Shown: in pieces, positions 1 to 64,000 of the stretch
Position numbering within the stretch: the stretch's first letter is position 1
Layout: the number at the start of each line of letters is the position of its first letter
Source: a virus
DNA: 64,000 nt
Strand: one strand, 5' to 3'
Virus record (IMG/VR): IMGVR_UViG_3300045988_130116
Translations under genes and position numbers: made by a program
The notes under the pieces: model-generated
Databases searched by the model: none
What the model was told of the DNA's origin: nothing
Seen by the model: the letters and a program-made list of their open reading frames with translations, nothing else

Positions 1-64
1 TATTAAATTCTACTCCGTTAATCATAGCTTCACAATTTTTACAAGTATAATATTTATCGTTCAA
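1..64 (-). CDS. hypothetical protein, N-terminal part only (gene continues past the window start)
   Basis: Reverse strand reads GGAGA, 7 nt, then TTG AAC GAT AAA TAT TAT ACT TGT AAA AAT TGT GAA..., open to position 1. It contains a CxxC pair. It is too short and open-ended to appear on the ORF track. Confidence 0.3.
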   Translation of the reverse strand, partial: MNDKYYTCKNCEAMINGVEFN

Positions 65-79
65 TATATCATCTCCAAT

Positions 80-322
80 CTAATTACCATCTATAAATTC
101 AATTCCATTACCATTTAGAACATGAATATTATCATCAAATTCATCTTCCTCTACATCAATTTCTTCAAGTCTCAATTTTATGTATTTATCTCCGTCATAA
201 AAAGAATACACCGGAGATTTATTATCAATCATTATTTTTATATTTGTCTTTAATTCTTCATTTGTCTGCAATTCTTTGATTAAATTATCATAACCTTGAA
301 CATAAAGCAGCTTATTCTTCAT
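80..322 (-). CDS. hypothetical early protein (acidic)
   Basis: ORF track. Head-to-tail overlap with the next minus-strand ORF, consistent with an operon. Confidence 0.6.
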   Translation of the reverse strand: MKNKLLYVQGYDNLIKELQTNEELKTNIKIMIDNKSPVYSFYDGDKYIKLRLEEIDVEEDEFDDNIHVLNGNGIEFIDGN

Positions 323-599
323 CTTCTATCACCACTTCTGTCTCTTCTTCAAATTGAGGAACTAACATTACTTTATGTTCCTTACCATTCCATTTTACTG
401 TCTCTAATTTTTCATACCAAGCATCTGTTATATTTGCTTTTCTTAGTTCTCCACTGCCGTCATCAAATTTAAGGTTTTCTAAAAGATAATCCATAAATTC
501 ACCTGCTGTTTCATCTGCTTCTGCCTTAAAGAAATCTGCATATTTTGTTTTATCTTGTTCGCTTGTTACTATAACATAATGATATAAATATTTTTCCAT
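312..599 (-). CDS. hypothetical early protein
   Basis: ORF track. Abuts its neighbours with no gap (599/600). Confidence 0.6.
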   Translation of the reverse strand: MEKYLYHYVIVTSEQDKTKYADFFKAEADETAGEFMDYLLENLKFDDGSGELRKANITDAWYEKLETVKWNGKEHKVMLVPQFEEETEVVIEDEE

Positions 600-866
600 T
601 TAATCCTCCCAATTAACTTTTATTTTAAACTCATTTGGTTGCAAATCTTCATCTACTTTTACAGGTATACCTTCAAAAGTCTTTATATAACCGTTTACAA
701 CTTTATTATAATCTTCAATATCATCTAAATTTAAATCGTCTGCAAAGAAGTTTTTATTATCTTCTTTACTTATAAATATTTCTATAGAAGTCCCAAGACC
801 GCTGTGTGTTTTTAAAATATCCTCAGCGTCTACTAAGGCTCTAAAAATATTAACCATTTTATTCAT
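600..866 (-). CDS. hypothetical early protein
   Basis: ORF track. Overlaps the upstream gene by 8 nt. Confidence 0.6.
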   Translation of the reverse strand: MNKMVNIFRALVDAEDILKTHSGLGTSIEIFISKEDNKNFFADDLNLDDIEDYNKVVNGYIKTFEGIPVKVDEDLQPNEFKIKVNWED

Positions 867-1089
867 TCTCTTCTACTCCTTTTGGTATTACATGATATTT
901 ATTAAATAAGAAATCGACTAAACAACCTATATATGTCTCTAAAGGACATATTCTGTCACATTCTTTATTATTCTCACAATAATCATTAAATCTTTTATTA
1001 AATACTTCTTCAGTTGTAAAATTCTTAATCTCTTTAATGTTTATTTTATCGCCATCTTGTTCAAATGTACATAAAACTTTTTCATTCAT
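859..1089 (-). CDS. hypothetical Cys-containing small protein
   Basis: ORF track. Scattered Cys residues (CENNKECDRICP). Operon packing. Confidence 0.55.
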   Translation of the reverse strand: MNEKVLCTFEQDGDKINIKEIKNFTTEEVFNKRFNDYCENNKECDRICPLETYIGCLVDFLFNKYHVIPKGVEENE

Positions 1090-1098
1090 TTACATCAC

Positions 1099-1425
1099 CT
1101 ATCTTAAATAATTATTCATAGATTCGCATGAATCGCAAGTCACTGTAGCCGCATATATCTCTTTATCAAAAAGTCTTTTTAATACACACTCTAAATCGTC
1201 TATAAGTAATTTATCAAAATTACTTAATCCTCTAAGCTTTTCTTTAGAATTAATTGAACTAAATGAAATTGGATCAGGAATATCTAATCCCATTTCATTA
1301 GCCGTATCTTTAATCATTCTTCTTTGTGTTTCACTACAACAAATTATAGGATATTTAAATTCAGCAGATTTTTTAATAAGATATGTTGTTTTTCCTCTAC
1401 CTCTATTCATTTGTATTATTTCCAT
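1099..1425 (-). CDS. small P-loop (Walker A-like) protein
   Basis: N-terminus NRGRGKTTYL resembles a Walker A motif (GxxGKT). A possible hhhhD Walker B is present (LLIDD). Confidence 0.5.
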   Translation of the reverse strand: MEIIQMNRGRGKTTYLIKKSAEFKYPIICCSETQRRMIKDTANEMGLDIPDPISFSSINSKEKLRGLSNFDKLLIDDLECVLKRLFDKEIYAATVTCDSCESMNNYLR

Positions 1426-1654
1426 TGCATCTACCCCTTTTTATAAATTCTACATCATAAACTTCCCAACCCCATAACACATCAAGAAAATACATTAACA
1501 GGGATTGACCTGGCTCTACATAATGATTAAATCTATAAGTAACTTTAGTCTTCTCTAACCATATAAGTTTACCATTTACTACTCTAGGTAAAATATTATT
1601 ACGAGTACGAATTTTCATATCCCCTCTATGAGGGGTGTTCATTTTAAATCTCAT
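1403..1654 (-). CDS. hypothetical protein
   Basis: ORF track. Overlaps both neighbours. Confidence 0.5.
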   Translation of the reverse strand: MRFKMNTPHRGDMKIRTRNNILPRVVNGKLIWLEKTKVTYRFNHYVEPGQSLLMYFLDVLWGWEVYDVEFIKRGRCNGNNTNE

Positions 1655-2330
1655 GTATTAACTCCTTTCTTAAATCTTTCATTATTCTACGTTCTTTCAT
1701 AGCCAATGTGCTTCTCTTTATTCCTAAAGAATCTGCCAACTGTTGTTGTGTACATTTTTCGTATCCATTTAACCCATATCTTCTTTCTATAAGAAGTTTA
1801 TTGTCTTCTGATAGCATATTTAATATTTTATTAACCAATTCTTTAGTTTCGCTTATTCTTATATTTTTATCAAAATCAACTTCTTCTTTAAGAAAACCTT
1901 CAAAAGAATTGTCGTTTTCTTCGTTCTTTGAAATTTCTGCATTAAAAGAAACCGTTTTTATATTTCTTTTTTCTCTATTAAAAGCATTAATTAATTCATT
2001 TTCTATACTTCTGTAGAAATAAGAGATTGGTTTTTTATCTTTAGAAATCGGAATCTTATTTATCCCTTCCATAAGCCCTAACATTCCTGTCGCCATTAAA
2101 TCCTCTTTAGAATAATTGTTTATATAAAAATTACTAGATATACTTGCCACTAGGGGAGTGAAATTGGCAACTATAGTCTCATAATCTTTATTCATTAAAC
2201 AATTATCTATTTCTTTTTTGGATAAATATTTTCTCAACGAACCACCTCTCTTTAAAGTTCTTATACTATAATTATAACCATTTTTAGATTTTTTATTCAT
2301 TTTTTTGTAATATTTGGCTAATAATGTCAA
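1644..2330 (-). CDS. sigma-70 family RNA polymerase sigma factor (phage-encoded)
   Basis: Region 2-like DLMATGMLGLMEGINK...YFYRSIENELINAF. Region 4 HTH: RRYGLNGYEKCTQQQLADSLGIKRSTLAMKERRIMKDLRKEL. The track start is the TTG inside a TTGACA hexamer; the true start may be the ATG at 2300 (MNKKSKNG). No Shine-Dalgarno precedes either start. Confidence 0.75.
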   Translation of the reverse strand: MTLLAKYYKKMNKKSKNGYNYSIRTLKRGGSLRKYLSKKEIDNCLMNKDYETIVANFTPLVASISSNFYINNYSKEDLMATGMLGLMEGINKIPISKDKKPISYFYRSIENELINAFNREKRNIKTVSFNAEISKNEENDNSFEGFLKEEVDFDKNIRISETKELVNKILNMLSEDNKLLIERRYGLNGYEKCTQQQLADSLGIKRSTLAMKERRIMKDLRKELIHEI

Positions 2331-2375
2331 AATTTTTTTAATTCCATTAAACGCTATTTATTCAAGCACAAAGTC

Positions 2376-2483
2376 AAATAAAGACCCTTACTGCCACCAA
2401 ATAAAGACCTCTATTTTTTGGCTTTTCAAAATTCCAAATAAAGACCTCTTACAAGAGAAAATAAAGACCTCTACAAGAGAAAA
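2376..2483. repeat. four direct copies of AAATAAAGACC(TCT), the last two within a 22-23 bp tandem unit that also repeats ACAAGAGAAAA
   Basis: Copies at 2376-2386, 2399-2412, 2436-2449 and 2459-2472. ACAAGAGAAAA occurs at 2451-2461 and 2473-2483. They lie just upstream of the minus-strand sigma gene in the divergent intergenic region. Confidence 0.8.
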
Positions 2484-2523
2484 TACTGGTTCAGTAATGT
2501 ATGTATATTATATATTTAATATT

Positions 2524-2553
2524 AAATAATAATATATAAATATATTATTATTT
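2524..2553. repeat. perfect 14-bp-arm A/T-only palindrome
   Basis: AAATAATAATATAT (2524-2537), then AA, then ATATATTATTATTT (2540-2553). Confidence 0.75.
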
Positions 2554-2699
2554 TTGCGAAGCTATCGCTCCGGTACATCTTTTTCTTGGTATTTTTTTCT
2601 TTTAATTTAATCCTTATAGTTTAAACGAGATTAATTCTTAACTTGTCGCATAGCATACGCAAACACTATTTTTAAAATTTTTATTTTTTTTCTTTTTTT

Positions 2700-2729
2700 T
2701 TGAATAAAGAGTAAAATTCATGGTATATT
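2700..2729 (+). promoter_or_regulatory. candidate sigma-A-type promoter with extended -10
   Basis: TTGAAT (2700-2705), 18-nt spacer ending in TGg, then TATATT (2724-2729). Confidence 0.3.
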
Positions 2730-2933
2730 AAGAGTATAAGAACAACTGAAAGAATCAATTATTTAATATCTTATGGTGTCTTCTTATAGAGCAAACAGTG
2801 TCAATTATTTTTCCGTTATATTTGGTACATAGACGAAAATAAAAAAATATTTTTAAAAAAAATGAATATATTTCTTAAAACTGGATATAATATTATTAGG
2901 GAGTTAAAAAACTTAATATCTGAGTTGACAACA

Positions 2934-2954
2934 TTCTGATAATTACAATCAGAA
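2934..2954 (+). promoter_or_regulatory. 7-bp inverted repeat next to the RBS of the 2968 gene (operator or leader hairpin)
   Basis: TTCTGAT (2934-2940), AATTACA, ATCAGAA (2948-2954). It is preceded by TTGACA at 2924-2929. Confidence 0.3.
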
Positions 2955-2967
2955 AGTAGGAAAGATA

Positions 2968-4170
2968 TTGTTAGCAAATTACACGTTTAAAGGGAAGATA
3001 GATGGCAAGTCTATTAAAGACTATCAAAACAAAATAGATTTAAGTGTTAAAACAAGCCAAGAGATAATCGACCAAGTGAATAAAATTTTAAATATAGAAG
3101 AGATTAATGGGGTTCAGTTTAATGGTGATTTATTTTGGCAAGTTATTTGGGACGAAGGAGTTTGTAAAGCAGATATAAATACAAACGAATTATGTTGGAG
3201 CAATACAGAAGTATGCAAAACACTAGAGATATTAGCATCGTACATACTTATGAAAGACGATAAAGAAAAAAGAAAAGAATGTAAAATGTATGATGATTAC
3301 AAATTAACAAAAAGAGCAGAAAAAGATAGGGAAAAGGTTTGTCAGATTGGAGTTAACGAAGATGATGAGGTTGTAGTTCTTAAAGATGTAAAAAATTATA
3401 AAAAATACAAGAAAACTACTGTTAATAAATCTGACATTAAAGAATATTCCGAACTTAAATGTTATGATGACTACAAGGAATATATGAAAACCTTATTCCA
3501 TGGTGAAAATGCCAAAGAGAATAGACTTGAGCTGATAGAAAGACTAAAGAATAAGGGTTATGACATTTCTAATGGTAAACTTTATAAATTTGTTAAAACC
3601 ACACTTCCAAGTATATCAGAAGATATGTTAAGTGTTAAATTAAGTAAAACACAACCAATTAAATGGAAACAACCACTTAGAGACAGTCATCAATCATTTA
3701 ATTTTGAAATGTTGGATATGTTTGACCCTCAACAAGTTAAATATGCTTTAGTAACTGATAAAAATTTAGAATTTTCTACTAGAAATGAGTTTTGTATAAC
3801 TCTTGACGAAATTATTAAAAAAACACACCTTACTAAAAATCAAAAGATAATATTAAACAAGTGGAGAAAAGATTGGCAAGTAGTTAAAATAGCAGAATAT
3901 ATGCAAGTAGATGTTGCTTATGTATCTAGGGAAATTGACACAATAGCTAAAAAAATAAGTAATGCCTACATAGACGAATATGAAGAACAATATTATTATA
4001 TGAATTTAGTTAAGGGAACTTATAAGAAATGCTCTTGCTGTGGAGAGAATAAGTTGGTAAAGCATTTTAATAAACATTCTGTAAAGAATGGAGAAATAAT
4101 ATATATGAGTATTTGCTCGGATTGTAGAAAAAAACACCGAGAAAAAAAAGAAAGGAAGAGGAAAAGATGA
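2968..4170 (+). CDS. regulatory protein with a sigma region-4-like HTH and a C-terminal zinc ribbon
   Basis: TTG start after an AGTAGGAAAG RBS-like stretch. LTKNQKIILNKWRKDWQVVKIAEYMQVDVAYVSREIDTIAKKI resembles sigma-70 region 4. C-terminus is CSCCGENK...CSDCRKKH followed by a basic tail. Confidence 0.55.
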   Translation: MLANYTFKGKIDGKSIKDYQNKIDLSVKTSQEIIDQVNKILNIEEINGVQFNGDLFWQVIWDEGVCKADINTNELCWSNTEVCKTLEILASYILMKDDKEKRKECKMYDDYKLTKRAEKDREKVCQIGVNEDDEVVVLKDVKNYKKYKKTTVNKSDIKEYSELKCYDDYKEYMKTLFHGENAKENRLELIERLKNKGYDISNGKLYKFVKTTLPSISEDMLSVKLSKTQPIKWKQPLRDSHQSFNFEMLDMFDPQQVKYALVTDKNLEFSTRNEFCITLDEIIKKTHLTKNQKIILNKWRKDWQVVKIAEYMQVDVAYVSREIDTIAKKISNAYIDEYEEQYYYMNLVKGTYKKCSCCGENKLVKHFNKHSVKNGEIIYMSICSDCRKKHREKKERKRKR

Positions 4171-4454
4171 AAAAGAAAGATTTAATAAAAAGAGTAGCAG
4201 ATAAATGTGATTATTCTCAAAGACAAGTAGAAGAAATGTATGACGTTCTTAAAGATGTTGTAGAGGACGCTATAGCAGATGGTGAAGAATTTAAATTATT
4301 AGGCTTTATAAAAATAGGAACTAAAAAATTAAGTCCTAGAAAAGGTAAAATGACTAATAGATTTGGTGAAGTTGTAGAATGGGAAAGAACAGAAGAAATT
4401 ACTGTTCCAACTGTAGGATTAACTAAATATATAACTAAACGTTTTAAAGAGTAA
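4167..4454 (+). CDS. HU/IHF-family histone-like DNA-binding protein
   Basis: MKKKDLIKRVA...QVEEMYDVLKDVVEDAIADGEEFKLLGFIKIGTKK...PRKG aligns by eye with the HU fold (helix-helix, then beta arm with R-K-G). An ATGA overlap couples it to the upstream gene. Confidence 0.85.
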   Translation: MKKKDLIKRVADKCDYSQRQVEEMYDVLKDVVEDAIADGEEFKLLGFIKIGTKKLSPRKGKMTNRFGEVVEWERTEEITVPTVGLTKYITKRFKE

Positions 4455-4591
4455 TATAGAACTTTAAAAAATGGATAATATGAGCTTATAGACACACACA
4501 GCTAATTTTACATATAACAAGCTACTTTTGGTAAGAGTTAAGTTACTTGTGTCTAGTAATTTTTCATATTATCCTCCAATTTTATTATACT

Positions 4592-4664
4592 TAGGCGATT
4601 ACCGCAATTATTTTATAAAGGAAATTAAAAACAAATTTTTATAACTAGATTAATACATCGCCTA
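4592..4664 (+). other. long-range stem TAGGCGAT/ATCGCCTA enclosing a 57-nt A/T-rich loop, 8 nt upstream of tRNA-like element 1
   Basis: 4592-4599 is the reverse complement of 4657-4664. Confidence 0.5.
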
Positions 4665-4672
4665 GCGAATAT

Positions 4673-4740
4673 GGATATATAGTTTAACAGGCAAAATACT
4701 TACCGGAAAAGAGTTATAGGTTCGAGTCCTATTATATCCT
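4673..4740 (+). ncRNA. aberrant tRNA-shaped element 1 (tRNA mimic or degenerate tRNA)
   Basis: 7-bp acceptor GGATATA/TATATCC. T arm ATAGG-TTCGAGT-CCTAT. The D loop contains GG. The anticodon arm has only 3 Watson-Crick pairs (CTT/AAG), the loop is ACCGGAA with C at position 33, and the variable region is only about 2 nt. Total 68 nt, with no encoded CCA. Confidence 0.55.
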
Positions 4741-4905
4741 CATGATATAACCCCCTTTCAATTATATTATTATACTTAAAGACACATACAGCAATTTTTA
4801 AATACTTTATTTTATAAAAAACAATTTATATTAACTTAAATAGAATTTCATAAATACCTCCTTTGATTTAATGATATGTAAGAATGTGTCTTGTAATACC
4901 TCCTA

Positions 4906-4933
4906 TAGGACTACTGAACGGGAAGTAGTCCTA
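4906..4933 (+). other. 10-bp perfect hairpin 4 nt upstream of tRNA-like element 2
   Basis: TAGGACTACT (4906-4915), loop GAACGGGA, AGTAGTCCTA (4924-4933). Confidence 0.7.
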
Positions 4934-4937
4934 ATAT

Positions 4938-5006
4938 GACAAGGTGGAGTAATGGAAACTCGTTAGATTAATTCTAAAGATGTAGGTTCAAATCCTTCCC
5001 TTGTGA
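4938..5006 (+). ncRNA. aberrant tRNA-shaped element 2 (tRNA mimic with a 5-nt anticodon loop)
   Basis: Acceptor GACAAGG/CCTTGTG with G:G at 1:72. U8 is present. D stem GAGT/ACTC with loop AATGGAA. Perfect 5-bp stem TTAGA/TCTAA closed by the 5-nt loop TTAAT. 4-nt variable region. T arm GTAGG-TTCAAAT-CCTTC. No encoded CCA. Confidence 0.55.
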
Positions 5007-5032
5007 ATATTTAACATTTTACCTTCTTTCTA

Positions 5033-5048
5033 CCCCTCTTTTGAGGGG
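5033..5048 (+). other. GC hairpin 6 nt upstream of tRNA-Thr
   Basis: CCCCTC, TTTT, GAGGGG. Confidence 0.6.
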
Positions 5049-5054
5049 GCTTAT

Positions 5055-5129
5055 GCTGGTGTGGCTCAATGGCAGAGCAGCTGACTTGTAATCAGCAGGT
5101 TGTAGGTTCGACTCCTATCGCCAGCTCCA
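5055..5129 (+). tRNA. tRNA-Thr (anticodon UGU) with encoded CCA
   Basis: Canonical cloverleaf. Acceptor GCTGGTG/CGCCAGC. D arm GCTC-AATGGCA-GAGC. Anticodon arm GCTGA-CTTGTAA-TCAGC. Variable AGGTT. T arm GTAGG-TTCGACT-CCTAT. Discriminator T, then CCA. Confidence 0.9.
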
Positions 5130-5187
5130 AACAATTTATAAAAGATATTAACAGCATAATTAAAATAGTATCTTGAGAGGTGATAAT

Positions 5188-6648
5188 ATGAATAAAACGT
5201 TACTTAAAGAATTAAAAAAGGCAACTAATTATACATATACAGAAAATGGTGGCTTAACACATAAAAGTACTTTAAATAAATGTTATGATTTATTTGCTTT
5301 TGGTGGAGCATCAAGAGGGAAAGGCGAAGAAGATATATTAGATATGTTTTATGATACTTTAAGAGAAGACAAACTGTTAGCGATGAAATTATTGTTTTAC
5401 ATTAGAGATGTAAGAGGTGGGTTAGGAGAGAGAAGAACTTTTAGAATTATTCTTAAATCTTTAGCGAATTCTCATCCTTATTTAATTGAAAAAAATATAG
5501 ATTTAATCCCCTTTTATGGTAGATATGATGATTTATTAGTATTATTCGACACTAAATGTGAAGATAAGATGATTAACTTAATAGCTAAAACATTAATAGA
5601 TGATTGCAGAACTAATCAGCCAACATTGTTAGCTAAATGGTTACCTAGTGAAAATGCCAGTTCTAGTGATTCTAGGAGACTTGCTAGAAAGTTAGCTAAA
5701 AAGCTTTCTCTTACTAATAGAGAGTATCGAAAGACATTATCTAGTATAAGAAATAAAATAAAAATTGTTGAAAATTTATTAAGCGAAAAAAAATATAATG
5801 AAATAGAATTTGATAAATTACCTAGTAAAGCAGGATTAAAATATAGAGATGCTTTTTTAAGACATGAGGAATTATGTACTAGATATGTAGAGTTTATTGA
5901 TAATAAAAATAGTAAAATAAATGCTAAAACTTTATATCCATATGACATAATAAGAAATGTTTGGAATTGTGAGACTCATGAAAGAAAGGTGCTTGATAAA
6001 TACTGGAAAAATTTGCCTGATTATTTTGATGGTAAACCTTGTAGTATATTGCCAGTAATAGATAATTCGGGGTCAATGACTTGGAATTTAAATGGTGGCG
6101 TAATTCCAATAGATGTAGCAGTTTCTTTAGGAATATATTGTGCAGAGAGAAATCTTGGAGATTTCCATAATCACTATATTAGCTTTAGTAGAACTCCTAA
6201 ATTAGTGGAAATAAAAGGCAACAATATAGTTGAGAAAACTTTAAGTGCAGTAAAAAATGTTCTTTATGAGAATACTAATATAGAAGCAGTGTTTGATTTA
6301 ATATTAAAAACTTTAAAGAAAAGTGATTTATCAGAAGAATGCTTGCCTAAACACATTGTTATAATTTCTGATATGGAATTTGATGAAGGAACTAGATGTA
6401 ACGATAGTGTAACATTAATGGAACGTATTAGAAAAGAATGGGCAAAAGAAGGATATACAATGCCAAACTTAGTTTATTGGAATGTGTGTTCTAGGAGAAA
6501 CAATATATCAGATTTAGGAGCAGATAATATTACTTATGTAAGTGGTTGTACTCCAATGATATTTAAGAGCATTATGAGTGGTAAAAATGGTATGGATTTA
6601 ATGTTAGATACATTAAATAGTGATAGATATTCAAGTATAAGAGTATAG
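5188..6648 (+). CDS. DUF2828/UCP015417-type protein: helical N-domain plus C-terminal von Willebrand A domain
   Basis: The ATG at 5188 follows a GAGAGGTGA RBS; the track's TTG at 5173 lies inside that RBS. The N-terminal signature YTENGGLTHKST.NKCYDLFAFGG...LLFYIRDVRGGLGERR is recalled from the DUF2828 family. vWA MIDAS motif VIDNSGSMT and later VIISDMEFD. Confidence 0.7.
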   Translation: MNKTLLKELKKATNYTYTENGGLTHKSTLNKCYDLFAFGGASRGKGEEDILDMFYDTLREDKLLAMKLLFYIRDVRGGLGERRTFRIILKSLANSHPYLIEKNIDLIPFYGRYDDLLVLFDTKCEDKMINLIAKTLIDDCRTNQPTLLAKWLPSENASSSDSRRLARKLAKKLSLTNREYRKTLSSIRNKIKIVENLLSEKKYNEIEFDKLPSKAGLKYRDAFLRHEELCTRYVEFIDNKNSKINAKTLYPYDIIRNVWNCETHERKVLDKYWKNLPDYFDGKPCSILPVIDNSGSMTWNLNGGVIPIDVAVSLGIYCAERNLGDFHNHYISFSRTPKLVEIKGNNIVEKTLSAVKNVLYENTNIEAVFDLILKTLKKSDLSEECLPKHIVIISDMEFDEGTRCNDSVTLMERIRKEWAKEGYTMPNLVYWNVCSRRNNISDLGADNITYVSGCTPMIFKSIMSGKNGMDLMLDTLNSDRYSSIRV

Positions 6649-6662
6649 AGAGGAGATATAAT

Positions 6663-6938
6663 ATGAAAAAAGTGTTACAATTAGATTTTAAAAATGCAAG
6701 TATAGAGGAAGGTTCAAATGGAAAACAGGTTGTCGAATACGATAAAGAATTGTTACCTTTGTATACAAGAAGTTTAGATAAAGTGTTGGAAGATATAGAA
6801 GAAGAACAAGAGTTGCAACTTAAATTAAATATAAAACTTCCTCTTTCTCAATTTAGATTGCTCACTGATTTCCTAGTAGATTGTTCAGATTTAAACTTAT
6901 TCGATTTGCAAATAAAATCAGTAGAACAAGATGACTAA
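6663..6938 (+). CDS. hypothetical acidic protein
   Basis: ORF track. GAGGAG RBS upstream. 8-nt overlap with the next gene. Confidence 0.6.
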   Translation: MKKVLQLDFKNASIEEGSNGKQVVEYDKELLPLYTRSLDKVLEDIEEEQELQLKLNIKLPLSQFRLLTDFLVDCSDLNLFDLQIKSVEQDD

Positions 6939-8094
6939 TATGGAAAAGTATAATACGAAACAAAAAGAACAGATGATTAAATTGTCCCTACAAAAATTAA
7001 GTGGGGACGATGAAGTAGATTGGGAAGATATAATAGATAGTCTAGGAATAAGTTTACATAAAGATACTTTAAGACGATGGGCAAGAGGAATGCAGATTTA
7101 TGATGAATATCTTAAAGAAACAAAACGCAAGTCTGTAAGAGACGATTCAGAAAAAACAATAAAAAAAATATTAGAATTAAAACAACAAAGAATTTTATTA
7201 TCTGATGAAAAGAGATATGTAAATGAGAGACTTAGAGAACTAACAAGAGTAGAAGATTTCTATAAGAAGCTAGAAGATAAAATATCAAGTAGCGACCCTG
7301 TTCAACTAAGAGAGATTGAGTTTAGTGATAAAACGAATGAAGCAGTATTAATGTTATCTGATTGGCATTATGGAATAGAAGTTGACAACAAAGTTAATAA
7401 ATTCAATTCAGAGATAGCAAATAGTAGAGTTTCTGAATTAGCGGGTAAAGTTATAAAACATTGTAAAATAAATGACGTGAGTAAATTAAATATATTTTGT
7501 TTAGGAGATTTAATATCTTCTGAAATTCACACTATTATTAAAATGGAAAATAGAGAAGATTTATCTACTCAAATATATGAAGTAAGTGAACTTCTTTCAA
7601 AATTTATAGAGACAGTATCGAAAGTTGTTCCGATAGAAGTTACATTTACTTTTGGAAATCATGAGAGAACGGGATTAAAAGACTTATCTAAAGATAGCGA
7701 TAATTTTACAATTCTTATAGAAAAATATGTTATGCTTCTTTTAAGGGATAATGAGAATGTTATTATCAATAGTAGTGAAACAAATTCAGATATTATATAT
7801 AAAAACATTATGGGAAATGACTTTGTTGGAGTTCATGGACATCAAGAAAAAAGAAAAGGTGTTGCTCCTGATTTAAGTGCAATCCTGAGTGGTAGAAATG
7901 TCGATTATGTATGCATGGGGCATTTACATTCTCAATGTAATTATATTGATAATACATCAGAAGTTTTTATAAATGGAAGTTTATGTGGCACAGATGCCTA
8001 TGCTTATGGGAAGAGATTGTTTTCTCCCCCTAGTCAAAAGTTATTGATAGTTAATGACGAAGGTGTTGAATGTATCTACAATATTAAAGTTTAG
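6931..8094 (+). CDS. calcineurin-like metallophosphoesterase with a roughly 130-aa N-terminal extension
   Basis: Ordered motifs LSDWHYG (DxH), CLGDLIS (GD), FGNHERTG (GNHE), VHGHQ (H) and CMGHLHS (GHxH). Confidence 0.75.
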   Translation: MTNMEKYNTKQKEQMIKLSLQKLSGDDEVDWEDIIDSLGISLHKDTLRRWARGMQIYDEYLKETKRKSVRDDSEKTIKKILELKQQRILLSDEKRYVNERLRELTRVEDFYKKLEDKISSSDPVQLREIEFSDKTNEAVLMLSDWHYGIEVDNKVNKFNSEIANSRVSELAGKVIKHCKINDVSKLNIFCLGDLISSEIHTIIKMENREDLSTQIYEVSELLSKFIETVSKVVPIEVTFTFGNHERTGLKDLSKDSDNFTILIEKYVMLLLRDNENVIINSSETNSDIIYKNIMGNDFVGVHGHQEKRKGVAPDLSAILSGRNVDYVCMGHLHSQCNYIDNTSEVFINGSLCGTDAYAYGKRLFSPPSQKLLIVNDEGVECIYNIKV

Positions 8095-8107
8095 TGAGGA
8101 TTACGAT

Positions 8108-8770
8108 ATGGCAAATAAGAATGAAGAATTAAGTAGAGAAATATATATAAGCGGTGAAATAAATAACGAAATGGCAGCAGAGATAATTGCTCATTTAAAA
8201 AAGATAAATGATGAAGATTTAGATGTTTATGAGAAAAATCAAACTTTAAATGAAAAAAATCAATTACCTTATAAGCCTATAAGTCTTACAATAAATTCTC
8301 CGGGAGGAAGTGTAATGGACGGGTGTGCGATAATGAACACTTTAGAATCTTGTATTGCTCCTGTTCATACTCATGGTATAGGAGAAGTGTCTAGTATGGC
8401 AGTTCATATTTATGCTTGTGGAGAAGTTAGGACAGCAGGAGATTTAGTTACATTTGGGCTACATGGAACTGGTGGCGGTACTTGTGGTTATACTAAAGAA
8501 ATGATAAGTTCATTGACTCATTGGAAGAAATTAGAGAAAAAGTTAAATGATAGACTTTTAGAAGACACAAAATTAACACAAAAAGACTTAGATGCTTGTG
8601 AAACTTGTTTAACGTTTTATGATTATGACGAAGCCTTGGAAAAAGGTTTGATAAATACAGATTTGTATGATGATGAATTTCTTAAAGAAATAATAGACGG
8701 ATTAAATGTGTCTGACAAAAAAGAAGAAACAAAAGTGATAAAAACAGAAACAGAGGTAAAAGAAGATTAA
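8108..8770 (+). CDS. ClpP-family (S14) serine peptidase-like protein
   Basis: ISGEINNEMA...LTINSPGGSVMDGCAIMNTL...GIGEVSSMAVHIYACG matches the ClpP core pattern INSPGG.V..G.AI...M and G.A.SM. The ATG at 8108 follows GTGAGGA; the track start at 8054 overlaps the previous gene. Confidence 0.7.
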   Translation: MANKNEELSREIYISGEINNEMAAEIIAHLKKINDEDLDVYEKNQTLNEKNQLPYKPISLTINSPGGSVMDGCAIMNTLESCIAPVHTHGIGEVSSMAVHIYACGEVRTAGDLVTFGLHGTGGGTCGYTKEMISSLTHWKKLEKKLNDRLLEDTKLTQKDLDACETCLTFYDYDEALEKGLINTDLYDDEFLKEIIDGLNVSDKKEETKVIKTETEVKED

Positions 8771-8830
8771 TTCTTTTTACATAAAATGCGAGTTCATATC
8801 ATTTCATTTTGATTAGAATAAAGGTTAATA

Positions 8831-8934
8831 GAATCCATGTTTATTGGCGAAACATGGGTTCTCTTTAGTCTTTATTTAGACTAACATATATCTCCCTTGT
8901 TAGTGGTATGGTTGCTATTCCTCGTAGCCATACC
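8831..8934 (+). other. three consecutive stem-loops in the intergenic region upstream of terS
   Basis: 12-bp stem GAATCCATGTTT/AAACATGGGTTC (8831-8861, one G:U). TAGTCT/AGACTA (8866-8883). GGTATG..GCTA/TAGC-CATACC (8905-8934). Confidence 0.55.
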
Positions 8935-8991
8935 CATTAATAAGGAAATAAAATCATATATTGATAATCTATTATTATCAAACCATTTAAT

Positions 8992-9019
8992 AACTACCCT
9001 TCGGGGTAGTTATTTTTTT
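8992..9019 (+). terminator. Rho-independent terminator
   Basis: AACTACCC, TTCG, GGGTAGTT, then ATTTTTTT. An 8-bp inverted repeat TTGATAAT/ATTATCAA lies just upstream (8961-8981). Confidence 0.75.
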
Positions 9020-9039
9020 ATAACAAGAGAGGTGATAAA

Positions 9040-9984
9040 GTGAAAAAGGAAAAATCGCAAAAATTAGCTAAGAGAGTATGCCCTTATTGTGGAGAAGAAA
9101 AATTTGTATCTAGGGATTTCTATGGTTCAGAAAGCCTTATGTATTCTAATGAAAAAAGACACCTTATTTGTAAAAACTGTATGAATATTAGATACAATTT
9201 CTTTTTAGCTAAATGTGACGGAGACGAATTATTAGCTTTAAGAAGAACTTGTGATAACTTAGACATTGTATTTGATGAAGGAATAGTTAATAGAGTTGAA
9301 GGTCAAGACGGCTCTTTGTTCTTGAATTATATGAAAACAATAAATACTAATTCTATCCTTAGAAGTTTAAGTTCATTAGATAGCCCTATGTTTAATGAAA
9401 TGCATTCAAAGCCTAATATAGAGGATTTGGTTGTTAATAATGATATAGTTATGAAATGGGGAGATGGATTTACTAAAAGAGAATACCAACAGTTAGAATA
9501 TATTTATTCTGAATATATGGAAGAGTATAAACCTAAAGACTTATCAACTAAAAAGATACTTAAAGATTTAAGTATGACAGAGCTTCTTAGGGAAAGAGCT
9601 AGATTAAAAGGTGACGACAAGACATACGATATGTATACAAAGCTACTTTCTAAAAGTAGAGCAGACGCAAATATACAACCTAATCAAAATAAAGACGAAG
9701 ATGATGAAAAATATATATTTGGTATGATGATGAAGATATATGAATTAAAGAAACCAGTAGTTAAGAGACTTAAAGAATATCAAGATGTTGATTGGATTGA
9801 AAGATATATAATGAGGTTTTTATTTAAACCATTAGCAGTAGCTTTAGGATTTGGTTCAGCTAATTACTCTTTAGAAGAAGGAGATGCGGGAATACAATTA
9901 GATGAAAAAATTGAGAGAGCTATACAAGCCGTTAAGGAGGAAGAAGAAGAGGAAAAGGCGAAGAGGAAGAATGGTGACAGCTAA
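9040..9984 (+). CDS. terS: putative terminase small subunit (N-terminal zinc ribbon)
   Basis: GTG start after GAGAGGTGA. CPYCGEEK...CKNC. Sits immediately upstream of, and overlapping, the large terminase. Acidic C-terminus. Confidence 0.5.
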   Translation: MKKEKSQKLAKRVCPYCGEEKFVSRDFYGSESLMYSNEKRHLICKNCMNIRYNFFLAKCDGDELLALRRTCDNLDIVFDEGIVNRVEGQDGSLFLNYMKTINTNSILRSLSSLDSPMFNEMHSKPNIEDLVVNNDIVMKWGDGFTKREYQQLEYIYSEYMEEYKPKDLSTKKILKDLSMTELLRERARLKGDDKTYDMYTKLLSKSRADANIQPNQNKDEDDEKYIFGMMMKIYELKKPVVKRLKEYQDVDWIERYIMRFLFKPLAVALGFGSANYSLEEGDAGIQLDEKIERAIQAVKEEEEEEKAKRKNGDS

Positions 9985-11756
9985 TGGAAGAAAGGAAATA
10001 TATGGAAACCGAGTATGAGGATAGAGGTAATTTAACAGGAGATTCCAAAGAAGATTTACTTATAGGAATAGGTGAATATTGGGGTTGTTTTTATTTAGCT
10101 AATCCTCATAGATTTGCTATGGATTATTTGAAGTATAAATTACATATATTTCAACAGATATTACTGTATTTTATGATGAAAAGTGACCAGTTCGTATTTA
10201 TTGCGAGTAGGGGTCTGGGCAAATCATTTCTTACGGCAGTATTCTGTACAGTTATATGTATATTAAAACCCGGAACAAAAGTTATAGTCTGTGCTAAACA
10301 AAAGAAACAAGCAGAGAAAGTACTGACCGAGAAGATACTTGGTATATTATATCCTCAATCATATGCTTTAAGGAAAGAAATAGATTATAGAGGAATTAAG
10401 TGCAACTCTAATCAGGTATTAATACCATTTAAAAATGGTTCTTCTATAGAAGTACTTGCCAGTTCAGAGAACTCAAGAGGTGCAAGATGTAATGTTTTAG
10501 TAATGGACGAGTTCCGTATGATAAATGAAACAATAGTTAGAAGTGTTTTATCTCCATTTGGTGCAGTTCCAAGACAAGCCGGATATTTAACTAATCCTAG
10601 ATATTCTTTTTATCGTGAAGAGAATAAAGAATTGTTCCTAAGTTCAGCATGGTATAGCGACCATTGGAGTTACTCTAAGTGGAAAACAACAGTTAAAGAT
10701 ATGCTAACTAAATTTGATTCCTTTGCTTGTAATATTCCTTTTACCTGTTCTTTAGAACATGGATTAAATACTAAGAAGAAAATGGAAAGAGAAATGGATG
10801 CAGAAGGTATGAACTATGCATCTTTTTTAATGGAATACTGTGCAGTATTCTTTAATGAAGCTGATGATGCCTTCTTTAAATCTTCTATTATTAATCCTTG
10901 TAGAGATACACTTGATGTATTTTACCCTCCTACTTCTGAAGAATGGATATCAGAGAAGAAGAAAAAGAAATCCGAACAATCATGGTATATGCCTAGAGTT
11001 AACGGTGAGATAAGAATTATGGCTTGTGATATCGCCTTAGCTAAAGGTGTAGCAAACGATAACTCCAGTTTCTTATTAATGAGAATGATACCTGATAGAG
11101 GTAAGTTTAAACGCCATGTTGTATATATGGAAGCACACAATGGTATGGCGGCTAAACAACAGGCTATAAGAATAAAACAATTATTCTATGATTTCGGGGC
11201 AGATAAACTTATTATAGATACAACTGGTGTCGGAGAAGCAGTTTGGGAATTCGTCAGAGAAAGTAACTATGATGAAGAGAGGGGAGTCAGATATGATGGA
11301 TTTACTTGCTTTAATGATGATAATAGAGTAGATGATTTATCTAAAAGAACTGGCTTACCTTTTGTTTATTCAATGCAGCCTAATAGTGAAGTCAACAGTA
11401 GAATAGCAGTAAGTGTAAGAAAATTATTAGCAGATAAAGATTTAATACTTCCTATGAATGATAGAGAAGCAAAAATATTAGTAACTGAAAAAGTGTCTAG
11501 TTTAGATTTAGATTTAGAAGAGGCGGCTTACAGAGAAGCTAGATTACTAGCTCCGTTTGTTCAAACAACTATTATGGTTAATGAAATGATAAGTTTGAAC
11601 CATGAAAGCAAAGAAGGGAAAATAAAACTTTTTGAAAGAGGGGCAAATAGAAAAGATAGATATTCTTCATTAGGATATGCCGTATTCTTGAGTAATTTAA
11701 TTGCACAAGAAGAAGGTTTCGGTGATGACGATGACGATATCTTATTCTTAGTTTGA
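9984..11756 (+). CDS. terL: terminase large subunit
   Basis: Walker A FIASRGLGKSFL, Walker B VLVMDEF, 590 aa. The C-terminal nuclease-like half has conserved acidic residues (MACDIALAKG, LIIDTTGVGE). Confidence 0.85.
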   Translation: MEERKYMETEYEDRGNLTGDSKEDLLIGIGEYWGCFYLANPHRFAMDYLKYKLHIFQQILLYFMMKSDQFVFIASRGLGKSFLTAVFCTVICILKPGTKVIVCAKQKKQAEKVLTEKILGILYPQSYALRKEIDYRGIKCNSNQVLIPFKNGSSIEVLASSENSRGARCNVLVMDEFRMINETIVRSVLSPFGAVPRQAGYLTNPRYSFYREENKELFLSSAWYSDHWSYSKWKTTVKDMLTKFDSFACNIPFTCSLEHGLNTKKKMEREMDAEGMNYASFLMEYCAVFFNEADDAFFKSSIINPCRDTLDVFYPPTSEEWISEKKKKKSEQSWYMPRVNGEIRIMACDIALAKGVANDNSSFLLMRMIPDRGKFKRHVVYMEAHNGMAAKQQAIRIKQLFYDFGADKLIIDTTGVGEAVWEFVRESNYDEERGVRYDGFTCFNDDNRVDDLSKRTGLPFVYSMQPNSEVNSRIAVSVRKLLADKDLILPMNDREAKILVTEKVSSLDLDLEEAAYREARLLAPFVQTTIMVNEMISLNHESKEGKIKLFERGANRKDRYSSLGYAVFLSNLIAQEEGFGDDDDDILFLV

Positions 11757-11771
11757 TATAAGGGTGATGGT

Positions 11772-12569
11772 ATGGAATTAAATAAAGTTTATTGTATGGA
11801 TAATTTAGAATTGTTAGAGCAGCTACCTACTGGCTCTATCGACCTTATATATTGTGATATTCTTTATAACACAGGTAAAATTTTTAAAGATTATAATGAT
11901 AATCTAGGAACGGTAACACAGGCTATGAAATGGTATCGACCAAGATTATTTCAGATGAAAAGAGTTCTTAAAAGTACAGGATTAATTTATCTTCAATGCG
12001 ATTATAGATTAGTTCATTATTTAAAAGTAGATATGGATTGCATTTTTGGAATTGATAATTTCAGAAATGATATTATTTGGAATTACGGAGGACAATCTAG
12101 GAGTAAAGATATAAGCTGTAAACATGATAATATATTAAGATATTCTAATGGAGACAAGTATGTTTATAATACACAATATCAACCTTACACTGAAAGGACA
12201 CTAAAAGAATTTAGACATAGAAACGAAAAAGGAGAGTTATGTGTTCGTACTTGCAGAAGAGACAAAGATGGTAACAAAGTTTATTATTATACTCCTAAGA
12301 AAGAAGGAGCTAATATAACCGATGTGTGGGACATTAAACCTTTATCTCCTTCAAGCAAAGAGAGATCAGGATATGATACTCAAAAACCTAAAGAGTTATT
12401 AGAGAGAATAATTAAATCATCTTCTAACGAAGGAGATGTGGTTGCTGATTTTTTCTGTGGCAGTGGTACAAGTTTAGTTGTAGCTAAAGAATTAGGCAGA
12501 AATTATATAGGATGCGACTTAAACCCTAAAGCAGTAGAAATAACAAATAAAAGATTAGAATTAATATAA
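11772..12569 (+). CDS. beta-class (N4/N6) DNA methyltransferase-like protein with a non-canonical motif IV
   Basis: Beta-class gene order: motif IV is N-terminal, read here as DLIYCDILYNTG instead of D/S/N-P-P-Y. Motif I is C-terminal: VVADFFCGSGTSLVVAKELGRNYIGCDLN. Confidence 0.7.
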   Translation: MELNKVYCMDNLELLEQLPTGSIDLIYCDILYNTGKIFKDYNDNLGTVTQAMKWYRPRLFQMKRVLKSTGLIYLQCDYRLVHYLKVDMDCIFGIDNFRNDIIWNYGGQSRSKDISCKHDNILRYSNGDKYVYNTQYQPYTERTLKEFRHRNEKGELCVRTCRRDKDGNKVYYYTPKKEGANITDVWDIKPLSPSSKERSGYDTQKPKELLERIIKSSSNEGDVVADFFCGSGTSLVVAKELGRNYIGCDLNPKAVEITNKRLELI

Positions 12570-12644
12570 AGAGTGAATATGCAAAAATAATATGGCATAT
12601 GAAGAACGAAATAAAATAGAAGAAAGGATTGGTGATTATTTGAT

Positions 12645-13449
12645 ATGATAAATTTAAAGAATTTAACTAAAGGAGGTGATTTCAACTCATATGGATGCTC
12701 TGATTATGTTTTATTTCAAGGTGATTGTTTAGAAGTAATGGACTATTTAATAGAACGTGAAATTAAAGTAGATATGATATTAACAGACCCTCCATATGGT
12801 TGAAATTGGAACTATAGCTTGTAAATGGGATAATATAATTCCCTTTAATGAAATGTGGGAAAGAATAAATAATTTAATAAAAGATAATGGAGCTATCTGT
12901 TTGTTTGGGAATGAACCATTCACCAGTTGTTTAATAACAAGTAATTTAAAAGGATTTAAATATAGATGGGATTGGGATAAAAAAATACCAAGCGGCATGG
13001 GATATGCTAAATATAGACCAATGCAACAAACAGAGGATATTTGTGTTTTTACTAAAAACGGAGAAAAAACAATTTATAATCCTCAAATGATTAAGAGGGA
13101 TAAGCCTATAAAAAGTGGAGGAAATACAAAACAAGCAAGTGCTTATAGTGGGTTTAAATGCATGGGTGATGGGAAGGAATATAAAAAAACTTACGAATAT
13201 AAAAATCCTATAACTTTAATAGAATTTAATAAAATTAGAAGGGGAAATGTTCATCCCACACAAAAGCCAGTTGATTTACTAGAATATCTAATAAAAACCT
13301 ATACAAATGAAAATGATTTAGTATTAGACTTCACAATGGGCTCAGGAAGCACTGGAGTAGCTTGTCTAAACACTAATCGCAAGTTTATAGGCATTGAATT
13401 AGATGAAGAATATTTTAATATAGCTAAAGAGAGATTAAATTCAATATAA
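12645..13449 (+). pseudogene. beta-class DNA methyltransferase paralog interrupted by a 10-nt insertion after the DPPYG motif
   Basis: Frame A (ATG 12645) encodes ...FQGDCLEVMDYLIEREIKVDMILTDPPYG and stops at TGA 12801-12803. The track ORF 12796-13449 continues as ..GTIACKWDNIIPF... through FTMGSGSTGVACLNTNRKFIGIELD. Alignment with the intact paralog at 14938 shows the extra TTGAAATTGG. Confidence 0.8.
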
Positions 13450-13453
13450 GGAG

Positions 13454-14929
13454 TTGATATATTTGAGTGAAGATGTAAAAAAAGAAAATATTGATTCTTA
13501 TGATGCTTATGATTTTTCCGAAGACCTGTTGTACAGTTTAAAAACTTATAATTCCCAAATTTCAACAATAAGAGACAATAGTGTAAGAGTTAAAAATAAT
13601 ATAAGAAAAATGTTAAGTAATCAAACAAATAATCAATATACGGAAACAGAACTTCAAAAAATAGGAGATATGCTTACTAAAAAGAACGGTCAGCTAAAGG
13701 AATTAATTACCTATAAATCTAATTTACTTACTTATGACCACTATATAATGCCATTAGATGCTAGTAAGTATAAAACAGAAGAAAGTATAAAAGAAGCTAG
13801 AAGAAAAGCTTCGAAACAAGTAGAAAAATACAATCTAAAATATAACTGTAAATGGATTGCACAGGATATTATAGAATATGGAGAAATTTATTTATCTTTG
13901 GTTAAAGGTAAAAATAATTATTTATTTTTTAAATTCCCTAGAGAGATGTGTATGATAACTCAAAAGACTGGTAATATGGTCTCTAAATTTGCTATAAATT
14001 TAGGATATTTAAATTCTACTAATTATTATACATTCCCACAAGACATACAAAATTTATATTGGGATTATCAAGAAGGTAGACTGGATAAAAGAAGAATTAT
14101 AAAAAATTCATGGTATCAAATGACAGAGGTCACTTATATGGCTTTTACATTAGATGAATGGCAAGAAAAAGGTACTCCATATTATTCTTATTTATTTGAT
14201 AGTTTAGCGTCACTAGAAGAATTATCAGATTTAGTTAATTTAAATGCCTATATAGATAGTTTTAGATTATTACATCAGAAACCTGAGCTTGACGATAGAG
14301 GTCAATTAAAAATGGAAAGAAAGAAAATATTAAACTACCATAATTCATTAAAAAGTTTAGTTCCTTATGGTTATTGTACTTTAACTTCTCCTTTAGATTT
14401 AAAATTAATATCTAGTGATGGAAATAGTTCTAGTATACTTGATGCTAAAGAAAAGACAAAAACAACCATATATGATTCTAGTGGTGTAAATGACAACTTA
14501 TTCAATGGTGATACAACAAATACAGAAGCAGTAAGTATAGGATTTACAATAGATACTTTAATGCCTTTAAGGATACAAAAAGAAATAGAAAATTGGGTTA
14601 ATGACCATATGAGAAGCGTTAGAGCTACTTCGAATTGGTTCTTAGAATTTATACCTACTAATGAATACAATCAAGGATTAGAAGCAGAAAGACAAAGAAA
14701 TGCTTTAACTATTTATTCTCCTAAATGGAAATATTTAGGTACTATAGGATTAACTCCTTTAAGAGCGTTAAGTACTATAGAATCGGAAGAATTAGAAGAT
14801 ATAGCATCTAAAATGCTGCCATTATCAACTGCATATACTCAAGTTGGTAATGAAGCGGGTGGAAGACCTAGTAAGGCAGAAACAGGAGAATCTAATGCTA
14901 AAAATAGTAGTACAAATCCAAATGAATAG
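13454..14929 (+). CDS. putative portal protein
   Basis: 491 aa, located between the terminase and the head-maturation genes. No motif was recognised by eye. The likely real start is TTG 13463, 9 nt after AAGGAG. Confidence 0.5.
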   Translation: MIYLSEDVKKENIDSYDAYDFSEDLLYSLKTYNSQISTIRDNSVRVKNNIRKMLSNQTNNQYTETELQKIGDMLTKKNGQLKELITYKSNLLTYDHYIMPLDASKYKTEESIKEARRKASKQVEKYNLKYNCKWIAQDIIEYGEIYLSLVKGKNNYLFFKFPREMCMITQKTGNMVSKFAINLGYLNSTNYYTFPQDIQNLYWDYQEGRLDKRRIIKNSWYQMTEVTYMAFTLDEWQEKGTPYYSYLFDSLASLEELSDLVNLNAYIDSFRLLHQKPELDDRGQLKMERKKILNYHNSLKSLVPYGYCTLTSPLDLKLISSDGNSSSILDAKEKTKTTIYDSSGVNDNLFNGDTTNTEAVSIGFTIDTLMPLRIQKEIENWVNDHMRSVRATSNWFLEFIPTNEYNQGLEAERQRNALTIYSPKWKYLGTIGLTPLRALSTIESEELEDIASKMLPLSTAYTQVGNEAGGRPSKAETGESNAKNSSTNPNE

Positions 14930-14937
14930 GTGAGAAT

Positions 14938-15702
14938 ATGGAAGAAAGATATAAATTATATCAAGGTGATTGTTTAGAGGCAATGGATAAGCTAATTAAA
15001 GAAGGGATTAAATTTGATGCTATTATCACAGACCCTCCTTACGGAACTACTGCTTGTAAATGGGATGAAGTTATTCCTTTTAAAGACATGTGGAATAGAA
15101 TCAATAAATTAATTAAACCAAATGGGGCTATAGTATTATTTGGAAATGAGCCTTTTAGTAGCAAATTAAGAATCAGCAATATTAAAAATTATAGATATGA
15201 TTGGGTATGGGAAAAAACTAGACCTCAAAGATTTGTTCAGGCAAAAAAAATGCCGTTATCTTATTCGGAGTATATCCATATATTTTATAATAAATTACCA
15301 ACTTACAATCCCCAAATGAGAGAAGGTAAACCTTATATTAAAAAGCATGTCAATAGCACTAAAGGTGTTGTTTATGGCGCTGAAAAAAGAAATGGTACTA
15401 CCACTATAAACAAAGGGACAAGATACCCAAGCAACATAATTAAGTTTAGCAATCCTAATAAAAATTCACTTCATCCAACTCAAAAACCAGTAGATTTATT
15501 AGAATATCTTATAAGAACATACACAGATGAAGGTGATTTGGTGTTAGACTTTACAATGGGTTCAGGAAGTACTGGGGTTGCTTGTCTAAACACTAATCGT
15601 AAGTTTGTAGGTATTGAATTAGACGAAAAATATTTTAGGATAGCAAAAAAAAGAATTGAAGAAGCGTTAACAGACAAAGGTGATAAGAATGAGCAATTTT
15701 AA
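14938..15702 (+). CDS. beta-class DNA methyltransferase (intact; DPPY motif)
   Basis: YQGDCLEAMDKL...AIITDPPYGTTACKWD (motif IV), HPTQKPVDLLEYLI, VLDFTMGSGSTGVACLNTNRKFVGIELD (motif I). Confidence 0.85.
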   Translation: MEERYKLYQGDCLEAMDKLIKEGIKFDAIITDPPYGTTACKWDEVIPFKDMWNRINKLIKPNGAIVLFGNEPFSSKLRISNIKNYRYDWVWEKTRPQRFVQAKKMPLSYSEYIHIFYNKLPTYNPQMREGKPYIKKHVNSTKGVVYGAEKRNGTTTINKGTRYPSNIIKFSNPNKNSLHPTQKPVDLLEYLIRTYTDEGDLVLDFTMGSGSTGVACLNTNRKFVGIELDEKYFRIAKKRIEEALTDKGDKNEQF

Positions 15703-16603
15703 ATTAACTCCTTGTTCTTTAGGAGAAATTAAAGAAGATATACCATATAAAATCCCTTCTAATATAGAACTATTAGGAGCAGAATCATTTTGGGATAAAG
15801 GAATTTATGGTAAAGGTATAACTGTAGCTATATTAGATACAGGAGTAGATACAGAGCATGTGTGTTTAAAAGACAGAATAATTGGCGGTAAAAACTTTAC
15901 AAATGAAGGTAAAGAAGATGATTTTACTGATTGGAATGGTCATGGAACTCATGTAGCAGGTATTATAGCAGGTAATAGAGCTGAAAAAGGAATTACTGGA
16001 GTTGCACCTGAATGTAATTTATTAATAGTAAAAGTTTTAGATAGATTTGGTGACGGTGCATTTTCTAGTATAGTAAAAGGATTAGAATATGCTATTGAAC
16101 AAAATGTAGATATTATAAATATGTCTTTAGGTGGTAAAGCAGATGACGATTCTTTACACGATATTATTAAAAAGGCAACAAATAAAGGAATATGTATTTG
16201 TTGTGCTAGTGGTAATAATGGGGACGGAAGTGCAGATACAGATGAGATTAATTTTCCCGGAAATTATCATGAAGTAATAGAAGTTGGAGCAGTAGATAGA
16301 GATAATAATATTGCAAAATTCAGTAATACAAATTCGGAAATAGATATTGTATCATATGGTGTCAATATAATGTCGACTTATAAGAATAATAGATATGCAA
16401 CGACAAGTGGTACTTCTCAGGCTACTCCACACGTTTCAGGAGCGTTAGCATTGATTAAAGAAGATTTTGTTAAAACTTATAGTAGAAAGCCAACTGAAGA
16501 GGAATTGTGGGCAAGACTTATCAAATGTACTAATTTCCTCAATGATATAGATACGAAGGCACAAGGAAACGGTGTCTTATATCTAGGGAATGGATGTGAA
16601 TAA
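15689..16603 (+). CDS. subtilisin-family (S8) serine protease, no obvious signal peptide
   Basis: Catalytic triad motifs AILDTGVD (Asp), HGTHVAGIIAG (His) and GTSQATPHVSGALAL (Ser). The ATG at 15689 follows GGTGA and overlaps the methyltransferase stop. Confidence 0.9.
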   Translation: MSNFKLTPCSLGEIKEDIPYKIPSNIELLGAESFWDKGIYGKGITVAILDTGVDTEHVCLKDRIIGGKNFTNEGKEDDFTDWNGHGTHVAGIIAGNRAEKGITGVAPECNLLIVKVLDRFGDGAFSSIVKGLEYAIEQNVDIINMSLGGKADDDSLHDIIKKATNKGICICCASGNNGDGSADTDEINFPGNYHEVIEVGAVDRDNNIAKFSNTNSEIDIVSYGVNIMSTYKNNRYATTSGTSQATPHVSGALALIKEDFVKTYSRKPTEEELWARLIKCTNFLNDIDTKAQGNGVLYLGNGCE

Positions 16604-16799
16604 TATGGGAAGATATATAATAGCAAATACAAGAGATGGTGCAGAAAAATTAAAAAGATTAGGTTTTGAGCCTATTTTAGTACAAGAAATGGGCAAAGAA
16701 ATGCATTATGTATTTGAAAACTCAAATAAATATCTGCTTTTTTCAGATGATGAAAAAAAAGAATATATAATAAGTGATGAATTATATATGTGTTTTTAA
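16590..16799 (+). CDS. hypothetical small protein
   Basis: ORF track. Overlaps the end of the subtilase gene. An alternative ATG lies at 16605. Confidence 0.5.
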   Translation: MDVNNMGRYIIANTRDGAEKLKRLGFEPILVQEMGKEMHYVFENSNKYLLFSDDEKKEYIISDELYMCF

Positions 16800-16823
16800 T
16801 TCTTAAAGAAAGGAGGAAATCCT

Positions 16824-18287
16824 TTGATAATTAGAATACCATGTTCTATGACTTTAGAAGAAAATTTCTTAAACTTTTCAGAAAATAATGAATCAAATCC
16901 AAGTGTTAAAATGCAAATCTTACATGAAGGAGTTAATCCAAAAGGAACAAGTTTTTCAAAAGAAGCGATAGAAGAAGCTAAAGCATCAATTTATGATAAA
17001 CCAATATTGGCATATGTTAAGTATGATGAAAATGGAGAACCTTTAGACTTTGGAGAACATGAAATGATACTTGTTCCAAAAGTTGTCAATGGTAAAAGAA
17101 GTTATGAGATTAAATATATAGAACAACCTATAGGAACTTTTTCCCAAAACTTTGACCTTTCTTACGAAAAAGGTGAAAACGGAAAAGAGTATCTTACTGC
17201 CACAGGCACTATATGGAACAGATACTGCAAAGATGCTTATAATCTTCTTAAAGAAGGAGATAAATCTGTAAGTATGGAAATCAATATACTCGAAAGCGAA
17301 AAAGATAAATATAGTGGAGTTTTAAATATATCTAAATTTGAATTTTTAGGAGTTACTATATTAGGTGACGATTATGCTCCGGGAATAGATGGTGCTAATG
17401 CAACTCTTGAATTTACAAGAATAAAAACTGAAAAAGATTTAATTAATTTTTTAAATAATATAGAACAAAATGTGAAAGGAGACGAAAGTATGGATAACAC
17501 TAACAAATATTCTCTTTCTAATAGAAGTATGGCATTACAAATAAGAGAACAATTAAGTAATAGACTAATAGAAAAACAATACTCTTGGGGAGAAACATAT
17601 CAAACTAGAGAGTTTTACTATGTAGATACTATACCCGATGATTCTGTAGTAGTAGTTCAAGGAAATGATGGCTATAAATACTATGGTGTTCCTTATTCTG
17701 TAAAAGAAGATACTCTTACTTTAGACTTTGATAATAAAAAAGAATATATAAGTGAGTGGAGAGAGAAAAAGGTTGATGAATCTGCTAATTTTGCATTAGA
17801 TGAAGAAGATGCTAAAGAAATGGCAGAACTTACTTTTAATGCAGAAGTGGAAAAGGTTGGTCAAGAAGCCAAAACAGTTGTCGACACTTTTAAAAATGAT
17901 TTAAAAGGTGTTAATAAAGAATTAGAAGAAACTAAAGAAGCATTAAAAAATGCTAATGAAACTGTATTCTCTTTAGGAGAAGAAGTTAAGGAATTAAAAG
18001 CTAAAGAGGCTCAAGCAGAACAAGAAAAACTTGTAGAAAAGGTTGAAGAAGTTCTAGCTAAATTCTCATTTGACGAAGAAGAAACTAAAGAAATGAAAGA
18101 ACAATGTTTAAATGGAGAATTTAATGTAGAAGAATTAAGTAATAAATTATTTACATTATATGGTAAAAAAGCATTTGAAAATATGCAAAATAAACAACCT
18201 AAAGAACCAGAACAAGAGCCTAGTTTACACATGCCAACTAAGGGAGATACTCATATTCCTTATGGTGGTATATTTGAAAATTTATAA
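16824..18287 (+). CDS. putative prohead protease/scaffold fusion protein
   Basis: TTG start after AAAGGAGGA. The N-terminal globular half is followed by a long acidic coiled-coil (EEVKELKAKEAQAEQEKLVEKVEEV...), typical of scaffolds. Position is just upstream of the capsid gene. Confidence 0.45.
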   Translation: MIIRIPCSMTLEENFLNFSENNESNPSVKMQILHEGVNPKGTSFSKEAIEEAKASIYDKPILAYVKYDENGEPLDFGEHEMILVPKVVNGKRSYEIKYIEQPIGTFSQNFDLSYEKGENGKEYLTATGTIWNRYCKDAYNLLKEGDKSVSMEINILESEKDKYSGVLNISKFEFLGVTILGDDYAPGIDGANATLEFTRIKTEKDLINFLNNIEQNVKGDESMDNTNKYSLSNRSMALQIREQLSNRLIEKQYSWGETYQTREFYYVDTIPDDSVVVVQGNDGYKYYGVPYSVKEDTLTLDFDNKKEYISEWREKKVDESANFALDEEDAKEMAELTFNAEVEKVGQEAKTVVDTFKNDLKGVNKELEETKEALKNANETVFSLGEEVKELKAKEAQAEQEKLVEKVEEVLAKFSFDEEETKEMKEQCLNGEFNVEELSNKLFTLYGKKAFENMQNKQPKEPEQEPSLHMPTKGDTHIPYGGIFENL

Positions 18288-18308
18288 AATTAAAAGGAGT
18301 GAATAAGT

Positions 18309-18782
18309 GTGATAAGAACAGTTATGAGAGCAATAATGAGAAAAGATAGACAACCATATCCAAATCCTATAAATGGTATATGCGAACAAGTATTAGAAAA
18401 TGGTATGGTAGTCGGTGTTAAAAGTTTTGCTGAAAATGGAGAAAGAGAACTTTACAAAGTTGGTCAATTCGCAGAAGGAGATTTAGCGGCTATAGTTGAT
18501 TGTTCTGTTTTGATGTATGATAATCAAATGGATGAAAGAGACTTCCAACTATTAGCAGGTGAAAGAGGTAGATTTGAATATTTAGGACATGGTGATGTTT
18601 ATACAATATCTAACGCTTTCTTACCAGAAGGATTAGTAGTAGGAGATAAATTAGCTCCTGACACTGCAAATTTAGGAAAATACGTTAAAGATGCCGATAA
18701 TGGCATGTTCTTAGTTAGAAGAGTAGGTATAGACTTTGAAGGACAACCTTCAACTATGATAGAAGTATGTTTACACGCATAA
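18309..18782 (+). CDS. hypothetical head protein (possible decoration or auxiliary protein)
   Basis: GTG start after AAAGGAG. Assigned by position between the scaffold and the capsid gene. Confidence 0.4.
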   Translation: MIRTVMRAIMRKDRQPYPNPINGICEQVLENGMVVGVKSFAENGERELYKVGQFAEGDLAAIVDCSVLMYDNQMDERDFQLLAGERGRFEYLGHGDVYTISNAFLPEGLVVGDKLAPDTANLGKYVKDADNGMFLVRRVGIDFEGQPSTMIEVCLHA

Positions 18783-18802
18783 GAAAATAAATAAAAGAAA
18801 GG

Positions 18803-19792
18803 ATGATTATAGTGGAAAAAAGAAGTCAAGTTGCTCAAATGGCAATAGATATATTAGACGGAAACCCTGATACATACGATTTAAATACTGCTGAAGACAA
18901 ATTAAGAAAATTAGTATTAAACGAAATGGGTGGAACTTGGGATTATTATACTTTCCAAGATAACAAATATAAAGTATTCGCAATATTATCAGAAATATTA
19001 ACTGAAAGTACTTCTCGTGTTTTAAGAGAGGTATTCGAACCATTCTGTGAATTCAGAGATTTTGAATTAGGAGATACTGTTGAATTTACAGTAGAAGACG
19101 ATAGATTATTTGAAGTATCTGTAGTTGCAACAGATAATAACAACCTATTAAGACAAAAATTAATGAACAGAAAAGTTCCTATGACTGCTAGTGAATTAGG
19201 TGTAAAAATCTATGCTCCATTTACTGCTTGGTTAGCAGGAAGAATAGATTTAGCAAAATTAGTAGATAGAGTTCAAAAATCTACTCAACAAGATATGGTT
19301 AGAAGAATAGGTAACGCTTTTGTTAGTGCTTATGGTCAATGTCATGCTAACTTAGTTGAAAGTGGTACAGTAACTAGAGATGCTTTATCTTTATTATGTG
19401 CTAAAGTAGACGGTTTAGGATTAGGAGACCCAGTTATATATGGTACTAAAACTGCATTAGCTAAAATACCTGCATTAGAAGGATTCGTTTTAGACGGAGA
19501 AGATTTAAGAAACAATGGTTACTTAAAAATGTTCGAAGGTATGAAATGTGTAGAATTAAAAAATACATTCAATAAAGAAACTGGTAAATTTGGTTTAGGT
19601 GACGACGAACATCTATACATAGTTCCAAGTGGAATGACTAAACCTATAATGGTTGGTTTTGAAGGAAAAGCATTTGTACTAGAAGATAAATCTGGTGCTA
19701 GAAATGATAGAGAAATCGAATATCTATTCACTAGAAGAGTACATATAGGTGTTGTAAAAGCAGTTAACTTCGGTAGATATGATATAGCTTAG
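18803..19792 (+). CDS. putative major capsid protein
   Basis: 329 aa. Position after the scaffold gene. Non-repetitive beta-rich composition. The start may be GTG 18812, 9 nt after the RBS. Confidence 0.5.
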   Translation: MIIVEKRSQVAQMAIDILDGNPDTYDLNTAEDKLRKLVLNEMGGTWDYYTFQDNKYKVFAILSEILTESTSRVLREVFEPFCEFRDFELGDTVEFTVEDDRLFEVSVVATDNNNLLRQKLMNRKVPMTASELGVKIYAPFTAWLAGRIDLAKLVDRVQKSTQQDMVRRIGNAFVSAYGQCHANLVESGTVTRDALSLLCAKVDGLGLGDPVIYGTKTALAKIPALEGFVLDGEDLRNNGYLKMFEGMKCVELKNTFNKETGKFGLGDDEHLYIVPSGMTKPIMVGFEGKAFVLEDKSGARNDREIEYLFTRRVHIGVVKAVNFGRYDIA

Positions 19793-19819
19793 TAAATATA
19801 AATAGGGAGATGATAGTAA

Positions 19820-20392
19820 ATGGCAACTAAAAAAGTAGAGGAAAAGGTTAATTTAGGGAAGGAAACAGTTGAAGAAACAAAGAAAGCAAGAAAAAGAACA
19901 AGAGCAGAAATGATAAGAGAATTAAAAAGAGAAGCATCTAAAATAGACATTGAAGTAATGAATTTAACCAATGGCTCATTTATTTATGAAAATGGTTATG
20001 ATTCTATAAGAATGAATGAACCCGGAGAAACAGCCATAGTAGGATTAGATTTATTATTAAAAATGAAAAATTCTCCAACTATGAGAAAATTATTTTTATC
20101 AATAGTAGATATATATAGTGATGAATATGAATTAAAAGATGTGCTTGATATATTAGATTTAACTAAAATATATAATGACAAAGTTCTTACTTTGGATTAC
20201 TTAGATGAGGTATTAGAAAATAGTACTGTTGATGAATTTGTGGGAATACTTGAAAGCGAATCCCCTGAATTAGCTAAAAGATTATGCCAAAGAGCAGTTT
20301 ATTTAGCTCACTTAAATGAATTTGATTCTATGGGTAAGCGTTCTGCAATCGAAAGCAAATTTAATAATGCTTATATATTTAAATCAAATTAG
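19820..20392 (+). CDS. hypothetical head-associated protein with a basic N-terminus
   Basis: ORF track. GGGAGATGA RBS. Confidence 0.5.
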   Translation: MATKKVEEKVNLGKETVEETKKARKRTRAEMIRELKREASKIDIEVMNLTNGSFIYENGYDSIRMNEPGETAIVGLDLLLKMKNSPTMRKLFLSIVDIYSDEYELKDVLDILDLTKIYNDKVLTLDYLDEVLENSTVDEFVGILESESPELAKRLCQRAVYLAHLNEFDSMGKRSAIESKFNNAYIFKSN

Positions 20393-20403
20393 AAGGTGTT
20401 AAT

Positions 20404-20835
20404 ATGAGTACTCCAATAGAGAAGATATTTGTTGTTTTTTTAAACCAAGTTGAAGATGACGGACTGGCTTTAGCACCTGAAGAAATACAAATGAAAACAA
20501 TGACCAGATATCTTCGTGGAGCGACTATAAAATTCGACACTTGTGAAAAGGATTTAACTATCGTTTCCGAAGATGATGGAGTTTCAGGTTATATTAAAGC
20601 TGATCTAACTGAAAGAGAAATAGAAATTCTTGCTTTGGGTATGGTATGTAGATGGCTACAAAGAATTGTAAATAGTGAAGATAATTTAAGGAATATTATT
20701 ACAGACCACGATTTTAAGAAAACTTCAAATGCCAATTTATTAAAAAATTTAATGACATTGAAGAAACTTCACGAAGAGGATTTTCGAAAAATGAAAGTCG
20801 ATTATACTTACGAAGGGCATTATGGTTTTGAGTAA
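20404..20835 (+). CDS. putative head-tail connector/adaptor protein
   Basis: Size and position only. Confidence 0.35.
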   Translation: MSTPIEKIFVVFLNQVEDDGLALAPEEIQMKTMTRYLRGATIKFDTCEKDLTIVSEDDGVSGYIKADLTEREIEILALGMVCRWLQRIVNSEDNLRNIITDHDFKKTSNANLLKNLMTLKKLHEEDFRKMKVDYTYEGHYGFE

Positions 20836-21817
20836 GTTTTTAGATGAATACAAAACTTTTACTTTACGTGGTCAAAATAATAAAAGAGAAAAATTAAGGG
20901 CAACGGCTAAACTAACATTCGAAAAAATGCTATACAGGTCACCCACAGTAATAGATATACAAGTAACAGATGTCGATGAAGTGCTTATAACAGAAAATAC
21001 AAAAACTGTTATGGCAGTAGTTAATAATATAACAGATAATGACCAAACATCATTAGATGAAAAAGAAATATATTTCCCTGTCGGCACTAATGTCGATATA
21101 GGGTGTTATTGTTTCTTTGATAATTGTTATTGGTTAATTATATTTAAAGAGCATCATGAAATGGGTGCTTATTTACACTTTGTAGCTAGAAGATGTAATC
21201 AAATTATTAATTATGCTTATAATGGTATAGTATATCCTATCCCAGTTTCTATATTAAACCTAACAATGTATAGCGATGGTGTTAACCAAACTAGATATGT
21301 AGATATAGGAGATGCTAAAAGGCATATATTCATAGGCTCAAATCCAATTACAAGAACATTTGATACTGGGACAAGAATAATGTTGACTAGAAAAACAGTA
21401 TTTAGAGTTACACATATAAATGATTTTGAATTTAATGGTAGATATAGTGGTGCTGATGGATTAATAAAAGCACTAACTCAACAAACGGTTCGCATTTTAG
21501 AAGATGACTGCGAAAATAAAATAGCCTACAATAGAGTAGGAGAAAAAAATGTTGAGGAAGATAACAACGTGATGGGATTAGATTACATTTATCTAGGCGA
21601 AGAAAACGAATACAATGTCGACACAGATAAAGAAATAGAATTTATACTAGATACAGATTATTCAAATACAAGTATTATAAAACAAGAAAATAATAAATGT
21701 ACTATTAAACAATCATCTAATATTGAATCAATAGGAGATAACATTATGCTTATTGCTAGAGATAAGAAAACAAAAGAAACAATAGATATGTTTGTTATTA
21801 CTGTGAGAGGTGTTTAA
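20822..21817 (+). CDS. hypothetical structural protein
   Basis: ORF track. Overlapping gene chain. Confidence 0.5.
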   Translation: MVLSKFLDEYKTFTLRGQNNKREKLRATAKLTFEKMLYRSPTVIDIQVTDVDEVLITENTKTVMAVVNNITDNDQTSLDEKEIYFPVGTNVDIGCYCFFDNCYWLIIFKEHHEMGAYLHFVARRCNQIINYAYNGIVYPIPVSILNLTMYSDGVNQTRYVDIGDAKRHIFIGSNPITRTFDTGTRIMLTRKTVFRVTHINDFEFNGRYSGADGLIKALTQQTVRILEDDCENKIAYNRVGEKNVEEDNNVMGLDYIYLGEENEYNVDTDKEIEFILDTDYSNTSIIKQENNKCTIKQSSNIESIGDNIMLIARDKKTKETIDMFVITVRGV

Positions 21818-21818
21818 G

Positions 21819-22328
21819 ATGATAGAACAATTTCCAAATAAATATTTGATTAAACTCTCAAATGAAATAATGTTAGATGATAAAATAAATAAATTGATAT
21901 ATTATAACAACGAAAAAGAAAGAGACATATATAAGCTCGAGGATTTAGAAAATCCAATTAAAAAACTTAAAGAGAAAAAAGTATTTATAAATAAAAAGGC
22001 TCCGGAAGTAATGAAGGAATCAGATGTTTCTTTATTTGTTAATATATATAGAGACTTTCCTTATACGGGAGTATATAGACAAAGTAATAAAATACAACAA
22101 TTTAAGTTTGAAATTGGCGTATTATGTCATAAAGATTGTAGATTTACATTAAATGGTTTGAGAGATATTTTGATATATAAGGGAATAGAACAAATGCTTA
22201 AAGAAAATAAAAACTTAAAAGCTATTGGATTCCCAACATTAGAACAAACTTACCCAATGTATAATATTCCTAGTGACTATATAGGATATATGTCTGTATA
22301 TAGGCTTGAATATTTTGAAGGTATGTAA
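21819..22328 (+). CDS. hypothetical head-tail joining protein
   Basis: ATG 21819 follows GAGAGGTG. The track start at 21810 is upstream of the RBS spacing. Confidence 0.45.
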   Translation: MIEQFPNKYLIKLSNEIMLDDKINKLIYYNNEKERDIYKLEDLENPIKKLKEKKVFINKKAPEVMKESDVSLFVNIYRDFPYTGVYRQSNKIQQFKFEIGVLCHKDCRFTLNGLRDILIYKGIEQMLKENKNLKAIGFPTLEQTYPMYNIPSDYIGYMSVYRLEYFEGM

Positions 22329-23089
22329 TGTATTTTACTAAAGAATATATTACAGGTAACCCTTTAGATTTAAAAAAATATACATTGGGAATCATAAAAC
22401 AACCAATCGTAGATTATTTTATGTATGATTATGATTTCATAGATTTTATAAAACCATATTATATGGGATTGTCCTTATCGTATGATGAAGTATGTGAAGA
22501 AAGTAAACTTTTCTTCACTATTTTTTTGGAAATGATGAATAAATCAAAGAAGATATTAAATGACTTTTATAAAGGGCTAACTTTATTATACGATACATCT
22601 CTTGAGGATATGGGATTTTTTCAAGATGAAGAAAAGAGGTTTATTCTTAGAATAGACGAAAAAGGTAGCAGAAAAGAAAGTAAAGATGGAGTAGGAAATC
22701 CGATAGCATTTATTACTGATGAAAATTTCGTTATTCTTTGTAAAATAATTTTAGAAATGAGTCATTTTGAAGAACCTCAAAAGCCAACAGAGCTAAAGGG
22801 AGACCCAGAACTTGTTAAAAGATTTAAGCAAAAACAAAAAGAATATTATCAAAAAAGAAAAGTTGATAATAGTATGCTTTTTGAAAATGTTGTCAGAGAA
22901 GTTATGTATTTTAGGAATATTAATTCTTATGAAGAAATGAGAAATAAAACTATATGGTGGCTAAGAGATTGCTATTCTGTTGAGGCTTTAAGGAGTTCTG
23001 AACAGAAACAATGGCAAATGGCAAGTGGTGGAAAATATAGTCCTAAAAAAATAAAATCTTGGCAAAAAATAACTAAATTAAAAAAATAG
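22328..23089 (+). CDS. hypothetical structural protein
   Basis: ORF track. TAATG overlap with the previous gene. Confidence 0.5.
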   Translation: MYFTKEYITGNPLDLKKYTLGIIKQPIVDYFMYDYDFIDFIKPYYMGLSLSYDEVCEESKLFFTIFLEMMNKSKKILNDFYKGLTLLYDTSLEDMGFFQDEEKRFILRIDEKGSRKESKDGVGNPIAFITDENFVILCKIILEMSHFEEPQKPTELKGDPELVKRFKQKQKEYYQKRKVDNSMLFENVVREVMYFRNINSYEEMRNKTIWWLRDCYSVEALRSSEQKQWQMASGGKYSPKKIKSWQKITKLKK

Positions 23090-23098
23090 AAAGGATGA

Positions 23099-23590
23099 AT
23101 GATTATGGGATATGCGATAAAAAGTGCTTGTGACCTAACTTTAACAAATTTAGCTAATGCTGAAGACACTACTACTATAGATTTCCTTAATAGTTTTAAT
23201 ATAACTACTGAATCAGAAAACTTTGAAGCTTATAAAAGAGGGGATTTATGTATAACTATAGCAGGTCAAAGAAAAGGAACATTACAAATGGATGCTCAAG
23301 TTATAGATGACTTCTTCTTAGCTCAAATGCTTGGTGGAGAAATAACTGGTACTAAAATACAAGTTAAAGGTACTATACCAAGTAAATATTATAAAATGGA
23401 AGGTACATTTGAAGTTGTTAATGAAGATGGTAGTACAGAAATTAAATCAATAAAATTCAGCAAAGCAAAAGCACAACCTAATGCTGACTTAACAATTTCA
23501 GCACAAGAAATATCAGACTTTAGTTTAACTTGGGACATATTAGTTGATGACCAAGACTTAATATTAGAAATAGACAAAAAAACTATGTAA
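23099..23590 (+). CDS. putative major tail (tube) protein
   Basis: About 160 aa. Sits immediately upstream of the chaperone pair and the tape measure gene, and is followed by a strong terminator. The likely start is ATG 23105. Confidence 0.55.
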   Translation: MIMGYAIKSACDLTLTNLANAEDTTTIDFLNSFNITTESENFEAYKRGDLCITIAGQRKGTLQMDAQVIDDFFLAQMLGGEITGTKIQVKGTIPSKYYKMEGTFEVVNEDGSTEIKSIKFSKAKAQPNADLTISAQEISDFSLTWDILVDDQDLILEIDKKTM

Positions 23591-23599
23591 TAATTTATA

Positions 23600-23637
23600 G
23601 CGTCAGCAGATTAAGTTCTGTTGACGCATTTTTTTTT
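23600..23637 (+). terminator. Rho-independent terminator after the tail tube gene
   Basis: GCGTCAGCAGA, TTAAGT, TCTGTTGACGC (one G:U), then A and T9. Confidence 0.8.
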
Positions 23638-23666
23638 ACCTATTTTTAGAAGGGAGAATAAACAAA

Positions 23667-24155
23667 ATGAAAGTAAGCGATTTTAAATTAGAAAAAGTGA
23701 GAAAAGAATTTGTAGTAGAAATTAACGGGGAGTTAGAAAAAGTAACAGTTTATAATATATTAAATGAGGAAAGAGAAGAAATAAGGTTACAATTAGAGGA
23801 TATTATAGAGGGGAAAACTGAACATACTTTAGATGCAGAAGATATAGAAGATATATACAATATATTATTTCCTGTATGTACGAATATAGAAGTTGATGAA
23901 AATATTATAGGGGCATTAAATAACCCTAATAAAGATATGATTTTAGTATTAAACGAAGTAAGAGAGATATTAGATGAAATATACCTAGAAGTATTATTGA
24001 ACCAGTCTCAGCAATTAACTGAATTAGAAAAAGGATTAATATTGAAAAGAAATTTATTAAAGGGAGAGAAAATAGAACTTTTAACTAAAGATTGTGAAAA
24101 GCTAAAGAAAGAAATAGAGGAAATTAAAAAAGAAGGCGAACAAGATGGTATTTGA
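23667..24155 (+). CDS. putative tail assembly chaperone (gpG-like position)
   Basis: Acidic 162-aa ORF directly upstream of the tape measure region. It ends in the A-run ATT AAA AAA GAA. Confidence 0.5.
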   Translation: MKVSDFKLEKVRKEFVVEINGELEKVTVYNILNEEREEIRLQLEDIIEGKTEHTLDAEDIEDIYNILFPVCTNIEVDENIIGALNNPNKDMILVLNEVREILDEIYLEVLLNQSQQLTELEKGLILKRNLLKGEKIELLTKDCEKLKKEIEEIKKEGEQDGI

Positions 24156-24582
24156 TAATTTAGATCAGGTTGTCGCCCATATAGAAAGAATAGTTGCTGA
24201 TGAATTAGATAGCGTAGGAGAAAAAATGGAAGAAATTATGAATGAAATCCTTATGCAAGAAACAGGATATGATGGAAGAGTTCCAAATATGTACGAAAGA
24301 AGTGGAGATTTTAAAAATATAGTTACTTCTGAACAAGTTAGCCATATGGAAATAGATGGGGTATTCCAAGATAATGGTGGATGGGTAGATAAGCATGGTT
24401 CACATTATTTCCCATTAAACCGTTGGGAAGAAGGAACTGTTTGGGCTCCGGGTTATACTGATAATAACCCTGTTTATTATCCAGCAACCAACGTAGTTGA
24501 CAATTCAAAAACAGCAATAGATGCTAAAATTCCTATGGAGTTAAAAGAAAGACTTTTAGCTAGGGGTCTTAGAGTAGTATAA
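24145..24582 (+). CDS. hypothetical protein in the gpT-like position (+1 frame relative to the previous ORF)
   Basis: Overlaps the end of the 23667 ORF. This frame is open from 24118. It has its own possible RBS (GAAGG, 8 nt upstream). Confidence 0.5.
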   Translation: MVFDNLDQVVAHIERIVADELDSVGEKMEEIMNEILMQETGYDGRVPNMYERSGDFKNIVTSEQVSHMEIDGVFQDNGGWVDKHGSHYFPLNRWEEGTVWAPGYTDNNPVYYPATNVVDNSKTAIDAKIPMELKERLLARGLRVV

Positions 24583-24646
24583 AAAAATTAAATTACCACT
24601 TCGTATAGGTGGTAATTCTTATGCGTATTAAAGGTGGTGAATTTAA

Positions 24647-27600
24647 TTGGCTGATGATATAAGAATTAGAGTCTATCCAACCGTTGATAAAGGACAATCA
24701 GCATCAGAGTTATCAAAAGTTATAGCAGATTTAGAAAAAAATGCTAAGAAAATAAAGGTTGGAATAGATGACAAAGAATTGCTTACACAAATTGAAAAAC
24801 TTAAAGAGCAAATAAATAGCTTGACTAAAGGGTCAAATACAAAAGGCAATTCTAAAATGTTTCAAGGCGAAGCAAAAAGTGCAAAAGAATTAGTCGCAGA
24901 ATATAAAAAGTTAATATCTGAAAAAGATAAACTTGAAAAGAAAATGTCTAAACAGACATATCAAGGACAGGCTTATAAAGCTTTATCTAAAGATTTAACA
25001 AAAGTTAATAAAGACATTGAATCAGTTGGTAGTAAAATTGATGCTTTAAATAAAAAGAATATTAAATCTGATATTACTTCTAGTTTAAATTCTTCATTTG
25101 AATCAACAATTAAAAAGGTAACTGAATTAGGAACTTCTATCGAAAATGCTTTAGGGAAACGTAAACTTGCAGGTAATCAAGTAGCTGATATTAAGACTTT
25201 ACAAAACCAAGTTGAAAAGTTTAAACAAGAAGCGAATCTTGAGAATATACTGAAAGCAGATAAACCATATGCTGAAATGTCTAAGTTAATCACTAAGGCA
25301 GATGAACTCTCTAGGTCTTTTAAGAAACTAGAATTATCAGATAATCTAGCTAGAAGTATAAGAAAAGCAGAGGCAGATGCGAGTATCCTTCAAAATAAGA
25401 TTAAGTCCTTATATACAAAAGGGTATGGAGACAACAATTCTATTGATAAATTATTTACTAGAGCAAAAGAATTAAGCAATATTAATATAAGAGTTAATGG
25501 TAAAACAGCAGAAGCAGATTTAATTAATCTTAATAATAAAATAAAAGATTTAGATACTGATTATAATAAGTTGGTAGCAGATATGCAAAGAAATAAAAAG
25601 ATGGATGTTTTCAAAATAAATGTATCTGCATCAATGAAACAATTAGAAGAATTAAGAACTAAATTTACAAGTTTAGGGAAAGACACATCTCAAATAGATT
25701 CTTTAAAAACTAAGTTAGAAGGGTTAAATAAATTAACCTTTGCACAGGCACAAGAAGAATTTTCTAAAATAAAAACTCGAATAAGTGAAGTGTCAGGAGA
25801 AATACCAAAGGCTACTTCTGCTATGAATCAATTTAATAAGTTGATGAATGAAAGAGCTTCTTTAGAAAAACAAATGTCTAAGACTACAAATAATCAATCT
25901 TATGCAGTTTTAAATAAGCAGTTAGATGAAAATTTAGTTAAGATTAGGAATGTATCTAAAGAGTTAGATGTATTAAAGAATAAGAATTTTGAACCAAATA
26001 TAACTAAAAGTTTGGCAGCAACATTTAATCAATTACAAGATTCTGCAACTAAAACATCTCAAACTATAGACAATATGTTCAAAAATAAGAATCTAACAGA
26101 AGGGCAAATCTCTCAATTAGAAGCTTTAAGAAAAGAAATGGATAGGATTAAGGGTACGAAATTAGATAATATTCTAAACGTATCTAATTCTCATGAGACA
26201 ATGTCTACGCTTTTATCTGACTTACAAAATGTAAAGAATATAGCGAAAAGTATAGAGATAAATGGTAATTTTAACTCAAGACTTGAAACTGCTTATAAGA
26301 AAGTAACAGATATTGGTTCAAAAATTGCTGATTTAAAAAATAAAGGATTTACTGATAGTCCTCAAATGGTCGCAGACATTGATAAGGTAGTAGCATCTTA
26401 TGAAAAATTAAAAAATGTAAAAATAAATATTAGTTCCGATACTGCGGTTTCAGAGTTAATGGAACTTAACCGTTCTATAGAGAAGACAGAATCAGAAATC
26501 CAAAGATTAAATAATGTTGCTAAAGCAAATAAGCAATCTTTTAAGATTGAAGCAGGTATAAGCGAATCTTTAAATAGATTGGGAGAATATAAACGTGTTA
26601 TACAAACACTAGGAGAGAATACTGCCCCTGTTACTGCTTTAGAACAAAAATTATTAAATCTACTTGATTTACCTTATGACGAGGCATCTACAAGATTAAG
26701 TCAGGTAAATAAAGAAATCAATAAAATGATTCAAAATGCAACTGGTATTAAATCTCAAACAGATGCTTTAAATGCCTTTAATAAGGCAATAACACAAAGA
26801 GATGCTTTAATTAAACAACTTGGAAAAACTCCTGTTGGGACAGAAACTTTTAAAGCTTTAGAATCAGAACTAGGTGTTGTTGAAGGTAAAATAAATACTA
26901 TAGCTAAATTGCTTCCTAATATAAAGATTACCGGAACTTCAACAGAAACAACTAAAGAATTTGCAAAATCTTTTGATAATGTACAAAAATCATTAACTAA
27001 TGCAGAGAGCAAATTAAATGAATTTGGTAGCAAAACTAATCTTACAAAAGGGCAACTGCAAGAATTACAAAGTTTAATGACTCAATTAGGAAATCTTAAA
27101 ATAACTAAATTTGGAGATATTTTAAGCAGTTCAGTTCCTTATAATGAAATGACTAAATTAATACAAAGCACAAGAGAATTAGAAAATGCTTTATCTAATT
27201 TAGGTAAAAATATTAATTTTACAGGAAAACTTGATAGTCAGTTTAATACTGCTATTAGTAAATTTAAGACTTTACAGTCTCAAATGGACTCCTTTAAAGT
27301 TACTAAAATGTTCGGAGATACAACTCAATTAGACAGATTAATTGAGAAAGCAGATAAATTATCTAAGACTAAAATAGATTTAGATTCAGAAGCAGCAGAG
27401 GCAGATATTCAAGATTTAATAAGATTAGCGAATGAATTAGAAAATGAATTTAAGCAAGTTAAAGAAGTTTCTAAAATTAATGAAGGAAACTTTAATTTAG
27501 AGACTGCTCTTAAAAATGCAAATGCAACATTAGACCAATTACAAAGAAAATATCAGTCTATGGGTAAAGATGTTACACCTATAACTAATTTAAGAAATCA

Positions 27601-28249
27601 GTTAAATGGGCTAAATGGGGTCTCTTTAAAAGAAGCGGACGCTCAAATCAGAAGTGTTACAAGTGAAGCAAGACTTTTAGATAAGGCACTTAGACAAACT
27701 GCAAGTTCTTCTAAACAAATGTCTTCAGCAGTAGCTACTTCTGCAAAGAAAACAAGTTCATTTGTCACTAATTTATATTCTACATTATCTACTTATTCAT
27801 TAGGTAATATTTTAGGTATGCAAATAACTAAAGGTATCTATGCAATAAAAGAAACTATTGTAGATTTAGATAGTGCCTTCAGAGATATGGAAAAAGTTGC
27901 TCCTGCTAGTTTTACAGGAACAAAAGAAGAGCTACAAGAAGTTAAGGAATTAGCGTTCCAAACAGGACAAGATGTTGCTAGAAGTTCTGTTGACATTATT
28001 AACTCGACTGCGGCAGCTTTCCAATTAGGTATAGATAATGTTAAACAAGCGATGGAATATGCAAAAGATGTAAATATGTATGCAAATGTCGCAGATGTTA
28101 ATGAGGAAACAGCCGATAAGTATTTAAAAACTATAGCATCAGCTTATGGTGGTGTAACAAAATCATTAGAACCTATGACTCAAAAAGTTAAGGGTGCTAG
28201 TGATTCTTATAATATGTTAACTGATTATATGGATCAGGCAAACAAAATT
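24647..28249 (+). CDS. tail tape measure protein, exon 1 (the unspliced ORF reads on to the TAA at 28253-28255)
   Basis: TTG start after AAAGGTGGTGA. 1201 codons of coiled-coil repeats end in ...LTDYMDQANKI(A), the first half of a TP901-type tape measure core motif. The second half (NNFAVTSGDIGEALQRSAS) resumes at 29047. Confidence 0.75.
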
Positions 28250-28687
28250 GCCTAATTGTCGAGAAATCGGCAATGGATTTACACAATTTGAATTGCAGGT
28301 AACTCCTAAAGCCTTGCACCACAATATCGGAGAAATCACGATATGAAGGTACGAAAGTAGAAACAACGCAAGGATAAGTATATGGTTAAACCCTAAGTAC
28401 TTAGATATGGTTAAAGTAATTACCATATCACAATGGATGTTCATGCAGGTAAGGTTCTAAAGTCATTAAGACCAAGAACAAACTTCAACGACTATGCCTT
28501 TGGATGTTGAAATACATCAATAGCAGTACGGCTCAAGCTAATGGAGTGGGTGAGAATCCCTTAAATGGAAGTGGATTGCCCCTAACACATAATGGTGAGG
28601 GTGAAGAAATAGTCTGGACGCTTATCGAAAGATAAGGAAGTTCATAAGAGAACTGTATAGATGTAGCGAATCTATATGAACATTACG
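28250..28687 (+). ncRNA. group I intron, copy 1 (no ORF)
   Basis: R-like element CTTCAACGACTATG (28483-28496) and S-like element GAAGAAATAGTCTGG (28603-28617). P7 is GACTAT/ATAGTC. Hairpins CTTATC-GAAA-GATAAG and TATAGA-TGTAGCGAA-TCTATA. Ends in G (28687). Boundaries are inferred. Confidence 0.7.
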
Positions 28688-28711
28688 AAACTATGCAGGT
28701 GAATGTAAATT

Positions 28712-29046
28712 AGTCGCCTAGTAATACAAGCGATTGTATTATTTAACCTTTTGAATTGACTGGGAAACCCTTAGAGACTTAATACTACAACATAGCTAGA
28801 AATGGCAAGTGTGAATGTTTGAAAAATTTAAGGATTGGGTAATCAGCAGGTAAGATTCCCTATTGTAAAATACAATGAGAATAAACTCCAACGACTATTT
28901 TCGGCAGAAAAGTACACTCAAGCGAGTGGAAGTGGAAGGCTCTTGTTTTATAACAAGATGAAGATATAGTCTCGACTTCTAGTGAAAGCTAGAGAAGTTC
29001 ATAAGAGAACTGTATGAGAAGTAGCGAACTCATATGAAGATAATCG
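28712..29046 (+). ncRNA. group I intron, copy 2 (no ORF), homologous to copy 1
   Basis: R-like CTCCAACGACTATT (28886-28899). P8 is CTTGTT-TTAT-AACAAG. S-like GAAGATATAGTCTCG (28960-28974). Hairpin TATGAG-AAGTAGCGAA-CTCATA shows compensatory changes relative to copy 1. Terminal G at 29046 lies directly before the in-frame AAC AAC TTT GCA.... Confidence 0.7.
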
Positions 29047-32000
29047 AACAACTTTGCAGTCACTTCAGGTGACATAGGTGAAGCATTACAACGTTCTGCG
29101 TCACAATTAAAAGCAAACGGCAATAGCATGAGTGAAGCCATTGGTATGATTGTTGGTGCTCAGGAAACAGTACAAGATGCTTCTAAATTAGGTAACGCAT
29201 TAAAAACTATAGCAGTTAACATAAATGGGGTTACTTATAATGCTAAAGAAGGAGAAGTAACTCTTAATAAAACAGCGAAGGCATTAAGAGAAGTAGCAGG
29301 AATAGAAACTGCTGACTTAGCAAAAGGTACTACAAGACCTTTATTCGATGTATTAAATGAATTACATGACAAATGGGATTCACTTAATGATGTTGAACAA
29401 AAAACAGTTACAGAAGCAATAGGTAGTAAATATCATGCCAACGTATTACAGGCTATGCTAGATAACTGGGAAACAGTATTACAATACGTTCAAGAATATA
29501 ATGAGGGATTTACTGTTGATTCTGCTAAACAAGAAAATGCTCGTTATATAGACTCCCTTGAAGGGAAAATAGTGGCATTAAAAGACCAATTTAGAGATTT
29601 TATAACAACTGTAATATCAAGTGATATGACTAAAGGGTTAATTACTGGTTTTGCAGAAGTTATGGAAATTGTAAATAAGGTTACTAAATCATTAGATAGT
29701 ATGGGTATGGCTCTACCTGCGACAATAGGGACTGTTGCAAGTTTATTTAGAACATTAAAGGCATCTGCTAAAGGAGAACAATTAACTCTATTTGGTAGTA
29801 GTTTTTATAATGACCTAAAGAAAGCACAAACCCAAACAAAAGTGGTAACAAACCAATTAAAAGATTCCTCTGGTACTGTAACAAGTATGATTTCTAAAAA
29901 TTCAAATAAACTAGCTGGTAATATTCAAACAAGTAATATGAGAATTCAAAAATCATTGGGGAGTTCTAATAAACAATTTAAAGTATACAGAAAAGATGCG
30001 ACAGGAAATTTAAAACAAATAAGTAATACATATAGTAGTGCAACAATAGTTGCAGAAGAAACTCAAAAGGGACTTGGCAAAACAGCAGGGTCAATGGTGT
30101 TAGCAGGTGCTAAATCTATGGCTGCGTCCGTAGGTATATCATTATTGAACGGAGCTATGATAACATTAGCCGCTACATTAATTGGTAATGTTATAGGAGC
30201 AGTAGATGATTATATTCATAGAACAGAAGATATGTACCAAAACACTAAAGAGAATATAGACAAAACACAAAAAGAAATCGGAGACTTAAATAGCAAAAAA
30301 AGTAGTTTAAAAAATATAGCCGATGATTTTGAAGAATTGTCAGGTAAAATGAATCTTACTAGCGAGGAAGCCGAAAAACTATCTCAATATAAACAACAAT
30401 TAGCAGAGATGTTCCCTGAGCTAGTGACTGGTTATGACGAAAACGGTGACCCTTTATTAGCTTTAAGTGGCAGTGCCGATGATTTAATTGAAAAACTAGA
30501 TATAGCAATTAAAAAGAAACAAGAATTGCTTAGATTAGAGGAAAAAGATGCTGCCAATGAAGCAAGTAAAATGGTTGGTAAATACAGACAAGACCAAAAA
30601 GGAAATGTAGAGGATAATATAAAAAGAAATGCTCTTACAAACCCTTTCTTTGATTATTCTGTATTTAGTAATGGATTGGCTAACTATGAAAAAGGATGTA
30701 AAAGATACGAACAGATTGCACAAAATACAGCTGATAAAATCGCTTCAATAAACAGTAGTAATTACGAAAAAAGTTCAAAATATTATTCATTAGAACAAGA
30801 CCAACAAAAAGATGCTATGAATGAAATGAACAGAAATGTTCGCCAATATAAAAACTATGCTAACCTTGGAGATACTCAAAAAGGTAAGTTAATAGAATTA
30901 ATGGGCATATATGACTGGTCAAATGAATTAGTTGCAGAAAACATTAATAAAAGAAATGACTTTTTAGCAGGGTTTGATAAAGTAGCCGATTATGCAGTAG
31001 ATAACTATGATAAAGTTGAAGAATGGAATAAAACACTTAATGCGGCTAATGATGCCTTCCAAGCAACAGGAAATATAGATGATTATAAAAAATCAATTTC
31101 CGGAGTGGCTGAAGAACTTGAAAAATTAACTGGAATAGATTCTAGTGAGTGGATTGAAAGTTTTGTTCCTCAATTACAAGGAAACCTACAACAAGATATG
31201 ATAGAGCTAAACGGATTCTTAAAGGGATTTGGTAAGAATCTTATGGATGTTAATTTAGGAGACGATATGGCTCTTCAACTTCAAAAACAATTTGATGACT
31301 TAAAAGAGGTAACCGATGAAATAGCGGGTAGTGACATTCCTATTGAAACAAAAATAGACTTAGTTACTAAAATAGGTAAAAATGATGACCCATTTGTTGA
31401 TTTACCACCTCAAATAAGAAATCTTATTCAAGGTATAACTGATGGCGGAGATAAGGTAACTACTACAGAATTAGAAGTAATAACAGCAATCTCTACGTCT
31501 TTTAAAAACACTGGTGGTATAGCAGATAATGAAAATCTTGAATTGATTAATAAGATGTTGAATGGGGAACTTACAGAGGCAGAATGTCAAGTAGGAATAT
31601 CTCTTAAAGACGGAAATAAAATAAGCCCTGAGATAACTACAGCTATAAACAATGCTCAAAAAGACAAAGATAATCAAATAAAAGTAGACCTAAATAAAGA
31701 TTATCTTAAAGAGCAACTTGAAAATATTAAATCTGAAATAAAGAAATATACTAAAGTAAGTGAAAACGAAAAAATATCAGACTTATTTACTAGCGGAACT
31801 ATTGATACAAGTCAGTTAGAATATGTAAATAAATTACTTGAAAGTATGCCTTTTGGAGACAAGACTGTTGATTTAATTTGTGAATTAGGTGGAGCATTTA
31901 ATAATGGGGAACTTACAAATTATAAAAGTATCATAGAATATTTGTTAGACCATCCTAACATAGCAAATAAAGTTGGAGTCACAGTTGTAGGAGAAAAAAC

Positions 32001-34791
32001 AGTAGATACTGTTAAAAATGAATTAGATAAATTCATGGAAACAGATGAAGAAAAAAAAATAGCAGTTAAAGTAGAGAATGGATTAGCGAAGGGCGACATA
32101 GTACAAGTAAGAGAGGCTTTAAACGAATTAGACGAGGAAAAAAGAGTTAAGGTCGTAAGTGATATAGTTGATGCTTTAGACGGATTAGATACTGTAGACG
32201 CTAGAACGATAAAAGAAAAACTTGTAAAATTCTTTATAGAAAAAGATGAAGTAGATGAAAAAACATCAGAAATAGAAGGTAAACCAGCAGAAAAATCAGT
32301 AGTATTTAAGAGCGAAAATTTCGCAGAAACATTAGGTCAAACTATTGAAATAGATGAAAAAGGTAATCCTGTTATAAAACCTATAAACTTCTCTACAAAT
32401 GGATATACAGACACAGTAAATAAAACTGATACTGTTACTCAAAAATCCAAACCTGAAACTAAAAAGGTTACAATGGATGGTAAAAACGGATATACAGATA
32501 CAGTAAACAAAGAAGATACTGTTACAAGAAAAGCTAAAAACGAGACTAAAAAAGTTACAATGGACGGTAAAAATGGGTTTACAGATACAGTAAATAAAGA
32601 AGATACCGTTACAAAAAAGGCTAAACCTGAAACTAAAAAAGTTACATTTATTGGTGCTATGTCAGACGGATTAAAGTCGATATTTAATAGAATAGATAAA
32701 TTTATACAAGGCGCAAGTATCCCTGTAAGATTTGGTAGTGTTGAAGGATTTAAGAATATTTCTGATACGCCTGTTGAAATAAACGCTCCATCTCCTCCTG
32801 TAACAGCTCAATCTGATGTTAGCATGAGTTCCGTTGACGGAGCATCTCCAACACCAACAGAAGGCACTGATGGGGTCTCTGCTACAGCATTTAAAGATTT
32901 TGGAGCAGTAGGTTCTAGCAAATCTACTAAAACAAAAATAGACATTACTTCTAAAAATTTACTTTATGCTTTAAAGAACGGCATTAATATGTTCCAAGAA
33001 TTAGAGAATAGAATTTCTCGTTGTACTAACCAACTAGCTTTATTAGATAAAAAAATGGAACGTGCAACTGGAACAGAAAAAATAAAGAACTTAAAGAAAC
33101 AAAATGAATTATACGAACAACAAGTTGGTTTACAAAAAGAATACTATGATTCGTTAATGGACGAAAAGAAAATATTAAGAGAGCAACTAAAGAAAAAAGG
33201 ATTTGCTTTTAATAATCAGGGAAATCTAATTAGCTATGAAGAAAAATTAGCCAAGATGCAAAAAGAATATGATAAATTAGAAAAAGCATATGATAAAGCT
33301 CAAAAATCAGAAAGTAATTATAAAGGCAAAAGCGACAAAAAGAAAAAATCATATAGCAAAGCTACAGAAAATGCAAAAAACAAGTTAGATAAATATAAAG
33401 AAAAATTAGACGAAACAAAAGACCTTACAGAAGAATATATTAAAATCCAATATACAGATTTACCTAAAGCCGAACAAGAATGGCAAGATATGAAAAATGC
33501 TATTGAAGAAAATAAAGATGAGATTGAAAAACTTCTATTAGAGGATAGACTTTATAAATTTAAAAATGGCGTGACTGAATTGTCTAACGAATTTAAAGTA
33601 TTAGGTAATCAATTAGATTTATTAGACGCAAAATTAGAATATGCTACTGGTAAAGAAAAGGTTGATTTATACGGACAAGAAATTGAACAAATTGAAAAAC
33701 AAAGAGCCAATCTTCAAAAAACAATAGACCAATATAATGAAATGGTAGATGTTTATAAAGATAGTTTATCTTCATATGGATTTAAATTTGATGATAATAA
33801 CAATGTGACAAATCAAAAAGAAATCTTAGACAAGTATCAAAACACAGACGATTTAGAAAAAGTGACGGATTTACTTGAAGAATATATAAAACTTCAAACA
33901 GATGAATTGCCTGATGCCATCGTTCAATGGGAAGAATTAGGAAATAAAATTAAAGATATCCAAAATGAAAAATTAGATATAGTAAAAGACATGGAAGAAG
34001 AAATCACAAAAGTATATGAAGATGAAATAGAAAAAAGAAAAGATGCAATAGAAGAAGAAAAAGATGCAAGAGTTAAGGCTTTAGAAGAACAAAAAAAGGC
34101 TTATCAAGACTATAGAAGCGAAGTTGATTATAAAGATGATTATAATGAACAATTAGATAAAATTAATAAATTAAAAAGTAAGATTTCTGTACTTGAAAGA
34201 GATACTTCTTTAGCTTCGAGAAGTAAGTTGCAAGAAGCTTATGATGAATTAGCAGAAGAAGAAAAGGCGTTAAAAGATATTCAACAAGACAGATTGGATG
34301 AAAAAATTGAAAATATGTATGATGATGAAATAGATAAAGCAGAAAAAGAATCAGAAGATAAAATAAAGGCACTTGAGAATTTATGGACGCCTGAAAAAAT
34401 AGCAGAAATGGTTACAAAGAATTTGTCTACTAATACTTTTACAGATTTAGATGGGAATGTTAAAAATCTACAAGATACGCTTATAGAATTTGCAGAAACT
34501 TCAGGAGACGCATTGGGTATAATGGGAGATTCTATTAAAAATGATTTAATTAATAACTTACAAATTGCAACAGATGTATTAAAACAATATACGGATATAT
34601 ATAATTCTTTAGGCTTAAAACAATATGGAACAAATTATAAAGATATGTATGACAATAAAAATCCTCGTAATACAAATCTTCAATTAGGAGGCATACATGT
34701 TAATATTCAAGGAAATCCTGACGAAGTTACGATTAACAAATTAACAAAGGCAATAGAAGAAGAATTTAAATATATTTCAAATAAATTATAG
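29047..34791 (+). CDS. tail tape measure protein, exon 2
   Basis: The frame of the 29128 ORF is open back to 29044. From 29047 it reads NNFAVTSGDIGEALQRSASQLKANGNSMSEAIGMIVGAQETVQDASKLGNALKTI, a tape measure core. A hydrophobic segment and long coiled coils follow. Confidence 0.75.
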   Translation, partial: NNFAVTSGDIGEALQRSASQLKANGNSMSEAIGMIVGAQETVQDASKLGNALKTIAVNINGVTYNAKEGEVTLNKTAKALREVAGIETADLAKGTTRPLFDVLNELHDKWDSLNDVEQKTVTEAIGSKYHANVLQAMLDNWETVLQYVQEYNEGFTVDSAKQENARYIDSLEGKIVALKDQFRDFITTVISSDMTKGLITGFAEVMEIVNKVTKSLDSMGMALPATIGTVASLFRTLKASAKGEQLTLFGSSFYNDLKKAQTQTKVVTNQLKDSSGTVTSMISKNSNKLAGNIQTSNMRIQKSLGSSNKQFKVYRKDATGNLKQISNTYSSATIVAEETQKGLGKTAGSMVLAGAKSMAASVGISLLNGAMITLAATLIGNVIGAVDDYIHRTEDMYQNTKENIDKTQKEIGDLNSKKSSLKNIADDFEELSGKMNLTSEEAEKLSQYKQQLAEMFPELVTGYDENGDPLLALSGSADDLIEKLDIAIKKKQELLRLEEKDAANEASKMVGKYRQDQKGNVEDNIKRNALTNPFFDYSVFSNGLANYEKGCKRYEQIAQNTADKIASINSSNYEKSSKYYSLEQDQQKDAMNEMNRNVRQYKNYANLGDTQKGKLIELMGIYDWSNELVAENINKRNDFLAGFDKVADYAVDNYDKVEEWNKTLNAANDAFQATGNIDDYKKSISGVAEELEKLTGIDSSEWIESFVPQLQGNLQQDMIELNGFLKGFGKNLMDVNLGDDMALQLQKQFDDLKEVTDEIAGSDIPIETKIDLVTKIGKNDDPFVDLPPQIRNLIQGITDGGDKVTTTELEVITAISTSFKNTGGIADNENLELINKMLNGELTEAECQVGISLKDGNKISPEITTAINNAQKDKDNQIKVDLNKDYLKEQLENIKSEIKKYTKVSENEKISDLFTSGTIDTSQLEYVNKLLESMPFGDKTVDLICELGGAFNNGELTNYKSIIEYLLDHPNIANKVGVTVVGEKTVDTVKNELDKFMETDEEKKIAVKVENGLAKGDIVQVREALNELDEEKRVKVVSDIVDALDGLDTVDARTIKEKLVKFFIEKDEVDEKTSEIEGKPAEKSVVFKSENFAETLGQTIEIDEKGNPVIKPINFSTNGYTDTVNKTDTVTQKSKPETKKVTMDGKNGYTDTVNKEDTVTRKAKNETKKVTMDGKNGFTDTVNKEDTVTKKAKPETKKVTFIGAMSDGLKSIFNRIDKFIQGASIPVRFGSVEGFKNISDTPVEINAPSPPVTAQSDVSMSSVDGASPTPTEGTDGVSATAFKDFGAVGSSKSTKTKIDITSKNLLYALKNGINMFQELENRISRCTNQLALLDKKMERATGTEKIKNLKKQNELYEQQVGLQKEYYDSLMDEKKILREQLKKKGFAFNNQGNLISYEEKLAKMQKEYDKLEKAYDKAQKSESNYKGKSDKKKKSYSKATENAKNKLDKYKEKLDETKDLTEEYIKIQYTDLPKAEQEWQDMKNAIEENKDEIEKLLLEDRLYKFKNGVTELSNEFKVLGNQLDLLDAKLEYATGKEKVDLYGQEIEQIEKQRANLQKTIDQYNEMVDVYKDSLSSYGFKFDDNNNVTNQKEILDKYQNTDDLEKVTDLLEEYIKLQTDELPDAIVQWEELGNKIKDIQNEKLDIVKDMEEEITKVYEDEIEKRKDAIEEEKDARVKALEEQKKAYQDYRSEVDYKDDYNEQLDKINKLKSKISVLERDTSLASRSKLQEAYDELAEEEKALKDIQQDRLDEKIENMYDDEIDKAEKESEDKIKALENLWTPEKIAEMVTKNLSTNTFTDLDGNVKNLQDTLIEFAETSGDALGIMGDSIKNDLINNLQIATDVLKQYTDIYNSLGLKQYGTNYKDMYDNKNPRNTNLQLGGIHVNIQGNPDEVTINKLTKAIEEEFKYISNKL
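32398..32658 (+). repeat. three in-frame tandem 87-nt (29-aa) repeats inside the tape measure gene
   Basis: NGYTDTVNKTDTVTQKSKPETKKVTMDGK, then NGYTDTVNKEDTVTRKAKNETKKVTMDGK, then NGFTDTVNKEDTVTKKAKPETKKVTFIG. Units start at 32398, 32485 and 32572. Confidence 0.9.
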
Positions 34792-34818
34792 GAGCTTTAA
34801 TTAGCTCCTATTTTTTTT
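34789..34818 (+). terminator. Rho-independent terminator overlapping the tape measure stop codon
   Basis: TAGGAGCT, TTAATT, AGCTCCTA, then T8. Confidence 0.8.
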
Positions 34819-34836
34819 ATTATAAGGAGTGATATA

Positions 34837-35583
34837 ATGTTTATTTCAGATAAATTTATGTTTAACGGAGTGTCATGTGATGAATATAACGTTAGATTGG
34901 TATATTTTGAAAATAATATAGTTAATGATATGAAGATACCCTTTTCTATATCTGTTAATTCAGATAGCAAAGATAGTATTTATCCGGTATATAAAGAAGA
35001 AACAAATACTCCTGATCAAGTTGTTTTAAACTTAGCTTATGTAAATAAAGAGGGAAATTTAGCAACTTTTTCAAGCGAGATATTTAAAAGAATAAAAACG
35101 TGGTTAATTACTGATTATTTTGCCCCTTTTATAACAGAAGATTACCCTGATTATATTATTTATTTAAAATGTGTAAAAATACAAGATAAACTGACTTTTG
35201 GAAATCAAGGGTTTTTAGAAGTGACATTCCAGCCATATACTCATTACTTTTATAAACAATTCGAAACAGATGTTCTTTTAAGCGGTGATAATGCGATAAC
35301 TATAGAAAATATAAGTCAAGAAATTTGTTATCCTATAATAATAGCCGAAACAACAGATGATATAATTAACACTATAGAAATTAATGATATGACTTTAAAA
35401 TTACAATTAAACGAACCTGTATCTGTAGATAATAAAATGCTTACAGTTTTAAATTCTAAAGGTGAAAATAAATTATCTTATTGTAATAGGAAATGGATTA
35501 AATTATTACCCGGAAGTAATAATTTAAAATTATATGGTTATGGTAAAATTAAAATAAAAGCAGAATTTCCAGTAATATTATAG
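34837..35583 (+). CDS. putative distal tail protein (Dit)
   Basis: 248 aa, the first gene after the tape measure. This is the conserved siphovirus order TMP-Dit-Tal. Confidence 0.55.
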   Translation: MFISDKFMFNGVSCDEYNVRLVYFENNIVNDMKIPFSISVNSDSKDSIYPVYKEETNTPDQVVLNLAYVNKEGNLATFSSEIFKRIKTWLITDYFAPFITEDYPDYIIYLKCVKIQDKLTFGNQGFLEVTFQPYTHYFYKQFETDVLLSGDNAITIENISQEICYPIIIAETTDDIINTIEINDMTLKLQLNEPVSVDNKMLTVLNSKGENKLSYCNRKWIKLLPGSNNLKLYGYGKIKIKAEFPVIL

Positions 35584-37317
35584 GTGATGAACATGGGTAT
35601 AATTTTAAAAGAAATGAAACAAGGATATACTGATTTACTATTACATAAAACCAATAAAGAGATAATATGTGCTATGCCTATTGATTTTTTATCGAGTGTC
35701 ACAAGAGGAATTACAGATATTGATTCAATAACAATTATAGTTAACAAAATCATAGATAATAATAAAGAATATCCTTTTTATGACGAATTTAAAATTGAAA
35801 GGCTTATATCTTTAGATGGGGAATTTTTTATAATTAAAGAATGTACAGAAAATAAAGATGAAAAATCTAAGACAATTAAAGCATATGGATTCCAAAAAAA
35901 ATTAGAGAAAAATAATATTGTTTTAACCAATATAGGAATAATGCTTAATAATTCAGATTACTCTAATGGAAATAATATAATTATTAATTTAAACGAATAT
36001 ATGTATCAAGAAACAGGGTGGAAATTTGGTCATATAGACGAAGAAGTTTTGTATTCAAATTACACAAAAGGTAGTTCTTATTTAATGGATAAAGCAGGGA
36101 ATTATATTTTAACAAAAAGTGCGGAATTAATAGAGATAAAACAACATTTTAATCCACGTATGAGATGGTTAGAGGATATAGATACTGATTGGTTTACTTT
36201 TATATCTGAAAATATATCAGAAGAATTTGAATGTGTTCCTGTATTTGATAATACAAAACAAGAGATTAATTTATATTATATAGATAATTTTGGGGATAAT
36301 CTAGGATTAATACTATCTTATGACAATTATATTAAAAGCTTAGAAGTGTCAGATAATTCTTCCGATATAATTACTCGACTTACTTTGATAGGAAATGAAG
36401 ATAAATGTATCGTAAGTGACTATCTTCCTACTGGAAAAAACTATGTAGAAAATTATTCTTATTTTATTAAGAATAAAGAGATGAGTGATGAATTAATTTT
36501 GGCTTTAGAAAAACATGATGCTTTACTTGAAGGAGTAGATACGCAATTAAGAAAATTAAGGGCAGAAAAATTAGAAGAAGAAAAAAAATTAACAGACTAT
36601 AAAACTCAATGGTTCTTCTATATAGAATATAATAAACAATTAAAAGAAATTGAAGCAAACTATAGAAATTCAGGGAATATCGAAAGAGCAACAGAAATAG
36701 CACTTCAATTAAATGAAGGCATGGATAAAGAAGCCATATATATGGCTAATACAATGAAGAGTGAAAAAAAGGTAGAAGAAATAAAAGAATCAATAAAACA
36801 ATTAAATATTCAGTGTAATAGAGAAAGTTGTTTAGTAGACGGGAAAAGATTATTTAGTGATAAATTATTAGAAGAATTAAAGAACTTCATATATTATGAT
36901 ACATATTCAAATGATGCCTTTTATGATGCCCAAGAAATAATATCTTGCGGGAAGAGAGAATTAGAATTAAGATGTTGCCCTACCAGAGACATATCTATAG
37001 ATATTGAAAGTTTTTTAAATAAACTTATAGATAATGATTTTAGACAACATTGGAACGGAGTTTTAGGGCTAGGAGACATAATTGCTATATATGACAAAGA
37101 AAAAGAAACAGAAGAGTGGTTTTATTTAGTTGGTTATGAATATTCTTTAAAAGAAGGCACTTTACAAATTAGATTATCTAATAAAAAATTAGAAAGTAAT
37201 ACTAAAAAAGTTATTTTAGATGTATTAAAAAATGCAAAAGAAGATAATAAACAAATGTTGAAAAATAGAAGATTATGGAATCTATTAAAAGAAAATAAAA
37301 TTAATATTGAAGAATAA
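35584..37317 (+). CDS. putative tail-associated (Tal / prophage tail endopeptidase-type) protein
   Basis: Second gene after the tape measure. The N-terminal region resembles the phage minor structural protein N-terminal family by eye. Central coiled coil. Confidence 0.5.
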   Translation: MMNMGIILKEMKQGYTDLLLHKTNKEIICAMPIDFLSSVTRGITDIDSITIIVNKIIDNNKEYPFYDEFKIERLISLDGEFFIIKECTENKDEKSKTIKAYGFQKKLEKNNIVLTNIGIMLNNSDYSNGNNIIINLNEYMYQETGWKFGHIDEEVLYSNYTKGSSYLMDKAGNYILTKSAELIEIKQHFNPRMRWLEDIDTDWFTFISENISEEFECVPVFDNTKQEINLYYIDNFGDNLGLILSYDNYIKSLEVSDNSSDIITRLTLIGNEDKCIVSDYLPTGKNYVENYSYFIKNKEMSDELILALEKHDALLEGVDTQLRKLRAEKLEEEKKLTDYKTQWFFYIEYNKQLKEIEANYRNSGNIERATEIALQLNEGMDKEAIYMANTMKSEKKVEEIKESIKQLNIQCNRESCLVDGKRLFSDKLLEELKNFIYYDTYSNDAFYDAQEIISCGKRELELRCCPTRDISIDIESFLNKLIDNDFRQHWNGVLGLGDIIAIYDKEKETEEWFYLVGYEYSLKEGTLQIRLSNKKLESNTKKVILDVLKNAKEDNKQMLKNRRLWNLLKENKINIEE

Positions 37318-37330
37318 GGACGGTGAGTAT

Positions 37331-40300
37331 ATGGCTTGTTTATCTAATACTCCTTCCTTTACTTATGTAAGTGTACAAAATATGGTAATAGGGTATAAAA
37401 ATATATATTACAATATTAAAAATATGTATAGTAGTGATAAGTATTTTTATTGGGATAAAAACGAATCACCTTATGAACTTATAACTTCAAATACTACACT
37501 AGAAAGTAAAGAGGGGCTATTTTTAGTCGTAGTAAATAATAAGGGAACATTTATACTCCCAAATCAAGTAGAAATAACAATAAATTTTGATAACAGTAGT
37601 GGCGGAGACAATGATTCTAACTTAACTAATATTGTTGAAAAAGTTGATGAAATAGAAAAGAAATACACTACTGTTTCCCAAACAGTAGATGGGATAACTA
37701 AAACAGTAGGAATATTAAGAAAAGATTTAAGTGGGAGTGCCGATATTTATTCAAAAATTCAACAAACAGCCAAAGAGATACAATTATTAGCACAAGAAGT
37801 TAATAAAGAGTATTCTAATAGTAACAAAGAAGACGATTTAAGACAAAAGATAATCTCATATTCTATTAAAATGAATACTATGTTCTCTGATTTTATTAAG
37901 ACAATGAGAGATGTGTTTGCAGATAGTTTTGTATCAAGTGAAGAAAATTATCAATTAATTAATGAAATGAATAAATTGGACACAGAAATGAAGGTATATT
38001 TTAACTATATAGATGAATTAGTTGAAGTTATGGAACAGAAAAAAGAAACTGAAAATGCGAATTTATTAAAAAGCCAAAAAGAGGCATTAGAGGGAGCATT
38101 TAATAACTTTCAAAAAACACTTTGGGATTCTATTGAAGATCAGGCAGTAACACCAACAGAAACCTCTATATTAATTGGGTTTGCGACAACTTGCCAAGCT
38201 AGATTAGATGATTTAAAGAAAACTTGTGATGATTTTTTATTTATAGGAATTGGTGGTGCGATTTATGAAGAAATTGCAAAATTAAACGTAGAAAAGAATA
38301 AAATATTAATGGAACTTAAAGCAGTTACAACTACTTTAAAAAGTTCTTTAAGTATCGAGAAGTCATCTTTACAAGCACAATATGAAGATATATTAGCCCA
38401 ACTAAATCTGCTTGAAGCATGGATTAAAGAAGCTTCAGAAGACGGAACTATTACAGTTATAGAAAGAAATATATTAAAAGAAAGAATGGCTAATTTAGAA
38501 AAAGAAAGTGATGATTTAATAGAAAAATATGATGAGTATTTAGAAACTTTAAGTTTAAGTGAAGATGAATTTGCAGAGATGAGATTAGAGTTTTTAAAAT
38601 ACTCTGCTAGTTATAATTCTTTAGTAAATAATATAAATCAAGTTACAGCTGACAATTATTTCAATGAGATAGAAAAAGTACAAGTAATTACTGCCTTAGA
38701 AGAGTATAGAGCTACAGTAAATTTATTCTTTAATTATTTAGGTAAAATGATAGCTAAATCAGAAAATAATAGATATACTCAAGAGATAGAAGATGCTAAG
38801 GGAGAGGTATCTCTTCAAATACAACAAGTAACAGAAGCACTAAACGATTTAAGTGTTACTCTTGATGAGACGTTTGCAAATAATATGATAGATAAAATAG
38901 AAAGGGCTTCTATAGAAGCTAATCTAAGTTCTTTGTCCTTCCAAAAAGAAGAGGTGGACAGCCAGTATAAAAGAATTATATTAAAAGCGAGTATGCAAAA
39001 TACATCTTTAGCAGAAAGAAAAGATTTAGATGAAAAATACAATGCGTTTATAACTGCTTATACCAATATAACAAATGAAGTTACGAGAATTTTAAATAAA
39101 GAAGAATTAGTTACCGATGAGGATAAAGCCGCTATGGATTCTTTATATAATATTGCAAGAGAAGCTATAAAGGTGTATACAACTTCTGCTAATAGTGCTT
39201 TGATTTATATATCTGAAAATGAGGCTAAAGCAATAAATGATTCTTTGGCTAAAGATATTGCAAATTTAAAAGCTAGGGTTGATAATATAGAAGTCGGTTA
39301 TGATGAGACTTTTGCAGATAATATAATAGATCAGGCAGAGAGAAAGGAAATTAAATCAAAAAGACATATATTAGAAGTACAAAATGCAGACATAAAAGCT
39401 CAATATGAATCTCTTAATTCCTCAACTTATATAACTTCTTCTGATAAAACTAAATTAACTACTGCTTATAATACATATGCAAGTAAATATACTGCTTTAA
39501 ATAAGGCAATAGATGATGCTTTAGCTAAAACAACTTTGCTTGATGACCCTGATGTAGAAAAAATAAATAACGCTATGAGTGATTTTAGCAATTCATTATC
39601 TAATTTTGTTACAGTCGCAAATAAAGTTATAGAAGATATTGCAAATGAGCAAACAAAACAATATACTTCTAATTTCGATACTAGAATAGGAAAATTAGAA
39701 GATAGTTTAAACAATATAGATACTGTAATAGATGCAACTCTTTCTGATAGTATAGTTAGTAAATCAGAAAGAAAAATTTTGAAGGCAGCTTTAAAGGCTT
39801 TAGAAACATCAAAACTTAATATAGATAACCAATATAATGAGTTATTTAAAAATAAAATGGTGTCAATGTTTGCTAGAGGAAAATATAAGAAAGCATATAA
39901 AAGTTATATTGCTGCTTATAATACATATGTAGAAAGTATAAATGATATTATAAATACAACAGGAACAATAGATAACACTTTAAGAACTCAATATGAAAAA
40001 GCATATGAAGAATATAAAGCTAAATTAGATGCCTTTTCAAAACAACATCAACTAACAGTAGACGATTTAACTAGAAATATATCTAGTGAAATGAAAACTA
40101 GCATGACTAAAGAAACTAGAGAGGTTATGGAAGCTTTAAAGACATTAGATGATAGCATGGAAGATATATTTAATGATTCTAAATTAACAGATGCAGAAAA
40201 GACTACTATAAGAGGATATTTAAATGATTTTAAAGTTAAAAAAGATACCATTGAAACAAAATATAACAGTATTTTGAATGACCTAACGCTACAGGACAGT

Positions 40301-42751
40301 AAAACTCGTTTAACCTCAGCTTATGATAACTATATATCCGCTTATAATAATTTATATAATGCAGTAGACACATTGTTAAAAAGAACAGATATGCTCTGTG
40401 AGGATGATAGAAATATATTAGACACATATGTATTGGCTCATAATGAAGCTTTAGAAAATTATAGTCTTGTATATAAAGAAATGGTTGAAGAAAGTACTAA
40501 AAACTTTGTAGAAAAAACAAAACAAGAATTAGAAAAAAATATAAAAGACATAAATGATACAATTTCTAGCTTAGAAGAAAATTTAAATGGAGTATTTAGA
40601 GACGGAATATTAACAGATGCAGAAAAAAACTCCATTAAACAATCATTACAAGTTTTACAAAATGAAAAAACAGGTATAGATGCAGACTATACTTCCATAC
40701 ATAGTAATTCAGATTTGGTGGATAAAGATGCGACTATTCACCCAAAATTAGATTTAGAAAATGCTTATAATGATTATATTTCTTCTCACACAAAATTAGT
40801 TAAAATTATAAATGATTTATTAGCTAAGACAGGAATAATAGATAGTAATGATAAAACTACTTTAGATAAAGCATTTGCTGATTATAGAGCTAAATTACAA
40901 GATTATAAAAAAGCTATTAATAATGCAATAGATGCAATAGCCAGTAAAAAAATTGATGATGAGCGTAGTGAAAGAATAGAGCAATATCAAAAGATAGAAA
41001 CATTAGTAGGAGAAATAAGAACTACTGTTGGAAAAACTTCAGAAGATTTAGATTCTCTTAAAAAAATAACTGGAGAATCTTTTGAGAGCATAAAACCCGA
41101 AGGCATAATAAACACAGTTAAAGAATCAACTGAACAAGATGGAACAAAGACATTTGCAAGACAGTCAGAAGTAAATCAAACAGTAAATAGCTTAACAATT
41201 AAATTTTCAGAAATGAATAGTAAAATAGAAAATAATGTTACGGTTATTTCTTCTGACGGTATTACGATTAATATGTATGACGATGATTGTTTTGATAGCA
41301 ACGGAGATATTATAGAAGGCTCTTCTCCAGTAGCTTCTACAAATATAAACGGACAAGGGCTATATATATACAAAGAAGTAGACGGAACTCCAATAGCCTA
41401 TTTCTCAATGGACGAATGTTATATATCTAATTTAAAAACAGATAAAATGAACGGAGCAAATGTTTTAGCTACAACAGAAAATAGAGATATGCCTAAAACT
41501 TGGTATGTCGCACCTACTGAAACAGGAGATGGATCAGGAAGAGATGTTAACAATAAAGCGAGTACAATAAATAGAGTTATCAATGAAATTAAAGATAATT
41601 ATGGTGTTTATTTTGAAGACGAAGACATTACTATAAAAATAGAAGGCGGAAAATATAATGAAGAAGTTGCAGTTAACGGATTTTTGGGATATGGAACGTT
41701 GACATTGTTGTTTGACACATCTTCTGTGTTATATGGTCAAATTCATGTAGAGAATAATACTTTAAATATTTCTTTAGACGGACAAAAGACAAACACATCT
41801 ACGTCAGGAGCAATAATATATTCATATCAATCAAAAGAGCAAGATGCTATAGTTGTAAGAAATTCTTATTGTACAATAGATGGATTTAAAGCTAAAAATT
41901 TATCTAGTAGTGGTACAAGTTATTATGGCACATTTGCCAGATTTACAAATGGTTCAAGGGGAACAGTAAGCGATTGTGACGTTATTTATTACGAAACTCC
42001 AATTATAAGTGATTATGGTTCACAAGTAGGATTCTGGAATGTAAAAGGTAAAACAAAAGTAAGAAGAACTGTTCAAAATGGTGGAATTGTAGTATCAGGA
42101 GGAGTTATTCCTTCAACTACAGATACAAAAGACAGCATAAGTAGAGGATTTATACATCAAACTGGTACATTAACTGAAACAACTACTATGGGTTGGTATA
42201 GTAGTAGTGGCTCAGGTGGAAGCGGAGGTTCATCTGGAGGACAAGACGGTTCTTCAACAAATACTCAAACTGTTACTAAAACATTTACTTTAACTAATTT
42301 AAAAAGTGTTCCCGAAGGTAGTGGGAAAGCAACGTCTGGATTTAGTGGAAAAATGGCTCAAGGGAAATATAGTTCTTATAAACTTCATAGAGGTGAAGCA
42401 AAAATCCCTTCTTCTGCTTTAGATTTTATTAAATCCGCTACCTCAATAGAATCTGTTTCATTAACTTGTCATAGATTAAATACTTCACATGGTACTTCTG
42501 CGGCAGTCCCATATCCAAGAATGAGATTAAAAAATACAAGTAAAGGAACTTATTCTAGTTATTACGCTAATAGCAGTATTAAATTTGCCAGAGGGGATAC
42601 TAAAACAATTCCTATTGATAATAACTCTTTTAAAACATTCCTATTAAATGGAGCAGATGAATTACAATTTTATGTTGCAAGTGATGGAAATCCTACACAA
42701 CAATATTCTCATTACGATAATGTAAAATTAGAAATAACTATTAAAAAATAA
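37331..42751 (+). CDS. giant tail fibre/minor structural protein with repeated coiled-coil modules and a C-terminal globular domain
   Basis: ATG 37331 follows AAGGACGGTGAG; the track's TTG at 37307 is upstream of it. Five or more repeats of a roughly 135-150-aa module. Gly/Ser linker SSSGSGGSGGSSGGQDGSS. Confidence 0.65.
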   Translation: MACLSNTPSFTYVSVQNMVIGYKNIYYNIKNMYSSDKYFYWDKNESPYELITSNTTLESKEGLFLVVVNNKGTFILPNQVEITINFDNSSGGDNDSNLTNIVEKVDEIEKKYTTVSQTVDGITKTVGILRKDLSGSADIYSKIQQTAKEIQLLAQEVNKEYSNSNKEDDLRQKIISYSIKMNTMFSDFIKTMRDVFADSFVSSEENYQLINEMNKLDTEMKVYFNYIDELVEVMEQKKETENANLLKSQKEALEGAFNNFQKTLWDSIEDQAVTPTETSILIGFATTCQARLDDLKKTCDDFLFIGIGGAIYEEIAKLNVEKNKILMELKAVTTTLKSSLSIEKSSLQAQYEDILAQLNLLEAWIKEASEDGTITVIERNILKERMANLEKESDDLIEKYDEYLETLSLSEDEFAEMRLEFLKYSASYNSLVNNINQVTADNYFNEIEKVQVITALEEYRATVNLFFNYLGKMIAKSENNRYTQEIEDAKGEVSLQIQQVTEALNDLSVTLDETFANNMIDKIERASIEANLSSLSFQKEEVDSQYKRIILKASMQNTSLAERKDLDEKYNAFITAYTNITNEVTRILNKEELVTDEDKAAMDSLYNIAREAIKVYTTSANSALIYISENEAKAINDSLAKDIANLKARVDNIEVGYDETFADNIIDQAERKEIKSKRHILEVQNADIKAQYESLNSSTYITSSDKTKLTTAYNTYASKYTALNKAIDDALAKTTLLDDPDVEKINNAMSDFSNSLSNFVTVANKVIEDIANEQTKQYTSNFDTRIGKLEDSLNNIDTVIDATLSDSIVSKSERKILKAALKALETSKLNIDNQYNELFKNKMVSMFARGKYKKAYKSYIAAYNTYVESINDIINTTGTIDNTLRTQYEKAYEEYKAKLDAFSKQHQLTVDDLTRNISSEMKTSMTKETREVMEALKTLDDSMEDIFNDSKLTDAEKTTIRGYLNDFKVKKDTIETKYNSILNDLTLQDSKTRLTSAYDNYISAYNNLYNAVDTLLKRTDMLCEDDRNILDTYVLAHNEALENYSLVYKEMVEESTKNFVEKTKQELEKNIKDINDTISSLEENLNGVFRDGILTDAEKNSIKQSLQVLQNEKTGIDADYTSIHSNSDLVDKDATIHPKLDLENAYNDYISSHTKLVKIINDLLAKTGIIDSNDKTTLDKAFADYRAKLQDYKKAINNAIDAIASKKIDDERSERIEQYQKIETLVGEIRTTVGKTSEDLDSLKKITGESFESIKPEGIINTVKESTEQDGTKTFARQSEVNQTVNSLTIKFSEMNSKIENNVTVISSDGITINMYDDDCFDSNGDIIEGSSPVASTNINGQGLYIYKEVDGTPIAYFSMDECYISNLKTDKMNGANVLATTENRDMPKTWYVAPTETGDGSGRDVNNKASTINRVINEIKDNYGVYFEDEDITIKIEGGKYNEEVAVNGFLGYGTLTLLFDTSSVLYGQIHVENNTLNISLDGQKTNTSTSGAIIYSYQSKEQDAIVVRNSYCTIDGFKAKNLSSSGTSYYGTFARFTNGSRGTVSDCDVIYYETPIISDYGSQVGFWNVKGKTKVRRTVQNGGIVVSGGVIPSTTDTKDSISRGFIHQTGTLTETTTMGWYSSSGSGGSGGSSGGQDGSSTNTQTVTKTFTLTNLKSVPEGSGKATSGFSGKMAQGKYSSYKLHRGEAKIPSSALDFIKSATSIESVSLTCHRLNTSHGTSAAVPYPRMRLKNTSKGTYSSYYANSSIKFARGDTKTIPIDNNSFKTFLLNGADELQFYVASDGNPTQQYSHYDNVKLEITIKK

Positions 42752-42765
42752 GGGAGAGGATTTTA

Positions 42766-42936
42766 ATGAACAAACAAGTTAAACCGGATTTTGTTTATAT
42801 GGTAGCTATGGAAAGGGTTTTAGAATTACAACAGAATATAATTTTAAAAGAAGCATTAATTAGACAACAGGAAAAAGAAATAGAGAAATTAACAGAATTA
42901 CTTAATAATTTATCAAAAGATTCGGAGGTGAAATAA
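42766..42936 (+). CDS. small coiled-coil protein (56 aa, below the ORF-track cutoff)
   Basis: GGGAGAGGA RBS 6 nt before ATG 42766. Encodes MNKQVKPDFVYMVAMERVLELQQNIILKEALIRQQEKEIEKLTELLNNLSKDSEVK. Its stop abuts the TTG start of the next gene, whose RBS lies inside this ORF. Confidence 0.5.
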   Translation: MNKQVKPDFVYMVAMERVLELQQNIILKEALIRQQEKEIEKLTELLNNLSKDSEVK

Positions 42937-45900
42937 TTGGCTTTTATTGATGATTTAACGGAAAAAAGTACTACAAATGGTAGTGATTATTTAATTATAG
43001 AAGATAACGAGAGTACAAAAAAGATACAACTTAAAAACCTTTTAAGCAAACAACCTATAGATATAAAGATGAATGAAAATAACAAAATTTATCTTATTGC
43101 ATCTGATGGGACTCAAATAGGAGACGGAACAACATTAGCATTGTCTTCGGGAGAAGCAAAACAAATAGAAATGGTGTTTGATGGAGTTTGGGTTAAATGG
43201 AGATATAAAGGTGATGAAAACTGGATTAATTTATTTTCAGTGGCAGATATAGGTGGGTCTAGTGGAGGGGGAGGGGGAAGTAACCCCCCTTCTAACACAG
43301 ATGTTGAATTTAGAATAGGGACTGTTACAACTTTACCAGCAGGAAGTGATGCAACAGCAGTCATTGAAGAGCCAACAGATAATAGTTTTGTCCTAAGTTT
43401 AGGACTGCCTAGAGGGGAAGCGGTTACAGTAGATGGAGATGGAGTAGATGTTTCAAATCAAATAAAAACTAATACTGACAAGACTTCTTCTAAGGTCTCT
43501 ATAATAGTAAGAACTAATAATAGATATGTATATGGAACATTAAGTTCTCTTACGTTATTAACAAATACAGCAGAAAAAGAACTTCCTGATTACAATGTTG
43601 CAGTAACTTTTAGAACACAAGATAATACTCCTATGAAATTTTCACAATCCACTAACCTTTATATGGTTGGAGATGATTGTTTGTTTGGAGCATTTATACC
43701 TAGAGTTTCTACGGATTATAGAATAGAAATTGCTTACGGTGGTACAAGACTGATAGGAAAAGTTTATGGAGCAAATTATGGATATGTAGCTACTTTATCT
43801 AATTTTACTGGTGGAGGAAATATAGTTGGAGTAGCAAAATCTTATATTGATAATGCTACTAGCTTTTGCTATGGAACAACAACAATATTATCAAGTGTTA
43901 CTGCTAAATCAGAAGTTACAGATTCTACTGGGAAGTTTTATATTGATTGTTCTACATTAACTTCTTTATCATATAGAGGCATTTTATATTCTGACTCAAA
44001 ATATAATGACTGGACTAAAACTAACTCTGCTAGGACTTCTAAATACTCTTATGTAATAGAACTCCCAAGAACTGCGGCAGAACAGGCAAGATATTGTATT
44101 GAAAAGGGTTGGATTCTTCCTAAAGAATATTGGGGAGATAATTATAATTTATTACAAGCAGGAGACTTAGTTTTTTATTCAGAAAGACCAGTAGGAAAAG
44201 TAAGTGCATGGGGAACAAGATTTATGAGGGTTGGTCATGTTGCTTTAGTAACTGGAATAGAAGAAGGAATAGCTTATTTATATGAGGCAACAAGTGGCAC
44301 AGCGGTTAATGGATTAAGAAAGATTAGTATATTAGATAATACTCCTGAAAAAATATGTATGATAGCAAGACCTCAATTAACAGTAGGCTCTTCTGGAGGA
44401 CAAGACGGTTGGGATATTGAAGATGACCCTTCTAACCCTTCTGAAAATATGTTAGAAAATGGTGGGATATCTACTTCTACAGGAAATAATACACAATCTT
44501 CTACATATGTAAGAAATATGGGGTATATTCATTTAGGAGACGTAAAAGGAATTAAATTATCGGTATCTAATAAAGATATAATAATTGCCAATGTCTTTTA
44601 TTATGATGATAATGATAAAATGATTTCATATGAAGGAGTCGGAGGTTCTTCTTATAACAAAAGCATACCAACAGGAGCGAAAAAATTTAGATTTACTTTC
44701 AGACGAGCAGACAATAGCGCATTAAATTATTATGAAGTTAATTATGATATTTCTTATGTTATGAATGAAAATATAAATATTAAACCGACTCCTTCTGAGA
44801 TGGGGTTTAGAGATTTTCCAAGGGTAACAGGTAAAATAAATAACCAATATAAACTTGTAGCAAAATTAAATGAAATAGTTGAAGACTATGATACCTGTTA
44901 TGTATATGGAGCTGTCGGACAACATTTAACTGCATCGTTAATATCAACATTGGCTGATAGATGGAGAAGTATGAACTTTTATACACAATCTAAATTAAAC
45001 CAATATGAAAAAATAATGGCAGATGCTAAAAAGAAAAATAAGTATATATGGGGATTTGACTGTGTAAACGTTATAAAAGCTGTTCTTTGGGGATGGAATG
45101 GTGACCAAAGCAAAAGTTACGGAGGGGCGACTTATGGAAGTAATGGAGTTTCCGATGTAAGTGCAGATGGTTGTATAAGCATATGTAAAAATGTAAAAAG
45201 TTATTGGGATAAAAATAATAATCCTATACCTTGGGACGATATACAATTAGGAGAAGCAGTTTGGACAAATGGACATATAGGAATTTATGTAGGAGAGGGA
45301 TTGGTAATTGAATGTACTCCTAAATCCGGCACAGGATGGACTAATAATGTTCAGATATCAGGGTTAGGAAATTTACCTTTCAATAAAACCTATAGTAGCA
45401 AAAAAAGAACATGGAAAAAACATGGTAAATTACCTTGGATTACTTATCTTGATGAATGTCCTTGGACAAAAACAGAAGATGGGCAAGTGGTTGAATTAAA
45501 AGGCAAAGCATATAAGGCTAGTATATCTACTTATTATCCTACAACAGCTACAGTAAACACATCTTCTAAATCAGAGGCTACGAAAATTCTTAAAGACTTA
45601 AATATGGGAAAAGGATTAACTTATTCAAATTATAAAAACGCTATAAAATGGCAGTCTTTAGTTGATGAAATTGCTCCTAAATTTGGAGTAGACCCTACTG
45701 TAGCGATAATGATAATTGCTGCAGAAAGTGGAGGAGACCCTAATCAAAAAACTGGTTCAAATGGTGGTTATGGGTTAATGCAATGTGAGAGAAGTGTATA
45801 TATAAAAGGATTTAAAAACCCAAATACAGGGAAAACAAATTCCGGAGTACATACTATAAAGTATTTAGATGGAACAACTAAAAAGGTAACATTATCTATG

Positions 45901-46833
45901 ACTACAATGGATGGGAACACAGAAAGTGGTAGAAGACTACAGGTAGAATTCGGCTGCCATGAACTTAGAGATAGGGCTAGAAATTATTATTGGAATATTA
46001 TACACTCTTTAGTCGCTTATAATATGGGAGCAGGAGCTTTTAATCTTATATGTAGTAAATATATCTGTGAAAAATATGGATATGAATTAATTCGTAGTGG
46101 GTCTTTAAGCAAACAAAGTTCTCAGGTTCAAAAGAAAGTTAAAGAAATGCTTAAACAAGGAGACTTGGGATATTTAAAATATAGAAAATGGTATACAACA
46201 ACAGGACATAATTATCTTAATGCTGGTCCGGGAACTGCTAATAATGTAGAACTTTATTTACAATATTATAAATCAGTTAATGGGCAATTACCATATTTCT
46301 ATGATGATGATAATAAAAAATTAAATTTTGAAGATGTAGTTTTAACATCTGGTCAACCAACAACAACCACAGAGCTAATTGACGCTATGGGCAATAAATG
46401 CATTGGTTATCCAACAGAATTAATTTGTTCTGCTCCAGAGGGTATTCCTCTAGGCAGTAAGGTATTTATACAGGGAACAGGTTCAGATTTAGACGGTAAA
46501 ATATTTACTGTAGTAGATAGATGTGACGAATTAAATAATTCATTAAATATAAAATTATGTATGGAAAACAAAGCTACTGCAAATGCATATGACGAAATGA
46601 TAGGAAATGTTTTAGTAGGAGACATTGTAACTGATGGGAAAATAGTTGTAACAACAGCAGGTGTCAATATAAGATCAGGTACGAGTACTTCTTATGATAA
46701 AGTTGGTCATGCAGTAAAAGATTGCCATTTTACTTGGATAAAAACATTTAAAAATGGATGGCACAAAGTAGACTTTAAAGGAAAAGAATGTTATATGTCT
46801 GGAACGTATTCAAAAGTTAAGGAAGTGGGCTAA
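42937..46833 (+). CDS. tail-associated multidomain peptidoglycan hydrolase
   Basis: Two NlpC/P60- or CHAP-like units (DCSTLTSLSYRG...GHVALVTG and FDCVNVIKAVLWG...GHIGIYVGEG). A lytic transglycosylase unit (IIAAESGGDP...GYGLMQCE...AYNMGAG). A 3D/DPBB-like segment (IPLGSKVFIQGTG..GKIFTVVDRCD). A C-terminal SH3b-like segment (VNIRSGTSTSYDKVGH...WHKV). Confidence 0.75.
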   Translation: MAFIDDLTEKSTTNGSDYLIIEDNESTKKIQLKNLLSKQPIDIKMNENNKIYLIASDGTQIGDGTTLALSSGEAKQIEMVFDGVWVKWRYKGDENWINLFSVADIGGSSGGGGGSNPPSNTDVEFRIGTVTTLPAGSDATAVIEEPTDNSFVLSLGLPRGEAVTVDGDGVDVSNQIKTNTDKTSSKVSIIVRTNNRYVYGTLSSLTLLTNTAEKELPDYNVAVTFRTQDNTPMKFSQSTNLYMVGDDCLFGAFIPRVSTDYRIEIAYGGTRLIGKVYGANYGYVATLSNFTGGGNIVGVAKSYIDNATSFCYGTTTILSSVTAKSEVTDSTGKFYIDCSTLTSLSYRGILYSDSKYNDWTKTNSARTSKYSYVIELPRTAAEQARYCIEKGWILPKEYWGDNYNLLQAGDLVFYSERPVGKVSAWGTRFMRVGHVALVTGIEEGIAYLYEATSGTAVNGLRKISILDNTPEKICMIARPQLTVGSSGGQDGWDIEDDPSNPSENMLENGGISTSTGNNTQSSTYVRNMGYIHLGDVKGIKLSVSNKDIIIANVFYYDDNDKMISYEGVGGSSYNKSIPTGAKKFRFTFRRADNSALNYYEVNYDISYVMNENINIKPTPSEMGFRDFPRVTGKINNQYKLVAKLNEIVEDYDTCYVYGAVGQHLTASLISTLADRWRSMNFYTQSKLNQYEKIMADAKKKNKYIWGFDCVNVIKAVLWGWNGDQSKSYGGATYGSNGVSDVSADGCISICKNVKSYWDKNNNPIPWDDIQLGEAVWTNGHIGIYVGEGLVIECTPKSGTGWTNNVQISGLGNLPFNKTYSSKKRTWKKHGKLPWITYLDECPWTKTEDGQVVELKGKAYKASISTYYPTTATVNTSSKSEATKILKDLNMGKGLTYSNYKNAIKWQSLVDEIAPKFGVDPTVAIMIIAAESGGDPNQKTGSNGGYGLMQCERSVYIKGFKNPNTGKTNSGVHTIKYLDGTTKKVTLSMTTMDGNTESGRRLQVEFGCHELRDRARNYYWNIIHSLVAYNMGAGAFNLICSKYICEKYGYELIRSGSLSKQSSQVQKKVKEMLKQGDLGYLKYRKWYTTTGHNYLNAGPGTANNVELYLQYYKSVNGQLPYFYDDDNKKLNFEDVVLTSGQPTTTTELIDAMGNKCIGYPTELICSAPEGIPLGSKVFIQGTGSDLDGKIFTVVDRCDELNNSLNIKLCMENKATANAYDEMIGNVLVGDIVTDGKIVVTTAGVNIRSGTSTSYDKVGHAVKDCHFTWIKTFKNGWHKVDFKGKECYMSGTYSKVKEVG

Positions 46834-47217
46834 ATGAAAAAATGGCTTAAAAAAGAATTTTTTATTTTTATAATATTTGGTATATCCTATTTTACATTAG
46901 AAATTCTTTATAGGGGATATTCACATTGGACTATGATATTTTTAGGTGGAATAGTAAGCGTTCTTATAGGGTTAATTAATGAAATAACTCCAAATATGAG
47001 AATGTGGAAACAAATGCTTTTAGGAACAATACTTATTACTGTTTTTGAATTTATACTTGGATATATTTTAAATATAAAATTAGGATTAGGTATATGGGAC
47101 TATTCCAATATCCCTTTTAATGTTATGGGGCAAATATGTTTGCCGTTTTCTTTTTTATGGTTTGTATTATCTTATTTTGTAATTATATTAGATGATATAT
47201 TAAAGGAAACATTTTAA
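46834..47217 (+). CDS. polytopic membrane protein (about 4 TM; DUF1113-like by recollection)
   Basis: Four hydrophobic stretches. ATG follows the lysin stop directly. Confidence 0.55.
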   Translation: MKKWLKKEFFIFIIFGISYFTLEILYRGYSHWTMIFLGGIVSVLIGLINEITPNMRMWKQMLLGTILITVFEFILGYILNIKLGLGIWDYSNIPFNVMGQICLPFSFLWFVLSYFVIILDDILKETF

Positions 47218-47274
47218 ACATATCAAATATAATATAAATTAACAAGGTATTTTAAGAAAAAGGAGATGGTCAAG

Positions 47275-47766
47275 ATGGCAATATTTGTAGGTGTTGGAAG
47301 AACAGATGAGTGTTCTAACAATAAAAAAGAAGAAAAAGAAAAAAAATGGAAACTTTTATCGGAAATTAAATTAACAGCAAATAATCCAAGAATACTTATA
47401 AGACAAGATGCAGAAGGCAATGAATTTAGTTGTGAAAAAATAATAATTGTTGGTAAAATTGTTTCTAACATAACAAGTAAACCTATGTGTAAGATAAATG
47501 ATACTATGGAATTTTCAGGAGTAAATTCGACTTATGTAAGTGGGACTAGATATATTTATGAGACATATGAAGATAAAGGTTTCTTTATAGAAAGAGACAC
47601 TAAATATCTTACTCAAGACATACTTGAAAGTTCAGTTTTATTTGATAATGGATTCTTTAGGGTAGTTAAAGGTCAAACTAATGGTATAAAATCTATTGAA
47701 TTATATGGGGATTCAGCTTCTTTTGTATTTAAAGCAGGAACAGAGTTGGAAATTTATGGATTCTAA
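47275..47766 (+). CDS. hypothetical protein
   Basis: ATG 47275 is 9 nt after AAGGAGA. The track start at 47266 abuts the RBS. Confidence 0.5.
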   Translation: MAIFVGVGRTDECSNNKKEEKEKKWKLLSEIKLTANNPRILIRQDAEGNEFSCEKIIIVGKIVSNITSKPMCKINDTMEFSGVNSTYVSGTRYIYETYEDKGFFIERDTKYLTQDILESSVLFDNGFFRVVKGQTNGIKSIELYGDSASFVFKAGTELEIYGF

Positions 47767-48082
47767 TACATATACAATATCTTTAGAGCTAGTGTTTTCA
47801 TGCATAGCCATGATAATAGGAGTTGGGTCATTTTTAGCTTCTAGGAGTAAAGAAAGTGATAGAAACGGAAGAGAACGAGCGACTGTTGAAGTTAAATTAG
47901 ATTATATAGCTCAATCATTAGACGATTTAAAAGCTCAAATAAATGAATCAAGAGAAGAAGATGAAAGAAATAAAAACAAGATATCCGAAATGGAAAAGAT
48001 AATGCTTAAACATTCAATGAGATTAAATACAATAGAAAATGAATTAAATATTGACCATAAAGAATTTAAAGAAGATGAATAA
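47756..48082 (+). CDS. putative holin-like protein (single N-terminal TM plus charged coiled coil; BhlA/UviB-like layout)
   Basis: MDSNTYTISLELVFSCIAMIIGVGSFLASRSKE, followed by a charged helical tail. The internal ATG at 47756 was chosen because the track's N-terminal 20 aa overlap the previous gene. Confidence 0.4.
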   Translation: MDSNTYTISLELVFSCIAMIIGVGSFLASRSKESDRNGRERATVEVKLDYIAQSLDDLKAQINESREEDERNKNKISEMEKIMLKHSMRLNTIENELNIDHKEFKEDE

Positions 48083-48086
48083 TATG

Positions 48087-48115
48087 ACGAGGGGATTTCC
48101 CTCGTTATTTTTTTT
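48087..48115 (+). terminator. Rho-independent terminator
   Basis: ACGAGGG, GATTT, CCCTCGT, then TATTTTTTTT. Confidence 0.8.
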
Positions 48116-48133
48116 ATAAGGAGGTGATTTCGT

Positions 48134-48556
48134 ATGGCAATATTTTATGACTATACGATAACTGTAGACGGAGATAAAGCTAAATTAAATAAAAATATAT
48201 ACTTATATAAAAATAATAAAAATATAACTTATTATTTTACGATACAAAATGCTCCCTTTAAATTTATTAATGCGGTAGATATGGTAGAAAGCTTAAACGC
48301 TTCTACGGCAGATATAAAAATATTAAAACCCAACGGAGTAAAGAAAAGAATAAAAAATATTCCTATTGAAAATGGGAAAGTAAAATTAGAAATAGATGAT
48401 AAATTTATGGATGAGGTATCTGAAATAGGTAAATATACTTTTCAAATAGACCTATATGATAATGCTACAAATAAAGGTAGAGTAACAATACCTCCTGTTA
48501 TAGAACAATTTTGCGTACTTGCACCTATCTTTGAAGATAATGAAGTAACAGAATAG
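48134..48556 (+). CDS. BppU-N-like baseplate/receptor-binding protein, short paralog
   Basis: The N-terminus MAIFYDYTITVDGDKAKLNKNIYLYKNNKNITYYF is shared with the next gene. Confidence 0.5.
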   Translation: MAIFYDYTITVDGDKAKLNKNIYLYKNNKNITYYFTIQNAPFKFINAVDMVESLNASTADIKILKPNGVKKRIKNIPIENGKVKLEIDDKFMDEVSEIGKYTFQIDLYDNATNKGRVTIPPVIEQFCVLAPIFEDNEVTE

Positions 48557-48566
48557 GTGATGTTGT

Positions 48567-49526
48567 ATGGCTATTTTTTATAATTATACAATAACGGTTA
48601 ATGGTAATAAAGCTAGTATGGATAAAAACATTTATTTATACAGAAAAAATAAAAATGTAGATTATTATTTTGAAATTAAAAATGCTTGTTTTAAATTTGA
48701 AAACGAAATTAATTATATTATTAGTTATAATGCAGAATATGCTAGGTTTAAAGTGATGAAACCAGATGGTAGTAAATTTGTTACAAAAAAAAGAAAAGTA
48801 GAAAATGGTTACGCTAAATTTTCAGTTACAGAAGATTTAATAGACGAAAAGGCAGAAGTTGGGACATATGTTTTTCAAATAGACTTATATGACGAAGACG
48901 ATGGGTTTATTACTATCCCCCCTATTTATAATCAATTTCATGTTTTAGAACCATTATTTGATGATAGCGATTCAGATATAGGACAAATAGATATCTCCGG
49001 CATAGATATTTCTTATATAGGAGATACAGCAGAAGAGGTAACCATATTTGATAAAAATAATGTATATATTAAAACCTTTTGGAAAACAAGAGATATTATA
49101 TCTTCTGTTAGAATGAATAAAATAGAAGAAGCTTTAAATACTTTAAGTTCTCGTAAAAGCGATATAGAAGATTTCTTTATAGAGAGCAATATTCCCCCGG
49201 AAGATAAAGATGCTTATTGGGTTGATATAGGAACTATAGACACATTAAAAGAGCAATCGGCTCATGAAGGAATAATTAAAGAGCTTTTAGAAACAGTTAA
49301 AAATCTTCAAAAAAGAATATTAGTTTTGGAAGAAAAAGTTGGCTTAGGAATAATTTCTCCAACAACAGGAGACTATTTACAATTAGCAGATGGAACAAAT
49401 TTACAATTAGCAGATGGAACATTCTTAGAATTATCTTCAGGGAATTCTTCGAGTAAAAAATATTTACAATTAGCAGATGGAACATTTTTAGAATTAGCGA
49501 ATAATACTTTTTTAGAAATAAATTAG
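48567..49526 (+). CDS. BppU-N-like baseplate/receptor-binding protein, long paralog with C-terminal LQLADGT repeats
   Basis: MAIFYNYTITVNGNKASMDKNIYLYRKNKNVDYYF. A coiled-coil neck. TTACAATTAGCAGATGGAACA occurs at 49377, 49401 and 49464. Confidence 0.55.
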   Translation: MAIFYNYTITVNGNKASMDKNIYLYRKNKNVDYYFEIKNACFKFENEINYIISYNAEYARFKVMKPDGSKFVTKKRKVENGYAKFSVTEDLIDEKAEVGTYVFQIDLYDEDDGFITIPPIYNQFHVLEPLFDDSDSDIGQIDISGIDISYIGDTAEEVTIFDKNNVYIKTFWKTRDIISSVRMNKIEEALNTLSSRKSDIEDFFIESNIPPEDKDAYWVDIGTIDTLKEQSAHEGIIKELLETVKNLQKRILVLEEKVGLGIISPTTGDYLQLADGTNLQLADGTFLELSSGNSSSKKYLQLADGTFLELANNTFLEIN

Positions 49527-49536
49527 AGGTGATAAG

Positions 49537-51987
49537 ATGACTAAATTTAATGAACTTAATAAAACTATTGTCATTAATGACACAGACTATTTATTATTGG
49601 GAACAAATTTAGATAATGGGTTTGAAAATAAAATAGCTAGTATAGAAACTTTAAAAAAAGCATTGTTAGGAGATACTTCTAATCAATATTTAAATTTATT
49701 ATCTTCTGATGGAAAAAAAGAATTTAGATTAACATTAGATGGAAATGGTAAAATACATATTTTCCCTATAGAAGCCTATACTAGCACTCCTTATACAGAA
49801 GGACAGAATTTAGAATCCCCTTTAAAAATAATCCCAAGTAATAAAATAGATTCGGCAAATAATAGTGGTTTAGTTATTCAACAAATATATGGTGGTGGTT
49901 CATTAACTACAAAAGAAACAGCAGTAAGCCATAATTTTGTTGAGTTATATAATTGTAATACCGTTGATATAAATTTAAATGGCTTATATCTTTGGTATAA
50001 ACCTAATGGTGGAAGTTGGAGTTCTTTAGCTTTAAGAGGAATAGTCCCTGCCGGACATTCTTTTTTAATTAGAGGTAATGCACTTTACAATATAAATAGT
50101 GATATAGTTAGATGTAAAATAAAAGAATATGACCAAGAATGGAATATATCTTTTTCAGAAAATGGATTCACAATATATTTATGTGTAGGAGAAAAAGAAC
50201 CCGAGGCAACGCCAGTTAAATATATAAAAAATGAATTAGGAGCAGTAACATCTACTAACCAAAGATGGGTTGATATGCTTGGCGGTGGTGGGACAGAAGA
50301 TTCTCACACTATCGCAGTATACGAAGGCGGATATTATAATATGGGAATGAGTAGATATTGTTCTTTAAGAAGAATGAATTTTAATAATGGTAAAAATAAT
50401 AGAGACGATGCAAAGATTATAAATTATCAAACTTGTGAAGTTGAAAAATTTAGACCAAGAAGTTTAGTAGACGGATATTGGAACTCAAGTGCAGAAACAA
50501 TACAATTTAATAAATATAGTCCTTCAATGGTCAATATGTGTTATGGGGAAGATGGTAATACTTCAAGAACTTTCACTTTTGAAACTCCAGTAACAGATTA
50601 TGATGGAATTATTAAATATAGAAAACAAGGAGACGCAAAGTGGATAAAGAAAAAAACAACTAAAGATATTGTAAATCTTTATGACCAAGTAATCAATATC
50701 CATAGAGTAATCATACATGATTTAACTTATGGAACTTACGAATATCAGCTAGGTGTAGAAGGTATGCTTACAGATATAGAAACATTTGAAGTAAAACAAT
50801 ATAACCAATCCAACAACTTAAAGATGATATGGACTACTGACGAACAAGGATTTACAGAATATGAATATAATGCAGTAAGAACAGCTTGTGATGCTATAGA
50901 ACATTATGAATATTCAAATGGCACTCCTAACTTCGACTGTCATTTAAATAGTGGCGATATTTCACAAAATGCAAACAGACCACAGGAATGGCGATACTAT
51001 TATAAATATCATGAAAATAATCTTAAAACTATGCCACATATACTTAATTGCGGAAATAACGACTTAATAGACAAGAAATTTGGTACAGCTTTTGAATATT
51101 ATGGCACCTTTGAAAATCAACCATTATTAAATGCTTATGAACCTCATGTAGAAGGGGAAAGAGCAGTTCCAATGGTTTCTAGTTATAGTTTTGATGTTGG
51201 TTTTGTACATTTTGTAGTGATTAATTCTAATACAGAATATATGTACCCAGAAGTAAATACAGATGAGTTTCTAAGAAAACAAATAGAATTCTTAGATGAT
51301 GATTTAACTAAGGTTGAAGCAAGAGCGACTAAACCTAGATGGGTAGTTGTTACTTGTCATTTAAGTCCTTTTACAATAGTTAGAACTAAGAGATTACAAC
51401 AATGGATTCCTTATATAGAAAAACATAAAGTGGATTTTGTATTATGCGGCCATAACCATACTTATTCAAGAAGTATCCCACTATACACAGGATATAAAGG
51501 AGCGACATATGATTCTTCTACTAGAAAGTTTACACTTGCACCATATAACAATTATGTAGATGTTGTATCTACTGGCTCTACTCAATTAAAAATAGTAGAT
51601 GAAAGTATAACAAGAACAGCCAATAAAGCTAATGGAACATATTACATAATGTGTCAGGCGACAGGTTATAAGCAAAAGGGTAAGGAAAAAGCTATTAATT
51701 TACCTAGTGGACAAAATTTATTAAAAACTGAAAATTCAAGTTCTATACATGACAATGGTAATGGTCAGCCTTGGTGGTACGCTTATACAGGTGCTTTGCC
51801 AGTACAACCAACATACATTATGGTGGACTTTGGATATGATAAAGTCACATTTAATATGTATTATATTAAAGATGTACTTACTAAAGATTTAGAAGAAAAA
51901 ATTACAGTAAATGATTTTGATTCTACTAAGAATGAAAGAGTTTTATTTGATACGCTTACTGTTAATTATTCAGACAGAAATAAATAA
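49537..51987 (+). CDS. fibre-like protein with a lamin-tail-domain-like segment and a purple-acid-phosphatase-like metallophosphoesterase domain
   Basis: LTD-like segment HNFVELYNCNTVDINLNGLYLWYKP..GSWSSLAL.G.VPAGHSFLIRG. Phosphoesterase motif series WTTDEQG, SGDISQN, CGNNDL, VVVTCH, LCGHNHTYSR. Confidence 0.6.
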   Translation: MTKFNELNKTIVINDTDYLLLGTNLDNGFENKIASIETLKKALLGDTSNQYLNLLSSDGKKEFRLTLDGNGKIHIFPIEAYTSTPYTEGQNLESPLKIIPSNKIDSANNSGLVIQQIYGGGSLTTKETAVSHNFVELYNCNTVDINLNGLYLWYKPNGGSWSSLALRGIVPAGHSFLIRGNALYNINSDIVRCKIKEYDQEWNISFSENGFTIYLCVGEKEPEATPVKYIKNELGAVTSTNQRWVDMLGGGGTEDSHTIAVYEGGYYNMGMSRYCSLRRMNFNNGKNNRDDAKIINYQTCEVEKFRPRSLVDGYWNSSAETIQFNKYSPSMVNMCYGEDGNTSRTFTFETPVTDYDGIIKYRKQGDAKWIKKKTTKDIVNLYDQVINIHRVIIHDLTYGTYEYQLGVEGMLTDIETFEVKQYNQSNNLKMIWTTDEQGFTEYEYNAVRTACDAIEHYEYSNGTPNFDCHLNSGDISQNANRPQEWRYYYKYHENNLKTMPHILNCGNNDLIDKKFGTAFEYYGTFENQPLLNAYEPHVEGERAVPMVSSYSFDVGFVHFVVINSNTEYMYPEVNTDEFLRKQIEFLDDDLTKVEARATKPRWVVVTCHLSPFTIVRTKRLQQWIPYIEKHKVDFVLCGHNHTYSRSIPLYTGYKGATYDSSTRKFTLAPYNNYVDVVSTGSTQLKIVDESITRTANKANGTYYIMCQATGYKQKGKEKAINLPSGQNLLKTENSSSIHDNGNGQPWWYAYTGALPVQPTYIMVDFGYDKVTFNMYYIKDVLTKDLEEKITVNDFDSTKNERVLFDTLTVNYSDRNK

Positions 51988-51998
51988 GAGGTGATTAA

Positions 51999-54900
51999 AT
52001 GCCTACAATAAGAAAATATAATAAAGAAACAGAGAAATATAAAAGAATAGCTACCTCCGATGCGTTGGAGGTGGCTATTTTAGACGCAGAAGGAAATTTT
52101 GAATCTGATAATGTAGAGGGTGCTTTAAGAGAATTAGGAGACGCTAAGGGGCAAATAGAAGTTAATAGAGGCATTATAGACGCTGTTAATTCTACTCTTA
52201 CTGACCATATCAAAAATCACCCTGGTGGTGGGGGTGGCGGAGGAACAATGCCTACTATAAGCACCGACTGGAACGAAACTTCTATTGACGGAGATAAAGA
52301 CTTTACAATTCCTATTTATTTTACATCTCCCAATTTAGGAGAAGGTACTTTATATGTCTTAATTAATAATGTAGAAACATCTATACAGACAATTTCTCAA
52401 GGTAACAATACTATTAAAATACCTGCTTTAGGGAGTGGTAAAAAAAGACTTTCTATTTATGTAAGAGATAGAGGACAACTTATGTCTAATCAATTAACAT
52501 GGGATATTGTTTGTGGTGGTATTAAACTAACTGTAACGATGAACACAGATATAGATTATACTCTTAAAGATAGAATATTATTAACTTATAATATAGACTG
52601 TGATTTACAAACTGATATAAATACGATTATTACTATTGACGGAACAGAATATACAGTTAAATCCAATAAAGGGTATAACTCTTATGAAATTAAGGGTTTA
52701 ACAGTAGGGATTCATAAAGTCGAAATATACGCAACCGCCGATGTTTATTCTACCCCTTCGCAAGTATTTAATGTTATAATTGTTGCTACAGAACAATTAT
52801 TTATAACCTCAACATTTGACACAACTAAACAATATGAAAAGGGTCAACCTATGAATATTAATTACAGAGTCTCTATAGCAAACACAGATTATTATACTAT
52901 TAATATGTATGTTGATGATTTTGAAAAACCTATTAAGACATTATCTCAACAACCCGGAAACTACTATTGGACTTTTACTCCTGAATTTGAGTTAGGGAAA
53001 CATACTTTAAGAATAGAAGCTTATAACTCTGATAAGAGTAAAACTGCCACATTAGATTTGCCTTTTGAATTAGTTGCTTCTAGTTATCAAGCTATGGAAT
53101 ATGTTAGTACAGGTCTAATAGCTTCTTTCAATGCGAAAAATAGAACTAATTCAGATGTTGACAGAGGGTATTGGGTAGACGATATAAATGGATATATAGG
53201 AAGATTATATAATTCAAATTATGGTACTAACGGTTGGATAGACGGAGAATTAGTATTAAATGGTAACACATATGTAGAGATTGATATGACTCCTTTTAGT
53301 GATAATGTAACTAGAGGATTCACTTTAGACATGGTGTTTAGCGTAGAGGATATAGGTAATCCTTTAGCTAGAGTTATAGACTGCACAAGTCTTTCTGCTC
53401 CTTATCCGGGGCTATATGTTAATCCTTATAAGGCTAATTTGGCTACTGTATCTCATAAGACAGAATTAGATATAGGGCAAGGAGAAGATATACAGATTAC
53501 TTTTATGATTGATAGGGTTTCTAAATTTGGTAAGGTATTCATCAACGGAGTATGTTGTGACCCATTCCAGTTATCAGATTCATCTTCTGGTAGCCAAATA
53601 ATATATGAACAAATTAAACACGAAGAAAAAATATATTTAAACAGTGAAAAAGGGACAAGTAATTTTGGTTCTTGCAAAATAAAAAGAATAATGATGTATG
53701 AAAGAGAATTATCAGACGAAGAAGTTCTTCAAAATAGAATAGCAGATATGAAAATAGAAGAACAAGAAGAAGAATATAACAAAAACTATAACGATGCTTA
53801 TATGCCTTGTATGTACATTTATGGAGATATAAGCAATATGACTTTAACAAATAAAAAAGAAGTTAGAATAAAATATGTTTCACCTAATGCTGATTTATAT
53901 GGGTCATCTTTTGAATATCCTAGATGTAAAATGTATTGGCAAGGGACTTCTTCTATTCAATATGCTAATAAGAATTTTAATATAGAATTAGGAGATAGTG
54001 ACGGAAACCAAGTATTTTATACTCCTTTTAAGAATGGTATTTTAGAATATTTATTCTGTTTAAAATGTAATCAAATGGAATCTTCTAATGTTATGAATAC
54101 AGGGTCTGCTATGTTTGTTAATGACAACTTATATGTAGAAAAGAATCCTGCCCAATTAAAGAATGATAAGGTTAGACAGGCTATCGAAGGCTTTCCTATG
54201 CTTTTATATATAAATGATGAATTTGTTGGACTGTATGATTTCAACTTAGATAGATATAGTTATCGTTCTTATGGATATAACTTATTCGATAAGTGTTTAG
54301 CTTATGAAGTATCAGCCAACTCTGACACAACAGCAGGTGCTTTTAATTCTTGGACTTCTTCTAGTGGTAAGACAGAACAAAATTATTATGCTTCTGACTT
54401 TGAATGTTTATATCCTCCAAGTAGACAAAATGGTAATGACAACTTTGCAGAATTAAAAACATTAGTTGATTTCGTAAGTGGTGCAGATGAAGATTTATTT
54501 AAAGAACAGTTTGATACTTATTTTGATAGACAGTCTGTATTTAGATATTATTTATTTGTACAAGTATTCGGGGGAATAGATTCTCTGGGAAAAAATATGA
54601 AAATAGTTACATTTGATGGTGTAAAATGGTATTTGCAAGTATATGACTTAGATAGTTTAATGGGATTAGACAATACTGGTGCATTAACGTTTGATGTTGA
54701 CATAGAAGTTGAAAGTGGAGTATTTAATACATCTAATTCTAAACTATGGAGTAAAATTAGACTTTATTTTGCTAATGAATTAAAACAAGAATATATTAAT
54801 ATGAGAAATGGTGTATTCACACTTGAAAATATGTATAAATATTTCTACGATAATCAAATGGATAAAATACCTGTAAGATACTATAATAAATCTACTGAAT

Positions 54901-57900
54901 ATAAATATTTAAGATTTGGAGCAAAATATTTATATGCTTGTCATGGCAATAGATATTTCCAAATAAAAAGATGGTTAAAAGAAAGATTGTTATATTGTGA
55001 TACTTTATTTGGATACGAACCTTCTACCTCTAACTTTGTTACTGTTCGTTGTAATAAACAAGGTAAGGTTTCAATGAACATATCAACTTATAGTCCTATG
55101 TATTTATCTGTAAAATGGAGAGACGAAGCAGATGGCAGCGGAATACAAACGTTAAAAATACCTAGAAATAAATCAGTTAAATTTAGTTATACGATTCCTA
55201 CTGCTACAGATCAGGAAGTTATTATATATGGAGCAGAATACATCAAGTCTTTAGGAGATTTAAGTACCTGCAATCCAACTCACTTACTTTTATCAAATGC
55301 TACGAGAATAAATGAGGTAATATGTAGAAACAGTTCAAAATTAGTAAATGCAGAAATAAATGGTTGCAGCTATTTACAAAAAATAGATTTTAACGGCTGT
55401 TCTAATTTAGGTAGTTTAACCAGTTATCAGGTTATGGAATTAGCTACCTGTCAAAACTTGAAATATTTAGATATAAGAGGAACAAAAATGACAGGGGTAA
55501 ACTTTGATAATAATGGTGGTAACTTAGAGGAAATATATCTTCCTAAAACAATAACATCATTATACTTGAGAAACCAATATGCTTTAAAAATTGTAGGTTT
55601 GACAAGTGTTAGTTGGTACTCTCCGTTTCATACAGAGGCTTTAAGCGGAGCAAGTGATATAACATCATTTACATTAATTAATTGTCCTTTAGTAGAAAGA
55701 CTTACTACCCGTTCAGATATAAGTATGAGTGGATGGAATCAAACATTTTATGATTTTAATGGGAATGCAAGGAATGTGGATACATTAGGAGATTATGAAG
55801 ACGCTACTAAGTTTAGAAAGATGGCTCTTTTTGGACTAGGATTATGCAATGCAACTTCTATTCATATAGAAAACAGTATGTTATCTACTAGATATATGTC
55901 TTTTAGATTTAATTATAGACTAGAAGAATTAACATTAAAATACCTACCTAATCTTCAAGAGTTGACTATTGGAGAAACTCAAACAGGACATAGATGGAAT
56001 GTAACAGATGATATGTGTGGTTCTTTTGATTTTAATAATATTAATATCACAGAATGTCCTAATATAAAAACATTTAGAATACATCAATATGATGAGAGAC
56101 AACCTAAATGGTTTAATAGTGGAACTAATGTAATAGATTTAACTAAGTTTGAAAATCTTGAAACATTTACTTGTAATATTACTACTCAAGATTTGAACAC
56201 GATAATTCTTCCTTCTACATTAAAGACGATATGGATTAAGCCGATGTGTGGATTCTCTAGTACTAATTATCCTAATAACTGTTTAAAATCAAAATGTACT
56301 TTAAAGAATATATATTTTAAAGAAGACCATCCAAACGGATATGAAGGAATAGATTTTGGAAATAGGGAATTAACAGAATTATGTTTATCTGGAGTAATTC
56401 AATCAACAGGAATTATTAAAGGAGTAAATACTAAAAATACCTATGTTAGTCCTGTATTTAATAATATGGATGAAAAAGAAAGAGGCTCTGAATTATATCC
56501 TCAAGTAAAAGTTCAGGGTAAAATAAACTTATCTAATTATGATTGGACGGAAGCATACTGGTGGTTTACAAATGTTGATTTTACTTCTGATAATTTAGAA
56601 TTTATTATGCCTAATGACTGGGATTATCTAATAGATACTCGTCTGAAAAGAGTAAGAGGCATATTCTTTGATTGTAAGAATTCTGATTTTACTTGGGAAT
56701 TTGCAGGTAGATTCTTTAAGTTATTACAAAATAGAGATGACTTAGGAAGAACTTATAAATATGCAATACTTCAAGAACAATCTTCTTATGAAGAACAGGC
56801 GGTTACAATAGAAAATAATTATGATATAGCAGATTATAACTATGGAGACACACCTTTTGTTGGCTCTAATCTTAAATACATTAGAGAATGTAATTTTAAA
56901 GGAAACGCTATAGCATACGGTACTTTTAGAAGTTCAAACCTTGTAAAAGTTGGAACAATAAATTGTCAAGGTAGTTATGTGTGGTGGACTTCTGAAAGTT
57001 TGTTCCAAAACAGTAAAAACTTAGAAGAAGTAGAGTGCATCAATATGACTGGGGCTAATAGTACCACAAATTGGTTTGCTAGTTGTCCTAAATTGAAAAG
57101 AGTTGGAACAGTAAATGTAAATGCGAAGAATGTAAATCAAATGTATGCTTATTGTCCTCAACTAACAGAATTAGCATTGCCTACTTTAACTAATGTAGAG
57201 AGAATGAGTGGGTTTGTTAGAGGTTGTACTTCTTTAACTGAATTACATCTTAATGAAATAACAGAAAACACTCCTTTAGAATATATGGACTGGGCATTTA
57301 GAGATTGTCCTAATTTAACTTCTGTAACTATTGGAGGGGCTACTCTACCCCCAACATTGGTAACAATGGAGGGAGCGTATTATGGAGATAAAAAGCTTAC
57401 AAAAGTAATTCCTTTGCCTAATGATTTCAGTAATAAATGCAATATGAGTTCTTGTTGCTATGGTTGTTCTTCATTAACAGACGATAATATATATAAAACT
57501 CTTCCATATAATGTAAGTAATATGGATTATATTTATTATGCTTGTCATGGATTGGTAAATCCTTCTATAGTAGTTAATTCTGATAGAACAAGTTCTAAAC
57601 ATTGTTTCGAAGGTTGTAGCAATATGAAATCTATTAGAGCAGAATTTAATGGCACATATTCTTATGGATTTAGTAGTTTTTGTAATAACTGCGGAGAACT
57701 TACAGATGCCTATATTAAATTTCCTTATTCTCTATATTTTAATGATGATGCACAGACTTGCTCTGAAAATGGTAATATATTTGCTTATTGTAAAAAGCTT
57801 ATAAATGTAGAATTGAATATGACTAGATTAGAAAGTAAATCAGATTTTAGAGCAATGTTTAGACAGGATAAATATATAGAATCTATAAAAGGATTTGATT

Positions 57901-58205
57901 TAAGCAATCTTCATAGAGATGATAGAAGACCAAATGATAACGCTTGGTATTTTACTTATGATACATCTTTTGAATTTATGAAGGATTGGGTATTTGCGAC
58001 AGACGAAAATGGTAATACTAAAAAATTAACAAATTCATATAAGATGTATAATTTAGAATTAACTCCTGCTGCTACTATAGAATCTCTTATGAATGGGTTA
58101 GGAACAGTACAAGCAGAAACATTAACATTAGGTCAAGCAACTTTAAATAGATTATCGGAAGAACAAAAAGCTAATGCAGTAGCAAATGGTTGGACTTTAG
58201 CGTAG
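51999..58205 (+). CDS. giant (2068 aa) fibre protein: fibre N-terminus, Ig-like repeats, LamG-like, CotH-like and BspA-type leucine-rich-repeat regions
   Basis: Fibre-like N-terminus (NVEGALRELG). Poly-Gly linker. Three roughly 90-aa beta-rich repeats. LamG-like LVLNGNTYVEID...FTLDMVFSVED. CotH-like YWQGTSSIQYANKNFNIEL ... GFPMLLYINDEFVGLYDFNLD ... GKNMKIVTFDGVKWYLQVYDLDSLMG. Many C-x-x-L-x-x-h repeats in the C-terminal 900 aa. Confidence 0.65.
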   Translation: MPTIRKYNKETEKYKRIATSDALEVAILDAEGNFESDNVEGALRELGDAKGQIEVNRGIIDAVNSTLTDHIKNHPGGGGGGGTMPTISTDWNETSIDGDKDFTIPIYFTSPNLGEGTLYVLINNVETSIQTISQGNNTIKIPALGSGKKRLSIYVRDRGQLMSNQLTWDIVCGGIKLTVTMNTDIDYTLKDRILLTYNIDCDLQTDINTIITIDGTEYTVKSNKGYNSYEIKGLTVGIHKVEIYATADVYSTPSQVFNVIIVATEQLFITSTFDTTKQYEKGQPMNINYRVSIANTDYYTINMYVDDFEKPIKTLSQQPGNYYWTFTPEFELGKHTLRIEAYNSDKSKTATLDLPFELVASSYQAMEYVSTGLIASFNAKNRTNSDVDRGYWVDDINGYIGRLYNSNYGTNGWIDGELVLNGNTYVEIDMTPFSDNVTRGFTLDMVFSVEDIGNPLARVIDCTSLSAPYPGLYVNPYKANLATVSHKTELDIGQGEDIQITFMIDRVSKFGKVFINGVCCDPFQLSDSSSGSQIIYEQIKHEEKIYLNSEKGTSNFGSCKIKRIMMYERELSDEEVLQNRIADMKIEEQEEEYNKNYNDAYMPCMYIYGDISNMTLTNKKEVRIKYVSPNADLYGSSFEYPRCKMYWQGTSSIQYANKNFNIELGDSDGNQVFYTPFKNGILEYLFCLKCNQMESSNVMNTGSAMFVNDNLYVEKNPAQLKNDKVRQAIEGFPMLLYINDEFVGLYDFNLDRYSYRSYGYNLFDKCLAYEVSANSDTTAGAFNSWTSSSGKTEQNYYASDFECLYPPSRQNGNDNFAELKTLVDFVSGADEDLFKEQFDTYFDRQSVFRYYLFVQVFGGIDSLGKNMKIVTFDGVKWYLQVYDLDSLMGLDNTGALTFDVDIEVESGVFNTSNSKLWSKIRLYFANELKQEYINMRNGVFTLENMYKYFYDNQMDKIPVRYYNKSTEYKYLRFGAKYLYACHGNRYFQIKRWLKERLLYCDTLFGYEPSTSNFVTVRCNKQGKVSMNISTYSPMYLSVKWRDEADGSGIQTLKIPRNKSVKFSYTIPTATDQEVIIYGAEYIKSLGDLSTCNPTHLLLSNATRINEVICRNSSKLVNAEINGCSYLQKIDFNGCSNLGSLTSYQVMELATCQNLKYLDIRGTKMTGVNFDNNGGNLEEIYLPKTITSLYLRNQYALKIVGLTSVSWYSPFHTEALSGASDITSFTLINCPLVERLTTRSDISMSGWNQTFYDFNGNARNVDTLGDYEDATKFRKMALFGLGLCNATSIHIENSMLSTRYMSFRFNYRLEELTLKYLPNLQELTIGETQTGHRWNVTDDMCGSFDFNNINITECPNIKTFRIHQYDERQPKWFNSGTNVIDLTKFENLETFTCNITTQDLNTIILPSTLKTIWIKPMCGFSSTNYPNNCLKSKCTLKNIYFKEDHPNGYEGIDFGNRELTELCLSGVIQSTGIIKGVNTKNTYVSPVFNNMDEKERGSELYPQVKVQGKINLSNYDWTEAYWWFTNVDFTSDNLEFIMPNDWDYLIDTRLKRVRGIFFDCKNSDFTWEFAGRFFKLLQNRDDLGRTYKYAILQEQSSYEEQAVTIENNYDIADYNYGDTPFVGSNLKYIRECNFKGNAIAYGTFRSSNLVKVGTINCQGSYVWWTSESLFQNSKNLEEVECINMTGANSTTNWFASCPKLKRVGTVNVNAKNVNQMYAYCPQLTELALPTLTNVERMSGFVRGCTSLTELHLNEITENTPLEYMDWAFRDCPNLTSVTIGGATLPPTLVTMEGAYYGDKKLTKVIPLPNDFSNKCNMSSCCYGCSSLTDDNIYKTLPYNVSNMDYIYYACHGLVNPSIVVNSDRTSSKHCFEGCSNMKSIRAEFNGTYSYGFSSFCNNCGELTDAYIKFPYSLYFNDDAQTCSENGNIFAYCKKLINVELNMTRLESKSDFRAMFRQDKYIESIKGFDLSNLHRDDRRPNDNAWYFTYDTSFEFMKDWVFATDENGNTKKLTNSYKMYNLELTPAATIESLMNGLGTVQAETLTLGQATLNRLSEEQKANAVANGWTLA

Positions 58206-58213
58206 GTGATTAT

Positions 58214-58795
58214 ATGAATAATATAGAAATAATAGAAAAAAAAGGCTATAGAATATTAAGACCAAAAGAGGGTTATGTCCTTTATAAAGATGGAGAAATC
58301 TTTGAAGGGGATGTGATACTAGGAGTCAATGCGACTCCTAGTGCTTATTCTACTATAGAGGATGTAAACTATAAAGAAGTACAAAAGAAAATTGAAGAAT
58401 TAGACCCCCTTAAAGAATTGAAAGAACAGAGAATTGAGTTGAGTAAAAATAATTTAGCACAATATCTTAAAGACAATCCATTGTTTTCTACTGTTAAATA
58501 TGAAGAAGGAAGATATTACAATGTTACAATGGAAAAACAACAGTTATTAACAAGTACTTTGCTTTCATATCAGTTAGACAACATATTCGGAACAGAATCA
58601 AACTTGAAATGGAATGATACTAAAAATGTATGCGAACCTTATTCTTTTGAACAGTTAGGAAGGTTATCTAAGGAGATAAAATTATATGTTGAGCCTTTAG
58701 TAGAAAAACAACAACAAATGGAGGTTAATATTAGAAATTGCAAGACAGAAGAAGAAGTGTTTAGTATTAAATTAGATTTTGAAGGAGTTGATTAG
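58214..58795 (+). CDS. hypothetical protein
   Basis: ATG 58214 follows TAGGTGA. The track start at 58190 overlaps the previous gene. Confidence 0.5.
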   Translation: MNNIEIIEKKGYRILRPKEGYVLYKDGEIFEGDVILGVNATPSAYSTIEDVNYKEVQKKIEELDPLKELKEQRIELSKNNLAQYLKDNPLFSTVKYEEGRYYNVTMEKQQLLTSTLLSYQLDNIFGTESNLKWNDTKNVCEPYSFEQLGRLSKEIKLYVEPLVEKQQQMEVNIRNCKTEEEVFSIKLDFEGVD

Positions 58796-59644
58796 ATGAA
58801 AGATACGTTAAAAACGCAAGGTGTAACACGCCCTGTAATAGGTATAAAAAAATTAATTGATTATTATAATGAAAATTATACTAAAAAGAAAGAATATATA
58901 TGTAAAGATTTAAAACCCACTAGAATGTTAAGTAAAGATGAATATTATAAAATTTTAAACGATGCTGGTCTCCTAATACCACAAGAAGTGCGTTACTATC
59001 CACTATTTAAAATATCGAAAATAAAAAACAATAGACCGAGAACTATTTCTTATATTTTTAAAATAGACAATGAAGAATATGAAGGAGTTACGGGACGCAT
59101 TCAGGAAAATGTATATGAAGACGATGACACTAGAATTACAATAAATGGAGATGAAGTTTTTTTAGCACCAAACAATGTGTTTATAGACACAGAAGCCTGT
59201 TCTCTTACATTATATATAGATTCTCTTGAATTACCTAAATTAGAATATCCTAAAAATAAAATGGATATGTACAGAGCATATAATTTTATAAGTACAATAG
59301 TTAATTCCATTGAGGACTATTCTTTAAGGGGTTATATAGAAGATATAAAACTCCCATATCCTAATAACATAGATGAAATTAACTTATATTTTGATGAAAT
59401 ATGGCATTGTGATGATTTTAACCTTAGAGAAAATGCTTATTTTGTAAATCCTAATAAAGATAATTATTATACAGTATTAGATGCAATTAAAAAAGGTAAA
59501 TCTATATATATGGGTAGTAAAAATATTTTGCCTTATTGGACAATAAACAAAGAAGAAAAAAGTATAACGCTTAAAAGTCTTAACAGCGGAATTAATATCA
59601 CGCTATTTGAAAATGGATTAAGCCAAAGCCAACCATTAGAGTAA
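58796..59644 (+). CDS. hypothetical protein carrying the YP(K/R)x-KLP(K/Y)P module
   Basis: LEYPKNKMDMYRAYNFI...IEDIKLPYPNNIDE resembles the N-terminal modules of the 59664, 60011 and 61993 genes. Confidence 0.5.
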   Translation: MKDTLKTQGVTRPVIGIKKLIDYYNENYTKKKEYICKDLKPTRMLSKDEYYKILNDAGLLIPQEVRYYPLFKISKIKNNRPRTISYIFKIDNEEYEGVTGRIQENVYEDDDTRITINGDEVFLAPNNVFIDTEACSLTLYIDSLELPKLEYPKNKMDMYRAYNFISTIVNSIEDYSLRGYIEDIKLPYPNNIDEINLYFDEIWHCDDFNLRENAYFVNPNKDNYYTVLDAIKKGKSIYMGSKNILPYWTINKEEKSITLKSLNSGINITLFENGLSQSQPLE

Positions 59645-59663
59645 TAAAGAAAGGAGTTTAAAC

Positions 59664-60011
59664 ATGAACGAATTAATTAAACTATATAATAATAAATATT
59701 CTAAAATAGAATATCCAAAAACTAAATTAGATTTTTACTATGTTTATTTATTTTTACAAAATAAAATAAATGAATACGATGATGATGAATTAAGAAAATT
59801 ATTTGAGAAAATAGAAATACCAAAACCAACAACTTTAAAAGAGTTAGACGTTTATAGAGAGTGTGTTGATTTTATTAATGGTATTAGAATTTCTAAAACA
59901 GGAAACAAAAGTGTCCATCCTCTTAATGAGGGTTTTCATAAATTGGGGTTTCATGAGGTTTATGAAGAAAATGGATGTTTATATTATTATTTGGAGGGAG
60001 TGCTGAATTAA
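59664..60011 (+). CDS. small protein, MNELIK/YPKT paralog family
   Basis: MNELIKLYNNKYSKIEYPKTKLDFYYVYLFLQNK...IEIPKPTTLKE. AAGGAG RBS. Confidence 0.55.
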   Translation: MNELIKLYNNKYSKIEYPKTKLDFYYVYLFLQNKINEYDDDELRKLFEKIEIPKPTTLKELDVYRECVDFINGIRISKTGNKSVHPLNEGFHKLGFHEVYEENGCLYYYLEGVLN

Positions 60012-60427
60012 TGAATAAAATAATAAATAAATATAACGACTTATTTGGTGATGTATTTTATCTTCCATATCCAAAAACAGATTTACAAATATTAAAAACA
60101 TATAAATTTTTATCTCGTATACAAAATAATGAAATACAAGAGATGTTAAAAGATATTAAATTGCCTAAAATAGATTCATGGAAAGATTATTTTTCTTTAA
60201 ATGAAGATGGAAACGAATATTATACTATAAGTGTGCCAAAAGACCCAGACAAATGGGAGAATGAAATAGATGAGATAGAAGAAGCTATAAGAAAAGGTAA
60301 GATTATTTTAGTAGAAAATGATGAAGGTATAATATGTACTGCTAAAAGTGTGGAAATAAATTTGGAAACCAAAGAGATACAGATTGCAACTGAAGGTTCT
60401 GATTATGGGAATATGATACCCGTATAA
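60011..60427 (+). CDS. small protein, MNELIK/YPKT paralog family
   Basis: TAATG stop/start overlap. MNKIINKYNDLFGDVFYLPYPKTDLQILKTYKFL...IKLPKIDSWKD. Confidence 0.55.
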   Translation: MNKIINKYNDLFGDVFYLPYPKTDLQILKTYKFLSRIQNNEIQEMLKDIKLPKIDSWKDYFSLNEDGNEYYTISVPKDPDKWENEIDEIEEAIRKGKIILVENDEGIICTAKSVEINLETKEIQIATEGSDYGNMIPV

Positions 60428-60466
60428 AGAACTAATTAAATTAATTAAACACTTATAAATAATTTA

Positions 60467-60494
60467 GAGTAGGGGCAACCCCTACTCTTTTTTT
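60467..60494 (+). terminator. Rho-independent terminator (copy A of a repeated cassette boundary)
   Basis: GAGTAGGGG, CAA, CCCCTACTC, then T7. Confidence 0.8.
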
Positions 60495-60514
60495 AATATA
60501 AAGGAGATGGTTTT

Positions 60515-61300
60515 ATGGTATCAAAACCAAAAATGATAGAAAGTTTTATTACAAAAAATAAATATAGTAGACCCGGAACAAAACGTTCAAGAACTACTAA
60601 AATAGCATGGCATTATACTGGTGCACATGATGTATCTGCTAAAGCAACTATGAATTACTTTAAAAACTTAGCAACAACACACACAACTTATGCAAGTTCT
60701 CACTTTGTATGTGGACTTGAGGGAGAAATATATTATATAGTTCCTATGAGCGAAATAGCATATACAACTAACAGTGCAAACTATTATTCTATCGGTATAG
60801 AATGTGCAACTACTGGAACTGATGACCATTATTCAGATAAAGAATACGTGTCTATGGTTAAATTAGGAGCTTGGTTGGCTCAATATTACGGACTAGACCC
60901 TAGAAAAGACTTTATAAGACATTATGATGTAACTAGAAAGATATGTCCAAGATATTTCGTTAATCATAAAGATAAATGGAATCAATTTAAATTAGATTGC
61001 TATAATCTTAAAGAAGGTAAAATAAAAGTATCTGATATTGTGAATTGTACTAATGGGGGAAAACATACTTCTAAAGTACCTAGTACTACAACTAAAAAAC
61101 AATATTTAAGAGTGCTTCAAGATGTTAATGTACATAGCACTCCTGACTTTAAGTCTAGTTCTGTTTGTGGTAAAGCAGAAAAAGGAGAAGCACTTACTAT
61201 TGTTAAAAAGATAGAGAGATCAGGAACAGATATGTATTTAGTAAAAGCAGGTTATTATATAACTGCTAGTAGTAAATATGTAGAAGTATTTGAGAGATAG
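60515..61300 (+). CDS. endolysin: N-acetylmuramoyl-L-alanine amidase (Amidase_2/PGRP type) with a C-terminal binding domain
   Basis: KIAWHYTGA...SSHFVCGLEGEIYYIVP...AYTTNSANYYSIGIECA...RHYDVTRKICPRYF. The C-terminal roughly 80 aa look SH3-like. Confidence 0.8.
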   Translation: MVSKPKMIESFITKNKYSRPGTKRSRTTKIAWHYTGAHDVSAKATMNYFKNLATTHTTYASSHFVCGLEGEIYYIVPMSEIAYTTNSANYYSIGIECATTGTDDHYSDKEYVSMVKLGAWLAQYYGLDPRKDFIRHYDVTRKICPRYFVNHKDKWNQFKLDCYNLKEGKIKVSDIVNCTNGGKHTSKVPSTTTKKQYLRVLQDVNVHSTPDFKSSSVCGKAEKGEALTIVKKIERSGTDMYLVKAGYYITASSKYVEVFER

Positions 61301-61310
61301 CGTTAATTAA

Positions 61311-61346
61311 ATGAATGAATTAATTAAATATAATAATTTAGAGTAG
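61311..61346 (+). pseudogene. 11-codon remnant of an MNELIK-family gene start
   Basis: ATG AAT GAA TTA ATT AAA TAT AAT AAT TTA GAG TAG matches the first roughly 27 nt of the 59664 and 61993 genes, then runs into the terminator stem. Confidence 0.5.
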
Positions 61347-61366
61347 GGATTGCCCTACTCTTTTTT
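61341..61366 (+). terminator. Rho-independent terminator (copy B of the repeated cassette boundary)
   Basis: GAGTAGGG, ATTG, CCCTACTC, then T6. Confidence 0.8.
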
Positions 61367-61390
61367 ATTAAATACAAGGAGATGTAAAAT

Positions 61391-61654
61391 ATGGACAACA
61401 AAAATAAGGTTAAGAAAAAACGTAGTACTAGAAAGTGGGTAATACCTCTAGTAATCACATCTATATTTGCTTTTACAGGTATTGCAATATGGTTACAATA
61501 TGCTACTAACACAGAGTTATCTTCAACTTTAATAACTTGTTTCTACGGATTTTGTGGTGGTGAGCTTTGGTTATTAGCATCTATCACAAAAACAAAAACA
61601 AAGAATAGTAATAGTGAAAATATAAATACTGATGATTCAGAAGGAGAGGAATAA
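61391..61654 (+). CDS. putative holin (two TM segments, basic N-terminus, charged C-terminus)
   Basis: KKKRSTRKWVIPLVITSIFAFTGIAIWL and LITCFYGFCGGELWLLASI. Adjacent to the endolysin. Confidence 0.5.
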   Translation: MDNKNKVKKKRSTRKWVIPLVITSIFAFTGIAIWLQYATNTELSSTLITCFYGFCGGELWLLASITKTKTKNSNSENINTDDSEGEE

Positions 61655-61656
61655 AA

Positions 61657-61992
61657 ATGGATGTTCAAACTATTTTAATATTATTTATAATAGCTATAGC
61701 TGTTATATATGCAGTATACAAATTTATTAGTTTAAGTAAAGAAAGACAAGTAGAAAATATCAAACAATGGCTTATATTTGCCTGTCTTGAAGCCGAAAAA
61801 ATGTTAGGTAGTAAAACAGGCAAAGTGAAATTAAGATATGTGTATGATTTATTTGTTAGCAAATATAAATTTATATCTTGTCTTATCCCATTTGATACTT
61901 TTAGTAAATGGGTAGATGACTCATTAATAGACATGAGAAATATGATAAGCACTAATAAAGCTATCAAAAAGATAGTAGAGGGTGATAATTAA
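61657..61992 (+). CDS. membrane-anchored protein (LL-H-type holin-like layout: one N-terminal TM plus a soluble domain)
   Basis: MDVQTILILFIIAIAVIYAVYKFISL, followed by a charged helical domain. Confidence 0.45.
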   Translation: MDVQTILILFIIAIAVIYAVYKFISLSKERQVENIKQWLIFACLEAEKMLGSKTGKVKLRYVYDLFVSKYKFISCLIPFDTFSKWVDDSLIDMRNMISTNKAIKKIVEGDN

Positions 61993-64000
61993 ATGAATGA
62001 ATTAATAAAATATTTTAATGAAGAATATAGTAAAGAATACGGAAAGGTTTCTTATCCTAGAACTACTCTACAAATATATAGAGTATATCAAGCTATAAAA
62101 TCTTATGGAATAAATGATGATAAATTGGTTGAGTTGCTACATAACGTAAAATTACCTAAACCTAAAAATACAGAAGAATGGGAGTTATATGTTTATTGTT
62201 TATATAATATGGATGATAGTGAATCAGAAAGAAAGATTAAAGATATTTCGAACAAACTAGAAATACTTCCTGTAAAAAATACACATCAGGTTATCCGAGA
62301 TGGAGTACCAGTTTCTCAACAAAATATAACTTTAGATGGAAATAACTATAAAGCATATATATTTAATGACGAACAAATAACAATACCAGACAGCTTAGTA
62401 TTAGAAGATTTTGAAAATAAGTTTTTAGCCATAGCTTCTCACTCTAAAGGAGTGTTAAATGCCGTCATTTCATATAATGATGGTGTAAATGATATAACAA
62501 AAGAAATAGAATTGACACGTGACGAAAATTTTACTTCAAACTATTTTGATTATAGTGACTATACTGAATCTAGTATATTGAATATAACATTTGGATTTGA
62601 CTATGGTATTAACAAATTTTTTATATACGTTTATTATATGAAACAACCTATGAAATCTCCGATTTTTTATGAGGTGAAAAAAGTTTCACTTTCATATTCG
62701 TATATTACCAACTTACTAGATGACGATTATTTAAAAAGTATTGATTATTCTAAAATTAATAATGTCCCTTATAAGTTAACTGCTCTTGTAGAGGGTTCAA
62801 CAAAAACACTAAAGACTGGGGAATATGCATCTTTATTCGATAATTTATTTATTTGGGATGCCAATAAAATAAATGAACGATTAGATGATACAAGTGGAGT
62901 AAAAAAGAATGAATATTATGAGCATAATATAAAAGTTAAACAAAAAGATAGTGAAGGAATAGGTTACGGTCAATATATTCCAGCCGAGTCCATGTCTGAA
63001 TATAAATTATTTATTAAAGCTGGTCCCGATGTTATAGTAAGGGTTTACCAACATAAAACAAAACAATTATTAAATAAAATAAAAGATTTCCCTCTTGGAG
63101 AATACAAAGAAATTATGGTAAGAGACGGCTTAAATAGAAGTGACGGAATATTTATTGCTTTTACTGTCAAAGATGATGTAACAGATTTTTATGCTAATAC
63201 TTATGTTAGTGATTTAGTTTTATGTAAATCAGATGGATTTTTAACTAAACAAGAAGTAGATAATAAAGTTGATAAAGTAAATGGAAAAGGATTGTCTACT
63301 GTAGATTTTACTACTGCTTATGAAACAAAACTTAAAAAGCTAGAAAACTATAATGACACTACTATTAAAAAAGATATACAAACAATTAATACACAATTAG
63401 GAGATATTGCGAAAAAAGTAGAACAAGGTGGAAGTATAGATTTAACGGATTATGCAAAAAAGAATGAAATTCCCAAATCAGCAAGTGATGTTGGAGCAGA
63501 TGCTACTGGAACAGCTACAACAAAAGTGACTGAACATAATACCTCAAATGTTTCTCATAATGATATTAGATTACTTATTACAAATTTAACTAATAAATTG
63601 AACGCTCTTGCTGATTCAGACGATACAACATTAGACCAATTATCTGAAATAGTTACATATATTAAGAATAATAAATCATTAATTGACGGAATTACTACAA
63701 GTAAATTAAATATTTCAGATGTAGCAGATAATTTAACTACAAACATTACAAATAAAGCCTTGTCAGCTAAACAAGGCGTAGAATTAAAGAAATTAATAGA
63801 TGCAATAACTGTTCCTACTAAAGTTTCTCAATTAACAAATGATAGTAAATTCCTAACATCTGTTCCAGCAGAATATGTTACAGAAGACGAATTAAATACC
63901 AAAGGTTATTTAACTAAACATCAAGACATAAGTGGCAAAGTAGATAAAGTAGAAGGCAAAGGATTATCTACAGTAGATTTTACTACTGCTTATGAAACTA
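61993..64000 (+). CDS. fibre-like protein, partial (open to the window end; absent from the ORF track)
   Basis: ATG 61993 is followed by 669 sense codons with no stop, checked codon by codon. The N-terminus MNELIKYFNEEYSKEYGKVSYPRTTLQIYRVYQAI...VKLPKPKNTEE belongs to the paralog family. The C-terminal part contains repeated DKV.GKGLSTVDFTTAYETKL fibre-type motifs. Confidence 0.7.
   Translation, partial: MNELIKYFNEEYSKEYGKVSYPRTTLQIYRVYQAIKSYGINDDKLVELLHNVKLPKPKNTEEWELYVYCLYNMDDSESERKIKDISNKLEILPVKNTHQVIRDGVPVSQQNITLDGNNYKAYIFNDEQITIPDSLVLEDFENKFLAIASHSKGVLNAVISYNDGVNDITKEIELTRDENFTSNYFDYSDYTESSILNITFGFDYGINKFFIYVYYMKQPMKSPIFYEVKKVSLSYSYITNLLDDDYLKSIDYSKINNVPYKLTALVEGSTKTLKTGEYASLFDNLFIWDANKINERLDDTSGVKKNEYYEHNIKVKQKDSEGIGYGQYIPAESMSEYKLFIKAGPDVIVRVYQHKTKQLLNKIKDFPLGEYKEIMVRDGLNRSDGIFIAFTVKDDVTDFYANTYVSDLVLCKSDGFLTKQEVDNKVDKVNGKGLSTVDFTTAYETKLKKLENYNDTTIKKDIQTINTQLGDIAKKVEQGGSIDLTDYAKKNEIPKSASDVGADATGTATTKVTEHNTSNVSHNDIRLLITNLTNKLNALADSDDTTLDQLSEIVTYIKNNKSLIDGITTSKLNISDVADNLTTNITNKALSAKQGVELKKLIDAITVPTKVSQLTNDSKFLTSVPAEYVTEDELNTKGYLTKHQDISGKVDKVEGKGLSTVDFTTAYET

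What the first reader, a model, noticed from the sequence alone, without database searches (positions are those of the whole stretch)
4455..6648. Two tRNA mimics plus one real tRNA directly upstream of a Ro60-like-architecture (helical + vWA) protein: candidate phage Y-RNA-like RNP module
**What the sequence shows**
- A 720-bp non-coding block holds three tRNA-shaped elements. Each is preceded within 4-8 nt by a hairpin.
- Only the third (5055-5129) is a canonical tRNA: Thr, anticodon UGU, encoded CCA.
- Element 1 (4673-4740) has good acceptor and T arms. Its anticodon arm has only 3 Watson-Crick pairs, it has C33, and its variable region is about 2 nt.
- Element 2 (4938-5006) has good D and T arms and a perfect 5-bp anticodon stem closed by a 5-nt loop (TTAAT). 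It therefore cannot present an anticodon. It also has a G:G at 1:72.
- The T arms of all three are nearly identical (TAGGTTCGAGTCCTAT, TAGGTTCAAATCCTT, TAGGTTCGACTCCTAT).
- The next gene encodes a helical N-domain (a signature I recall as DUF2828/UCP015417) fused to a vWA domain with an intact MIDAS motif (DNSGS).

**Established knowledge**
- Ro60/Rsr proteins are a helical TROVE ring plus a vWA domain.
- In bacteria and some phages they are encoded next to Y RNAs (YrlA) whose effector domain mimics tRNA.

**Inference**
- This locus may be an analogous RNA-chaperone or RNA-decoy module built on a different helical family.
- Possible roles include tRNA-damage or anticodon-nuclease defence evasion, or RNA quality control.
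Basis: partly seen in the sequence, partly recalled or inferred. Interest (0 to 1): 0.8.

Follow-up and report, generated by a model that had tools for sequence, protein, structure and literature searches.

The report
Phage tRNA array beside Ro60-like protein

Summary
Window 4455-5187 is non-coding and carries three tRNA-shaped elements, each preceded by a stem-loop.

- **e3 (5055-5129):** a normal tRNA-Thr(UGU) with encoded CCA.
- **e2 (4938-5006):** has a 5-nt anticodon loop, a G1·G72 mismatch and no CCA. It aligns to a normal tRNA-Met(CAU) at the same position in 82%-identity relatives, so it is a tRNA-Met derivative that lost 2 nt. I cannot tell a pseudogene from a re-used RNA.
- **e1 (4673-4740):** the real novelty. 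This tRNA-like RNA has only a 3-bp anticodon stem, or none. It is conserved down to 61% protein identity, with 7 covarying pairs.
- **Protein (5188-6648):** DUF2828+DUF7788. It has no sequence match to TROVE, but its AlphaFold model matches only Ro60 structures over its full length.
- **Linkage:** homologs sit on the same strand next to tRNA arrays in 56 of 65 metagenomic loci. Among 13 GenBank phages chosen to represent separate groups, 10 have a tRNA within about 3.5 kb.

The Ro60-like fold and tRNA adjacency were already noted for Bas63 gp130 (33% identical). That protein counters the Ppl defence even in tRNA-less T7. Short e1-like RNAs also occur in contigs with no such gene in the stretch fetched. 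A dedicated Y-RNA-like particle is therefore plausible but unproven.

The parts
4167..4454 (+). HU-type DNA-binding protein gene. In this clade the array always starts just after it.
   Evidence: Pfam Bac_DNA_binding, E = 1.5e-12. The same gene precedes e1-like elements in L107 and L110.
4489..4555 (+). Stem-loop SL-A. The stem UAGACAC/GUGUCUA is conserved while the interior varies.
   Evidence: Alignment A4: the stems are invariant and the interior has diverged in L003. Fold.
4556..4599 (+). Invariant block holding the best sigma-70-like match (TTCATA, 17 nt, TATACT) and a CCTCC motif. A probable promoter for e1.
   Evidence: 9 of 12 positions match. Invariant in relatives down to 82% protein identity. 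The promoter function is inferred.
4591..4665 (+). Stem-loop SL-B, a 9-bp stem UUAGGCGAU/AUCGCCUAG around a variable 57-nt interior. It ends 7 nt before e1.
   Evidence: RNAfold z = -2.25. The stem is invariant and the interior is 66% identical to L007.
4673..4740 (+). e1: a conserved tRNA-like RNA with a truncated, 3-bp anticodon stem. It cannot decode and has no encoded CCA.
   Evidence: Rfam tRNA 49.0 bits, no ARAGORN call. Family members found down to 61% protein identity. 99.5% of cells paired, 7 pairs with changes on both sides, 0 of 500 shuffles as good. 92.8% identical to L007, against 72% at third codon positions.
4764..4778 (+). Second copy of the ATTATTATACTTA block, a possible -10 element for the e2 unit.
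   Evidence: Direct repeat D7. Conserved. The function is inferred.
4779..4892 (+). Stem-loop SL-C. The stem AAGACACAU/AUGUGUCUU is a paralog of SL-A.
   Evidence: Direct repeats D3 and D6. Fold.
4906..4933 (+). Hairpin SL-D, a 10-bp stem 4 nt upstream of e2.
   Evidence: Inverted repeat I11. z = -3.56. Two compensatory pairs in L007.
4938..5006 (+). e2: a tRNA-Met(CAU)-derived element with a 5-nt anticodon loop, G1·G72 and U·U mismatches, and no CCA.
   Evidence: Rfam 49.1 bits. ARAGORN calls it 'Leu(taa)'. It aligns to the canonical tRNA-Met of L007 with a 2-nt loop deletion, at 70.8% identity. Found only in relatives with at least 86% protein identity.
5033..5048 (+). Hairpin SL-E (CCCCUC UUUU GAGGGG), 6 nt upstream of e3.
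   Evidence: z = -2.95. Invariant. No U tract, so it is not called as a terminator.
5055..5129 (+). e3: canonical tRNA-Thr(UGU) with encoded CCA. This slot is exchangeable.
   Evidence: Rfam 70.6 bits and an ARAGORN call. Replaced by tRNA-Ser(GCU) in L002, L003 and L006, by Trp+Tyr in L007-9 and by Gly in L111.
5188..6648 (+). Ro60-like ring protein (DUF2828 helical domain plus DUF7788 vWA domain with an intact MIDAS site), 486 aa.
   Evidence: Pfam and PHROG 850. AlphaFold pLDDT 89, pTM 0.88. Foldseek top 12 PDB hits are all Ro60. 33% identical to Bas63 gp130.
6931..8094 (+). Metallophosphoesterase, annotated 'exonuclease' in PHROG 284. A syntenic neighbour whose role is unknown.
   Evidence: The same neighbour occurs in Tsamsa, 6ec and L107-L111. 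No informative PDB or NCBIfam match.

Best explanation
This is the start of a phage tRNA array that is co-oriented with, and probably co-transcribed with, a very divergent Ro60-type ring protein.

**Shown**
- The array consists of three parts:
  - e1, a conserved tRNA-like RNA that keeps the acceptor/T minihelix and the D/T elbow but has only a 3-bp anticodon stem, or none in some relatives;
  - e2, a tRNA-Met derivative with a crippled anticodon loop;
  - a swappable genuine tRNA.
- Each element is preceded by a conserved stem-loop.
- The protein is predicted to fold as a Ro60-like helical ring plus a vWA domain with an intact MIDAS site.
- Its homologs lie beside tRNA arrays in many unrelated phage lineages, sometimes alongside RtcB, RNA ligase, CCA-adding enzyme or phosphoesterase genes.

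**Inferred**
- By analogy with Ro60, which binds structured or misfolded RNAs and tRNA-like Y RNAs, the protein acts on tRNA-shaped RNAs made from the array. These could be precursors, misfolded or nuclease-damaged tRNAs, or e1.
- Its role would be to chaperone them, protect them or hand them to host nucleases or repair enzymes, so that translation continues under host attack.
- Whether e1 is its dedicated cofactor is left open.
For: - **Fold:** pLDDT 89. The top 12 PDB matches are all Ro60 or TROVE structures: Thermus phage phiLo, Xenopus, human and Deinococcus. TMq is 0.43-0.61 over 507-588 alignment columns. The next hits cover only the vWA domain, at TMq about 0.22. The viral structure library also returns TROVE and 'Ro-like' phage proteins.
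- **MIDAS:** the site is invariant.
- **Linkage in metagenomic loci:** 56 of 65 IMG/VR loci with at least 3.5 kb of upstream flank have a same-strand tRNA within 6 kb upstream, against 3 downstream. That is 426 tRNAs upstream against 11 downstream, and 425 of the 426 are on the gene's strand.
- **Linkage in GenBank phages:**
  - FO1a and Bas63: 25 or more tRNAs start about 170 nt downstream.
  - Listeria P100: 17 tRNAs upstream, with RtcB and RNA ligase downstream.
  - Campylobacter F372: 3 tRNAs, the nearest 225 nt upstream.
  - Bacillus Tsamsa: 21 tRNAs upstream.
  - Enterococcus VRE9_2: the gene is embedded in the array.
  - A tRNA also lies within about 3.5 kb in KVP40, Finnry, 6ec, LAh_6, phiM12 and Synechococcus B23.
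  - CBB has RNA ligase adjacent and a CCA-adding enzyme nearby.
- **e1 is under selection:**
- **A second case:** an armless 57-nt tRNA-like element lies 109 nt upstream of the Enterococcus homolog.
- **Precedents:** Ro60 genes sit next to tRNA-like YrlA RNAs in 254 bacteria and 22 phages (PMC4201824). The phiLo phage Ro60 binds RNAs encoded upstream of it, together with host PNPase (PMC12135203). Bas63 gp130 deletion gives a defence-dependent phenotype (PMC11482910).
Against: - No binding or expression data exist for this locus.
- There is no sequence-level TROVE match: none at E up to 10 against Pfam for 39 family members, and none in a profile search of PDB sequences. Homology rests on a predicted fold with TM about 0.6.
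- Bas63 gp130 rescues T7, which has no tRNA genes, and also works from a plasmid. Phage-encoded RNAs are therefore not needed for that activity.
- Three lineages have no tRNA within 5-8 kb: Fusobacterium FNU3, CBB and Lak-B4.
- No single RNA partner is conserved across lineages.
- Part of the metagenomic linkage could be inherited gene order within one large clade, and the loci were not dereplicated.
Confidence: 0.5

Rival explanations
1. e1, and perhaps e2, are dedicated Y-RNA-like cofactors that bind the ring protein to form a stable particle, which gates or tethers a host nuclease as in the Ro60/Y RNA/PNPase complex.
For: - e1 is a selected, non-decoding tRNA mimic encoded 447 nt upstream on the same strand.
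- An armless tRNA-like element lies 109 nt upstream of the Enterococcus homolog, and truncated ones lie in L061 and L082.
- There is precedent in YrlA and in the phiLo Yrl1/Yrl2 RNAs.
Against: - e1 and e2 are not permuted and have no terminal stem of the kind that binds Ro60. No RNA family other than tRNA gave a credible match.
- In L110, 13 tRNAs and 2.5 kb separate e1 from the gene. e1 tracks the HU-gene end of the array, not the protein gene.
- Most homolog loci have only canonical tRNAs.
- e1-like RNAs occur in contigs with no such protein in the stretch fetched.
- gp130 acts without phage RNAs.
Confidence: 0.2
2. The adjacency involves no direct RNA interaction. The protein is a stand-alone anti-defence or host-takeover factor that merely shares an early or accessory region with tRNAs. 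e1 is a tRNA-like processing handle, meaning an RNase P/RNase Z cleavage site that separates the HU mRNA from the array, as mascRNA or mitochondrial tRNA punctuation does. e2 is a dying tRNA gene.
For: - gp130 alone counters Ppl in T7 and from a plasmid.
- e1 is always the first element after the HU gene.
- e1 keeps exactly the parts that RNase P, RNase Z and the CCA-adding enzyme recognise, namely the acceptor/T minihelix and the elbow.
- The stem-loops just upstream of each element would protect the new 3' ends.
- e2 is only 70.8% identical to its tRNA-Met counterpart, which is about the neutral level, and has two broken pairs.
- Short tRNA-likes occur in unrelated contexts.
Against: - Same-strand adjacency recurs across Ounavirinae, Herelleviridae, Eucampyvirinae, Joanripponvirinae, Straboviridae and others. 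With about 130-270 genes per genome this is very unlikely without functional coupling.
- The family also neighbours RNA-repair genes.
- A Ro60 fold has no known function that is not RNA-related.
Confidence: 0.25
3. e1 and e2 are decoys or sponges for host tRNA-targeting defences (anticodon nucleases such as PrrC, RloC, the PARIS effector or retron-linked nucleases) or for tRNA-binding host enzymes, and act independently of the ring protein.
For: - Phage tRNAs are known to offset tRNA-cleaving defences (general knowledge; reviews listed).
- e1 and e2 keep the tRNA body but alter exactly the anticodon arm.
- The anticodon-loop sequence of e1 varies between relatives (ACCGGAA, GUCGGGA, AUCGGAA, UUUAGAA) while the body is conserved.
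Against: - An anticodon nuclease recognises the anticodon loop and stem. A 3-bp stem, or no arm at all (L110, L100), removes the feature a decoy would need.
- There is no direct evidence.
Confidence: 0.08

Closest known systems
Bas63 (Escherichia phage JohannRWettstein, Felixounavirus) gp130
   Same: - Same protein family: 33% identity over the full length, E = 2e-85.
- It sits on the same strand directly beside the tRNA array.
- Its Ro60-like structure has been noted, and the authors speculated that some neighbouring 'tRNAs' are Y RNAs (PMC11482910).
   Different: - In Bas63 the gene lies upstream of an array that is annotated entirely as canonical tRNAs. Here it lies downstream of an array that starts with a conserved non-decoding tRNA-like RNA.
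- gp130 has an experimental phenotype: it counters Ppl and can be transferred to T7. Nothing has been tested for this phage.
Bacterial Rsr (Ro60) with YrlA/YrlB Y RNAs and the rsr-yrlBA-rtcBA RNA-repair operon
   Same: - A ring protein plus vWA domain with a MIDAS site.
- tRNA-like RNAs encoded within a few kb on the same strand.
- RtcB or RNA ligase nearby in some phage homolog loci, for example P100 and CBB (PMC4201824).
   Different: - The protein has no detectable TROVE sequence signature.
- YrlA is a permuted tRNA mimic whose 5' and 3' ends form the helix that binds Ro60. e1 and e2 are plain cloverleaves with free acceptor ends, and no RNA family other than tRNA gave a credible match.
Thermus phage phiLo Ro60 with Yrl1/Yrl2 (PDB 9KOP, 9L5Y)
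   Same: - A phage-encoded Ro60 with small RNAs encoded just upstream.
- The best structural match to the model here: E = 9e-9, TMq 0.58 (PMC12135203).
   Different: - The phiLo protein is described by its authors as a Ro60 homolog found through UniProt.
- Its RNAs are stem-bulge-stem Y-RNA-like molecules with a CGAA motif, not cloverleaves.
tRNA-like processing elements (MALAT1 mascRNA, mitochondrial tRNA punctuation) and tRNA minihelices
   Same: e1 keeps the acceptor/T minihelix and elbow, which suffice for RNase P, RNase Z and the CCA-adding enzyme (established knowledge). It also sits at a gene/array boundary.
   Different: No processing data exist here. Those systems are eukaryotic or organellar.

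Membership tests
Ro60 / TROVE (Rsr) proteins | Closed ring of HEAT-like helices followed by a vWA domain | tested here: met
   AlphaFold model with pLDDT 89. The top 12 Foldseek PDB hits are all Ro60, aligned over the full length at TMq 0.43-0.61. This rests on a predicted structure only.
Ro60 / TROVE (Rsr) proteins | MIDAS motif (DxSxS...T...D) in the vWA domain | tested here: met
   D292, S294, S296, T363 and D395 are invariant in 39 homologs.
Ro60 / TROVE (Rsr) proteins | Sequence match to the TROVE domain (Pfam PF05731) or to solved Ro60 sequences | tested here: not met
   No TROVE hit at E up to 10 in any of 39 family members. phmmer and a profile search against PDB sequences find no Ro60.
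Ro60 / TROVE (Rsr) proteins | Binds Y RNA on the outer ring surface and threads single-stranded 3' ends through the central hole | not testable with these tools
   Needs biochemistry or a solved structure.
DUF2828/DUF7788 phage family (PHROG 850, 'Ro-like RNA binding protein') | Matches to both Pfam models and to PHROG 850 over the full length | tested here: met
   DUF2828 E = 5e-24, DUF7788 E = 9e-33, PHROG 850 E = 5e-129. 711 GenBank phage records hold homologs.
YrlA-type bacterial Y RNA | 5' and 3' ends pair into a long stem that carries the Ro60-binding site, with a permuted tRNA-like domain at the other end | tested here: not met
   e1 and e2 align end to end with the standard tRNA model, positions 1-71. 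No RNA family other than tRNA gave a credible match when matches up to E = 10 were listed.
YrlA-type bacterial Y RNA | tRNA-like D and T arms able to form the elbow | tested here: met
   e1 has U8, A14, G18G19 and the T loop UUCGAGU. Helices supported by covariation.
YrlA-type bacterial Y RNA | Encoded within about 4 kb of the Ro60 gene on the same strand | tested here: met
   e1 ends 447 nt and e2 ends 181 nt upstream of the ATG at 5188, on the same strand.
Canonical decoding tRNA | 5-bp anticodon stem and 7-nt loop with U33 and a purine at position 37 | tested here: not met
   - e1 has a 3-bp stem and C33.
- e2 has a 5-nt loop, or a 4-bp stem with U37 in ARAGORN's reading.
- e3 meets the feature.
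Canonical decoding tRNA | Cloverleaf with 7-bp acceptor, D arm and T arm, scoring above the Rfam tRNA threshold | tested here: met
   49.0, 49.1 and 70.6 bits against a threshold of 29.
Canonical decoding tRNA | Aminoacylation and use in translation | not testable with these tools
   Needs acid-gel northern blots or charged-tRNA sequencing.

The most novel reading that the evidence does not exclude
A large clade of sequence-divergent Ro60-type ring proteins (DUF2828/DUF7788), present in hundreds of phages and in giant viruses, guards viral tRNA arrays. Anticodon-arm-truncated or armless tRNA-like RNAs such as e1 would be their Y-RNA equivalents. Protein and RNA would form a particle that recruits host nucleases or repair enzymes to keep tRNA pools functional, or to blind tRNA-sensing defences, during infection.
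Probability: 0.2. Interest if true: 0.75.

Novelty: new variant of a known kind. Interest (0 to 1): 0.55.

Why it matters
- **The link itself:** Ro60 with tRNA-like Y RNA is a conserved but poorly understood RNA-surveillance pairing. Here a family recognisable only by predicted structure (711 GenBank phage records, and giant viruses too) is wired to tRNA arrays across many phage lineages. That suggests the Ro60-tRNA connection is far broader than the TROVE-annotated cases.
- **A candidate ligand:** the e1 family gives a concrete, testable RNA. It is a minimal 'top-half' tRNA under purifying selection.
- **Why it could pay off:** one family member already counters a bacterial defence (Ppl). Working out the RNA connection could explain how, and could explain why phages carry odd 'pseudo-tRNAs'.
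- **What tempers it:** the central idea has already been voiced for Bas63, and no experiment ties e1 or e2 to the protein.

Tried and rejected
- **Near-identical phages:** megablast of 4300-6700 against GenBank phages found nothing. Context came from IMG/VR and assembly look-ups instead.
- **Sequence homology to Ro60:** phmmer and a profile search against PDB, plus Pfam at E up to 10, gave nothing. I had no Ro60 alignment for a profile-profile test.
- **Y-RNA families:** the Rfam search listing matches up to E = 10 returned only tRNA and chance-level matches.
- **Hairpins as intrinsic terminators:** rejected. There are no U tracts and the scan found none.
- **Coding potential of the block:** only ORFs of 22-38 aa on the + strand. 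The minus-strand mini-ORFs behind perfect Shine-Dalgarno sites (MKNY*, MKFYLS*) are not conserved as peptides. This is left unexplained.
- **e1 as an attP-type tRNA fragment:** rejected. It has both acceptor strands and no integrase is nearby.
- **CGAA / GNCGAA motif:** 'GCGAA' lies just before e1, but it fails the YrlA motif at the first position and is expected by chance.
- **e2 selection test:** L111 (86% protein identity) is uninformative because identity along the locus is mosaic, 60-100% per 100 nt.
- **Downstream metallophosphoesterase:** no informative PDB or NCBIfam match.
- **e1 homologs by BLAST:** none outside the clade. Structure-based searches were needed.


Full report
**1. What is in the sequence.**
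The window is about 27% G+C phage DNA. Its gene order is sigma factor, HU, non-coding block, DUF2828 protein, metallophosphoesterase, ClpP protease and terminase.

Positions 4455-5187 contain no credible ORF. The Rfam tRNA model hits three places above its gathering score: 4673-4740 (e1, 49.0 bits), 4938-5006 (e2, 49.1 bits) and 5055-5126 (e3, 70.6 bits). ARAGORN calls e3 as tRNA-Thr(UGU). It calls e2 as 'tRNA-Leu(UAA)' and does not call e1.

Each element is preceded by a stable structure. None has a U tract, so none is called as a terminator. The block also contains two paralogous units. Each unit has a large stem-loop with a conserved UAGACAC/GUGUCUA stem, a CCTCC motif and a TATACT box.

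**2. Close relatives show what each element is.**
Nine IMG/VR loci and four assembly contigs encode the same protein at 61-99% identity.

- **e3** sits in an exchangeable slot. It is Thr or Ser in the closest relatives, Trp+Tyr in L007-9, Gly in L111, and a whole array in L110.
- **e2** occupies the position of a canonical tRNA-Met(CAU) in L007-9.
  - The two sequences align end to end. e2 differs by a 2-nt deletion in the anticodon loop, G1·G72 in place of U1:A72, a U·U pair in the T stem and loss of the encoded CCA.
  - Three other changed pairs are compensated.
  - Overall identity is 70.8%, close to the 72% seen at third codon positions of the adjacent gene.
  - e2 exists only in relatives with at least 86% protein identity. 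The L111 comparison is uninformative because the locus is a recombination mosaic.
  - e2 is therefore a recently crippled tRNA-Met. I cannot tell a pseudogene from a re-used RNA.
- **e1** is different.
  - It is present in every relative down to 61% protein identity, and it is always the first element after the HU gene.
  - Across ten distinct sequences the cloverleaf is 99.5% paired. Seven pairs change on both sides, none of 500 shuffles does as well, and the controls that shift the pairing partner by 1-3 columns collapse to 44-63% paired.
  - Its anticodon stem is always 3 bp, with one compensated pair, and closes a 7-nt loop whose sequence drifts. In L110 the whole arm is missing, giving a 57-nt element.
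  - e1 is 92.8% identical between the window and L007. Third codon positions are 72% identical and the interior of the upstream stem-loop is 66% identical.
  - e1 keeps U8, A14, G18G19 and a standard T loop, so the elbow and the acceptor/T minihelix are preserved.
  - It is a selected tRNA-shaped RNA that cannot work as a decoder.
- **The hairpin before e2** has two compensated pairs in L007.

**3. The protein.**
Pfam sees DUF2828 and DUF7788. PHROG 850 is labelled 'RNA-binding protein'.

No sequence method links it to TROVE or to solved Ro60 chains.

An AlphaFold model built from 39 homologs is confident (pLDDT 89, pTM 0.88). Its 12 best PDB matches are all Ro60 structures aligned over 507-588 columns. 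They include Thermus phage phiLo, Xenopus, human and Deinococcus Rsr, at TMq 0.43-0.61 and E values from 1e-8 to 1e-6. Everything below them matches only the vWA domain.

The MIDAS residues are invariant.

The viral structure library shows the same family in giant viruses. It also returns TROVE and 'Ro-like' phage proteins at TMq about 0.5-0.57.

I therefore file the protein as Ro60-like by predicted architecture, not as a demonstrated TROVE family member.

**4. Linkage to tRNAs elsewhere.**
tblastn finds homologs in 711 GenBank phage records from many host genera.

Among 65 IMG/VR loci at 42-48% identity with at least 3.5 kb of upstream flank, 56 have a same-strand tRNA within 6 kb upstream and 3 have one downstream. 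In total there are 426 tRNAs upstream and 11 downstream, and all but one upstream tRNA are on the gene's strand. These loci were not dereplicated and may share inherited gene order.

The pattern repeats in separate lineages:

| Phage | tRNA context |
|---|---|
| FO1a / Bas63 (Felixounavirus) | array starts about 170 nt downstream |
| Listeria P100 | 17 tRNAs upstream; RtcB, RNA ligase and phosphoesterase downstream |
| Campylobacter F372 | 3 tRNAs, nearest 225 nt upstream |
| Bacillus Tsamsa | 21 tRNAs upstream |
| Enterococcus VRE9_2 | gene embedded in the array |
| KVP40 | array 3.4 kb upstream |
| Mycobacteriophage Finnry | tRNA-Tyr 1.2 kb upstream |
| Staphylococcus 6ec | tRNA-Pro 1.7 kb downstream |
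| Aeromonas LAh_6 | nearest tRNA about 1 kb upstream |
| Sinorhizobium phiM12 | tRNAs about 2 kb on both sides |
| Synechococcus B23 | tRNAs 0.6 kb downstream and 1.2 kb upstream |
| Fusobacterium FNU3, Lak-B4 | none within 5-8 kb |
| Pectobacterium CBB | none, but RNA ligase adjacent and CCA-adding enzyme 3.5 kb away |

Being the immediate neighbour of the array has a chance of roughly 1-2% per genome. Repeating that in five or more unrelated lineages is not plausible by chance.

**5. Is there a conserved RNA partner?**
A covariance model of e1 (R1) and a strict pattern scan both pointed to the same extra elements. The pattern scan gave no hits in five shuffles. The elements are an armless 57-nt tRNA-like RNA 109 nt upstream of the Enterococcus VRE9_2 homolog, and 65-nt truncated ones in L061 and L082.

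Most homolog loci show only canonical tRNAs.

A collection-wide pattern search for the e1 signature also found 62-66-nt truncated or armless tRNA-likes in four other contig families. None has a DUF2828 gene in the 5-15 kb fetched. They lie next to replication genes or a terminase, sometimes with one tRNA and a PHROG 547 phosphoesterase.

So e1-type RNAs are a wider, apparently undescribed class of phage RNA. They are not strictly tied to this protein.

**6. Literature.**
- YrlA-type tRNA-mimicking Y RNAs flank TROVE Ro60 genes in 254 bacteria and 22 phages (PMC4201824).
- The phiLo phage Ro60 binds two RNAs encoded upstream of it, together with host PNPase (PMC12135203).
- Iyer and colleagues list ROT/TROVE proteins among the RNA-repair genes of jumbo phages (PMC7824862).
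- SEA-PHAGES annotates cluster L homologs as 'Ro-like RNA binding protein', and LeBron gp53 is toxic when overexpressed (PMC13148394).
- Most relevant is the PhageMaP preprint (PMC11482910).
  - It reports that Bas63 gp130 is Ro60-like in structure and lies directly upstream of the tRNA genes.
  - It reports that gp130 counters the Ppl defence, and it speculates that some of those 'tRNAs' are Y RNAs.
  - I confirmed that gp130 is a full-length homolog: 33% identity, E = 2e-85.
  - gp130 also rescues T7, which has no tRNAs, and works from a plasmid. That activity therefore does not need phage-encoded RNAs.
- 'DUF2828' itself appears in no phage paper in the library.

**7. Interpretation.**
- **Shown:** the anatomy, selection on e1, the origin of e2, the Ro60-like predicted fold and the cross-lineage tRNA linkage.
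- **Inferred:** the protein acts on tRNA-shaped RNAs from the array. I put this at about 0.5.
- **The main rival** gets about 0.25. In it the protein is a stand-alone anti-defence factor, e1 is an RNase P/RNase Z processing handle at the boundary between the HU gene and the array, and e2 is a relic.
- **A decoy role** against anticodon nucleases is unlikely, because the arm such enzymes recognise is the part that has been removed.

**8. Verdict.**
The main idea is already in the literature for a homolog.

Two things are new here. One is the e1 family of top-half tRNA mimics, supported by covariation. The other is the breadth of the tRNA-array linkage.

I rate this a new variant of a known kind, with moderate interest.

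Noticed in passing
window 28705-28994 (+): Group I catalytic intron, Rfam RF00028 at 81.5 bits, covering the full model. The host gene was not examined.
   Followed up: no
L056 608-1210, L081 167-746, L087 1433-2045: ROOL RNA (RF03087, 232-294 bits) lies 4-5.8 kb upstream of the DUF2828 gene on the same strand. These three loci have few or no tRNAs in that region.
   Followed up: no
L100 7827-7883 (Enterococcus phage VRE9_2, PP680568): Unannotated 57-nt tRNA-like element with perfect acceptor, D and T arms but no anticodon arm. It lies 109 nt upstream of that phage's Ro60-like gene and overlaps a doubtful 39-codon annotated ORF.
   Followed up: partly
L133 2724-2787, L164 8645-8708 (-), L173 7553-7616, L137 261-325, L138 3418-3483, L169 4551-4612: Short (62-66 nt) tRNA-like elements with truncated or absent anticodon arms, in viral contigs with no DUF2828 gene in the stretch fetched. 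Some are followed by a single tRNA and a PHROG 547 phosphoesterase. This looks like a wider, undescribed class of phage mini-tRNA-like RNAs.
   Followed up: partly
L046 946-980 and 1464-1503: A tRNA-Thr homologous to window e3 is split by about 480 nt at the anticodon region, probably by an intron.
   Followed up: no
L025, L026, L029, L032, L041, L047, L048, L055, L060, L062, L067-L071 and others (upstream arrays): Many arrays next to DUF2828 genes carry suppressor-type tRNAs with anticodon CUA or UCA, which ARAGORN labels 'Pyl' or 'SeC'. This suggests phages that reassign stop codons.
   Followed up: no
L096 (Listeria phage P100, NC_007610) 1710-7370: The RefSeq record annotates the tRNAs on the strand opposite to gp165. 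ARAGORN places all 17 on the same strand as the gene.
   Followed up: yes
window 4573-4577, 4857-4861, 4899-4903; block 4556-4599: Three CCTCC motifs on the + strand. ACCUCCUUU (4856-4864) equals the 3' end of 16S rRNA. On the minus strand two of the motifs form perfect Shine-Dalgarno-plus-ATG starts of 4- and 6-codon ORFs that are not conserved as peptides. Block 4556-4599 is invariant down to 82% protein identity. Whether this is a promoter, an antisense leader or an anti-Shine-Dalgarno mimic is unresolved.
   Followed up: partly
L096 10771-14555; L105 2940-4196 and 9914-11029; L101 13115-14038: RNA-repair genes cluster near the Ro60-like gene in several phages. These are RtcB-type 'tRNA splicing ligase', RNA ligases and CCA-adding tRNA nucleotidyltransferase. 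The arrangement echoes the bacterial rsr-yrlBA-rtcBA operon.
   Followed up: partly

Follow-up and report, generated by a model that had tools for sequence, protein, structure and literature searches.

Two ORF-less group I introns flanking a 13-nt exon in a phage tail tape measure gene

Mobile group I introns of phages, such as those in T4 td, nrdB and sunY, in the SPO1/SP82 DNA polymerase genes and in the S. thermophilus lysin genes, carry endonuclease ORFs in peripheral loops and also occur as ORF-less variants. Several of them can share a gene, as in the multi-intron genes of Bastillevirinae (PMC11878797; reviewed in PMC3984707), and they show presence/absence polymorphism among close relatives as well as unrelated endonuclease genes within the same intron. 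Two systems place such introns very close together. In the Twort gene orf142, as the work of Landthaler & Shub (1999) is relayed in PMC10136302, the similar IA-type introns I2 and I3 flank a 23-nt exon of a protein gene, and both splicing and exon skipping have been demonstrated. In the Coxiella burnetii 23S rRNA gene, Cbu.L1917 and Cbu.L1951, which belong to the different subgroups IB2 and IA3, lie on either side of a 34-nt exon (PMC10136302). A group I intron inside a tape measure protein (TMP) gene is not new either: the phiCD211 record (LN681537) annotates Intron_gpI there, and a literature search found no open paper on that intron.

Here we describe a locus that shares features with each of these systems. 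The window, a 64,000-nt stretch of IMG/VR record IMGVR_UViG_3300045988_130116, contains a TMP gene (24647-34791) whose PhageMin_Tail core is very probably interrupted by two independent mobile group I introns 13 bp apart, which we take to be self-splicing. As in Twort, the introns are similar and the gene encodes a protein; the intervening exon is unusually small next to the 23-nt and 34-nt ones cited in PMC10136302, the host gene is the tail tape measure, and splicing is here a prediction. Unlike the Coxiella pair, the two introns belong to the same family and use the same guide. As in other mobile phage systems, several introns occupy one gene, presence/absence polymorphism is found among close relatives, and the same intron can carry unrelated endonuclease genes in a peripheral loop or none; compared with the T4 and SPO1 type, however, the gene is structural rather than one of DNA metabolism, and a mere 13 bp separate the two occupied sites. 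The Clostridioides-type TMPs of phiCD211, pCD1602_4, ES-S-0107-01 and AR1086-1 are homologous to that of the window and are interrupted in the same domain, those of pCD1602_4, ES-S-0107-01 and AR1086-1 by several introns. The pCD1602_4 intron sits exactly at the second of the two window sites (GGT/AAT) and has a homologous P1 loop, and the phiCD211 intron is inserted elsewhere, some 50 codons further downstream. The first site is unoccupied in all four, and the 13-nt exon of the window is absent from them. The features of the locus are given in Table 1.

Table 1. Positions of the exons, introns, intron elements and neighbouring genes at the tape measure locus
Feature	Position	Strand	Description
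TMP exon 1	24647..28239	+	TTG start with GGTGGTGA ahead of it; ends ...GAT CAG GC
Intron 1	28240..28687	+	448 nt, group I, ORF-less; omega-G 28687
Intron 1 P1	28236..28253	+	AGGCAA / UUGCCU, loop ACAAAA
Intron 1 stop	28253..28255		in-frame TAA
Intron 1 P6-loop segment	28459..28473	+	replaces ~743 nt of relatives, including a 246-aa endonuclease ORF
Intron 1 P7, 5' strand	28490..28494	+	GACUA, inside CAACGACUA (28486-28494); pairs with UAGUC 28610-28614
Intron 1 P9 region	28621..28676	+	P9 28621-26/28631-36 (GAAA loop), P9.1 28640-43/28650-53, P9.2 28656-61/28671-76
Mini-exon	28688..28700	+	A AAC TAT GCA GGT; finishes the Ala codon and encodes N-Y-A-G
Intron 2	28701..29046	+	346 nt, group I, ORF-less; boundaries unambiguous; omega-G 29046
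Intron 2 P1	28697..28719	+	AGGU/GA..UG / UA..UCGCCU, from the MFE fold
Intron 2 stop	28719..28721		in-frame TAG
Intron 2 P6b tip	28859..28877	+	replaces ~765 nt of relatives with a LAGLIDADG or CapR-domain ORF
Intron 2 3' catalytic domain	28893..29034	+	from Rfam alignment and A3 covariation
Intron 2 P7, P7.1, P7.2	28893-97/28967-71; 28898-902/28907-11; 28915-19/28924-28
Intron 2 P3', P8, P9	28933-39; 28941-47/28952-58; 28977-83/28988-94
Intron 2 P9.1, P9.2	28997-29000/29007-10; 29013-18/29029-34
TMP exon 3	29047..34791	+	AAC AAC TTT = NNFAVTSGDIGEALQR..., through to the stop codon
Dit	34837..35583		downstream of TMP
Minor tail protein	35584..37317		follows Dit

A sequence-only reading had proposed that the two long ORFs on either side of a 0.8-kb gap are halves of one TMP, and homology bears this out. 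The PF10145 PhageMin_Tail core runs across the junction as one stretch (profile match, E 1.3e-14), and the PHROG 13137 profile is covered at positions 75-485 by the last part of exon 1 and at 492-539 by the first part of exon 3. Both halves match PHROG TMP families (13137, 10871, 4211). Exon 1 is further supported by the ORF list and a visible start and ribosome binding site, and exon 3 by its translation and by tblastn to the TMPs of the phiCD211 group. Removing both introns yields a CDS of 9351 nt that encodes 3116 aa with no internal stop and reads ...DQANYAGNNFAVTSGD..., gap-free against uninterrupted homologs. At the junction, DQANYAGNNFAVT aligns without a gap to phiCD211, AR1086-1 and ES-S-0173-01, all uninterrupted at this point, under the pattern D-[LQ]-[AS]-N-Y-A-G-N-N-F-A-[VI]-T.

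Homology of the TMP to phiCD211-type phages amounts to 45-50% amino acid identity in the core. The nearest cultured relatives of this TMP are Clostridioides phages. A nucleotide search of GenBank phages returned matches to the intron cores only; the window phage is a distinct lineage, unmatched at the nucleotide level outside its introns. A genome-contig scan for the host gave a single MAG, labelled Melainabacteria, and this is probably a binning artefact.

The exact junctions can be read because close relatives (72-99% amino acid identity) are interrupted at one site only. These single-intron alleles set the predicted junctions to the base, at 28239/28240, 28687/28688, 28700/28701 and 29046/29047. 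In L009-L018 the 13-nt exon follows the upstream exon without interruption, and in L006-L008 it runs straight on into the downstream exon; it is near-identical to the uninterrupted phiCD211 exon TCGAACTATGCAGGT, and the same mini-exon is present in L103. The end of exon 1 is set by relatives without intron 1 that read GATCAGGCAAACTATGCGGGT contiguously, and the insertion-free L009-L018 give the intron 1 boundaries. An AAAC repeat at both ends of intron 1 (site GGC/AAAC) permits five registers, among which only 28240-28687 ends in G. For intron 2 (site GGT/AAC), L006-L008 lack the insertion and read GCAGGTAACAACTTTGCA.

These boundaries shift several that had been drawn by eye. The earlier assignment of a terminal G to both introns holds (G28687 and G29046), but the introns do not abut, as the 13-nt exon lies between them. 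The two AAATT motifs taken for exon ends (28249, 28711) lie within the P1 loops, and the proposed junction peptide QANKINNFAVT gives way to QANYAGNNFAVT. A 24-nt mini-exon at 28688-28711, with 5' exons ending in AAATT, was rejected for the in-frame TGA inside it. A 5' splice site after T28248, which would give DQANKINYAG in frame, was rejected since no KIN insertion occurs in relatives without intron 1 and the guide pairing does not support 28248. A twintron was likewise rejected: the introns stand side by side, and single-intron alleles join the intervening exon directly to one flank or the other. The reading frame by itself does not separate the models, as excision of one 797-nt block also keeps it.

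Evidence that both segments are group I ribozymes comes from a covariance-model search, which found two cores on the + strand of the gap as anticipated. The RF00028 match at 28705-28994 reaches 81.5 bits and so clears the gathering score (50); that at 28225-28637 has 46.2 bits and falls below it, with E-values of 2e-10 locally and 1.5e-8 over the whole window. The sub-threshold score of intron 1 probably reflects a ~130-nt insert in P5 and a misaligned P1. The gap is more GC-rich than its flanks, as had been noticed, but modestly so (0.36-0.38 versus 0.26-0.35), and the description of the introns as ORF-less is confirmed, the + strand of the gap holding no ORF longer than 44 aa.

The R-like (CAACGACTA, 28486 and 28889) and S-like (ATAGTCT) elements picked out in the first inspection prove to be the two strands of P7, which pair fully in 23/23 members of a family alignment (A3, both window introns included), one compensatory change among them; P8 does lie between them. 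The hairpin that follows GAAGTTCATAAGAGAACTGTAT, whose compensatory changes had been pointed out, is P9.2, and five of its six pairs covary in the 23-member family. On the other hand, TTTGAATTG, which had been listed beside the P1-like pairing, is no P1 feature and corresponds to J3/4 and the start of P4. Across the 3' domain of A3, 88.3% of cells are paired versus 34-44% with slid partners; 18 of the 34 pairs change on both sides, giving 91 double-sided cells, a level reached in none of 500 shuffles. P9.1 and P9.2 are fully paired in the family alignment. P7.2 is paired at 64% in this mixed alignment, which may be an alignment problem between intron-1-type and intron-2-type sequences. The P7.1/P7.2 and P9.1/P9.2 hairpins fall at the expected places in both introns, which probably belong to the IA-like family with these hairpins that is common in Firmicutes phages; the cores are 75-83% identical in nucleotides to introns of staphylococcal phages.

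The two introns share a 4-nt guide, GCCU, which pairs with an exon end of AGG(C/U). In intron 2 the splice-site pair is the canonical wobble U28700.G28716, and P1 carries a compensatory change: AGGU with guide GCCU in the window versus GGGU with GCCC in L009, L012, L014 and L103. Intron 1 also forms a P1 helix (MFE fold -7.0 kcal/mol, z -2.8), yet its splice-site pair is C28239-G28250, Watson-Crick in place of U.G, an unusual detail that also sets it apart from Twort. The C is shared by the window, L006-L008 and L103, and P1 shows no covariation among these carriers, since 5/5 are identical. The homologous P1 of pCD1602_4 (GGU/UA-ACAAAA-UAGCC) has U.G. A G.U wobble where cleavage takes place has been described as the conserved hallmark of group I ribozymes (PMC4201826), and engineered Anabaena constructs accept a pyrimidine there (PMC12355055). 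Efficient first-step chemistry at intron 1 is not assured, because of this C-G pair.

Around the two sites the relatives form a series of alleles. L006-L008 (97-99% amino acid identity) have the site-1 intron only; L009-L017 and L087 (72-99%), and also L018, have the site-2 intron only; the double arrangement recurs in one other genome, L103, whose intron 2 has a LAGLIDADG ORF. Site-1 orthologs are 1176 nt long in L006-L008 and 464 nt in L103, and site-2 orthologs are 1090-1124 nt in L009-L016 and L103, with an ORF-less one in L018. Orthologous introns in L006-L016 and L103 encode nucleases, either LAGLIDADG_2 (PF03161, E 6e-20) or CapR-domain proteins that match PHROG homing/intron-encoded nuclease families. 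Site 2 houses unrelated enzymes, one of the LAGLIDADG type in L009 and one with a CapR domain in L014, and the L006 enzyme likewise has a CapR domain; a PDB sequence search with the CapR-domain intron ORF gave no significant match. TMP genes of relatives hold three to four or more introns. All of these were defined by exon homology, as Rfam misses every endonuclease-bearing form; a scan of L001-L005 (E <= 1e-3) returned the AR1086-1 intron alone and missed that of phiCD211, annotated in GenBank, and others shown by tblastn gaps.

The window copies differ from their endonuclease-bearing orthologs by indels of about 750 nt in P6 and encode no homing endonuclease. Intron 1 nt 1-219 are 98.6% identical to nt 1-219 of L006 intron 1, and nt 235-448 are 92% identical to nt 963-1176. 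For intron 2, nt 1-158 match nt 1-158 of L014 intron 2 at 87%, and nt 178-346 match nt 924-1094 at 90.6%. The L103 intron 1 has the same P6-loop junction as the window. The segments that stand in place of the endonuclease ORFs are short, and they are not simple deletions; the ORF-less forms could have arisen by deletion or could be older than the endonuclease invasion. Helix changes elsewhere in intron 1 keep pairing, with the differences between the window and L006 in P9 and P9.2 compensated. Judged by their sequence, the window introns would be non-autonomous forms.

Are the two introns a local duplication? That suggestion, and with it the idea of a tandem pair, fails: the introns are not mutual nearest relatives, and single-site alleles exist for both sites. 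Their 3' 170 nt are about 80% alike, and only the 3' part aligns, with an overall mean column identity of 71%. The 5' body of intron 1 shares 97% identity with the intron that L018 carries elsewhere in its TMP gene (site 4), its 3' domain is 88.8% identical to an intron of L043 at that same downstream site, and these, rather than intron 2, are its best non-orthologous matches; the exon alignment around site 4 of L018 and L043 is very divergent. The 22-mer shared by the two introns is a family motif present in 68 IMG/VR stretches and gives no evidence of a duplication. What stands of the proposed ORF-less pair is thus two introns of one structural family that split the TMP gene; its tandem, duplicated character and its junctions do not. 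Since neither intron is the nearest relative of the other, they appear to have come in independently from a single, widespread family of phage introns, in what is essentially the usual colonisation of a phage gene by mobile introns. The site-2 intron may be old and widespread in this phage group and the site-1 intron newer, of a lineage shared with another TMP site, having landed at a site-2-like sequence; homing or recombination could then have produced the double allele.

In the proposed mechanism each ribozyme would excise itself from late mRNA in the usual two steps, with guanosine starting the reaction. Ribosomes would be halted ahead of either ribozyme core by a stop codon that comes in frame after 5-7 codons of intron. 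Ligation of the three exons would give an mRNA with the junction ...GATCAGGC-AAACTATGCAGGT-AACAACTTT... and a single TMP of 3116 aa (~340 kDa), ...MDQANYAGNNFAVTSGDIGEALQR..., with the predicted tryptic junction peptide GASDSYNMLTDYMDQANYAGNNFAVTSGDIGEALQR. The ribozyme cores, the exact insertion boundaries, the covariation of the helices, the restored ORF and the orthologs with endonuclease genes are observed; that the introns splice in vivo, how efficiently and in what order, and how they evolved is inferred.

Could the two ribozymes pass over so short an exon? Substantial skipping, in which the pair, or intron 2 using the exon 1 end as its splice site, joins exon 1 straight to exon 3, is unlikely, though it has a real chance of occurring. 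It is documented where 23 nt of exon separate Twort orf142 introns 2/3, which are similar IA2 introns, where 34 nt separate the 23S introns of Coxiella, and where 24 nt separate the introns of engineered Tetrahymena tandems (PMC10136302). Differing splice-site recognition elements suppress it (PMC10136302), and here the elements are the same, AGGC/GCCU and AGGU/GCCU; the ribozyme bodies, however, differ considerably outside their alignable 3' part. The skipped message would shift frame and meet a stop at codon 1208, to leave a truncated product of 1207 aa (~135 kDa, ending ...DQATTLQSLQVT) beside the full-length TMP. For the window such skipping is a prediction, and the out-of-frame product would be wasteful rather than adaptive.

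A more speculative proposal, which we consider improbable, is that intron 1 naturally cleaves after C-G as a rare exception to the U.G rule, its body having been retargeted, and that some skipping or wrong-site use yields truncated TMP, because the two introns have the guide GCCU in common and only 13 nt between them. If true, ribozyme kinetics would set the ratio of full-length to truncated (1207-aa N-terminal) TMP, and the body of intron 1, which also occurs at another TMP site, would have been redirected to a sequence that resembles site 2 and lies 13 nt upstream of it, at a time when site 2 was already filled.

It is very improbable that one or both introns, intron 1 with its C-G pair above all, are splicing-dead and that the halves are separate proteins, a ~1200-aa N-terminal one ending at TAA 28253 and a C-terminal one restarting near 29128. 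The sub-threshold Rfam score of intron 1, its non-canonical splice-site pair and the loss or original absence of endonuclease genes in both introns would suit such decay, as would the entry of the phiCD211-group halves as separate proteins in GenBank and PHROG. Yet the interruption divides one conserved domain, PF10145, and translation could restart at an ATG no earlier than 27 codons into that domain, with no Shine-Dalgarno-like motif seen before it; moreover the mini-exon keeps both its sequence and the frame, compensatory helix changes are kept between the window and its orthologs, and the intron 1 core is intact in five genomes. Hardly credible, finally, is the original model of abutting duplicated introns (28250-28687 and 28688-29046) with the product ...DQANKI-NNFAVT...: it keeps the frame, ends both segments in G and accommodates their similar 3' ends, but 28688-28700 is exon in every single-intron relative, 28240-28249 is missing from every allele without intron 1, NYAG precedes NNF in all homologs, P1 pairing favours 28239/28240 and 28700/28701 (the latter with covariation), and neither the ancestry of the copies nor the family-wide 22-mer speaks for duplication.

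Splicing of both introns would change how this gene is annotated: the two "tail proteins" of the window phage would be one TMP of 3116 aa, and the same would hold for the phiCD211 group. Tail-length prediction and proteomics searches should take the spliced TMP sequence. The general picture of phage introns stays unchanged. Among phages that are 72-99% identical, site 1, site 2 or both are occupied, endonuclease genes are present or absent, and one intron can house either of two unrelated enzymes; this allele series offers a compact system for intron homing, co-conversion across 13 bp, and endonuclease gain and loss.

The two long ORFs preceding the tail-module genes are halves of one tape measure protein (TMP), as the sequence-only reading had proposed. 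The end of the first matches positions 75-485 of PHROG 13137 and the start of the second positions 492-539, and the joined junction peptide gives a single match to PF10145 (PhageMin_Tail) across the break. The spliced coding sequence is 9351 nt, starts with TTG at 24647 just after GGTGGTGA, and is open throughout, encoding 3116 aa with the junction DYMDQANYAGNNFAVTSGD. Beyond the tail tip genes lie three further very large ORFs: 37307-42751 (1814 aa), 42937-46833 (1298 aa) and 51999-58205 (2068 aa). The packaging genes are preceded by a small tRNA cluster (4673-4740, 4937-5007, 5055-5129), in which ARAGORN identifies tRNA-Leu(TAA) and tRNA-Thr(TGT), and Rfam a third tRNA-like match at 4673-4740 (49 bits), where ARAGORN makes no call.

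Structural genes of the window and anatomy of the interrupted TMP gene
Feature	Coordinates	Size or energy	Basis or context
Large terminase	9984-11756		
Portal	13454-14929		
TMP ORF, first	24647-28255	1202 aa	matches TMP families; before Dit
TMP exon 1	to 28239		single-intron alleles
Intron 1 P1	28236-41 with 28248-53	-7.0 kcal/mol	
Intron 1	28240-28687	448 nt	single-intron alleles and omega-G
Intron 1 segment in place of ~750 nt	28459-28473	15 nt	
Mini-exon	28688-28700	13 nt	single-intron alleles
Intron 2 P1	28697-28705 with 28711-28719	-7.7 kcal/mol	
Intron 2	28701-29046	346 nt	single-intron alleles
Intron 2 segment in place of ~750 nt	28859-28877	19 nt	
TMP exon 3	from 29047		single-intron alleles
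TMP ORF, second	29128-34791	1887 aa	matches TMP families; before Dit
Dit	34837-35583		tail module
Minor tail protein	35584-37317		tail module

Where do the introns begin and end? The nearest TMP homologs in GenBank phages (Clostridioides phiCD211, phiCDIF1296T, AR1086-1, ES-S-0173-01, ES-S-0107-01 and pCD1602_4; 45-50% aa identity) read D-L-(A/S)-N-Y-A-G-N-N-F-A-(V/I)-T-T-G-D where uninterrupted. The corresponding 13 nt of the window, A AAC TAT GCA GGT, lie between G28687 and G28701, encode (A)-N-Y-A-G and nearly match the uninterrupted TCGAACTATGCAGGT of phiCD211. A peptide-seeded scan of IMG/VR found closer relatives. Three of them (L006-L008, 97-99% aa identity) carry an insertion at the upstream site (site 1) only, continuing ACG^AAAC TAT GCA GGT AAC AAC TTT GCA without a second intron; in L009-L017 (72-99%) and L018 the upstream site is empty and the intron lies at GGT^AAC (site 2), the exon ending GAT CAG GCA AAC TAT GCG GGT^GAATG. 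These single-intron alleles fix the anatomy of the window. The register of intron 2 is unambiguous; in intron 1 the 4 nt AAAC recur at the two ends, and only the register ending at G28687 accords with the omega-G rule. The single 797-nt excision proposed earlier is also in frame (DQANKINNF), so frame cannot separate the models, but the comparative data do, and they contradict its boundaries.

The Rfam group I model RF00028 (Intron_gpI) matches both cores, at 28705-28994 with 81.5 bits, over the gathering score of 50, and at 28225-28637 with 46.2 bits (E 2e-10 for the region, 1.5e-8 for the whole window), and a scan of the 64 kb with this model gave no further group I match. The R and S elements picked out from sequence are the two strands of P7, and the accompanying hairpins are P8 and P9.2. 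The gap between the ORFs is indeed ORF-less (longest plus-strand ORF at most 44 aa), and its GC content is raised, but modestly (0.36-0.38) rather than noticeably. Structure was scored over P7, P7.2, P8, P9, P9.1 and P9.2 in an alignment of the 3' domains of both introns and 21 relatives from viral contigs, with 3' partners slid by 1-3 columns and 500 shuffles as controls. Standard pairs fill 88.3% of cells, against 34-44% with slid partners; P7 and P9.2 are 100% paired; both-sided changes occur in 18 of 34 pairs (91 cells); and none of the 500 shuffles reaches the observed values. Both ribozyme cores are genuine, and selection acts on their structure.

In both introns the first element is a hairpin formed between the guide GCCU and the final bases of the exon, AGG(C/U). 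An in-frame stop follows shortly past each 5' splice site (TAA at 28253, TAG at 28719), as is typical of phage introns. The cleavage-site pair of intron 2 is the canonical U28700.G28716, and its P1 covaries: AGGU with guide GCCU in the window versus GGGU with GCCC in L009, L012, L014 and L103 (a second double-intron genome), a synonymous GCA-to-GCG change in the exon matched by T-to-C in the guide. At intron 1 the homologous pair is Watson-Crick, C28239-G28250, and every carrier of the intron has this C (the window, L006-L008 and L103, five in all). As the C is the middle base of a conserved Ala codon, U would alter the protein. In pCD1602_4 the P1 of the site-2 intron is homologous, its loop likewise being ACAAAA, and its splice-site pair is a regular U.G. 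According to PMC4201826, the site that guanosine attacks in group I ribozymes is a conserved G.U wobble, and the Anabaena intron has been engineered to accept a pyrimidine facing the guide G at that position (PMC12355055), so the C-G site is unusual yet not implausible. It is the chief reason to question how efficiently intron 1 would splice as predicted. Intron 1 and its 3' exon both begin with AAAC. In P1 the UU at 28248-49 is paired to the opening bases of the intron, and it could therefore also form a P10 with the 3' exon.

It is well established that phage genes can contain group I introns, also several at once, some with endonuclease ORFs and some lacking them (PMC3984707, PMC11878797), and the phiCD211 TMP already has an annotated Intron_gpI feature. 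Among the examples taken from PMC10136302, the closest precedent for the spacing is Twort orf142, in which two similar IA2 introns surround a 23-nt exon, compared with 13 nt here, and exon skipping is seen; the Coxiella 23S introns are 34 nt apart. A short exon between tandem introns tends to be skipped when their splice-site recognition elements are identical (PMC10136302). With a 13-nt exon and the guide GCCU in both introns, skipping is a reasonable prediction for the window TMP; the product, computed from sequence, would be frame-shifted and stop at codon 1208.

Could the pair be a tandem duplication, as first suggested? The introns share 71% mean column identity pairwise, and their 3' parts alone align. 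They are not mutual nearest relatives: nt 42-219 of intron 1 (28281-28458) share 97% identity with an L018 intron located elsewhere in the TMP gene (L018:3836-4013), and its 3' domain is 88.8% identical to that of L043, another phage, at the same downstream site as that L018 intron. The shared block is no sign of a local duplication, its 22-mer being present in 68 IMG/VR stretches. These relationships argue for two independent arrivals from a single widespread intron family. The site-2 intron extends to phages with ~40-70% TMP identity, and to pCD1602_4; the site-1 intron is restricted to the window's immediate clade, which makes it probably the later of the two to arrive. The two targets are alike (CAGGC^AAAC at site 1, CAGGT^AACA at site 2) and the same guide fits both, so ectopic integration could have occurred through relaxed endonuclease specificity or reverse splicing (reviewed in PMC3984707). 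The first 41 nt of intron 1, with the P1 guide and P2, are unrelated to the L018 copy, and intron 1 looks like a ribozyme body retargeted through a guide-region swap.

A pattern running from the intron 1 end through the mini-exon into intron 2 had no match in IMG/VR; in metagenomes it gave 17 hits, one of them a true match, L103, a 141-kb contig ~93% identical to the window. Its intron 1 (464 nt) is ORF-less with the same P6 junction, its mini-exon is AAACTATGCGGGT, and its intron 2 (1124 nt) still encodes a LAGLIDADG enzyme. The mini-exon has the GCG variant, companion of the GCCC guide in L009-type introns, as though intron 2 had homed into an allele already bearing intron 1 and had co-converted very little flanking sequence. 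L006 lacks intron 2, and right at the vacant insertion point (3000-3015) two synonymous changes (GCC GGC^AAC; GCA GGT^AAC in its sisters) take away the U that a 5' splice site at site 2 requires; they might also change the target of an endonuclease.

In relatives the introns are longer, 1176 nt at site 1 and 1090-1124 nt at site 2, with the extra, endonuclease-coding DNA in the P6 loop. The L006 site-1 intron encodes a CapR-domain (PF21817) protein of 246 aa that matches PHROG 559, 9084 and 7140, families labelled HNH, homing and intron-encoded nucleases, and the L014 site-2 intron a related 234-aa protein (47% aa identity). That of L009 encodes an unrelated double-motif LAGLIDADG protein (PF03161, E 6e-20). 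The site-2 intron thus holds unrelated endonuclease genes in different phages, LAGLIDADG_2 at L009:2124-2828 and CapR-domain (PHROG 559) at L014:2132-2836, and the CapR-type gene common to L006 site 1 and L014 site 2 suggests that endonuclease genes were swapped between introns. The window introns align end to end with the endonuclease-bearing forms save for ~750 nt.

The TMP core carries three introns in pCD1602_4 and four or more in L018. Among relatives the conserved PhageMin_Tail core is an intron hot-spot with at least five distinct insertion sites (L018:1393-5740; L003:1843-3050; the TMP core of L001, L004 and L005, L001-L005 being Clostridioides phages from GenBank). In ES-S-0107-01 one intron sits 24 nt past site 2, at GAT^GTA, and has a matching guide of its own, GUCGC. 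The TMP gene of L008 holds one more group I 3' domain ~1.7 kb downstream (4749-4921; also L060:863-1035), which shares 79.6% identity with that of intron 1; at the equivalent position exon 3 of the window is uninterrupted. An Rfam scan of L001-L005 (E <= 1e-3) reported the AR1086-1 intron alone (110 bits); L001:2298-2563 is Intron_gpI in GenBank, and L003 and L004 clearly contain compact introns, yet these went unreported, which may be a filter effect. In GTDB species genomes the sole match is L087 (CALEJY010000250.1), an 81.6-kb contig with an L014-type TMP and site-2 intron in a MAG labelled 'Candidatus Melainabacteria'. It is probably a mis-binned phage contig, so the label is unreliable as host evidence.

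The original observation was largely right and its interpretation partly so: the pair consists of group I introns, both non-autonomous, that occupy neighbouring homing sites in a gene that is an intron hot-spot. The annotation should be corrected to a single 3116-aa TMP with the junction ...DQANYAGNNFAVT.... Reference annotations of the phiCD211 group, PHROG 13137 and GenBank, miss TMP splicing as well; the intron-truncated N-terminal exon is entered as a separate ~541-aa protein (CEK40405.1, 'Minor tail protein' of phiCD211). For specialists, the interest lies in a 13-nt exon between two ribozymes sharing one guide, and in the C-G cleavage-site pair of intron 1.
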